From Candidatus Saccharimonadota bacterium (lineage in GTDB: Bacteria > Patescibacteriota > Saccharimonadia > Saccharimonadales > Saccharimonadaceae), in the NCBI RefSeq assembly GCF_025273655.1, contig NZ_CP045921.1:720001-752000 (forward strand): a stretch of DNA of 32,000 nt. Direction: 5' to 3'. Positions 1 to 32,000 of this stretch are shown here, one piece after another. A model generated the notes under the pieces. It was not told the DNA's origin, did not search any database, and saw only the letters and a program-made list of their open reading frames with translations. Made by a program: the position numbers and the translations under genes. Positions within the stretch are counted from its first letter, which is position 1; each line of letters begins with the position of its first letter.

Positions 1-2
1 TC

Positions 3-164
3 CAGTACAAGACCGACGTCGAAGCAGGATGGCTCAAACGTACATCCGAGTGGCTATGGGATCCGGTCACATGGTGGGCAAAAGGCAGTATTGAAATGTC
101 CCGCAAAATCATAAAATATGTCGCGCAATGGGGTCGCAAAACCCGCAAGAAACTTCCCTTCTAG
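3..164 (+). CDS. C-terminal fragment of a CDS cut by the window edge; product unknown
   Basis: Own translation: frame 3 is open from position 3 to TAG 162-164 (..QYKTDVEAGWLKRTSEWLWDPVTWWAKGSIEMSRKIIKYVAQWGRKTRKKLPF*). It is absent from the ORF track because no start lies in the window. Confidence 0.35.
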   Translation, partial: QYKTDVEAGWLKRTSEWLWDPVTWWAKGSIEMSRKIIKYVAQWGRKTRKKLPF

Positions 165-171
165 CCCTACC

Positions 172-200
172 TTGGCAAATAAGGTCAAATCTAGTAGAAT
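172..200 (+). promoter_or_regulatory. sigma70-like promoter for tRNA-Phe
   Basis: TTGGCA (172-177) - 17 nt - TAGAAT (195-200), about 25 nt upstream of the mature tRNA 5' end. Confidence 0.45.
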
Positions 201-225
201 GTACAGAGTTCAATTGAACCGTTGT

Positions 226-301
226 GGCTCTTTAGCTCAGTTGGTAGAGCAGAGGCCTGAAGAGCCTTGTGTCCCCAGTTCAAGTCTGGGAGGAGCCACC
301 A
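226..301 (+). tRNA. tRNA-Phe (anticodon GAA), CCA encoded
   Basis: Cloverleaf folded by eye: acceptor GGCTCTT/AGGAGCC, D arm GCTC-AGTTGGTA-GAGC, anticodon arm GAGGC-CTGAAGA-GCCTT, T arm CCCAG-TTCAAGT-CTGGG, ACCA tail. Confidence 0.95.
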
Positions 302-306
302 GGAAA

Positions 307-331
307 GAAGATCAGTACGCTGGTCTTTTTT
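307..331 (+). terminator. rho-independent terminator after tRNA-Phe
   Basis: Hairpin AGATCAG (309-315) / CTGGTCT (320-326) with loop TACG, followed by a T-run at 327-331. Confidence 0.65.
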
Positions 332-410
332 CTATGCCATGACACGCACATACGAAATTAAAAGTCCGAAAGGTATCTCGTAATCCCACAAGTAAACTCA
401 CCCGCCCCTG

Positions 411-439
411 TTGCTTTTTGGCGTTTCCTTCGTTATAAT
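411..439 (+). promoter_or_regulatory. sigma70-like promoter for tRNA-Gly
   Basis: TTGCTT (411-416) - 17 nt - TATAAT (434-439), 14 nt upstream of the tRNA 5' end. Confidence 0.45.
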
Positions 440-453
440 CATTTAAGCAACAT

Positions 454-529
454 GCGGGTTTAGCTCAGTTGTTAGAGCGCTTCCTTGCCATGGAAGAGGC
501 CAGGAGTTAGAGTCTCCTAACCCGCACCA
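454..529 (+). tRNA. tRNA-Gly (anticodon GCC), CCA encoded, non-canonical D-loop/T-loop pair
   Basis: Acceptor GCGGGTT/AACCCGC, D arm GCTC-AGTTGTTA-GAGC, anticodon arm CTTCC-TTGCCAT-GGAAG, T arm AGGAG-TTAGAGT-CTCCT, discriminator A plus CCA. Confidence 0.9.
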
Positions 530-584
530 ATTTTACGATTTTGTCGAATACACCCGAATGGGTGTATTTTGCTATGATGGGTTT

Positions 585-983
585 ATGCAGAAATATAAAA
601 CAGTCGAAGAGTTTGTGAATGATCTGAATGACGATAAACAATCGCAAGTAGGTATGCTAAGAGACCTTATTCTAAGCACCGAGCCACAACTAGAAGAGCA
701 TATTAAATGGAATGCTCCTAGTTATGTTCTAGATGGTGAAGATCGGATTACGTTTAATCTTATGAATAAGGAAGGGGTAGTCAAGCTTGTACTCCATATG
801 GGTGCTACGCGCAAGGAAGATAAAAAAGGCACACCACTTATGCAGGATGAAAGCGGATTAATAGAGTGGAGTTCTGACATCAGAGGAATGATTACATTCA
901 ATTCTTCAACAAACATCAGCTCAAATGCAACTTCACTAAAAAAGATCATCAAGGATTGGCTCGCAATTCCTTCATTAATCTAA
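585..983 (+). CDS. DUF1801 (YdhG-like) domain protein
   Basis: The ORF track gives 558-983. I prefer the ATG at 585 (MQKYKTVEEFVNDL..) because it gives the typical DUF1801 N-terminus. The pattern ..EEHIKWNAPSY..DRITFNL.. is characteristic of the family. Confidence 0.7.
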   Translation: MQKYKTVEEFVNDLNDDKQSQVGMLRDLILSTEPQLEEHIKWNAPSYVLDGEDRITFNLMNKEGVVKLVLHMGATRKEDKKGTPLMQDESGLIEWSSDIRGMITFNSSTNISSNATSLKKIIKDWLAIPSLI

Positions 984-1175
984 TCAATAAATAATTACAT
1001 TCGTATCTTCGTGTGCGATTGGTATGTTTGGTAGCTCCGCAAGCCGACCATCTACGAGTGCTTTGAAAAGTTTAAGTAAATTCTGTAGTTCCGCACCATG
1101 AAAAGACCAGTCCTTTAGCGGCTGGTTTTTCATGGCCATGTAAGATCTCAAACTCCTGACCTCTTTAGAAACCAT
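984..1175 (-). CDS. hypothetical small protein (63 aa), doubtful
   Basis: ORF track only. No recognisable motif and no clear RBS. Confidence 0.2.
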   Translation of the reverse strand: MVSKEVRSLRSYMAMKNQPLKDWSFHGAELQNLLKLFKALVDGRLAELPNIPIAHEDTNVIIY

Positions 1176-1362
1176 AAAAAGCTAGAAACGACTCTCGAAT
1201 CCGCTTCCGGCGGGTCAAGAATCAGAATCTCCTGGCCCGTAGTGTGACACTTACTTTATAGCACATCTTGCCATTTGGGAAGATGATGACATGTCGTGGC
1301 AGGGCATGTCACAGATGCCGGGTACCGTGCAGCAAATCAGTAAATAGCTTATACTTATACGA

Positions 1363-2007
1363 GTGGCGTCTACTCTCAAGCGCAAAATTCGGCGCGCCCT
1401 TAGGCACAAGCTTCGCGACACAAGCTGTATGACAATAGCGGCTGTCATATTGCTTTGCGTGGGTCTTGTCGGCTATGCTGTGTATATGGACAACAGACGT
1501 CTAGCCGTTGACCCTGCAAGCTATACACCGCTACTTGATTTGATAGCAAACGTAGAGAGCAAGGATAATTACAATGCGTATTTTGGCAACGCAGACAATA
1601 CGTCGACCAACTTCACACAAATGACAATTGCCCAAGTACAATCGTGGCAGGCAGCGCATATAGCAGAGGGCCATGCAAGCAGTGCTGTCGGCAGGTATCA
1701 AATTATCGACACGACACTCCGTGAGCTTGTGCGGCAGCAGGGCATCGACACGAACCGCAAGTTTGACAAATTACTCCAAGATCAACTCGCGATCGCACTA
1801 CTCGAACGACGAGGCAGCGAAAAGCTTGTCAATCGCGAGATCACTAAGGAACAGTTTGCCGCAAACTTGGCCATGGAATGGGCAGCATTTCCAAAAGTCA
1901 TTGGCCCCAATCCGGACACTAGCTACTATGATGGCGATGGACTCAACTCATCACTCGTAAGCGTCGAACAAGTACTCAAAGCGATTGCGCCTATCAAGCC
2001 TCAATAA
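1363..2007 (+). CDS. membrane-anchored lysozyme / lytic-transglycosylase-like protein (lambda-lysozyme/GH104-like)
   Basis: Basic N-terminus plus one TM (MTIAAVILLCVGLVGYAVY). It also has NVESKDNYNAY and SAVGRYQI motifs resembling the catalytic Glu and GRYQ motifs of lambda-type lysozymes. The start is GTG at 1363, with an alternative ATG at 1429. Confidence 0.55.
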   Translation: MASTLKRKIRRALRHKLRDTSCMTIAAVILLCVGLVGYAVYMDNRRLAVDPASYTPLLDLIANVESKDNYNAYFGNADNTSTNFTQMTIAQVQSWQAAHIAEGHASSAVGRYQIIDTTLRELVRQQGIDTNRKFDKLLQDQLAIALLERRGSEKLVNREITKEQFAANLAMEWAAFPKVIGPNPDTSYYDGDGLNSSLVSVEQVLKAIAPIKPQ

Positions 2008-2050
2008 ACGATGGCTTCGTCAGTTGACTCGTCCTAGTCGCTCGATAAAA

Positions 2051-2485
2051 ATGCTACACTATAGATATATGGCAATACAACCTCAACCATTACCCGATCA
2101 TATTACGCCATACGCATTTGATTTTCGATGGGACAATTCCCTCCTATGGCAACTTGACAATATCCCGACAGAAAAAATGGATATCAACGATCTTGTCTGG
2201 CATTTTGATATACCGTGGCTGCATACATCTGGTGAACGCTTTAATCTCACACCTCGCGATATCATGTCAAAACCTAGCGCTTATTCAGAAGAGTATACCC
2301 GCACTATGAACGCTGACACAAATTACCCTATCGACATCATGTTTAACAAAAATCGTTGGCTTATCCTTGATGGTCTTCATCGGCTCATGAAGCTCGTCGA
2401 TCAAGGGGAGACAAAAGTCACTGTGCGCAAAATACCGCGAGAAATGATCCCCCGTATTACAGTGAAGAGTACTACCTCCCCTTAG
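2051..2485 (+). CDS. hypothetical protein with ParB/Srx-like DGxHR motif
   Basis: WLILDGLHRLMKL resembles the ParB N-terminal domain DGxHR motif. The ORF track start at 1985 overlaps the upstream gene, so ATG 2051 or 2069 is more plausible. Confidence 0.55.
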   Translation: MLHYRYMAIQPQPLPDHITPYAFDFRWDNSLLWQLDNIPTEKMDINDLVWHFDIPWLHTSGERFNLTPRDIMSKPSAYSEEYTRTMNADTNYPIDIMFNKNRWLILDGLHRLMKLVDQGETKVTVRKIPREMIPRITVKSTTSP

Positions 2486-3336
2486 ATCACTAGCGCTACA
2501 ACCCCCGCGAAGCATAGTAGAGCCGCAAGCAACTTGCGACCAATGCTGTGCCTCTCTGCGGAGATGAAAATGAGTGCCAGTAGTGTTGTGACGATGATGC
2601 CTGTTTGGCGCAGCGGTGAAATAACTGACAGCGAACCCTCGCTATACGCATAGAGCATCGCAAGACTACCTAGACCATAAAAAGTCGCCAAGATAAGTAG
2701 CTTCCATATTGTGCTTCGATCACGAAATACCTCCGGCACAGCCCGCATGGTTTTGGGGCGAATCAGAAACACCACTATGACGGGCAACAGAAAACTAACT
2801 GCCGCCCACGACAGCGTGTCGACATGTCGCCCCACATATGCCCATGACGTGATAGCGATACCGAAGAGTATACCGGTCAGTAAGCCGTAGAGCGCACCAC
2901 GATCTGTCAAAAGTTTGGCTGGCTGCTTGACCAGCGTCAGCACACCGGCAAATATCAATAGCGCCCCGCCAGCCTGCAGCCACGTCAGTTGCTCGCCAAA
3001 CAGCAACATGCCAAACAGCATCATCCAAATAGCATGAGTCGCAAAGTAGACCGAAAAAGCCGAGGCCTCTACTTTCTGAAGCGTTTTGGCGTAGATCACA
3101 TGACCTACTCCGTACGCTACAGCCGAGATGAGCACCGGTTGCCAAACCGCTTCGATCCCAGAAAGATTGATGCCCACAACAAACGCGACGATGGTGAGCA
3201 ATACGCCCACCATACCCTGAAACACTGCCGCATACGCATACGGATTAAGTCGACCACCCCGCAGCAATATGCGCTGTAAGACAATCGAAATCGAAAGCCC
3301 CAGTACACTGATTGCCGTATAGATTTGCCATGTCAT
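2482..3336 (-). CDS. EamA/DMT-family transporter (10 TM)
   Basis: A 284-aa, uniformly hydrophobic protein with two EamA-like halves. Confidence 0.85.
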   Translation of the reverse strand: MTWQIYTAISVLGLSISIVLQRILLRGGRLNPYAYAAVFQGMVGVLLTIVAFVVGINLSGIEAVWQPVLISAVAYGVGHVIYAKTLQKVEASAFSVYFATHAIWMMLFGMLLFGEQLTWLQAGGALLIFAGVLTLVKQPAKLLTDRGALYGLLTGILFGIAITSWAYVGRHVDTLSWAAVSFLLPVIVVFLIRPKTMRAVPEVFRDRSTIWKLLILATFYGLGSLAMLYAYSEGSLSVISPLRQTGIIVTTLLALIFISAERHSIGRKLLAALLCFAGVVALVI

Positions 3337-3345
3337 GTCCGTAGG

Positions 3346-4512
3346 CTAGACTGCAGACCAGCCGCCGTCAGATGGCAAGATAGCACCGTTGACGTTGGTG
3401 CCGTCGTCGCTCAAAAGAAACGTAATAGATGCCGCCAACTGATCGGCCGTCGTCGGTGCGGGCATAACGGCCGACGCGACACCGAAGCGATCGAGGAACA
3501 TAGGCGAGTCAAATTTGGCTTCGATATTGGTTGCCACGCCACCCGGCGCCACGGCGTTGACGCGAATACCCGTACCGGTATAAGCAAATGCCGAGCTCTT
3601 AGTGAGGCCGATCACTGCGTGTTTGGAGGCCGTGTAAGCTGCCCCCGCTGCAGATCCGCGTAGACCAGCTTCGCTGGTAATGTTGACGATTGAGCCGGCT
3701 TTTTGCTCCAGCATCTTTGGTACGATTGCGCGCATCAGCTTCATAGTACCGACTACATTCACATTCATGACACGGTTCCAAGTAGCGTCGTCTACTTCGT
3801 GAACTGGCGTCATGTTGTCCATGATACCGGCAATGTTCGCCAAGCCATCGATGCGTGTACCAGCCACTTCTACAATCTTCGCTACGCTCTCATCGTTTGT
3901 GATGTCGCCCGCCACTACTTCGATCTGCGCACCCGCGAGCGACGCTTTAAGCTCATCGAGGCGCTCCTGCGAGATGTCAACACCAATCACACGGCCACCT
4001 TCGCGGGCGATGCGCGAGGCGGTGGCACGGCCGATACCAGAACCGGCACCCGTCACAATAATGGTTTTATTGGCGAAGCGGCCGTCGGTAATCTTTTCTA
4101 CCCATTCGTCAGGCTCTGAGCTCGCAGTAGAGGCTACAGGCGTTTCGGGCGCCGGTGCAGCCGGTGCTTCCTCGGCAGACGGAGCCTCGGTCGACTCCAC
4201 TTGTGTCTCGGTCGGTGCAGCAGTTGCCTCTCCGGCATTGGCTTTTTGTACCATGTCGGCAATCATCTCGTCGGTCATCTTGCCACCGCTCATGCCGGCG
4301 ACACGCTTCAGTGTCCATCCCTTGACAGGCGTGAGAACCTTTTCGTTTTGCCCAGCCTCGGCTAGCATACTACGAAAGATAGTGCCACCCACCGGATGAT
4401 CCAGCCACTCGCGAATCGTCGAGTCTGCGCTCAGTTGTGCCGGTGTGCCACTCTCTGTTGTAGTAGTCTCTTGCTTTGGTTCCTCTGATTTATCTCGACT
4501 GAAAAAGCCCAT
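3346..4512 (-). CDS. SDR-family oxidoreductase with about 150-aa N-terminal extension
   Basis: TGAGSGIGRA (TGxxxGxG) and YTASKHAV (YxxxK) in the C-terminal 240 aa. The N-terminus is an unknown domain followed by an A/P/E/T-rich linker. Confidence 0.85.
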   Translation of the reverse strand: MGFFSRDKSEEPKQETTTTESGTPAQLSADSTIREWLDHPVGGTIFRSMLAEAGQNEKVLTPVKGWTLKRVAGMSGGKMTDEMIADMVQKANAGEATAAPTETQVESTEAPSAEEAPAAPAPETPVASTASSEPDEWVEKITDGRFANKTIIVTGAGSGIGRATASRIAREGGRVIGVDISQERLDELKASLAGAQIEVVAGDITNDESVAKIVEVAGTRIDGLANIAGIMDNMTPVHEVDDATWNRVMNVNVVGTMKLMRAIVPKMLEQKAGSIVNITSEAGLRGSAAGAAYTASKHAVIGLTKSSAFAYTGTGIRVNAVAPGGVATNIEAKFDSPMFLDRFGVASAVMPAPTTADQLAASITFLLSDDGTNVNGAILPSDGGWSAV

Positions 4513-4564
4513 AGATATGTATTCCTGTTTGTGTTTATGGTTTTATACATCCAGTATACTCCGC

Positions 4565-5590
4565 CTACTCTTTTGGCTCAAGCGCCGCTTCGATGAGTCG
4601 CGTGATCAAATCGCCGTACGAAATACCCGCTTGCTGCCACAATTTCGGATACATACTGATATTTGTGAAGCCAGGCAACGTATTAATCTCGTTGAAATAT
4701 ATATCACCAGTGCCCGTCAGGAAGAAATCTATACGCGAGAGACCACGACAGCCAAGCTCCGTATAGATTGTTTTGGCTGCATCGCGAATTTGATCTGAGA
4801 TATCAGCTGGTATATCTGCGGGAAGCTGGACACTCGAACTACTTCCACTACTATATTTATCGTCATAACTATAGAAATCTTCACCAGGTAGAATCTCACC
4901 AACCACGCTGATCTCACATGCGGGCGGGTTACCTATAGCCGCCACCTCAAGCTCACGTACATCAAGCGCCTGCTCTATGAGCACAGTATCGTCAGACTCC
5001 AGTGCAACGGCAAGTGCACGCTCCAGCTCCTTACTACTCCGAACTTTATTCACTCCCACAGAGCTACCAGCTCGCGATGGTTTAACAAATAGCGTATCGC
5101 CCAAATCCGTGCACAATGTATCATAATTCGGCGGCACTTCACCGCGTCGATACACTCGATATGGCACCACTTGCACTCCGACACTTGTTGCTATACGTTT
5201 GGCAATTACCTTGTCCATACCTGCTACACTCGATGTCATGTCACACCCAACGACCGGAATATGTAGTAGTTGTGCCAAACCCTGAACGCTACCGTCTTCG
5301 CCATTTTTGCCGTGCAGGACAGGGAGTATGACGTCGGAATCAATAATTTCATCGCCAACAACAAACCCCGCCTCGCCGAGGCTAGGTAATAGTTGCTGTG
5401 TCACATCGACTGTGCGGTAGCCATCAAAATCTCGTACGTGATACCAGTGGCCATTTTCGTCGATATAGCCAAGTGCCACATCAAACCGCGACGCATCAAT
5501 TGCCTCATAGACATTGCGCGCCGACATGATCGACACGTCATGTTCGCTTGATTCGCCACCGAAAAGTAAGAGAACTTGTGTAGGTTTCAT
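4565..5590 (-). CDS. ddl: D-alanine--D-alanine ligase
   Basis: LLFGGESSEHDVSIMSA at the N-terminus, LHGKNGEDGSVQGL, an ATP-grasp core and a C-terminal FNEINTLPGFT motif. Confidence 0.95.
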   Translation of the reverse strand: MKPTQVLLLFGGESSEHDVSIMSARNVYEAIDASRFDVALGYIDENGHWYHVRDFDGYRTVDVTQQLLPSLGEAGFVVGDEIIDSDVILPVLHGKNGEDGSVQGLAQLLHIPVVGCDMTSSVAGMDKVIAKRIATSVGVQVVPYRVYRRGEVPPNYDTLCTDLGDTLFVKPSRAGSSVGVNKVRSSKELERALAVALESDDTVLIEQALDVRELEVAAIGNPPACEISVVGEILPGEDFYSYDDKYSSGSSSSVQLPADIPADISDQIRDAAKTIYTELGCRGLSRIDFFLTGTGDIYFNEINTLPGFTNISMYPKLWQQAGISYGDLITRLIEAALEPKE

Positions 5591-5596
5591 ATACCT

Positions 5597-5602
5597 ATCA
5601 TA
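5597..5602 (-). promoter_or_regulatory. -10 box (TATGAT) 6 nt upstream of the ddl ATG; probable leaderless start
   Basis: The minus strand reads TATGAT-aggtat-ATG. Confidence 0.4.
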
Positions 5603-5624
5603 CGCCAGTTACACGCCAGTCGGC

Positions 5625-5630
5625 TATAAT
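5625..5630 (+). promoter_or_regulatory. -10 box (TATAAT) 6 nt upstream of the rarA ATG; probable leaderless start
   Basis: The plus strand reads TATAAT-ggaagt-ATG (ATG at 5637). There is no SD. Confidence 0.45.
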
Positions 5631-5636
5631 GGAAGT

Positions 5637-6806
5637 ATGGAGCGGGTACCACTGGCCGAACGCATGAGGCCAACAACATTAGATGAGGTAATTGGGCAAA
5701 CACACCTCCTTGGCGACAAGGAGATACTGCGGTCTATTGTGAAGAATAAAGAGCCAGTGAGTCTGATACTCTGGGGTCCACCTGGTAGCGGCAAGACCAC
5801 GCTAGCTCGTATCATCGCGCATGAAGTTGAGGCTGAATTCGTAGAGCTGAGTGCTGTTACGAGCGGAAAAAAAGATGTCGAACGCGTCATAGAACATGCT
5901 CGCCAAAACTGGAATTTGCAGCTCCGTACAATCCTCTTCGTTGACGAAATCCACCGCTTCAATAAGGCGCAGCAAGACGCGTTCTTGCCTCATGTCGAGA
6001 GCGGCCTTATCACACTCATCGGCGCTACTACTGAAAATCCAAGCTTCGAAGTGATCACGCCACTACTTAGTCGCACTCGCGTACTACTACTCGAGCCACA
6101 TAGTAAAGCAGATATTATGGCCATCGTTACACACGCCGTAGCAGAACTCGGCAAACAAAAAACTGTCACAGACGAAGCAATCGACTATCTGGCAGAGCTC
6201 TCTGGCGGCGACGCCCGCGTAGCGCTAGGCAACCTCGAGCTTGCGCTCAATATCGGCAAACGCAAAGTCACGGCCGACGTGGTGAAAACTGCTGCCCAAA
6301 AACGCGTCCCCGGTTACGACAAAAAGGGCGACATGCACTACAACATCATCTCCGCGTTTATCAAAAGCATGCGCGGTAGCGATGTCGAGGCGACACTGTA
6401 CTACCTAAGCCGCATGATCGACGCCGGTGAAGATCCCAAATTTATCGCACGGCGTATGGTCATCTTCGCATCTGAAGATATCGGCCTGGCAGGCAATGGT
6501 GCACTCGGACTAGCACTAAGTGCGTTCCAGGCCGTAGAGCGACTCGGCATGCCCGAGAGTAATTACGTCCTTTACCACGTAGCCACCGCACTGGCGCGAA
6601 GTCAAAAGTCTCGCGAGACAACTGATCTCATGCACCGCTCTAAAGATTTGAGCGCTCGCTTCCCCGATTCACCGGTACCAATCCACCTCCGCAACGCGCC
6701 GACAAAACTCATGAAAGACCTCGGCTACACCGAAGGATACGAATGGAAGGCAAACTTCAAGCACACCAAAGGCTTCTTACCTGAAGACGTAGCCGACAGC
6801 CTCTAG
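5637..6806 (+). CDS. rarA: replication-associated recombination protein A (MgsA/RarA AAA+ ATPase)
   Basis: PLAERMRPTTLDEVIGQ.HL, Walker A GPPGSGKTT, Walker B FVDEIHRFNK, and C-terminal MgsA motifs (YYLSRMI..GEDP.FIARR). The track start at 5514 overlaps ddl, so ATG 5637 was chosen. Confidence 0.9.
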   Translation: MERVPLAERMRPTTLDEVIGQTHLLGDKEILRSIVKNKEPVSLILWGPPGSGKTTLARIIAHEVEAEFVELSAVTSGKKDVERVIEHARQNWNLQLRTILFVDEIHRFNKAQQDAFLPHVESGLITLIGATTENPSFEVITPLLSRTRVLLLEPHSKADIMAIVTHAVAELGKQKTVTDEAIDYLAELSGGDARVALGNLELALNIGKRKVTADVVKTAAQKRVPGYDKKGDMHYNIISAFIKSMRGSDVEATLYYLSRMIDAGEDPKFIARRMVIFASEDIGLAGNGALGLALSAFQAVERLGMPESNYVLYHVATALARSQKSRETTDLMHRSKDLSARFPDSPVPIHLRNAPTKLMKDLGYTEGYEWKANFKHTKGFLPEDVADSL

Positions 6807-8530
6807 AGCTTTTTGATCACCGATACTTCGTCTGGTTCGAGGGCTACTCCAGCACGTACATCGACACGGTGACTGCTCTGCTCGACAGATATACTCGACA
6901 ATACCTGTTCACCGATCACAAAATGACTGTCCGATACGCGCACACTGCCTTGTTTGTCGCGCGAGAAATTGACAAGTACTATCAGCTGATCGCCCGTCTC
7001 TTCGTCTTCGCGCCCATACGCCATCACTTGGTCGTTGTCGGTATGTAGTGGTACATACTTGCCATTTTGTGCCGACGGCAATTCATGCGTGAGTCGAATA
7101 GCCGCACGATAGAGTGACAGCGAAGATGTGTCATGCTGTTTTTGACGCATCACCGCTTTGTGTGCATCGGCTTGATTTGCTGGTAGCCACAGATCTTTTG
7201 GATCAGCATTTGAAAAACCAGCATTTGGTAATGTATCGTCCCACGGAATCGGCGTGCGCTCTGGATCGCGTAGCCCATTAGGATCTTGCAAACGCCAGCT
7301 TGGTATCTCGGCATCTACCAGTCCTAGCTCCTCACCGTTGTAGATGAAGCGCATGCCAGGCAGAAACAGGTTGAGCACCGCAGCTGCACGTGCGCCATTG
7401 TCGCCCAAACGACTCGCCAAGCGTGGTTTGTCGTGGTTGCCGTTGACCTGATTTGCCACGGCATCGCGTAGCAAGCGCTCATAGTAATAATCCATCTGGA
7501 TCTTGCGACTTCCTGCATCCCAAGATGCCAGCAAACCACCAAAGTTAAATGTGCTAGCTACTTCAGGTGCGATGGCATCTATATCGCGCAGATCCGACTC
7601 ACCCATGTAGGCCTCGAGAATCATGCGCAGATCGCGATGCTCGTACACTTCATCTTTGAGCACTTGGCACATTTCCCAGATATATTCGTGAAGTGTTCGC
7701 GGATAATTACAGCTCTGAAATTTTTGTAGCTGGTCGTACGGATTTTCATACCATTCTTCGTTGTAGGCGGTATTCACTTCTTCGTCGGGCAACTCCATGT
7801 TTTTGCCGATGTGATTGATAGCATCGACACGAAAGCCATCGACACCGCGATCCAGCCAGAAGCGCATGGCGTCTTTCATGGCTTCGCGCACATATGGATT
7901 ACTCCAGTTGAGGTCGGGCTGTTCCACGGCGAAGCTATGCATATAGAATTCCTGGCGCACATCGTCCCACTTCCAGGCAGAAATAGGCGGCGTCCACTCT
8001 TGCTCATGAAGCCAGTGCATCTCGCCACGTTCACGAGCTTTGCGGTTGGGTATAGAAAATACACTTGCCCAGTTGTTTGGCGGCTGGTGTTCTCCATGCT
8101 CGTCGACGCTGCCAGGATGCCAGATATACCAATCATCATAACCATCTTCCTGGCGACGAGATTTTTCGAACCACTCATGCTTGTCAGATGAATGATTAGG
8201 AATGAAGTCGACCATGAGGCGGATGTGTTTGGCGTGTGCAGCTTTTACGAGTGAATCAAAATCTTCGAGGGTGCCAAGTGCTGGGTGTACATTTTTGAAG
8301 TCCGCAATATCATAGCCACCATCTACCATGGGTGACGGGTAAAATGGCGACAACCAGATGGCATTGACGCCCAGCGACTCAAGATACGATAATCGTTCTT
8401 CTATGCCACGAATACTCCCGTGACCAAGTTGTGGCTCTCGCCCACTATCCTCGGCAAATGTCCAGGGATAGATCTGATATACTACCGCATTTTGCCAAGT
8501 AGAGCTCTGACGCGCCTCATGCACATCCAT
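6803..8530 (-). CDS. GH13 alpha-glucosidase / oligo-1,6-glucosidase-like hydrolase
   Basis: GVNAIWLSPFYPSP, DFIPNHSS, GFRVDAINHI (nucleophile region), ILEAY, GNHDKPR. Confidence 0.9.
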   Translation of the reverse strand: MDVHEARQSSTWQNAVVYQIYPWTFAEDSGREPQLGHGSIRGIEERLSYLESLGVNAIWLSPFYPSPMVDGGYDIADFKNVHPALGTLEDFDSLVKAAHAKHIRLMVDFIPNHSSDKHEWFEKSRRQEDGYDDWYIWHPGSVDEHGEHQPPNNWASVFSIPNRKARERGEMHWLHEQEWTPPISAWKWDDVRQEFYMHSFAVEQPDLNWSNPYVREAMKDAMRFWLDRGVDGFRVDAINHIGKNMELPDEEVNTAYNEEWYENPYDQLQKFQSCNYPRTLHEYIWEMCQVLKDEVYEHRDLRMILEAYMGESDLRDIDAIAPEVASTFNFGGLLASWDAGSRKIQMDYYYERLLRDAVANQVNGNHDKPRLASRLGDNGARAAAVLNLFLPGMRFIYNGEELGLVDAEIPSWRLQDPNGLRDPERTPIPWDDTLPNAGFSNADPKDLWLPANQADAHKAVMRQKQHDTSSLSLYRAAIRLTHELPSAQNGKYVPLHTDNDQVMAYGREDEETGDQLIVLVNFSRDKQGSVRVSDSHFVIGEQVLSSISVEQSSHRVDVRAGVALEPDEVSVIKKL

Positions 8531-10110
8531 TATTTGGCATCCTCATCTTTCAGCGCAGCATAGACTCCATTCGTCCAACCGAAGCCATCTTGCAGTGGAT
8601 ACTCACCACCCCCGCCGACACGCGATTCATGCGCAACGTCGTATTTCTCAATCATCTTGTGCTTGGTAGAAAACACCAGCTCGGTACTATGGAGCCAGCG
8701 GCGCCGAATCTCATCTGCAAGCTTGTGATGCCCGTACTCGCGCAGCCCCTGTATCGCCACCCATTGGAGCGGTGCCCAACCGTTTGGCGAGTCCCACTGC
8801 TGGCCGTTGTCGACGAGTGTCGTTACTAGTCCACCATCTTTCAGGAAGTCACGCTCTAGGCGTTCGGCTACCGCTTTGGCTTGCTGAGTGGTCGCGATTT
8901 TGGCATAGAGCGGAAACACACCGGCTAGAGTGAGGCGTCCTGTGGGGTGTCCGGCACGAAAATCATAGTCACTAAAGAACTGCTGCTCTTCATCCCAGCA
9001 GTAACGCAAAATTGTCTGCGCGCGCTTGTCGGCAAACGCCTGAAACTTGCGTTTCAGCAGTGGCTGGCGAAGTAGCTGATACGTCTCAGCTATTAACATT
9101 TCCTGCTGATACAGTAGGCAGTTCAGATCTACTGGCACGATATCAGTGGTATGGATCGTCTCGATATCCTGCACATTACGAAACCAGCGCGAGCTAAAAT
9201 CCCAACCGCTCTCTGCACCGGCGCGCAGATCCAAAAACAATTTATCTTTATTTGCATTAGCTGAGCGCTCAGCCGTCTCTAGGTCTTCTCGAAGAGACTC
9301 GGGTCGCGGCGTCGCCTTGTTATCGTAATACCTATTGAGTATGACACCGTTTGGCATGCGCACTACACGCGCATACGCCTGATGATCAATATGTTCATTA
9401 ACTGAGCGGCGACCTTTCATCCAGAAGCGGTATTCAGCCACTAGTGCTGGCAAAAATTCTAGCTGCGTGCGAGTGCGACCACGATGCGTACCCAGCAGTT
9501 TTACCATATGTGAGAAAAAGGGCGGCTGCGATCGACTCAAAAAGTATGTACGATTCGCCGTAGGTATAAAGCCAAACTTTCGTATCATGTACTGGTAATT
9601 CTGCATCATACCGTGGATCAAGTCCCAGCGCCCGTCTGCAGCAAGACCCAACATGATGAAATACGTGTCCCAATAAAACTGCTCGCTGAAACGCCCTCCT
9701 GGCACCACATATTCATGTGGCAGCGCCAGTAGTGATCCTCGGTCTTTGCGATTGCGACGCTCAAGCTCTGTCCACAGACCCCGTACATGATCGCGCGGTG
9801 ACACGCTGGGTGAAAACGTATATTCTGGCTCACGGTCCGGCATAAATTCATAGAAATGCCGACTCACAAAATCACGTAAGTCGAAATTCGGATCTTTTTG
9901 CGCGAGGCGATATTCTTTTTTGATCTGGTTGGCACGTTTTCTTGGTATCAGATCGACAAATGTCTTGCCATCGTCGTACACTTGACGCGCCTGCACTTCG
10001 CGGAAAAAATCACCAAACGCCTCGTCCGGGCTCTTGGACGGAGAAAGCAACTGGCCCGTCGTTTTGACGAGCGCAGTTTTGAGCTTGTGTGACACAGTTT
10101 TTGCCGGCAT
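8530..10110 (-). CDS. GH37 trehalase, no signal peptide (cytoplasmic type)
   Basis: GH37 signatures PGGRFSEQFYWDTYF and QWDSPNGWAPLQ, plus ESGWDFSSRW. The stop overlaps the GH13 start (ATGA-type junction at 8530). Confidence 0.9.
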   Translation of the reverse strand: MPAKTVSHKLKTALVKTTGQLLSPSKSPDEAFGDFFREVQARQVYDDGKTFVDLIPRKRANQIKKEYRLAQKDPNFDLRDFVSRHFYEFMPDREPEYTFSPSVSPRDHVRGLWTELERRNRKDRGSLLALPHEYVVPGGRFSEQFYWDTYFIMLGLAADGRWDLIHGMMQNYQYMIRKFGFIPTANRTYFLSRSQPPFFSHMVKLLGTHRGRTRTQLEFLPALVAEYRFWMKGRRSVNEHIDHQAYARVVRMPNGVILNRYYDNKATPRPESLREDLETAERSANANKDKLFLDLRAGAESGWDFSSRWFRNVQDIETIHTTDIVPVDLNCLLYQQEMLIAETYQLLRQPLLKRKFQAFADKRAQTILRYCWDEEQQFFSDYDFRAGHPTGRLTLAGVFPLYAKIATTQQAKAVAERLERDFLKDGGLVTTLVDNGQQWDSPNGWAPLQWVAIQGLREYGHHKLADEIRRRWLHSTELVFSTKHKMIEKYDVAHESRVGGGGEYPLQDGFGWTNGVYAALKDEDAK

Positions 10111-10125
10111 ATACTACGTAGTATA
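10110..10125. promoter_or_regulatory. 16-bp perfect palindrome TATACTACGTAGTATA at the trehalase start
   Basis: Perfect dyad centred at 10117/10118. It overlaps the start codon and a TATACT -10-like box on the minus strand, so it is a candidate operator. Confidence 0.3.
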
Positions 10126-10156
10126 CCGCATGGTGCTTATGTTTGCGAGACCGGCA

Positions 10157-10957
10157 CTAGTGCGTGTGCTGCTCTGTCGCATCGTGTTCATGACCGCCGA
10201 TCATGTCGTGCGCAAGCGTTGTTGTCACCCCGACGAATAGCACCCCCAACAACAGTACCGCCGCCTGAATGTTGGCTGTACGCCGTTTGGGCTCCGCATG
10301 TATCGTCGGGATGATATCACTCGCTGCAATATAGATGAAGAACCCAGCCGTAATTGCAAGCAGAATCGGCTCCGAAATAGGCACACTACCGCCAAGTGCA
10401 TATACAAGCACTGCACCTACCACCGTCGCCAGCGCGCTCAGTAGATTTGCCAGTACGACATTGCGCTTTTTCATGCCTTTTGCGAGCAGCAGGCCAAAAT
10501 CGCCAATCTCCTGTGGAATCTCGTGCGCTGTAATGGCGATAGTGGTGATGATACCCGTCACCGGACTTACTAAGAACGACGCACCGATGGCCAAGCCGTC
10601 AATAAAATTGTGCAGTGTGTCGCCAATGACGATGAGTGACGAATTACGACGATAGCGCGGATTGGCATGCTCGTGCTCGTGGTGATGATGAAACCAACTG
10701 AGCGAACGCTCCAGCAGAAAAAACACCAGAAAAGACGTCAGCACCACAAGTGAAATTACATGTGTGTCACTACCCTCCATCGCCTCTGGCAGTAAATCGA
10801 CAAATGCCGCAGCGAGCAGTGCACCTGCCGCAAACGGTACCGACACGCGCTGCAACCTGTCGACGCCCCATTTGCCATACAGCAGGTACACACCACCTGC
10901 AAGGGATATGACACTACCGAAGATGGCAGCTATAAGCAAGAGAATCCATTCGTTCAT
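10157..10957 (-). CDS. ZIP-family divalent metal transporter (ZupT-like)
   Basis: HNFIDGLAIG and HEIPQEIGDF motifs, His-rich loop HHHHEHEH, 8 TM. Confidence 0.9.
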   Translation of the reverse strand: MNEWILLLIAAIFGSVISLAGGVYLLYGKWGVDRLQRVSVPFAAGALLAAAFVDLLPEAMEGSDTHVISLVVLTSFLVFFLLERSLSWFHHHHEHEHANPRYRRNSSLIVIGDTLHNFIDGLAIGASFLVSPVTGIITTIAITAHEIPQEIGDFGLLLAKGMKKRNVVLANLLSALATVVGAVLVYALGGSVPISEPILLAITAGFFIYIAASDIIPTIHAEPKRRTANIQAAVLLLGVLFVGVTTTLAHDMIGGHEHDATEQHTH

Positions 10958-11011
10958 ATACGTTCAGTATAGCGCGGAGCGACTTTGTTGCAAATTTGTC
11001 GCAAAAATTGC

Positions 11012-11449
11012 CTATTCTGCAGCCGTGACAACATGTGATCGGTCAACCGTCCATTTATAGACAAGTTGCTCAGCCATATTGATACTGTCGCGAAATTTCG
11101 CGGTATCGCGATATGCCACAGCCAGCACATCAACCCCTCTGGTAGCTGGTGGCGGCGTCTCGCAGTCTATTTCATACACGATCCACAGCAAATACGCGTG
11201 TCGCCAGGGGAGATATCGCGGCTCTAGACCTATTGGGCGAAAAGTGAAGTTACCCTCGTACGCTACTTCCTCCTTAAGCTCGCGCGCCAGCGCTTCGTGC
11301 TCTGTCTCGCCATGATCCATACCGCCACCAGGTAGCGACCATACCTCGGAGCCTTCTTGGACACACAGCACCTTTCCTCGCTCATTACGAATAACCGCCT
11401 TAAGAGATACGCGGTAAAACGCCTCCGGATACTTACTACTGCTTTTCAT
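11012..11449 (-). CDS. NUDIX hydrolase
   Basis: Nudix box GGGMDHGETEHEALARELKEEV. Confidence 0.85.
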   Translation of the reverse strand: MKSSSKYPEAFYRVSLKAVIRNERGKVLCVQEGSEVWSLPGGGMDHGETEHEALARELKEEVAYEGNFTFRPIGLEPRYLPWRHAYLLWIVYEIDCETPPPATRGVDVLAVAYRDTAKFRDSINMAEQLVYKWTVDRSHVVTAAE

Positions 11450-11462
11450 CTTTGTAACCCTT

Positions 11463-11500
11463 CTCCAAAAGAGAACTCTCGCTCTTTTGGAGCGAGAGTT
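11463..11500 (-). terminator. rho-independent terminator after typA (two overlapping alternative hairpins)
   Basis: On the minus strand, stem AACTCTCGCTC/GAGCGAGAGTT (11474-11484 / 11490-11500) is followed by CTCTTTT. An alternative stem is 11463-11473 / 11482-11492. Confidence 0.55.
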
Positions 11501-11548
11501 GGCATATCTATCTTTTTATTATAGCAAATTTTACGCTTTTTTGCAAAT

Positions 11549-13372
11549 TTACTTCTTGCTAGCGCGCTTGCGCTCGTTGGGATCGAGGTAGCGCTTGCGA
11601 AGGCGGAGGCTTTTCGGCGTAACTTCTAGTAATTCATCGTCTTCGATGAAGTCGATACACTGCTCAAGACTCAGGTCGGTGTAAGGTGTCAGCTGCACCA
11701 CACCATCACTCGAGCTTGAACGCATGTTGGTAAGATGCTTTGCCTTACAGACGTTAATCTCCATGTCTTCCGAGCGACGATTGAGACCGATGATCATACC
11801 AGGGTACACAGTAGTACCAGGACCGACATAGAGCTCACCACGCGCTTCAGCTGCTTGCAGGGCATATGGTGTCGTAGTACCAGCTTCGAACGAGATAAGT
11901 ACGCCGTTACGAGTTTGCGGCAGCTTGCCGCTCATAGGCTGGTAGCCATGCGGGAGGCTGTTCATGATGACGGTACCTTTTGTGGCGGTCAGTAGCAAGT
12001 TTCGTAGGCCGATTAGCGCACGTGTCGGGATAATGTAGGTCATACAAGCAGTACCACTGCTTGTCTGCTCCTGTCCACGCATTTCGGCGCGGCGGGCACC
12101 AAGCTCTTGGCTCACGGCACCGACGAATTCTGGCCCGACTTCGATTAGTAACTCTTCAACGGGCTCTTGCACTACGCCGTCGATTTCTGTCGTCACTACC
12201 TGTGGGCGACCAACTTCGAACTCGTAGCCTTCGCGGCGCATCGTCTCGATAAGGACCGACAGGTGTAGCTCACCACGACCAGATACAGTGAAACCAATAC
12301 CATTTTCTACCACACGTAAACTCACATTGGTCTCGAGCTCACGGTTTAGACGGTCACCGATTTGACGTGATGTGTTGAACTCGCCCTCTTTACCCTTGAG
12401 CGGGCTGGTGTTGGGACCGAGATACATACTAAGTGTTGGCGCTTCGATGTCGATAGTTGGCAATGCCTCTGGATTTTCTTTGTCGGCAATCGTGTCGCCG
12501 ATATGCGCGTCGGCAATACCAGTCAGTGCCACGATATCGCCTGCACCGGCCTGCTCTATTTCTTCACGGTTTAGACCACGATAGCCGAAAACTTTGTCGA
12601 TGCGACCGTTGATACGTACATCGTCGCGCTTCATAAGCGTCACGGCGAGACCTTTTTTGACCATACCGCGCGTGACACGACCGATCGCATATTTACCGAG
12701 GAACGAATCGTACTGCAGACTTGTGACCAGCAGCTGGAACGCGCCGCTCTCGTCGACCGTTGGCGCCGGGATATCGCTCACGATGGAATCAAAGATAGGT
12801 GACAGATCAGCATGCTCGCTTGGGTTGTCCGGCATTTCTTTCCAGGCTTTGCCGTCGCGGCCGATGGCATAATAGACTGGATAGTGCAGCTGATCATCGC
12901 TGATAGCGAGTTCAAGAAAGAGATCGGCTACCTCATCCAGCACTTCGTCGATACGACGCGATGGCTTATCAATTTTGTTGATAACCACTACAGGCTTGAG
13001 GCCAAGTTCGAGCGCTTTAGAGAGCACAAATTTGGTCTGTGGCATCGGGCCTTCCTGCGCATCTACGATGAGCAGTACACCATCGGCCATGTTGAGCGTG
13101 CGCTCTACTTCACCAGAAAAATCGGCATGCCCAGGTGTATCGATGATATTGATTTTGTAGTCGTCGTGGTAAATACTTGTCTGTTTGGCGGTAATGGTGA
13201 TACCGCGCTCATGCTCTTGGTCGCCCGAATCCATGATGAGTTCTTGGTTCATCTCGGCTTGGTTGTCGCGGAATGTGTTAGATTGTTTGAGTAGTCCATC
13301 CACCATGGTCGTCTTTCCGTGGTCAACGTGCGCAATAATGGCGATGTTGCGAATGTGTTGTGCGTCTTTCAT
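11549..13372 (-). CDS. typA: translational GTPase TypA/BipA
   Basis: [28 protein letters not shown], and EF-G-like domains. The 607-aa length is typical of BipA. Confidence 0.95.
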
Positions 13373-13450
13373 AAAATAATGCCCGTTTCTGACGAGCTCC
13401 TTTAGTGTTATTTTAACAGATTAGAAGTGGTTATGCAATTGCTCCGTACC

Positions 13451-13488
13451 ATAGAAAAATCCAGTCCGCGTGGACTGGATTTTTCTAT
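13451..13488 (-). terminator. 17-bp perfect hairpin terminator directly after tRNA-Val
   Basis: ATAGAAAAATCCAGTCC-gcgt-GGACTGGATTTTTCTAT. The GC core is flanked by A/T runs, so it could act bidirectionally. Confidence 0.6.
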
Positions 13489-13564
13489 GGTGGGCGCTGA
13501 GGGGCTCGAACCCCCGACCCCTTCGGTGTAAACGAAGTGCTCTAGCCAACTGAGCTAAGCGCCC
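13488..13564 (-). tRNA. tRNA-Val (anticodon TAC), CCA encoded
   Basis: The reverse complement folds as GGGCGCT-TA-GCTC-AGTTGGCTA-GAGC-A-CTTCG-TTTACAC-CGAAG-GGGTC-GGGGG-TTCGAGC-CCCTC-AGCGCCC-ACCA. Confidence 0.95.
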
Positions 13565-13607
13565 ACATCTCGGAATAGTATAGCTCATCTGTTAGAAATG
13601 TGCAAGA

Positions 13608-14324
13608 TCATTGACGCGGCGCATGGAAAAATGCCGGAACCTCAAGTGCCCCCATGCCTTTTTTGCTTTCGCCAGCACTTTGGTTGAGCTTAGTCACTAC
13701 GTTTTGTAATGACGCAAGTGATACGATCGTGGGGTTGCTTGAGATATTAATCTCATCTTCTTCTGGCACTTCGATCTGCGGCACTGGTACTATGACATTT
13801 GGCGTCAGCCTGTAATCATGCTCGTCATTGGCAGTTAATTTCTGGCCGCCCATCAGATGCTTCAACATCGTCAATAACCGCTGGTGATCTTCTTCATCAA
13901 ACAGTAGCTGCAAAGACACTGCATCCGGCGTCTTTCGGTCCACGTTATTTTGGCCATAAAGATATGTGGTGGCAAGGCCGTGCACTGCGATATCCTTGGT
14001 CCATAGACGTTTGCTATACGTTTGTACATCACTCAACCGTTCGCGCAAAGTGTGGTCGCCCGAATGCTGCTTATTTGAAGCCATGCCGTCGGGTAGAAAT
14101 GGAATCTCATAAGGAACCCGCGCATAGAAAAAACCGCCTTGACGGCGACGCATAAACTCATATGACCTATTCTGGAGCACCCGCCCCAGGACATTCGTAG
14201 ATAACTCTTCATTCAATCGAAACCGCACACTGCCATGCTCGTGCGATGCGGATGGCTTATGGGACCTCGGTAATGACTCAGCTGTCATACTTTTAGTATG
14301 AGACAGTATGGTTCGCACTGTCAA
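13608..14324 (-). CDS. hypothetical protein (238 aa)
   Basis: Long ORF with no motif I recognise. It is the first gene after tRNA-Val. Confidence 0.55.
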   Translation of the reverse strand: MTVRTILSHTKSMTAESLPRSHKPSASHEHGSVRFRLNEELSTNVLGRVLQNRSYEFMRRRQGGFFYARVPYEIPFLPDGMASNKQHSGDHTLRERLSDVQTYSKRLWTKDIAVHGLATTYLYGQNNVDRKTPDAVSLQLLFDEEDHQRLLTMLKHLMGGQKLTANDEHDYRLTPNVIVPVPQIEVPEEDEINISSNPTIVSLASLQNVVTKLNQSAGESKKGMGALEVPAFFHAPRQ

Positions 14325-14414
14325 TCATATTTTTGGCCAAACAAAAACACCGCTACAGGCGATGTTCTTATTTTGGTGCGCCACATCGACTTGTCATGGA
14401 ACACTCTAGAACCT

Positions 14415-14444
14415 AGTTTAGTTTTGATGCATCAAAAACTAACT
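14415..14444. promoter_or_regulatory. 30-bp imperfect palindrome centred on ATGCAT, candidate operator upstream of the PLD gene
   Basis: AGTTTAGTTTTGATG|CATCAAAAACTAACT, followed by TATATTATAAC -10-like sequence at 14458-14468. Confidence 0.35.
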
Positions 14445-14514
14445 GATCTAGGCTGGGTATATTATAACGGAGAAATCCATATTGTCGAGCCTGAAACAGA
14501 GGAGAGTAAGCACC

Positions 14515-14964
14515 ATGTTTAGTAAAAGCACTCTCTACGACCAGGACACGTTCTATAGGGCGTTTATGCGCGACCTGCTACACAGTAAAGACGAAGTGAT
14601 TATCGAGAGTCCGTTCATCACGGAAAAGCGCATGAGGACACTTCTACCTATCTTTGCTAAGCTACGCAGTCGTAATGTACGGATAGTCATAAACACTCGT
14701 AATCCAAACGAACATGACGGCGACTACTATTATCAAGCACTTAACGCTATCTACGAGCTGCAAGCGCTGGGCGTTACGGTGCTGTATACCGCCGGACATC
14801 ATCGCAAGTTAGCAATACTTGACCGCAAGGTAGTGTATGAGGGCAGCCTCAACATATTATCGTTTAATGATAGTTGTGAGATAATGAGGAAAATAGCATC
14901 GGAGAAAGCGGCTAAACAGCTATGCGCGTTTATCGCTATCGACCGATATGCGAGGAGTAAATAA
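14515..14964 (+). CDS. single-HKD phospholipase-D-family nuclease (Nuc-like)
   Basis: HKD motif GHHRKLAILDRKVVYEGSLNILS (HxK..D..GSxN). ATG 14515 is preceded by GAGGAGAG, whereas the track start at 14482 is TTG. No signal peptide. Confidence 0.8.
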   Translation: MFSKSTLYDQDTFYRAFMRDLLHSKDEVIIESPFITEKRMRTLLPIFAKLRSRNVRIVINTRNPNEHDGDYYYQALNAIYELQALGVTVLYTAGHHRKLAILDRKVVYEGSLNILSFNDSCEIMRKIASEKAAKQLCAFIAIDRYARSK

Positions 14965-14965
14965 A

Positions 14966-15181
14966 ATGACAGATTTCAAAGAATACGAAGCAAGCCAAGA
15001 AGATATTGATAAGGTCGTTGCCTACTTGAAGACAATCGACCCCGAACACGCCACACCTCAAGATGCTATCGACTTCTTGACGCAGTATCAAGAGAAGTTT
15101 CATCAGCTCGGCACGGTATTGACTGACGATGAAATGAGGCAGCTATACGACGAGTTTGCCGAGTCTCGTAACAACAGCTAA
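14966..15181 (+). CDS. small acidic hypothetical protein (71 aa)
   Basis: ATG 14966 lies 1 nt after the PLD stop and is preceded by GAGGAG. The protein is D/E-rich (MTDFKEYEASQEDIDK..). Confidence 0.6.
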   Translation: MTDFKEYEASQEDIDKVVAYLKTIDPEHATPQDAIDFLTQYQEKFHQLGTVLTDDEMRQLYDEFAESRNNS

Positions 15182-15753
15182 AGTTCGTCAATCATTGGTT
15201 CACTTGTAGGCTGGGGCTTTGGTTTAGCCCCTCCTTTTTTGTTCTTTTCTGCCTTTGGCTTGCTGGCCTTTGGCTGCTCTTGTTCTTGCTCTATCACTTC
15301 TTGCTTTTTTGCAAACACCGACCGCGAGTGCTCAACGATAGCAGTGCGTGTCTTGATATCGCCATCGTCCGAGAGTAGTAAGGTCTGTCCCGATAGTGGT
15401 TCTTGGGCTTTGACGGCCGACAACTTGGCATAAAAGTTAAATGCTGGCAGATTGCTTATTTCACCCTGTTCAATGTAGGGACTAAATAGCGGCAATAGTA
15501 CCCTCTCATCTTGTGGGTTGCCTGTCCTGAAAGTAATGACCGTACCGACGTTTGCCATGATGATACTGACCATTTGTTGATCGCTCTGCTGCGAGGTGGA
15601 CTGTTCGGCCATCGTCAAAAATAATTTATATTTACGAGCCTCGGATAGCATTTGCACAAAGCTTGTCGTCGCAAAGTTCTGGAACTCGTCAACATAGAGG
15701 TAGAAAGGGCGACGCTTCGACTGTTCCAGCCGAGCGCGTCGCATACTGTACAA
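15178..15753 (-). pseudogene. C-terminal remnant of a VirD4/TraG/TraD-type type IV coupling protein
   Basis: The ORF starts inside the Walker B region (RPFYLYVDEFQNF) and continues with LTMAEQS. A TGA lies in frame two codons upstream of the TTG start, so the N-terminal roughly 400 aa, including Walker A and the TM segments, are missing. Confidence 0.7.
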
Positions 15754-15809
15754 GACCCTTCAAAGTAATGTAGCACATAAAACATCAGATGGTCAATATC
15801 CCAACCCCT

Positions 15810-16217
15810 CTACTTTGCAAGAGTTCCTAGCTTCAGTTGGTCAAGTTGCTCTTGAGCCGCTTGACTGTGTGGTGTACCCGAACCAATAGACTGTCCATCC
15901 TTCGTTGTACGTGAAGTAAATAGAGTCGTTGCGTCTGTGCCGCAGGCTCGAAGTACTTCATCACCTCCAGGATGGCGATTTATGAAATCGGTAAGTTCAT
16001 AAACCTGTCCCGAGATAATCGTCCAACAATCGGTTCTTGAGTTATGAGAAGCTACTTCATTTAAAGTAAACGTTTTTGCTTGCTGTTCGGTGGAGGTATT
16101 GTTAGGTACTCCAGAGTTCTTATTATTCTGTCTATCGATAAGCACCCATAAACCAAATCCTATCAAAACCAATAGGATCAGTGTGGTCGCCGAGAATATA
16201 GCTATACTTTTCTTCAT
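15810..16217 (-). CDS. membrane-anchored cytochrome b5-like haem-binding protein
   Basis: N-terminal TM, then the cytochrome b5 domain CWTIISGQVYELTDFINRHPGGDEVL (HPGG motif). Confidence 0.8.
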   Translation of the reverse strand: MKKSIAIFSATTLILLVLIGFGLWVLIDRQNNKNSGVPNNTSTEQQAKTFTLNEVASHNSRTDCWTIISGQVYELTDFINRHPGGDEVLRACGTDATTLFTSRTTKDGQSIGSGTPHSQAAQEQLDQLKLGTLAK

Positions 16218-16254
16218 AACGAAGTATGTCCTTTCTCCAGTATAATGAAACTAG

Positions 16255-16881
16255 ATGCATTACTTTTTTAACCGTTACCGTGCATGGATTTTGTTTGTCT
16301 TTGTATCTGCCATAAGTATTATACTCTGGCTCATAACATTATCGGGCAGTGTCAGGTCAATGTACCAATTTTTTCCTATACTTGGGGTGCTAGCATGGAC
16401 AACAATGTGGGTTCACTACGTTGCAAGTTCTATCGGTAAGCCTGCTAATAGCAAGCGATTCGCAACGTGGACTGGACATATAGTTCTATTGTTCATAGTG
16501 ATACATCCCAGTATTTTTTTGGTGCAACGCTTCCTCGATACCGGCTTACTGCCTCCAGAAAGCTATATCAGTTACGTTGGCTCGTATCGTGCGTGGGCAG
16601 TGGTGATTGCGATAGCCGCACTGGTAACATTTTTGCTCTATGATGTCTTAAAACATTTTCGTAGCAAACTCATTGCTCGTGGCATATGGCCGTATGTCGG
16701 TCTACTTCAAGCCTGTGCTATGGCGGCGATTTTCATACATGGCCTAACGCTTGGGACAAGTATGATCAGCGACTACTTCATGACGTGGTGGATATTCTTA
16801 GGCGTGTTGCTTGTTCCATGTCTTGTAGTACAGGTCGTTCGTGATTTTAAAGTATCCGATCGAACAAAAACAGAAGTTTAA
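16255..16881 (+). CDS. 6-TM membrane protein with intramembrane histidines (possible b-type haem / ferric-reductase-like)
   Basis: Six hydrophobic segments, with His in TM2 (H54), TM3 (H75, H84) and TM5 (H162). TATAAT at 16241-16246 lies 8 nt upstream of the ATG. Confidence 0.7.
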   Translation: MHYFFNRYRAWILFVFVSAISIILWLITLSGSVRSMYQFFPILGVLAWTTMWVHYVASSIGKPANSKRFATWTGHIVLLFIVIHPSIFLVQRFLDTGLLPPESYISYVGSYRAWAVVIAIAALVTFLLYDVLKHFRSKLIARGIWPYVGLLQACAMAAIFIHGLTLGTSMISDYFMTWWIFLGVLLVPCLVVQVVRDFKVSDRTKTEV

Positions 16882-17531
16882 TAACCCCAGTCTTTTTGCC
16901 ACTGCTTCATCTGCTCGATTTCTTTTGTCTGCGCGCTAATAACGGCACTGGCGAGGTCTTTTATCTCTTGGTGTTTTGCATTGGTCGCGGCGTATTGAGA
17001 CATTTCAACTGCTTGCTCATGATGAAGAATCATTTGCTTCAGGAACTCTTTGTCGTATGCCTCACCTTTTAAGCCTTGTAATTTATTTTGCATCTCTACC
17101 ATATCTCCGCCCATGTCCATACCAGCACCGCCATGGCTACCATGACCACCACTCATCGTTTCTTTATAGCCCCATGATTTTTGCCATGTTCGCATTTGCA
17201 TGATCTCCGCGCTTTGACTCTGCACGATATTGCTCGCGAGTGTGCGAATCTCATCCTGAGCAGTGACTGCCATTGCTTGTTCTGACATATTCAGAGCACC
17301 TTCGTGGTGAGCCAGCATGTCGGCAATGTACGCCTCATCAAATGCATCTCCCTTTAAGTTTGCATATTTATTATCGCTTGCGGGTTCTTGTTTCTTTTCT
17401 TCTGTTGCTGTGTTGCTTGTCTGTATTGCTTCCTCTGGCACTGGTTTTACGGAAAAAACCACAAAATACCAAACGGCAGCTGCGGCAATCGCAAGTACGA
17501 CAATCACAGTGATAAATATTTTATTCTTCAT
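16878..17531 (-). CDS. DUF305 protein (two repeats), N-terminal membrane anchor
   Basis: MLAHHEGALNM and MILHHEQAVEM motifs, with a C-terminal QMKQWQKDWGY. Confidence 0.85.
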   Translation of the reverse strand: MKNKIFITVIVVLAIAAAAVWYFVVFSVKPVPEEAIQTSNTATEEKKQEPASDNKYANLKGDAFDEAYIADMLAHHEGALNMSEQAMAVTAQDEIRTLASNIVQSQSAEIMQMRTWQKSWGYKETMSGGHGSHGGAGMDMGGDMVEMQNKLQGLKGEAYDKEFLKQMILHHEQAVEMSQYAATNAKHQEIKDLASAVISAQTKEIEQMKQWQKDWGY

Positions 17532-17541
17532 ATAACCTCAT

Positions 17542-18177
17542 CTAATTTCCTTTAGCTTGTAATTGTTTCATTGTCTGCATTTCCTCGGTTTGTTTTTTCA
17601 CGGTCTTGTTCTTGAGATTTATCATCTGACCAAACTGCATGCCCTTTAAATACTCTGCGTTTGATATTTCATTTGCACCCTCATGATGGGCAATCATCAA
17701 GCGCAAGAATAGCTTATCTACCGAACTGCCTGTAGCAGATTCAAGTTCACGCAGATCACTGAGGCTTGCCATCCCAGGAAGAGTCGGGTACATATCGTGG
17801 CCTTCCATCTCAGGAAAATCAGACAGATTGAAATATGTCTCTTTCCACTCGGTAAGCCAGTTAATGTACTGTTTGGTGTCACTCGTTAGCTCATCGCTGA
17901 TACGTACCGCCAGTTGGCGAACTTTGTCGTCGCTCGCATTTTTCTTCGCGATGTCCGCCATCTGGATACCCTGCTGATTATGGACGATCATTTTCTTCGC
18001 AAAATCAGTATCCATGTAGTTATGCTCGTTTGGGTTAGCCGGTTTCTCACTTTTACTTGCTGACGGCATCGGCTTACTTTCTGGAGCGGAAGCTGACTGG
18101 TTTTGTGAAAACCACCAGCCTATTGCTGCTGCTCCGACTGCGAGCACAATAATCGTTCCTACAACTATCTTTCGCAT
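17542..18177 (-). CDS. DUF305 protein, divergent first motif
   Basis: MIVHNQQGIQM and MIAHHEGANEI, plus an N-terminal TM anchor. Confidence 0.8.
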   Translation of the reverse strand: MRKIVVGTIIVLAVGAAAIGWWFSQNQSASAPESKPMPSASKSEKPANPNEHNYMDTDFAKKMIVHNQQGIQMADIAKKNASDDKVRQLAVRISDELTSDTKQYINWLTEWKETYFNLSDFPEMEGHDMYPTLPGMASLSDLRELESATGSSVDKLFLRLMIAHHEGANEISNAEYLKGMQFGQMINLKNKTVKKQTEEMQTMKQLQAKGN

Positions 18178-18194
18178 ATTTTTACCTCCTTGGC

Positions 18195-18713
18195 CTATCG
18201 TGCAAGCGGTTCGGGGCTTTTGCCCAGATTACGCGCAACATAGTCTTCTATTTTTTGCTGATCATACGCCAGTAATGTTTCACTCCTGCGCCATGAGCTT
18301 AATTCTATCGGCGATTTATTGGTTGCTCTTGGTGCAAGGACTATCTTGGTTGGTTGAAACTTTGGATTCGCAAAAGGTGCTGACAAAAGTCGGGTCAATT
18401 TATCAACTTGGTCTTTCGGTAGGCTTGGTTGGTATGAAATGTAGATTCCCCCATGCTCCATATTGTGTACCAGTTGATCGTCGCGGACTTCTGTATCGTA
18501 CACGCCCCACGAAACAGGGTTTGCGTGAGCACCAGAAGTTGGCGGCTGGTCACCGCCATACTTCTTGCTGTCCACGTGTTCACGGCCGTGGTCACTTTGC
18601 TCAACCCCTGGACGTGGTGGTTCCGGTGGTTTGTTTGCCTTTGCAGCAATGATTGCTCCAGTAAAACCAAGAATAACAACTGCCAATACAATGGGCAGGG
18701 TTCTAATTTTCAT
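18195..18713 (-). CDS. DUF3105 domain protein, N-terminal membrane anchor
   Basis: LVHNMEHGGIYISYQP motif typical of DUF3105. It overlaps the upstream DUF305 gene by 11 nt. Confidence 0.75.
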   Translation of the reverse strand: MKIRTLPIVLAVVILGFTGAIIAAKANKPPEPPRPGVEQSDHGREHVDSKKYGGDQPPTSGAHANPVSWGVYDTEVRDDQLVHNMEHGGIYISYQPSLPKDQVDKLTRLLSAPFANPKFQPTKIVLAPRATNKSPIELSSWRRSETLLAYDQQKIEDYVARNLGKSPEPLAR

Positions 18714-19380
18714 AGCCCCAATCTTTTTGCCACTGCTTCATTTGCTTGATTTCTTGTGTCTGAGCAGAAACGACAGCCCTGGTAAGATCTTTTAGCTCTT
18801 GGTGCTGTGCGTTCTTCTCACCAGGAGCAGCCATGTCGATAGCCGACTGGTGGTGCATAATCATCTGCTCGATAAAGGCTTTATCAAACTCATCACCCGT
18901 CTTTCCCTCTAGGGCGCTGTTCATACCAGCCATCTCATCCATCATACCCATAGCGCTGTGATCCATCATGTTGTCGGCACTTGTCGATGGATAACCCCAT
19001 TCTTTTTGCCAAGCCGTCATCTGACTAATCTCACCCTCTTGAGCCGAGATGATGTCGTTCGCCATATCTTTCAACTCTTGGTGCTTGGCATTTTTCTGTG
19101 CCAGCTTTGCCATATCAACAGCACCTTGGTGGTGGGCTATCATATTGGCGATGAAATTACGGTCGTATGTCTCACCACTCATGGCTGCGTACTGCTTGTA
19201 TGTAGCACTATTGGTGTCAACGAGCGAGCCATTGTCTGTAGAGCCGCCCATATCCATGCCGGACATGCTGTCCGTATTTGATTTAGTCGTGTTGCCACGC
19301 AAGCCGTAGTAAAGTGCGCCGCCAGCTACTGCCAGCACGAGCACAACAGCAATGATAGTAAATAATTTCTTATTGTTCAT
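18703..19380 (-). CDS. DUF305 protein (two repeats) with Met-rich segments
   Basis: MIAHHQGAVDM and MIMHHQSAIDM, Met-rich linkers (SMSGMDMGG, DHSAMGMMDEMAGM) and an N-terminal TM. Confidence 0.85.
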   Translation of the reverse strand: MNNKKLFTIIAVVLVLAVAGGALYYGLRGNTTKSNTDSMSGMDMGGSTDNGSLVDTNSATYKQYAAMSGETYDRNFIANMIAHHQGAVDMAKLAQKNAKHQELKDMANDIISAQEGEISQMTAWQKEWGYPSTSADNMMDHSAMGMMDEMAGMNSALEGKTGDEFDKAFIEQMIMHHQSAIDMAAPGEKNAQHQELKDLTRAVVSAQTQEIKQMKQWQKDWGYEN

Positions 19381-19427
19381 AGATACTCCTAGATTAGCTA
19401 TTTAACGGTATTCGTAAATAGCTAATC

Positions 19428-19805
19428 TCAAGCGCGAAAGACAGCGAGCCTTATAAAAGCTGGCGTGCTGTCAGGAGGTGGTTCTCTATCTAGGGCAGCT
19501 CTTGTCTCTTGACCGTGCTTTTCTTCAAGGGCTAAGAGGGGCGATGTTTGGAACTGAACATAAAATGGAGGTTGCGGCTGGTCGTCCTCGTCTTTGTCAG
19601 TCTCCTTGATGATCTCATCTTTGTGAAGAGTTACTGTGGTACAGGCAGTAAAACAACTTGACGAACTCGTCTGATGAGATGCGCCGCCCATTGAGTGTCC
19701 CATGCTGCTCATAGGCTGTAATGCGGCTGCATGTACACCTAACGACAGTACGCTAAGTACTGTGAGCATAAATACGGAAACAACTCCATGGAAGACTCGT
19801 TTCAT
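19428..19805 (-). CDS. secreted hypothetical protein with Met/His-rich motif
   Basis: Signal-peptide-like N-terminus (..LSLGVHAAA), then PMSSMGHSMGGASHQ and an acidic stretch DKDEDDQ. Confidence 0.6.
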   Translation of the reverse strand: MKRVFHGVVSVFMLTVLSVLSLGVHAAALQPMSSMGHSMGGASHQTSSSSCFTACTTVTLHKDEIIKETDKDEDDQPQPPFYVQFQTSPLLALEEKHGQETRAALDREPPPDSTPAFIRLAVFRA

Positions 19806-19844
19806 ATCTCTATTTTACCGTACTTTGCTCTAAGCGTCATATTT

Positions 19845-20777
19845 CTAGTAGTTTGCCTCGCTGTAGTGAGGGAAGAAATCTTGATGGAGATTATCATTAG
19901 CAAGCCCACTCTCTTCTAATTGCTTACCGAGGGCCTCCACCATTGACTCGGCACCTGAAATATAAACCTGTGACGAACTAATATTGGGCACGAGTTCTGT
20001 GAGTTTTTCGGTAGTGAGCTGCTCTCCGATAACATAGTGCACCTTAAACTCTGGATGTCGCCTGCTGGCTTCTTCAAACTCCACTTTGAATGGTAACTCA
20101 TCAGTTCGACCATTATAAATAAGCGTTGCCGACACCGGCTGTCCGCTATGGCCTCTGGCTTTGAGCATACTGTAGAACGGGGTGATACCGATGCCACCCG
20201 CGATAAATACCAGCGGCTTTTCACTCTCTTGCCAGACAAAATCACCATCCGGCTGCTCAACAAGATTGATCGTGCTGCCGATTGGCAGCGCAGCGAGCGC
20301 CTGCTTAAAGGTGGTATCGGTAACGCGAGTTGTAATCTGAATATAGCCGTCATGGGGCATCGATGAGATTGTAAACCAGCGTTTCGTTCCCTCATCATCA
20401 GGATTATCATGAGGCAACTCAATACGAATGAATTGGCCTGGTGTCCATGAGATCGGTGTGTCCGCCTCGAATCGAAACGCCCAGACATTATCTGCTAGGT
20501 TCTCTTTGCTTGTGAGCGTGAGGGTATCGGTGCTATGGGTTTGATGGGTATATTTTTCAGGGTTTTTATCGAACAGTTGTACGCACGTCGCGCAGCAGAA
20601 ATAGTAGGTCTGTCCGTCATGTTGGCGGCTATGACCAAGCGCCTCTGCCTCGGCTTTGACGACGACATCGCCTGTCACTGGACAAATCGCCTGCGTATCG
20701 TCGAGCGTCGCTGGGTCAACGGCTGGCGCATCGCCGTGATGATGGTGATGATGTTCGTGATCGTGATGGTCGTGCAT
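19845..20777 (-). CDS. His-rich / YHS metal-binding domain fused to an FNR-type FAD/NAD(P)H oxidoreductase
   Basis: MHDHHDHEHHHHHH; YHS domain CPVTGDVV..GQTYYFCCATCVQLFDKNPEKY; FAD-binding GQFIRIEL and RWFTISS; NAD(P)-binding FIAGGIGITP. Confidence 0.8.
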   Translation of the reverse strand: MHDHHDHEHHHHHHGDAPAVDPATLDDTQAICPVTGDVVVKAEAEALGHSRQHDGQTYYFCCATCVQLFDKNPEKYTHQTHSTDTLTLTSKENLADNVWAFRFEADTPISWTPGQFIRIELPHDNPDDEGTKRWFTISSMPHDGYIQITTRVTDTTFKQALAALPIGSTINLVEQPDGDFVWQESEKPLVFIAGGIGITPFYSMLKARGHSGQPVSATLIYNGRTDELPFKVEFEEASRRHPEFKVHYVIGEQLTTEKLTELVPNISSSQVYISGAESMVEALGKQLEESGLANDNLHQDFFPHYSEANY

Positions 20778-20787
20778 AATCCCTCCT

Positions 20788-22896
20788 TTACAACCGTACT
20801 TTTCGTAAAAACTGCGCGTTTATAGCAACAACGATGGTCGATAGCGACATCAGTACCGCGCCAAACGCTGGTGACAATACAAAGCCGAGTGCTGATGTCA
20901 CACCTGCCGCAAGCGGAATTGCGAGGGCGTTGTAACCGGTTGCCCACGCAAGGTTCTGTACCATTTTGCTATACGTCTTTTTCGAGAGCGTGACGATTTT
21001 AGCAACCCCGCGCGGGTCACTGCTTGCCAGTACGATACCGGCTGATTCAATAGCAACATCAGTACCAGCGCCAATCGCAATACCAATATCGGCTTGCGTC
21101 AGGGCAGGCGCGTCATTGACGCCATCGCCGACCATTGCCACGCGGCTGCCGTCTGTTTGTAATTTCTTGACGGTTTCGGCTTTGTTTTCAGGTAGTACCT
21201 CGGCAAAGTATTCTTTGATACCAAGTTCCTTAGCTACCCATGCGGCCACACCCTTACTATCACCGGTCAGCATAGCGACGCGCTTGCCCATACTATGCAG
21301 CGTTGCCACGGCTTCTCTTGATTCTTTGCGTATCACATCGGCCAGCATGATCGCACCTAAGACATTTCTGCCCTCGATGACATACACAACCGTCTTACCA
21401 TCGTCCGAGGCTTTTTTGGTTGCCGCTCGCAGCGCGGCATCAAGCCGGACGGCGCGTTCTTCGAGGATTCGTGGGCCGCCAATATAGACAGACTTGCCGT
21501 TGATCGTTGCTCGTACACCACGACCAGAAAGTGCCGAAAAGTCAGTGGTGTGAATTTCCGGCACATTTTGACCGCGTGCATACTGGAAAATAGCTTTCGC
21601 AATTGGGTGTTCTGATTCGCGCTCTAGTGCAGCAGCGAGACTCAACATGCGGGTCTTGTCTTTCGCCACGACATCAACAACACCTTGTTCGCCTTTCGTA
21701 AGCGTGCCGGTTTTATCAAACAGTATCACGTCGATATTTCGCGCTGCTTCAAGTGCCATGCGTTGCCTAACAAGTAGGCCGTTCTTGGCGGCCAATGTGG
21801 TCGAGATGGCCGTGACAAGTGGTACGGCGAGGCCAAGGGCGTGCGGACAGGCGATTACTAGCACCGTTACAATACGCTCTAAAATAAATCCGGCCGATGC
21901 GCCCGCAATCCACCACGCAATCCAAGTAATCAGCGCTGCGCCAAGGGCAACAAAAGTTAAGTAAAACGCGGCTTTATCGGCTAGTATCTGAGTATTTGAC
22001 TTGCTGGTCTGCGCTTCTTCGACGAGTTTCATAATACCGGCGAGTGCCGTATCATTACCCACTTTTGTCGCTTTGATCGTCAGTGCGCCGCTGGCGTTAA
22101 TTGTGCCACCAATCACTTCGCTATCTGGCTTTTTGGCTACCGGCTTTGATTCGCCGGTGAGCATAGATTCATTGACCTCGGACGAGCCTTTAACGACCAC
22201 ACCATCAACTGGCACCCCAGCGCCTGGGCGGATTAGTAGCAAGTCGCCGACTTTCAGTTCACTAATCAAGACTTTTTTCGTTGTATCGCCGTCGATTAGC
22301 TCTGCCTCGTCAGGTAGTAGCTTGGCAAGCTCATTGAGTGCGCCCTGTGCATTTTGGACGGACGCCATTTCGAGCCAGTGGCCGAGCAGCATGATCGTCA
22401 CCAATGTTGCTAGCTCCCACCAGAAGTCCATACCGCTGACCACCTTGAATGTGACAAGCAGGCTATAGACGAACGCCACAGATATTGCCATCGAGATGAG
22501 TGTCATCATACCCGGCTGGCGAGCCGCTAGTTCGCCTCTGGCACTTTTGAGGAACACTAAACCGCCATAGAGAAAAATAGTCGTACCGAACACGGCCGGA
22601 ATATACTCGCTGCCGGTAAACATGAAATTCAGCCCGAACCAGCTTTGTACCGTATGCGAGAAAACGAGGGTCGGTATAGTCAGTAGCAAGCTCAACCAAA
22701 ACTTTTGCTTGAACATGTTGGGACTATGCCCGGCGTGCTTGTCGTGATCGTGTCCGTGTTGCTCTGGCTTTTGTTTTACTTTTTCGAGCGCCATGTGGCA
22801 CTTTGGACACATGCCAGGCTTGTCCGAGGTCACTTCGGGATGCATTGGACAAACATATACTGGCTGCGAATGTCCTTGATGGTGTGTATGGTTCAT
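20788..22896 (-). CDS. copB: copper-translocating P1B-3-type ATPase (CopB-like, CPH motif)
   Basis: His-rich N-terminus plus CPMHPEV..CPKCHMAL metal-binding domain; TGES; CPH in TM4 (ACPHALGLAVP); DKTGTLT; GDGVNDAP; YN in TM5; MSLSTIVVAIN in TM6. Confidence 0.95.
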   Translation of the reverse strand: MNHTHHQGHSQPVYVCPMHPEVTSDKPGMCPKCHMALEKVKQKPEQHGHDHDKHAGHSPNMFKQKFWLSLLLTIPTLVFSHTVQSWFGLNFMFTGSEYIPAVFGTTIFLYGGLVFLKSARGELAARQPGMMTLISMAISVAFVYSLLVTFKVVSGMDFWWELATLVTIMLLGHWLEMASVQNAQGALNELAKLLPDEAELIDGDTTKKVLISELKVGDLLLIRPGAGVPVDGVVVKGSSEVNESMLTGESKPVAKKPDSEVIGGTINASGALTIKATKVGNDTALAGIMKLVEEAQTSKSNTQILADKAAFYLTFVALGAALITWIAWWIAGASAGFILERIVTVLVIACPHALGLAVPLVTAISTTLAAKNGLLVRQRMALEAARNIDVILFDKTGTLTKGEQGVVDVVAKDKTRMLSLAAALERESEHPIAKAIFQYARGQNVPEIHTTDFSALSGRGVRATINGKSVYIGGPRILEERAVRLDAALRAATKKASDDGKTVVYVIEGRNVLGAIMLADVIRKESREAVATLHSMGKRVAMLTGDSKGVAAWVAKELGIKEYFAEVLPENKAETVKKLQTDGSRVAMVGDGVNDAPALTQADIGIAIGAGTDVAIESAGIVLASSDPRGVAKIVTLSKKTYSKMVQNLAWATGYNALAIPLAAGVTSALGFVLSPAFGAVLMSLSTIVVAINAQFLRKVRL

Positions 22897-23798
22897 GCCT
22901 GTTTCTCCATACTTTTATACTCAATCTCTTTAGGATCGCTTTCAAAGAGACTACTATCCTCTATCTGAATAGTTGAAAGATTGAATCCATACTTCTTCTC
23001 TAGTAGCTGCTTGGCCTGTATGAGGACGGACTGGGCGTTACGATTGCTTGCAACAACAAGGTGACCAGAAAATGTTTCGATACCACCTCCCACGGTTCGT
23101 GCGTGTAAATGATGCGTTGCTTCTACACCTTTGATTGATTTTAAGTCTTTATCTATGAGCGTTATATCGATACGAGTTGGTGTTGCGTCAATAAGAATGC
23201 GTAATGCATCCCTGATGATTCCGTAGGCTGCATATATCAAGATGATTGCGAAGATGAGTCCTGCCCAAGTGTCGGCTTCGTATACTTGGCCAACTTCGAT
23301 AAAGATTGCAGCAATAATGACTGCAATACTGCCAAGAAAGGCGTTCATAACATGCCAAAATGAACCACGAATATTTAGGTTTTCTTTTTGACCTCTATAC
23401 ATAATTACAAGCGAAGCTATTTCAAGACCTATCCCTCCGATTGCCATTGCAAACATCGGAGCGGCACTCATTTCTACAGGATTAGCTAGGCGATCAAGGC
23501 CACGGACTATAATGAATACTGCCATACCAAGCAGTAGAACTCCGTTAGTGAGTGCTGCTATTGTCTCTGCTCGCCGAAATCCGAATGTACGCTTTGTTGT
23601 GGGTTTAGTATGAGTGAGCTTAATTGCCACTAAAGAAACGCTTATAGCAACTACCGTAGACAACTCATGGGCAGCATCGGCGAGCAGCGATAGACTGCCG
23701 CTCACCAATGCTACTGTTATCTCGGCTATAAAATACGTCAACAATAGAGCTGCGCTTATTTTCAGTGCCTTTGTATTTGTAGAGCCGTGACCAATCAT
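22893..23798 (-). CDS. cation diffusion facilitator (CzcD/ZitB-like) with non-canonical transport site
   Basis: SLSLLADAAHELST (TM2), FWHVMNAFLGS (TM5) and a C-terminal CDF dimerisation domain. The stop overlaps the copB start by 4 nt. Confidence 0.9.
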   Translation of the reverse strand: MIGHGSTNTKALKISAALLLTYFIAEITVALVSGSLSLLADAAHELSTVVAISVSLVAIKLTHTKPTTKRTFGFRRAETIAALTNGVLLLGMAVFIIVRGLDRLANPVEMSAAPMFAMAIGGIGLEIASLVIMYRGQKENLNIRGSFWHVMNAFLGSIAVIIAAIFIEVGQVYEADTWAGLIFAIILIYAAYGIIRDALRILIDATPTRIDITLIDKDLKSIKGVEATHHLHARTVGGGIETFSGHLVVASNRNAQSVLIQAKQLLEKKYGFNLSTIQIEDSSLFESDPKEIEYKSMEKQA

Positions 23799-23841
23799 AT
23801 AGCTATCACTGCCTTTCTTGTGTCAAAACTATCAACTTTCA

Positions 23842-24099
23842 TTAGTAACCCCAATCATTTTTCCACTGCTTCATTTGAGCAGTTTCTTTACTTTGAGCTT
23901 CAACGATTGCCTTTGCCAAGTCTTTCACTTCCTGATGCTCGGCGTTCTTTTCACCAGGCGCAGCCATATCAAGCGCTCCTTGGTGGTGCATGATCATCTG
24001 CTCGATAAATGCCTTATCAAACTCATCACCGGTTTTGCCTTTAAGCTCGTTTTCCATACCGGCCATTTCGTCCATCATACCCATAGCCGAGTGATCCAT
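23842..24099 (-). CDS. single-repeat DUF305 protein without signal/anchor (85 aa)
   Basis: MDHSAMGMMDEMAGM.., MIMHHQGALDM, ..QMKQWKNDWGY. Its ATG abuts the stop of the repressor gene. It is a paralogue of the C-terminal half of 18703-19380. Confidence 0.75.
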   Translation of the reverse strand: MDHSAMGMMDEMAGMENELKGKTGDEFDKAFIEQMIMHHQGALDMAAPGEKNAEHQEVKDLAKAIVEAQSKETAQMKQWKNDWGY

Positions 24100-24384
24100 T
24101 TATTTCCCCCGAATGTTGTTTAGCTCATACAGTTTCATCATTTCTTCAATGGCTTTATCTTGCTCGGCAGGGTCGTGTGATCCCAGCGAGTGAGCCATGT
24201 GAGTACGCAGGTGGTTTTCTAGAATGAGCTTGTTGAGCGAAGCCAGTGATTTCTGAATTGCGAGGCTTTGCGTCAAGATGTCCATACAGTACACCTCGTT
24301 GTCTATAGCCCTTTCGAGCGCTTTGAATTGACCCTCAATCCTATGTGAACGATTTATTGCTTGCTTCTTAATCTCGGCTATCAT
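24100..24384 (-). CDS. CsoR/RcnR-family metal-sensing transcriptional repressor
   Basis: RSHRIEGQFKALERAI, with Cys33 (VYCMD) and His58/His62 (ENHLRTH) at the family ligand positions. Confidence 0.85.
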   Translation of the reverse strand: MIAEIKKQAINRSHRIEGQFKALERAIDNEVYCMDILTQSLAIQKSLASLNKLILENHLRTHMAHSLGSHDPAEQDKAIEEMMKLYELNNIRGK

Positions 24385-24393
24385 ACGTCTATG

Positions 24394-24414
24394 ATATACC
24401 CTATGGGAGTATAT
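24394..24414. promoter_or_regulatory. CsoR-type operator-like dyad overlapping a leaderless-type promoter
   Basis: ATATACCCTATGGGAGTATAT (TATACCC..GGGAGTATA imperfect dyad), 10-30 nt upstream of the repressor ATG. On the minus strand TATCAT lies 6 nt upstream of the ATG. Confidence 0.4.
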
Positions 24415-24487
24415 TTCAACTATGTATTAGCAAAAAGTTTACGGCTTGCCAAAGCTGCAAAGCTATTTTTCTTTCAGAAAAACAGCC

Positions 24488-24521
24488 AACTCCCCAAACG
24501 ACTAAAGTCGTTTACGGAGTT
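24488..24521 (-). terminator. terminator after the RloC-like gene
   Basis: The minus strand reads AACTCCGTAAACGAC-ttta-GTCGTTTGGGGAGTT (15-bp stem with 2 mismatches), followed by ggctgTTTTT. Confidence 0.5.
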
Positions 24522-24535
24522 ACGTATAAAAGCAC

Positions 24536-26677
24536 TTATTGCTTCATTTCATTGTGATGGTACGTGTTTATATCCTTAATGCGGTTCATAAGAAATCGAG
24601 AGCTTGTATGAATTTCAGCGATACTTCTCGTAGGTGTCGTACCGTGCGAGAGAACATTGCAAACAGATAGTAACTTCTTGAGCTTGGCTTCATTATTGAC
24701 ACTAATATTGATTACTTCAGTTTCAAATAGGGCTACTGCAATTTCGTTGTAACTGCTTTGCGTCGCAAGCGCTATCCCAAAGTTAAAGCGAATATACTCC
24801 TCAAGCACGCGGCGCATCGTATTGGGCATATGCAGCGCTTCATCAGGAGTTAACTGATCTGCCGTTTTTTGCGAGAACTCGTAGATTTCTTTGTATAACT
24901 TTCTGTAGGGCATGGTGACGCTGCGTGAAAGCTCAATGTCACTCTGGCCGCTCACCTTAGTAATTTCAAACTTTTTAACGTTGGCTTCCTCGTACTTTCC
25001 ATAGCACAAGTCACAGTAATCACGCCATGAGTGCGTAAGCACGAACGACTGAAAATTCCGGTTATCAATGATGCTCTTTACTAACTCAAGGATAAAGAAC
25101 CTATTCTCATCGTCCATACTTGTTGCCGGATCATCAATAATAACTATCTCAAGGTTATCCTTGAGGTTCTTCTTGTCGCTGCCGAGCATCTCGTAGTAGA
25201 AATACACCAGTGCCAGAAGATTGCGCTCGCCCTCGCTTATATCGTCAATATTGAGATCAACATTCAAAATAGAGTGCTGCAACGCGTACGCTTTTCCCGA
25301 CAATACTAACTTGAAGCCGATTCCAATTTCTTCAAATATCTGATTCAGATACTCAGCAAAATCAGACAGGTCAGATTTGCTATCTCTAAGCTTGCGAATT
25401 GCCTCCGTTCTTGTACGAATATCTTTCTTGAGTTCAGCAATCTTTTTATTATTCTCCGTATAGGCTGCCGTGTTATCACTAACAAGCTGGCTATTCTTCA
25501 CCTCAAAACCGATTGCACCCTTAACAAGAATCTCTAGCCGGTTAATCTTGTCTTCATATAAGCTCTTGAGTTTCTCACGAACATCAAGGAGTGCTTGAAT
25601 ATGCTCTTGCGCCGTGTCGAGTGTATTTTTGAGACTGTCCACGTCTATGCTGGCTTTTTCGGACATTGCCTCAATCTTATCGGCTATAACTTTACCGGCG
25701 TCTTCTATGGCTTGCTTACTGGTAGCGAGAGCGGCCAAAGATTGTTTAACGGACTCATCTTGCTCAAGGGTCACAGTAACAGTCTCACTGGCATCTGTAA
25801 TACCATTGATGTTCTTGTAGATGAGTCGGAGACTATTCTGTATCTTCTCAAGTATTTTACGGTCAACACTTCTTTCGTCGTCAAGGTACGCTTGAATACG
25901 CTGCGCCACTTCTTTCGTATCAAGCGGGCTTTTACAGTATTCACAGTGATCCTTGCCGCTATGAAGCTCAAGACCGGTTTCTAGCCAGCTAACAATATCC
26001 GCACTCGGTATTTCTATGGTTGAGTAGGTTTTAGCGGTAATGCGGCCAAGTTCCTCAAAGTCGGCTTCGGCTATTTCCGGCGAGCGGCTTAATGAGAGAC
26101 TATTGATAAGATCGAGAGTACTCTTAAAATCTTTTTCGCCATCAATTTCATCGTACTTCTCGTCGGGGAACTGTTTAACGGCGTTGGTATAGTCGTCAGT
26201 CCAAAGCTGCACCACCTTTTCATGAATACCCTCTTTGATAGGCTTCTTGGCGATACTGGCCTTACCTTTTCGTCGCTTAAAGATATCATCAAGCGTCGTT
26301 GTCGTGGCTGCAATCAGCTTCTCATTTTCTTCCGTCAGAGTGTCTATTTCTGCTTGTGCTTTATCATTCAGGTCTGACTGTTCTTGGATACGCTTCTCTA
26401 GATCAACGTCAACCTTACCGAAGTCAGCCTTTACGCCTTTGATTCCGCCGCCGTCCTGTAATAGTAGTTGCTCTGATACGAAGTGTTTGTTGTAGATGCG
26501 GAGATTGGCTTCATCGTGCGTTTTCAAGTATTCAGTACGCAGGCCAAGCGCAAGAGAGCTTTTACCGTTCCCGTTGGGCGCGAAGAATATATTGGAGCGC
26601 CCAAATAAGCAGCTCGGTCCGGTGTAGCCTGTAAATGATTTGAGTGTAAAATCTGTTACTTTTTCAACTGGCGTCAT
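24536..26677 (-). CDS. AAA_13-type ATPase resembling RloC/PrrC anticodon nucleases (coiled-coil with CxxC zinc hook)
   Basis: Walker A APNGNGKSS; long heptad-rich insert containing CEYC (C245/C248); signature-like ISEGERNLL; Walker B VIIDDPATSMD; LTHSW; C-terminal RRVLEEY ... NVLSHG (R-x3-E...H). Confidence 0.75.
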   Translation of the reverse strand: MTPVEKVTDFTLKSFTGYTGPSCLFGRSNIFFAPNGNGKSSLALGLRTEYLKTHDEANLRIYNKHFVSEQLLLQDGGGIKGVKADFGKVDVDLEKRIQEQSDLNDKAQAEIDTLTEENEKLIAATTTTLDDIFKRRKGKASIAKKPIKEGIHEKVVQLWTDDYTNAVKQFPDEKYDEIDGEKDFKSTLDLINSLSLSRSPEIAEADFEELGRITAKTYSTIEIPSADIVSWLETGLELHSGKDHCEYCKSPLDTKEVAQRIQAYLDDERSVDRKILEKIQNSLRLIYKNINGITDASETVTVTLEQDESVKQSLAALATSKQAIEDAGKVIADKIEAMSEKASIDVDSLKNTLDTAQEHIQALLDVREKLKSLYEDKINRLEILVKGAIGFEVKNSQLVSDNTAAYTENNKKIAELKKDIRTRTEAIRKLRDSKSDLSDFAEYLNQIFEEIGIGFKLVLSGKAYALQHSILNVDLNIDDISEGERNLLALVYFYYEMLGSDKKNLKDNLEIVIIDDPATSMDDENRFFILELVKSIIDNRNFQSFVLTHSWRDYCDLCYGKYEEANVKKFEITKVSGQSDIELSRSVTMPYRKLYKEIYEFSQKTADQLTPDEALHMPNTMRRVLEEYIRFNFGIALATQSSYNEIAVALFETEVINISVNNEAKLKKLLSVCNVLSHGTTPTRSIAEIHTSSRFLMNRIKDINTYHHNEMKQ

Positions 26678-26684
26678 CAGATCT

Positions 26685-26690
26685 AATTTT
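26685..26690 (-). promoter_or_regulatory. -10 box (TAAAAT) 7 nt upstream of the RloC-like ATG
   Basis: The minus strand reads TAAAAT-tagatct-gATG, with no SD. The architecture matches that at ddl and rarA. Confidence 0.35.
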
Positions 26691-26817
26691 ACCGCCCAAC
26701 TCCTCTAATGGCTACCATAAGTACTTTGAAAAAGAAAGAAGACTCCTGTTCTCTCGCAGAGCGAAAAACACGAATCTTCTTAACCCAATTATATATAGAA
26801 ATTAATTATTTTTAACT

Positions 26818-26958
26818 CCTTACTTCACGTACTGTTCAAGTATACGGGTCGAGCAAACGTATCAAGGTCGTTCGTTCACTGGTAAACGTCAGGAGCGCTC
26901 CACCTTGACACCTTTGCCATGCGACCCCGTCAGGTAACTCCGTTACGTAAAGTAAAGG
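26818..26958 (+). repeat. structured leader/promoter module, copy 1 (conserved core 26842-26909)
   Basis: Nested complementary segments: 26818-26832/26942-26958, 26844-26851/26922-26930, 26853-26857/26913-26917, 26862-26868/26902-26908. The core is about 80 percent identical to 27361-27430. Confidence 0.6.
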
Positions 26959-26966
26959 AGGAAGAC

Positions 26967-27260
26967 ATGACTAGCGTAGCTGAAGCAACACAAACTGTAG
27001 CCACCGAGTATAACGGGTGGAGCAATCGAGAAACGTGGGTGGTAAACCTGTGGCTCTCAGGTGAACCGTCTAGTTATAGCGTACTGATGGAAGCTGTGAG
27101 TATGCAATGTCCCGCAGTCGACAAAGCTGACTGGCTTAAAGAACGGTTAGAGTGGCAGCTAAACGATGAGATCGAGGATGCCTGTATGTGGCGCGACTTG
27201 CTACAACACGCCTTTCGACAAGTTGACTGGTTAGAGATTATCAAAGCTAATCTCGACTAG
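26967..27260 (+). CDS. hypothetical small protein (97 aa) with W-rich motif NGWSNRETWVVNLWL
   Basis: ATG 26967 is preceded by AAAGGAGG. The track start at 26919 lies inside the leader hairpin. Confidence 0.7.
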   Translation: MTSVAEATQTVATEYNGWSNRETWVVNLWLSGEPSSYSVLMEAVSMQCPAVDKADWLKERLEWQLNDEIEDACMWRDLLQHAFRQVDWLEIIKANLD

Positions 27261-27340
27261 CTAACGACGTCCTGAGCATGACGCTAAACTGCTCCTATCG
27301 TCATGCTGTACGGAACTAAGTGGCAGCATGTAAGAGGCTT

Positions 27341-27467
27341 CCTCCCTCTGTCTTTTCATTATACGGGTGAACGAACCGCATCAAGGTCGTTCGTCCCATT
27401 GGTAAACGTCAAGGGGAGCTCCACCTTGACCCAGTTCGTTGCAGCCCGTCGCCCTCTGACAGAGAGG
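27341..27467 (+). repeat. structured leader/promoter module, copy 2 (conserved core 27361-27430)
   Basis: Nested complementary segments: 27341-27352/27458-27467, 27363-27367/27445-27449, 27370-27376/27434-27440, 27381-27387/27423-27429. Confidence 0.6.
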
Positions 27468-27501
27468 CAGAAAGCCCTCTCGGTAAAGCAAGGAGGGTCT
27501 T

Positions 27502-27834
27502 ATGGACACCGACACGATACCAAACGAAACATCAGCAAAGATAGCTGCGCTCAATGACGCGCATCGTCGTAGCAATCCAGTGCGTTACATGATTACGCGC
27601 GGCGTATCTGCAAAGATGGATTTGCAAAGAGTCATCAGCATGGTACGGAGTTACGATGTCTTTAATGAAGACAACGACCCATACGGAGAGCATGATTTTG
27701 GACAAATCAAGCTCGATGGCGAGACGTTGTTTTGGAAGATAGACTACTACGACCAGCAGTTGTCCGGTTGGTGCGATCCGCTCAGTCCGGATTGTCACCG
27801 AGTCTTAACGGTGATGTTAGCCGAGGAATACTAA
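27502..27834 (+). CDS. DUF3768-like protein
   Basis: NEDNDPYGEHDFGQI...LFWKIDYYD matches, from memory, the DUF3768 family found on plasmids and ICEs. SD is AAGGAGGG. Confidence 0.7.
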   Translation: MDTDTIPNETSAKIAALNDAHRRSNPVRYMITRGVSAKMDLQRVISMVRSYDVFNEDNDPYGEHDFGQIKLDGETLFWKIDYYDQQLSGWCDPLSPDCHRVLTVMLAEEY

Positions 27835-27847
27835 CCTCGGCTTTTTT
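27819..27847 (+). terminator. rho-independent terminator after the DUF3768-like gene
   Basis: AGCCGAGG-aatactaa-CCTCGGCT followed by TTTTT. The stop codon lies in the loop. Confidence 0.75.
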
Positions 27848-27904
27848 AGTCCTGGGCGTGACTTAAAACCGCCCGACAAAGTTTAATTCTAAAGGAGCGA
27901 AGAC

Positions 27905-28126
27905 ATGTATATCACAGTAAGCGAAGCAACACGTCAGAAAATTGAGCACAGTCGAGAAAGCTGGGCAGAAATAGCTAAGAAGTTTGGCTGGTACTTTGAA
28001 CCGTTCTATATTCAGGTACGGATTGACGAGTTCGGTGAAGTTGTCGATACGGTTGGCCATAAAGGTATGCAAAATTCACGCGGCGATATACTCATATCTG
28101 ATGAGCTTGATGACGGAATAGAATAG
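27905..28126 (+). CDS. hypothetical small protein (73 aa)
   Basis: SD AAAGGAGCGAAGAC-ATG, nearly identical to the SD context of 26967. Acidic C-terminus. Confidence 0.65.
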   Translation: MYITVSEATRQKIEHSRESWAEIAKKFGWYFEPFYIQVRIDEFGEVVDTVGHKGMQNSRGDILISDELDDGIE

Positions 28127-28162
28127 CTATCATACCAGTCCTGGGCAAGACGATAAAAGGCT

Positions 28163-28972
28163 CTACAAATCAGATAGTAGTAAAAGCTCGTCAGCATCTT
28201 CAATGCTTGTCCAAACGGCATCGCTTGCGGCTGCGTCTTTGAGTGCGCCAAAGGTGGTCGTATATACAGCCAAGTCATCGTCTATGTCGGCACGATTGAT
28301 TGCAGCACTAGCCGCACGCCTCGCGCGTGTTTCGGTCGTACCTTTTTCCGTGACGAGTAATAGGCTCGGTAGTTCGCTATTCGTCGCCTCCCAGCCACCC
28401 TCATCAAAGAACTCAGCATAACCACTAATCCGGCGATCAAGTATATTGCGCGGCAGACTGTCAGGAATGACATCTAAGAAGAAGCGCTTTGGAGTGTCGC
28501 CAAGTTTGAGTGACAAAAAGGCATCAGGTGGACTATCGGGAAAGTAGCTAAAGCGGCTCATATCGCGGCGGAGGTATACCTTCAAGTCTGGGTACTGATG
28601 CTTGAGGGCGTTCGTGAGGCCATAGACATCTAGGGTATGGGAAACAAAAGCTTGACTCAGAACTTTATCACGATAGCTGGCCTTTATGGTGGCTTCGGTA
28701 ATGTGAGCGTGACCATCAAGCGCTTGAAGCGTTTTGAGGCCTTTAGACGTCAAGTAATAGGCTGCTGGCACACCGAGTAGCTTGAGTCGCTTTTCCTGCC
28801 TCATAGCTACTAATCCATGCTTAATAAGGACGTTTAATTTCTCGTATAAACTAGACCCTGCTTTAATACCTAGACTATCTGCTACTAACTGACGACTACC
28901 AAACCTGTACTTATACAGAACTTCTAATATGTCTATTTGACCTTGTTTTAATGCTGATCGTTTATCTGCCAT
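28163..28972 (-). CDS. replication-relaxation family protein (wHTH N-terminus)
   Basis: N-terminal wHTH-like ILEVLYKYRFGSRQLVADSL...LIKHGLV, then HTLDVYGL, PDAFLSL and RFFLDV segments typical of the Replic_Relax family of Gram-positive plasmids and ICEs. Confidence 0.7.
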   Translation of the reverse strand: MADKRSALKQGQIDILEVLYKYRFGSRQLVADSLGIKAGSSLYEKLNVLIKHGLVAMRQEKRLKLLGVPAAYYLTSKGLKTLQALDGHAHITEATIKASYRDKVLSQAFVSHTLDVYGLTNALKHQYPDLKVYLRRDMSRFSYFPDSPPDAFLSLKLGDTPKRFFLDVIPDSLPRNILDRRISGYAEFFDEGGWEATNSELPSLLLVTEKGTTETRARRAASAAINRADIDDDLAVYTTTFGALKDAAASDAVWTSIEDADELLLLSDL

Positions 28973-28994
28973 GATACTATCTCGTGTTCACTGT

Positions 28995-29046
28995 CTCTGC
29001 TTCTTCTTTTCTATATATGTATATATAAGAAAGAGAGAAAAAATAC
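28995..29046. repeat. AT-rich imperfect palindrome (pyrimidine arm / TATATA centre / purine arm)
   Basis: CTCTGCTTCTTCTTTTCTATATATGTATATATAAGAAAGAGAGAAAAAA lies in the divergent intergenic region between the replication-relaxation gene and the recombinase operon. Confidence 0.4.
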
Positions 29047-29129
29047 AAGTATTAACAGATGTAAATAAGGGTATAAATACCGCATACCGATATTCGGCAT
29101 AATTTAAGAGGTAAAATAAGTAAAAAGTA

Positions 29130-29158
29130 TTGCTTTTTATTTTAATTAGTAATACTAT
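29130..29158 (+). promoter_or_regulatory. sigma70-like promoter for the small-ORF/recombinase operon
   Basis: TTGCTT (29130-29135) - 17 nt - TACTAT (29153-29158). Confidence 0.35.
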
Positions 29159-29169
29159 TTATATATAGA

Positions 29170-29195
29170 GATTGTACGTTAACAATTCGGCTAGT
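29170..29195. repeat. left arm of 26/27-nt inverted repeat
   Basis: GATTGTACGTTAACAATTCGGCTAGT. The reverse complement of 29603-29629 is GATTGCCACGCTAACAACTCGGCTAGT, giving about 22 matches with 1 indel. Confidence 0.65.
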
Positions 29196-29214
29196 TACAG
29201 GTAAAGGAGGCGGC

Positions 29215-29367
29215 ATGATTGAGCGTGAATTACTTGAAAAGGAAGCGATGGCAGAAGTATACGCCTGCTGGTACTACGACCTAGCAGATACGCTTTACGA
29301 AACGCCAGACGAAGACCTTTTGGCTATCGTGAACCACACGCATATGTGCATTACATGTGAGCGCTAA
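29215..29367 (+). CDS. hypothetical 50-aa protein with C..HxCxxC pattern (below ORF-track cutoff)
   Basis: Own translation: MIERELLEKEAMAEVYACWYYDLADTLYETPDEDLLAIVNHTHMCITCER*. SD AAAGGAGG lies 6 nt upstream. Confidence 0.4.
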   Translation: MIERELLEKEAMAEVYACWYYDLADTLYETPDEDLLAIVNHTHMCITCER

Positions 29368-29395
29368 ATAGTATTACATGTTAAAATAAGGGCAA

Positions 29396-29599
29396 ATGTC
29401 CAGAAAGATAGTCAGTATGCAAATACGTGTCACAGACGACCTACGCGAGCGTGCAAAGGCCGTTGCTAAGAAGCATGGACTAACGCTTAGCGAACTCGTG
29501 TTGCAGCTGCTTGCTCAAACGGGTGACAAGCAGCTCAAAGATTTAGTGAACAAAGAACTCAAAGAACGACCAAAGCCAGGACGACCCTGGGACAAATAA
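29396..29599 (+). CDS. ribbon-helix-helix (CopG/Arc-like) DNA-binding protein
   Basis: KIVSMQIRVTDDLRERAKAVAKKHGLTLSELVLQLL fits a beta-strand, helix, helix pattern. Confidence 0.7.
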   Translation: MSRKIVSMQIRVTDDLRERAKAVAKKHGLTLSELVLQLLAQTGDKQLKDLVNKELKERPKPGRPWDK

Positions 29600-29602
29600 A
29601 CT

Positions 29603-29629
29603 ACTAGCCGAGTTGTTAGCGTGGCAATC
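29603..29629. repeat. right arm of 26/27-nt inverted repeat
   Basis: ACTAGCCGAGTTGTTAGCGTGGCAATC, located about 20 nt upstream of the SD of the 64-aa ORF. Confidence 0.65.
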
Positions 29630-29647
29630 TCCACATAAGGAGGGTAT

Positions 29648-29842
29648 ATGTCACGTCCAAAAGGCAGTAAAAATCAGCAAGCAATCGCAACTCCCGACAC
29701 GGTGCAATTCACCGTCGAGGAGCGTATCAAGTTTATTGCCGACCTGATTGCCGACCGTATAGCCGAAGACGAGGCTGACGGCTTTCCTCTGCTCAAAAAA
29801 ATACAGGAGGTAGACAATGTTTCAAGACAGCAAACAGCGTAA
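29648..29842 (+). CDS. small protein with AT-hook-like N-terminus (RPKGSKN); candidate recombination directionality factor or regulator
   Basis: SD AAGGAGGG. The 3' end overlaps the recombinase start by 26 nt. Confidence 0.55.
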   Translation: MSRPKGSKNQQAIATPDTVQFTVEERIKFIADLIADRIAEDEADGFPLLKKIQEVDNVSRQQTA

Positions 29843-31508
29843 TGCTGTCCTAGCAGTCCGTGTATCGACTGTCGGGCAAGGGATTGATGGCGACTCGCCA
29901 GAAGCCCAAATCGAGCAAGGTAAGCGCTATGCTCCTGCGCACGGCATCAATATCACTAAAATCCTGACGTATCTTGAGTCGGCCGCCGGTGATAATCAGC
30001 CGATGCAGCATGTGATTGATTACGCTATCGACCCGAAAAACGATATTGACGTTATCCTTGTCAAATCCATCGACCGTTTCACCCGCGCTGGTGCGATGGT
30101 GTACGAGCAGCTCAAAAAACAGCTCGAACCCCGTGGTGTCCATCTTGAAGACATGTACGGCGTGATTAGTAATGCAAAGATCAACACGCTAGAGCATCTC
30201 GGTATGGAGTATAAGTGGAGCGTTACCACACCGTCACGTAAAACAGAGTTACTTGAGGCAGAACGTGCCAAAGACGAGGTACGCGATATTCTAACGCGCA
30301 TGATTGGCTCGGAAATCCGCTACACACAGATCGGCTACTGGTCACGTGCAGCGCTATACGGATATGAAACGAGCAAGCTTGAAACCGTGAACGGTAAACG
30401 AGCTATTCTTGTGCCGCAAACCGACCAAGCGCCTATTATTCGTAAGATGTACGATATGCGAGCCTCTGGCATCTACAGTGACGACCAAATAGCCGATGAA
30501 ATGAACCGGCTTGGTTTTCAAACTCCAATCAAGGTAATTCGCGACAAGCTAGACCGGACTAAGATTGTGAGGCGTTCTGGCGGCAAGAAAATGACCGGCA
30601 AGCTGCTGCGCGTCTATGTTGCAAAGACTATTTATGCAGGCGTGAATACTGAAAAGTGGACTGGCGATAAGCCGGTGCTATGTAAGTTTGATGGTTTAGT
30701 GTCTATCGAGTTATGGAATAAAGCCAATCGCGGCAAAATCAGTATTGCACTCAATCCTGATGATCCAGACCACCCAACCGTTACCCGTGCGCCTAAGCAA
30801 GAGAAATTTGCAAAGAAGAACGTATATAACGAGGAGTTCCCATATCGCAAAGTGGTGCTCTGTCCTGAATGTAGCAATCCGTTGCTTGGGAGCGCTTCTC
30901 GTGGCAAGTCGGGCAAATACTACCCTGCATATCACTGTAGTCACCACGGTCACTATTTCCGCGTTCCTAAAGGCGAGTTCGATGACAAGATAAATCAATT
31001 CATTGAGCGCGTTATCGTCGATCCTGCGCGTTTTGACGAGGTTCTAAAGGCCGTACAGACCGTGTGGGAGCAACGCCAAGTGCGTGTGCAGGACGAGGGT
31101 GAACTACGCGATAAGAAGCGCGAGGAGCTTGAGGCTCAGATGCGCGTTATTGTAGACAAAATGAGGCTTGTGTCATCACCGACGGCAATTAAATACATGG
31201 AGGAGGACTTAACTAAAATAGAGCAGCAAATTAACGATTTAGATGCTCGTAAAGGCGAGCTAGAAACGCAAGGAGGCGTCGATATGCCAACAATCTTGAA
31301 ATATATAGAATACTTTGTGGAACACCTCAAAGAATTGCTCATCGACCACTGTAACCCGATACTTCGAGCACGTTATTTTGGGGTATTATTCGACAAAATG
31401 CCAAGCTATGCAGAAATAGATTGTGGAACACCAGAAAATGAAAAAGTTCCAGAGGTCAACGAGCTTTTCAAGCTTGTATTGTCTGGAACGTCTTCATTGG
31501 TGCGGTGA
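29817..31508 (+). CDS. large serine recombinase
   Basis: Resolvase-type catalytic domain (AVRVSTVGQ with catalytic Ser, SIDRFTR), recombinase domain, zinc ribbon CPECSNPL...YHCSHHGH, and a C-terminal coiled-coil. SD is AGGAGG. Confidence 0.9.
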   Translation: MFQDSKQRNAVLAVRVSTVGQGIDGDSPEAQIEQGKRYAPAHGINITKILTYLESAAGDNQPMQHVIDYAIDPKNDIDVILVKSIDRFTRAGAMVYEQLKKQLEPRGVHLEDMYGVISNAKINTLEHLGMEYKWSVTTPSRKTELLEAERAKDEVRDILTRMIGSEIRYTQIGYWSRAALYGYETSKLETVNGKRAILVPQTDQAPIIRKMYDMRASGIYSDDQIADEMNRLGFQTPIKVIRDKLDRTKIVRRSGGKKMTGKLLRVYVAKTIYAGVNTEKWTGDKPVLCKFDGLVSIELWNKANRGKISIALNPDDPDHPTVTRAPKQEKFAKKNVYNEEFPYRKVVLCPECSNPLLGSASRGKSGKYYPAYHCSHHGHYFRVPKGEFDDKINQFIERVIVDPARFDEVLKAVQTVWEQRQVRVQDEGELRDKKREELEAQMRVIVDKMRLVSSPTAIKYMEEDLTKIEQQINDLDARKGELETQGGVDMPTILKYIEYFVEHLKELLIDHCNPILRARYFGVLFDKMPSYAEIDCGTPENEKVPEVNELFKLVLSGTSSLVR

Positions 31509-31585
31509 AGAGGACTTGAACCTCCACGAGCGCAATGCTCACTAGCCCCTCAAGCTAGCGCGTCTACCAATTCCGCCACCACCGC
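31498..31585 (-). tRNA. tRNA-Leu (anticodon GAG), class II, CCA encoded
   Basis: The reverse complement GCGGTGGTGGCGGAATTGGTAGACGCGCTAGCTTGAGGGGCTAGTGAGCATTGCGCTCGTGGAGGTTCAAGTCCTCTTCACCGCACCA has a long variable arm and anticodon loop TTGAGGG. Confidence 0.9.
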
Positions 31586-31587
31586 AA

Positions 31588-31617
31588 AGTGGTTATGTCA
31601 ATGTGACTTTTGTGTCG
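31588..31617. repeat. direct repeat copy 1, immediately 5' of tRNA-Leu (relative to the tRNA)
   Basis: AGTGGTTATGTCAATGTGACTTTTGTGTCG. Confidence 0.5.
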
Positions 31618-31685
31618 CCACTGGACTTTCGCTTGTCGCGCTATCGCGTCTACATAATATTCACGTTTCACGCAGCCGCCACAAG

Positions 31686-31714
31686 AGTGGTTATATAGTG
31701 TCAGTTTAGTGTCG
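31686..31714. repeat. direct repeat copy 2, with adjacent tRNA-5'-end-like sequence
   Basis: AGTGGTTATATAGTGTCAGTTTAGTGTCG. The adjoining segment 31671-31685 (CGCAGCCGCCACAAG) resembles the tRNA-Leu 5' end region at 31573-31587. Confidence 0.5.
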
Positions 31715-31769
31715 TGAGCGGGACATACTAGCAATTCCCTCTGGAATAGCTCAGATCATTGTACCGGTT

Positions 31770-32000
31770 TTACGGTGTTTTGTAAACAGGTGCTTGATGC
31801 GTCGACCAGTAAATGACATCGTTAAATCGGTCCGTAGCAGTGATAAGTGTCGTGCCAGAGTCGAAAGCTGTCGAGTCTTTTGTGTGCACATACGTCATTT
31901 GCGACTGGTAAAGACCAAGTGCCGGTGCATCTTTGAGCCATTGGCGTACAAATGCCTGGTACTTGGCGTTGCGCAGGCCATCTTCGAGGCGCAGTCTCGC
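31770..32000 (-). CDS. C-terminal part of a CDS entering from the right window edge; product unknown
   Basis: Own translation of the minus strand: ARLRLEDGLRNAKYQAFVRQWLKDAPALGLYQSQMTYVHTKDSTAFDSGTTLITATDRFNDVIYWSTHQAPVYKTP*, with stop at 31770-31772. Confidence 0.5.
   Translation of the reverse strand, partial: ARLRLEDGLRNAKYQAFVRQWLKDAPALGLYQSQMTYVHTKDSTAFDSGTTLITATDRFNDVIYWSTHQAPVYKTP

Follow-up and report, generated by a model that had tools for sequence, protein, structure and literature searches.

To our knowledge, experimental evidence for single-stranded-DNA promoters comes only from F-like and IncI plasmids of enterobacteria, and wider surveys of such promoters relied on similarity to F-like and IncI sequences. 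In F, two paralogous Frpo copies precede different gene sets (PMC9849209), and homology to known Frpo/ssi sequences has been used as the criterion for membership (PMC11541004). The IME_Class_8 elements of streptococci carry a MOB_C relaxase and a serine integrase, a coupling-protein gene being optional, and PF13814 is the Pfam family of MobC (PMC5357655). For Saccharibacteria, conjugation has not been shown, relaxases are rare and the T4SS is thought to serve other roles; across CPR bacteria the T4SS is widespread and its function debated (10.1101/2025.01.22.634366). The window analysed here is the whole 32,000-nt stretch of Candidatus Saccharimonadota bacterium contig NZ_CP045921.1 (GCF_025273655.1) from 720,001 to 752,000. 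It contains two hairpin modules, each of which is probably a compact Frpo/ssi-like single-stranded-DNA promoter, belonging to a new sequence family without similarity to Frpo.

Module 1 (26818–26958, subtype A) and module 2 (27341–27467, subtype B) both have the minus strand as the folding strand, module 1 forming four nested helices with a 12-nt/14-nt internal loop between them, and module 2 being defined by minus-strand DNA and RNA folds and by the subtype-B consensus. All coordinates and sequence blocks given for them in the initial annotation matched the letters of the window. The two paralogous cores (26842–26909 and 27361–27430) were aligned and found as a repeat, with the blocks ATACGGGT, ATCAAGGTCGTTCGT, GGTAAACGTCA and GCTCCACCTTGAC common to both, and end 57 nt and 71 nt before the ATGs at 26967 and 27502, respectively. 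The third helix (GCAAA/TTTGC in copy 1, AACGAAC/GTTCGTT in copy 2) and the outer helices (26818–26832 with 26942–26958 in copy 1, 27341–27352 with 27458–27467 in copy 2) were present as described, as were leftward promoter-like hexamers in both cores, each pair with a 15-nt spacer. In module 1, the −35-like hexamer TTGATA (26860–26865, minus strand) is paired with GTCAA on the other hairpin arm, and the −10-like hexamer TATACT (26839–26844, minus strand), which is TATAAT in most relatives, borders the internal loop on its 5' side. In module 2, the −35-like hexamer TTGATG (27379–27384, minus strand) was assigned from the window sequence and family statistics, and the −10 hexamer TATAAT (27358–27363, minus strand) lies inside the internal loop. 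Protein-coding potential of the hairpin region was considered and rejected, the ORF that overlaps module 2 (27303–27557) not being conserved as an ORF.

Further copies, a search for which had been proposed in the initial annotation, were sought in genomes and metagenomes by pattern scans and nhmmer, and 107 distinct full copies were recovered in 113 loci, so that the two modules belong to a real family. Chance matches were excluded, namely 5 of the 43 matches of the genome scan, which were in other phyla (L009, L011, L034, L045, L047), and one metagenome match (L124); a loose pattern (CAAGGT..GGTAAACGTC..ACCTTG) gave five matches in viral contigs, all of them chance matches within one phage gene, and these were dropped (L001–L005). 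The copies were almost all in Candidatus Saccharibacteria, and they were always carried by the same integrative element, in which a MOB_C-type relaxase is combined with a serine recombinase at tRNA-Leu; many elements had two copies in direct orientation. In some copies the apex was replaced by an unrelated one, with the −35, the −10 and the basal helices kept. The near-invariant 50-nt apex of the family is a point against the reading as a single-stranded-DNA promoter, as promoter function does not account for it. When the window was compared with Rfam, only tRNAs reached the gathering score and no hit fell on either hairpin even with E values up to 5; module 1, compared by blastn with 72,556 plasmids, F-like ones among them, had no match, and the sole match in plasmid BLAST of the 8-kb neighbourhood was a tRNA. 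The remark that no described motif matches the element thus holds for Rfam and for plasmid BLAST. Since there was no sequence match to Frpo-bearing plasmids, Frpo/ssi membership can be claimed by mechanism only, and not by descent.

The modules lie inside an island between tRNA-Val and tRNA-Leu that encodes a MOB_C-type relaxase, a ribbon-helix-helix (RHH) protein and a serine recombinase. The putative MOB_C-type relaxase is a Replic_Relax protein (PF13814, Pfam E 2.7e-9; 28163–28972, minus strand), the gene for which was syntenic in most loci, in either orientation and at 25–100% identity, and tblastn of this protein against plasmids gave nothing. The RHH protein (29396–29599, plus strand) may be a relaxosome accessory protein or a regulator. 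The large serine recombinase (563 aa, Resolvase domain; 29817–31508, plus strand) overlaps with its end the 3' end of the tRNA-Leu (31498–31585, minus strand), which is the right border of the island. With its PF13814 relaxase, its serine recombinase at one end and the overlap with tRNA-Leu, the island has the features of an integrative mobilizable element of the IME_Class_8 kind, which integrates next to a tRNA or other target, and a TraG-D_C fragment is present at 15178–15753. A conserved non-coding block, identified in a 16-locus alignment (29126–29194, with no strand assigned), consists of the inverted repeat AGTATTGC-N15-GTAATACT followed by TTGTACGTTAACAATTCGGCTAG, and is a candidate oriT or a candidate operator/promoter of the p50-RHH-recombinase operon.

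Since a joint MAFFT alignment of both subtypes misaligned the 5' arms, the subtypes were analysed separately; loops were read from consensus structures, as measuring them on individual MFE folds gave noisy values in subtype A. The subtype-A consensus (52 copies) has 40 pairs, 97.8% paired, with a covariation of 0.194 against 0.117 after shuffling, and the subtype-B consensus (39 copies) has 32 pairs, 97.1% paired against 90.6% after shuffling, with a covariation of 0.201 against 0.095. In neither subtype did any of 500 shuffles reach the observed score, and covariation was also above every slide control in both. The third helix is formed by at least six different complementary sequences across the family, and the outer helix by three. 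The differences between the two copies had been read in the initial annotation as covariation supporting a conserved fold, and the shuffles bear this out for either subtype. As in Frpo/ssi-type promoters, a long imperfect hairpin is found in one DNA strand, with its pairing under selection.

A plus-strand RNA fold had been taken as the default, but the minus strand folds better. Against dinucleotide shuffles, DNA folding of modules 1 and 2 gave z-scores of −2.5 and −3.7 for the plus strand versus −4.4 and −5.0 for the minus strand, and RNA folding gave −4.6 and −4.2 versus −6.3 and −6.2. Among 40 unique copies, the template strand had the lower DNA folding energy in 37, with a mean of −30.0 versus −25.5 kcal/mol for the other strand, and 108 versus 25 G:T pairs. 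The variable pairs of subtype A comprised 166 G:T cells versus 27 A:C cells on the template strand, and the strand asymmetry of subtype B was weak (folding energies of −35.1 versus −30.8; 63 G:T versus 56 A:C cells). The better-folding strand is the one that serves as template for the genes downstream; this preference is strong in subtype A and weak in subtype B, the latter being a point against a single-stranded-DNA promoter.

Promoter-like hexamers were compared among 102 copies. The −10, which was outside both search patterns used to find the copies, was TATAAT in 81, TATACT in 13 and TACAAT in 5, and varied only at positions 3–5, with A2 present in 100% and T6 in 101/102; at least 4 of its 6 nt were unpaired in 81/102. 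The −35 (TTGAYR) was TTGATG in 32, TTGATA in 31 and TTGACG in 23 copies (86/102 together), with 0–2 unpaired nt in 91/102. Between them lies a spacer of 15 nt (96 copies) or 16 nt (6 copies), which is short for a sigma-70 promoter and is a further point against a single-stranded-DNA promoter. In both consensus structures, an unpaired loop opens at the −10 (position −11) and closes approximately 7 nt later at the outer helix, the fold of the family having a 12–13-nt internal loop followed by a 10–15-bp outer helix. As the folding strand bears the hexamers on its 3' arm, the 5' arm, running on into the gene, is the template. The −35 and −10 are thus rebuilt in the fold, as in Frpo/ssi, and oriented with RNA polymerase exit toward the genes. 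The host chromosome is enriched in sigma-70-like promoters (35 found versus 15.4±4.0 expected).

Module 1 is predicted to drive the DUF7249 gene (97 aa, Pfam PF23907, E 1.1e-10; 26967–27260, plus strand) through an mRNA leader predicted at 26942–26966 (plus strand), with the SD AAGGAGG at 26955–26961. The start of this leader was placed by geometry near G26942, which is the first pair of the outer helix, on the opposite arm, 7 nt after the −10. Likewise, module 2 is predicted to drive the DUF3768 gene (110 aa, Pfam PF12599, E 6.9e-25; 27502–27834, plus strand), with a predicted mRNA leader at 27459–27501 (plus strand) whose start would by the same geometry lie near A27459, and with the SD AAGGAGG at 27490–27496. 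Within this second leader, a short conserved stem-loop (GAGAGG/CCTCTC) is predicted for the coding strand, and an intrinsic terminator predicted at 27819–27847 (plus strand) would end the transcript. A 73-aa gene follows in the same block (27905–28126, plus strand), and in locus L103 a hairpin module lies before this gene.

Subtype-A hairpins preceded a DUF7249 gene in 53 distinct contexts, with identities of 38–99%. The offset from core to start codon was 45–49 nt in 51/53 DUF7249 contexts and 58–61 nt in 42/44 DUF3768 contexts, the spacing staying constant (±2 nt) while the downstream proteins diverge to 38–48% identity; unlike the right gene, the left neighbour of the hairpin and its distance were variable. 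No plus-strand promoter was found upstream of the DUF7249 or DUF3768 gene by promoter scan. Sequence searches of NCBIfam, PHROGs and PDB gave no function for the small downstream proteins, which are not classic leading-region genes, and this too is a point against the reading as a single-stranded-DNA promoter. Relatives of DUF3768 were found in 442 plasmids, 229 of them conjugative and 79 mobilizable, and the surroundings of DUF3768 in one Rhizobium plasmid were uninformative.

Among the interpretations offered in the initial annotation, a single-strand-DNA promoter of the Frpo/ssi type fits best with the covariation, the folding of the template strand, the placement of the hexamers, the fixed gene spacing and the neighbourhood of a MOB_C relaxase. 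The minus strand, presumably the transferred one, would be single-stranded on entry into a recipient after nicking by the relaxase, or while the excised circle is copied by the rolling-circle mode, and approximately 130–140 nt of it would fold back on itself. The fold would provide an upstream duplex with the −35, a 12–13-nt loop with TATAAT on the non-template side, and a 10–15-bp outer helix replacing the downstream duplex, and since these three parts occur together it resembles an RNA polymerase open complex. Host sigma-70-type polymerase could bind this fold, begin RNA synthesis where the outer helix starts to pair, at approximately 26942 and 27459, read the 5' arm as template and leave the hairpin into DUF7249 or DUF3768; transcripts from the fold could also prime synthesis of the complementary strand. 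In the duplex state the hairpin would be gone, the hexamers would face left, their 15-nt spacer being a poor one, and neither gene would have a recognisable promoter, so that both small genes would be switched on as the island enters a new cell. More generally, and more tentatively, we suggest that Saccharibacteria islands of this family move between cells as single-stranded DNA, presumably through the chromosomal T4SS, and that a 130-nt fold pre-forms an open complex with the −10 already melted, fires the genes that enter first, and is erased and inverted in direction upon complementary-strand synthesis.

An unlikely but not negligible reading is that the hairpin serves the MOB_C-type relaxase as oriT or as the site of rolling-circle nicking, the nick falling within or next to a large inverted repeat, as at the oriT of pAD1/pAM373. 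The plasmid pAM373, which is typed MOB_C, has a 142-bp inverted repeat (14392–14533) just upstream of the relaxase operon, equal in size to the hairpins, and Francia and Clewell are said to have placed, in 2002, the nic site of pAD1 within that repeat and to have found the repeat conserved among plasmids that differ in specificity. No hairpin lies more than approximately 2 kb from the Replic_Relax gene, and a selected fold in single-stranded DNA would suit an oriT. However, many elements have two copies in direct orientation, each fixed to a start codon within ±2 nt, and the hairpins have conserved bulges and an internal loop whereas the arms of the pAM373 repeat are perfect (25 nt and 18 nt). 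No tandem or periodic repeats were found in 26500–29500, whereas pAM373 has an adjacent array of five 12-nt direct repeats. The apex was identical between elements whose relaxases share only 25–30% identity, which would not be expected if a relaxase recognised it, the region between the relaxase and RHH genes has a conserved inverted-repeat block of its own (29126–29194, described above), and a TATAAT invariant at A2 and T6 would be left unexplained.

It is rather improbable that the hexamers are an ordinary double-stranded leftward promoter, with the palindrome as an operator or insulator, serving a divergent neighbour or an antisense RNA. The initial annotation had offered such a divergent or antisense promoter as one possibility, and the part of it that stands is that the leftward hexamers are real, fit the sigma-70 consensus and occur in a host that uses such promoters. 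A divergent left gene started within 400 nt of the hexamers in 52/90 contexts, often 10–60 nt from the hairpin edge, and one locus (L097) has three half-copies, with the 3' arm only, upstream of leftward genes; because of these two observations the hexamers may also, or only, act as a leftward promoter. Neither the selection for intrastrand pairing nor the link with the rightward gene is explained by this reading. The left neighbour runs in the same direction in 36/90 contexts, where the promoter could only be antisense, and left neighbours are unrelated and at variable distance, whereas the right gene is constant in family and spacing. In the window, the AAA_13 gene has its own, better-spaced promoter (26815–26788). 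A 15-nt spacer is poor in duplex DNA, and the palindrome, which spans 130 nt and has compensatory changes in four helices as well as a bias to G:T on one strand, points to intrastrand pairing and not to a protein operator.

Priming by the folded strand, allowed above as a by-product of a single-stranded-DNA promoter, could conversely be the main role of the element, which would then be a single-strand origin for the complementary strand (as ssoA/ssoU or the ICEBs1 sso) with gene expression incidental; we consider this quite improbable. The hallmark of ssoA is CS-6, TAGCGT in the terminal loop, and CS-6 is absent from the apex loop TGACGTTTACCA of the hairpins. Moreover, priming needs neither an SD and start codon at constant distance nor one module per gene. 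The recognition logic, RNA polymerase on a folded single strand, is nevertheless identical, the family name Replic_Relax covers both replication and relaxation, and Frpo transcripts do prime DNA synthesis (PMC7736820; 10.64898/2026.01.09.698686), which counts in favour of such an origin.

The remaining interpretation of the initial annotation, a structured 5' UTR, is disfavoured by the strand comparison, and we give a very small probability to a structured leader RNA on the coding strand, acting as a translational or attenuation switch or as a processive antiterminator like EGeRS/conAn. In the subtype-A consensus fold, the template strand has −38.9 and 40 pairs and the coding strand −20.1 and 24 pairs, the coding strand thus losing 16/40 consensus pairs and half of the energy, with 166 cells becoming A:C mismatches, and in subtype B the outer helix is absent from the predicted coding-strand fold. 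The scan for a plus-strand promoter upstream found none, and several loci have no room for one, a divergent ORF abutting the hairpin. A leader RNA would also leave unexplained why TATAAT is invariant in the loop that the opposite strand forms, and no Rfam family matches at E up to 5. For a leader RNA speak the plus-strand RNA z-scores of −4.6 and −4.2, which beat the shuffles, the contact of the copy 1 outer helix with the SD, the small strand bias of subtype B, and the repeated structured leaders that precede establishment genes in pLS20-family plasmids (PMC8708921).

A folded-DNA recombination site that mobilises small gene cassettes, like an integron attC or an IS200/IS605-type end, is highly improbable: the hairpins are of attC-like size, imperfect and selected for folding of one strand, they flank small genes that lack promoters, and some copies are hybrid or rearranged (L024, L048), but no integron integrase, tyrosine recombinase or Y1 transposase was found in the window or related loci, the base of the hairpin has no R''/R' core sites (RYYYAAC/GTTRRRY), and the constant distance upstream of a gene and the high sequence conservation are unlike attC sites. 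A 6S-like RNA, for which there was no Rfam 6S match, and a retron were also considered and rejected.

The single-stranded-DNA-promoter reading concerns a hairpin family that is compact, strongly conserved, unrelated to Frpo in sequence and located beside a MOB_C-type relaxase in many Saccharibacteria genomes, and short oligonucleotides would be sufficient for testing conjugative DNA exchange in Saccharibacteria. If true, it would be sequence evidence for conjugation-like transfer in ultra-small bacteria; the Candidate Phyla Radiation would have its first evidence for zygotic induction and for conjugative entry of single strands, and the hairpin would be a second, independently evolved architecture of single-stranded-DNA promoter. 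If confirmed, the hairpin would mark the leading region, and DUF7249 and DUF3768 would therefore likely be anti-defence or establishment genes; a pre-melted −10 bubble would be enough for a switch on the state of the DNA strand, and a transfer-activated promoter would become available for the still very limited genetics of Saccharibacteria.

Compared with known systems, the hairpins share with the Frpo/ssi elements of the leading regions of F and ColIb-P9 (Masai & Arai 1997; PMC9849209; PMC11541004) a long imperfect hairpin in the template strand. The likeness extends to a −35 and −10 rebuilt by folding, a promoter expected to be lost in the duplex, and paralogous copies before different small gene sets near a transfer origin, which here is putative; the leading genes of F point toward oriT, and the genes of the island likewise point toward the relaxase region and putative oriT. 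The template strand of F Frpo2 folds with a z-score of −6.4 over approximately 320 nt, compared with approximately 130–140 nt for the hairpins, and a consensus scan of F Frpo2 found no −35/−10. Unlike Frpo, the hairpins have the −10 in a conserved 12–13-nt bubble followed by a short downstream helix, with a 15–16-nt spacer, and they occur in a CPR host, where their carrier is not a MOB_F/MOB_P plasmid but an integrative element that encodes a serine recombinase and a MOB_C-type relaxase.

The MOB_C oriT of pAD1/pAM373 is similar in being an inverted repeat of approximately 140 bp that adjoins a gene for a Replic_Relax-family relaxase. The pAM373 repeat is nearly perfect and single, with an array of 12-nt direct repeats beside it and without a consensus −10 in its loop, whereas the hairpins are imperfect, often in two copies, without direct repeats, and each tied to a start codon. 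In ssoA/ssoU and the ICEBs1 sso, as in the proposed fold, DNA is folded in a strand-specific manner and RNA polymerase recognises promoter-like hexamers in a hairpin; these elements differ in yielding short primer RNAs and in being uncoupled from an SD and start codon, and the sso motifs RSB and CS-6 are absent from the hairpins. 6S RNA and artificial bubble templates likewise present an upstream duplex, a bubble of approximately 12–13 nt and a downstream duplex, which the holoenzyme accepts without melting, but 6S RNA is an RNA that sequesters polymerase, whereas the hairpin mimic would be DNA and productive. Finally, the EGeRS/conAn of pLS20-family plasmids (PMC8708921, PMC6294495) are also repeated structured non-coding modules before establishment genes of a conjugative element. 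They act as RNA of the coding strand, and the strand transferred there is the non-template strand, whereas in the hairpins the template strand is the favoured folder and the promoter is visible in the fold.

The two hairpin modules, at 26818-26958 (module 1, subtype A) and 27341-27467 (module 2, subtype B), are read here as promoters that would work in single-stranded DNA, as the Frpo/ssi elements of F-like plasmid leading regions do. Both lie where the initial annotation placed them, with every block, helix and hexamer it quoted present in the window sequence; module 1 is followed by a DUF7249 gene (26967-27260), module 2 by a DUF3768 gene (27502-27834). Both fold far better than dinucleotide shuffles, and for both the minus strand, template of the two genes, is the better folder (modules 1/2: DNA z-scores -4.4/-5.0 on the minus strand vs -2.5/-3.7 on the plus strand; RNA z-scores -6.3/-6.2 vs -4.6/-4.2). 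An Rfam search of the hairpins returned no family match, in keeping with the annotation's statement that no described motif matches them, and full-text searches on single-stranded promoters and Saccharibacteria mobile elements brought up no paper with such an element.

Scanning one genome for each species with an exact pattern gave 43 loci, 38 of them genuine and nearly all of these from Candidatus Saccharibacteria MAGs; a second pattern, set on the other hairpin arm, returned 79 metagenome loci, and nhmmer with the 80-nt core returned 154 sites and 107 distinct full hairpin copies. Proteins of one locus, L016, are identical to those of the window, which identifies the window as part of a Saccharibacteria chromosome. 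Copies were split by the outer helix into subtype A (CTTTACGTAAC/GTACGTGAAG, DUF7249 gene downstream) and subtype B (CCTCTCTGTC/GACAGAGG, DUF3768 gene downstream), and the hairpin fold is under selection in both. The covariation first proposed from the window copies was borne out: in subtype B (39 copies, 32 consensus pairs), 97.1% of cells were paired vs 90.6% when shuffled, with covariation of 0.201 vs 0.095 (0/500 shuffles as high, slid controls at most 0.065), and in subtype A (52 copies, 40 consensus pairs) the values were 97.8% vs 93.3% and 0.194 vs 0.117 (0/500 shuffles as high, slid controls at most 0.045), shuffle controls overstating independence because the copies are related by descent. 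The third helix takes the forms GCAAA/TTTGC, AACGAAC/GTTCGTT, CCGCAAG/CTTGCGG, CTGAA/TTCAG, CCAAA/TTTGG and AAAGCAAT/ATTGCTTT. The whole apex is swapped for an unrelated stem-loop in nine distinct copies, GC-rich in four (L085, 399-550; L017, 5807-5960; L082, 5371-5524; L117, 524-677) and long and AT-rich in five (L093, 10472-10645; L100, 172-345; L072, 5608-5782; L075, 1213-1388; L014, 5100-5273), with basal helices and both hexamers retained. It is otherwise invariant across the family, and conservation of its 50 nt is far above promoter needs, ascertainment accounting for part only.

The folding strand has two conserved hexamers on its 3' arm (102 copies), which makes its 5' arm, running straight into the gene, the template; these are the opposite-strand hexamers of the initial annotation, confirmed in the window and conserved across the family. 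The -35 is TTGATG in 32, TTGATA in 31 and TTGACG in 23 of the 102 copies, the -10 is TATAAT in 81, TATACT in 13 and TACAAT in 5, and the spacer, 16 nt long in 6 copies, has an unusual 15 nt in the other 96. Changes in the -10 are confined to positions 3-5, A2 being kept in all 102 copies and T6 in 101 of them. Sigma-70 flips out two bases, A(-11) and T(-7). The first search pattern included two bases of the -35. Neither pattern covered the -10, and ascertainment therefore does not account for its conservation. In minimum-energy folds, the -35 is paired (0-2 unpaired nt in 91/102 copies) and the -10 has at least 4/6 nt unpaired in 81/102. In the consensus structure of each subtype, an internal loop opens at the -10 and spans 12-13 nt up to a 10-15-bp outer helix, its side opposite the -10 being variable in sequence. 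Between the boxes the template arm has 2-4 nt more than its non-template counterpart, so that the spacing on the template side is 17-19 nt. With duplex both upstream and downstream of a bubble that spans about -11 to +1/+2, the fold mimics an open complex. Transcripts would start near 26942 and 27459, with leaders of about 25 and 43 nt, each with an SD.

Housekeeping genes occupy the window up to 13.4 kb, and the island between tRNA-Val and tRNA-Leu contains metal-resistance cargo, an AAA_13 ATPase, a Replic_Relax protein (PF13814, the Pfam family named MOB_C by CONJscan; PMC5357655), an RHH protein and a serine recombinase (563 aa) that overlaps tRNA-Leu at its end. A survey of CPR T4SS found relaxases in just 103/3,035 genomes, with MOB_C the commonest class, and left conjugation by these systems undecided (10.1101/2025.01.22.634366). 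Within the metal-resistance cargo, five paralogous ~85-aa ORFs (repeat families D1/D2; 16881-19032 and 23845-24099) are interleaved with DUF305 and DUF3105 genes. A 191-aa ORF (15178-15753, minus strand; conserved across other loci at 53-78% identity) resembles coupling proteins in their C-terminal TraG-D_C part alone, and would be a remnant or else a small adaptor. In locus L050, a subtype-A hairpin is immediately preceded, in the same direction, by an FtsK/SpoIIIE-family gene (4293-5423), possibly for a TcpA-like coupling protein.

Across loci the order hairpin, DUF7249, hairpin, DUF3768, 73-aa gene, relaxase, p50, RHH, p64, recombinase is conserved; the relaxase varies in orientation and, in most such loci, has just 25-65% identity. 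The strongest rival explanation is that the hairpin is a MOB_C oriT, as pAM373 has a 142-bp inverted repeat ahead of its relaxase operon. That repeat, however, is near-perfect, single and beside a 12-nt repeat array, whereas the window hairpins are imperfect and in two copies, repeats of the 12-nt type were not found near them, and the apex stays identical while the relaxase changes. A 69-nt non-coding block at 29126-29194 (inverted repeat AGTATTGC-N15-GTAATACT, then TTGTACGTTAACAATTCGGCTAG), kept in 16 loci despite an adjacent relaxase at just 26-50% identity, is a candidate oriT, or a candidate operator/promoter of the p50-RHH-p64-recombinase operon. A second small stem-loop, GTCCTGGGC(G/A)nGAC..AAAAC(C/T)GCCC(G)ACAAAG, flanks the 73-aa gene on both sides (27848-27880 and 28137-28169); its 5-bp stem covaries among loci (GGGCG/CGCCC, GGGTG/CACCC, GGGCA/TGCCC), and an RNA leader, a nick region and a protein site are all conceivable roles for it. 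Compensatory changes are also seen among loci in a short hairpin at ~29005-29045, around the relaxase gene start (arms CTTCTTTTC..GAAAGAGAG in the window, CTCTCTCC..GGGAGAG in other loci).

The module belongs to its right-hand gene. Among 114 distinct contexts, a hairpin stands upstream of DUF7249 in 53 (core-to-start-codon distance 45-49 nt in 51/53), of DUF3768 in 44 (58-61 nt in 42/44) and of the 73-aa gene in one, and identity of the downstream proteins falls to 38-48%; an intrinsic terminator lies at the DUF3768 gene end. The left neighbour is variable, with a divergent gene start within 400 nt in 52/90 contexts and a co-directional gene end in 36/90. These divergent neighbours support a plain leftward promoter, as do three half-copies in locus L097 (3701-3851, 5836-5986 and 6846-6995), each 80-250 nt upstream of a leftward gene and keeping the 3' arm with its -35/-10 but missing the template arm, as though an arm had been co-opted for ordinary promoter use. 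A plain leftward promoter accounts for neither the pairing nor the right-gene coupling, and the AAA_13 (RloC-like) gene would not need the leftward hexamers, as it has its own promoter-like site outside the hairpin (TTAAAA-16-TATAAT, 26788-26815, minus strand); such leftward use, also a candidate of the initial annotation, could coexist with single-stranded promoter use.

With DNA parameters, energy was lower on the strand complementary to the genes in 37/40 unique copies (mean -30.0 vs -25.5 kcal/mol; G:T pairs 108 vs 25). The subtype A consensus reached -38.9 kcal/mol with 40 pairs on the template strand vs -20.1 kcal/mol and 24 pairs on the coding strand, and its variable pairs gave 166 G:T cells on the template strand vs 27 would-be G:T on the coding strand; in subtype B the difference was small (-35.1 vs -30.8; 63 vs 56 cells), with the outer helix predicted on the template strand only. 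A structured 5' UTR, the annotation's remaining alternative, would be a leader RNA of the coding strand and is disfavoured both by this subtype A asymmetry and by a missing promoter: no plus-strand sigma-70-like promoter was found upstream of the DUF7249 and DUF3768 genes, and the host chromosome has more promoters of this type than expected (35 vs 15.4±4.0), including sites upstream of tRNA-Phe and tRNA-Val. Single-stranded DNA is the favoured state, since a minus-strand RNA with the hairpin would have to begin, implausibly, within the downstream gene. Fewer features are explained by a pure single-strand origin or by an attC-like recombination site.

Under the single-stranded promoter reading, the island would be nicked beyond the right end of the 73-aa gene, and its minus strand would enter the recipient 5' end first, making the small genes and hairpins the first DNA inside it. 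The hairpin would then form, host RNA polymerase would bind the pre-melted promoter, and DUF7249 or DUF3768 would be transcribed. These transcripts may also act as primers for the complementary strand, a role reported for those of Frpo (10.64898/2026.01.09.698686), and duplex formation would erase the promoter.

Of the mechanisms first proposed, the single-stranded promoter fits best, and Frpo/ssi would be the nearest kin by mechanism, not by descent, since blastn of module 1 against plasmids found no similarity, the hairpins are less than half the size of Frpo, and they have a conserved bubble at the -10. In F, two 92%-identical Frpo copies stand ahead of different gene sets (PMC9849209), and the island likewise has two modules; the leading genes of F all point toward oriT, and the island layout agrees. 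In pAM373 (L128, 8756-13792), a MOB_C relaxase gene is followed on the same strand by AcrIIA9-family, PcfJ and ssb genes, and these relaxase-to-ssb genes are transcribed away from oriT, opposite to both F and the island.
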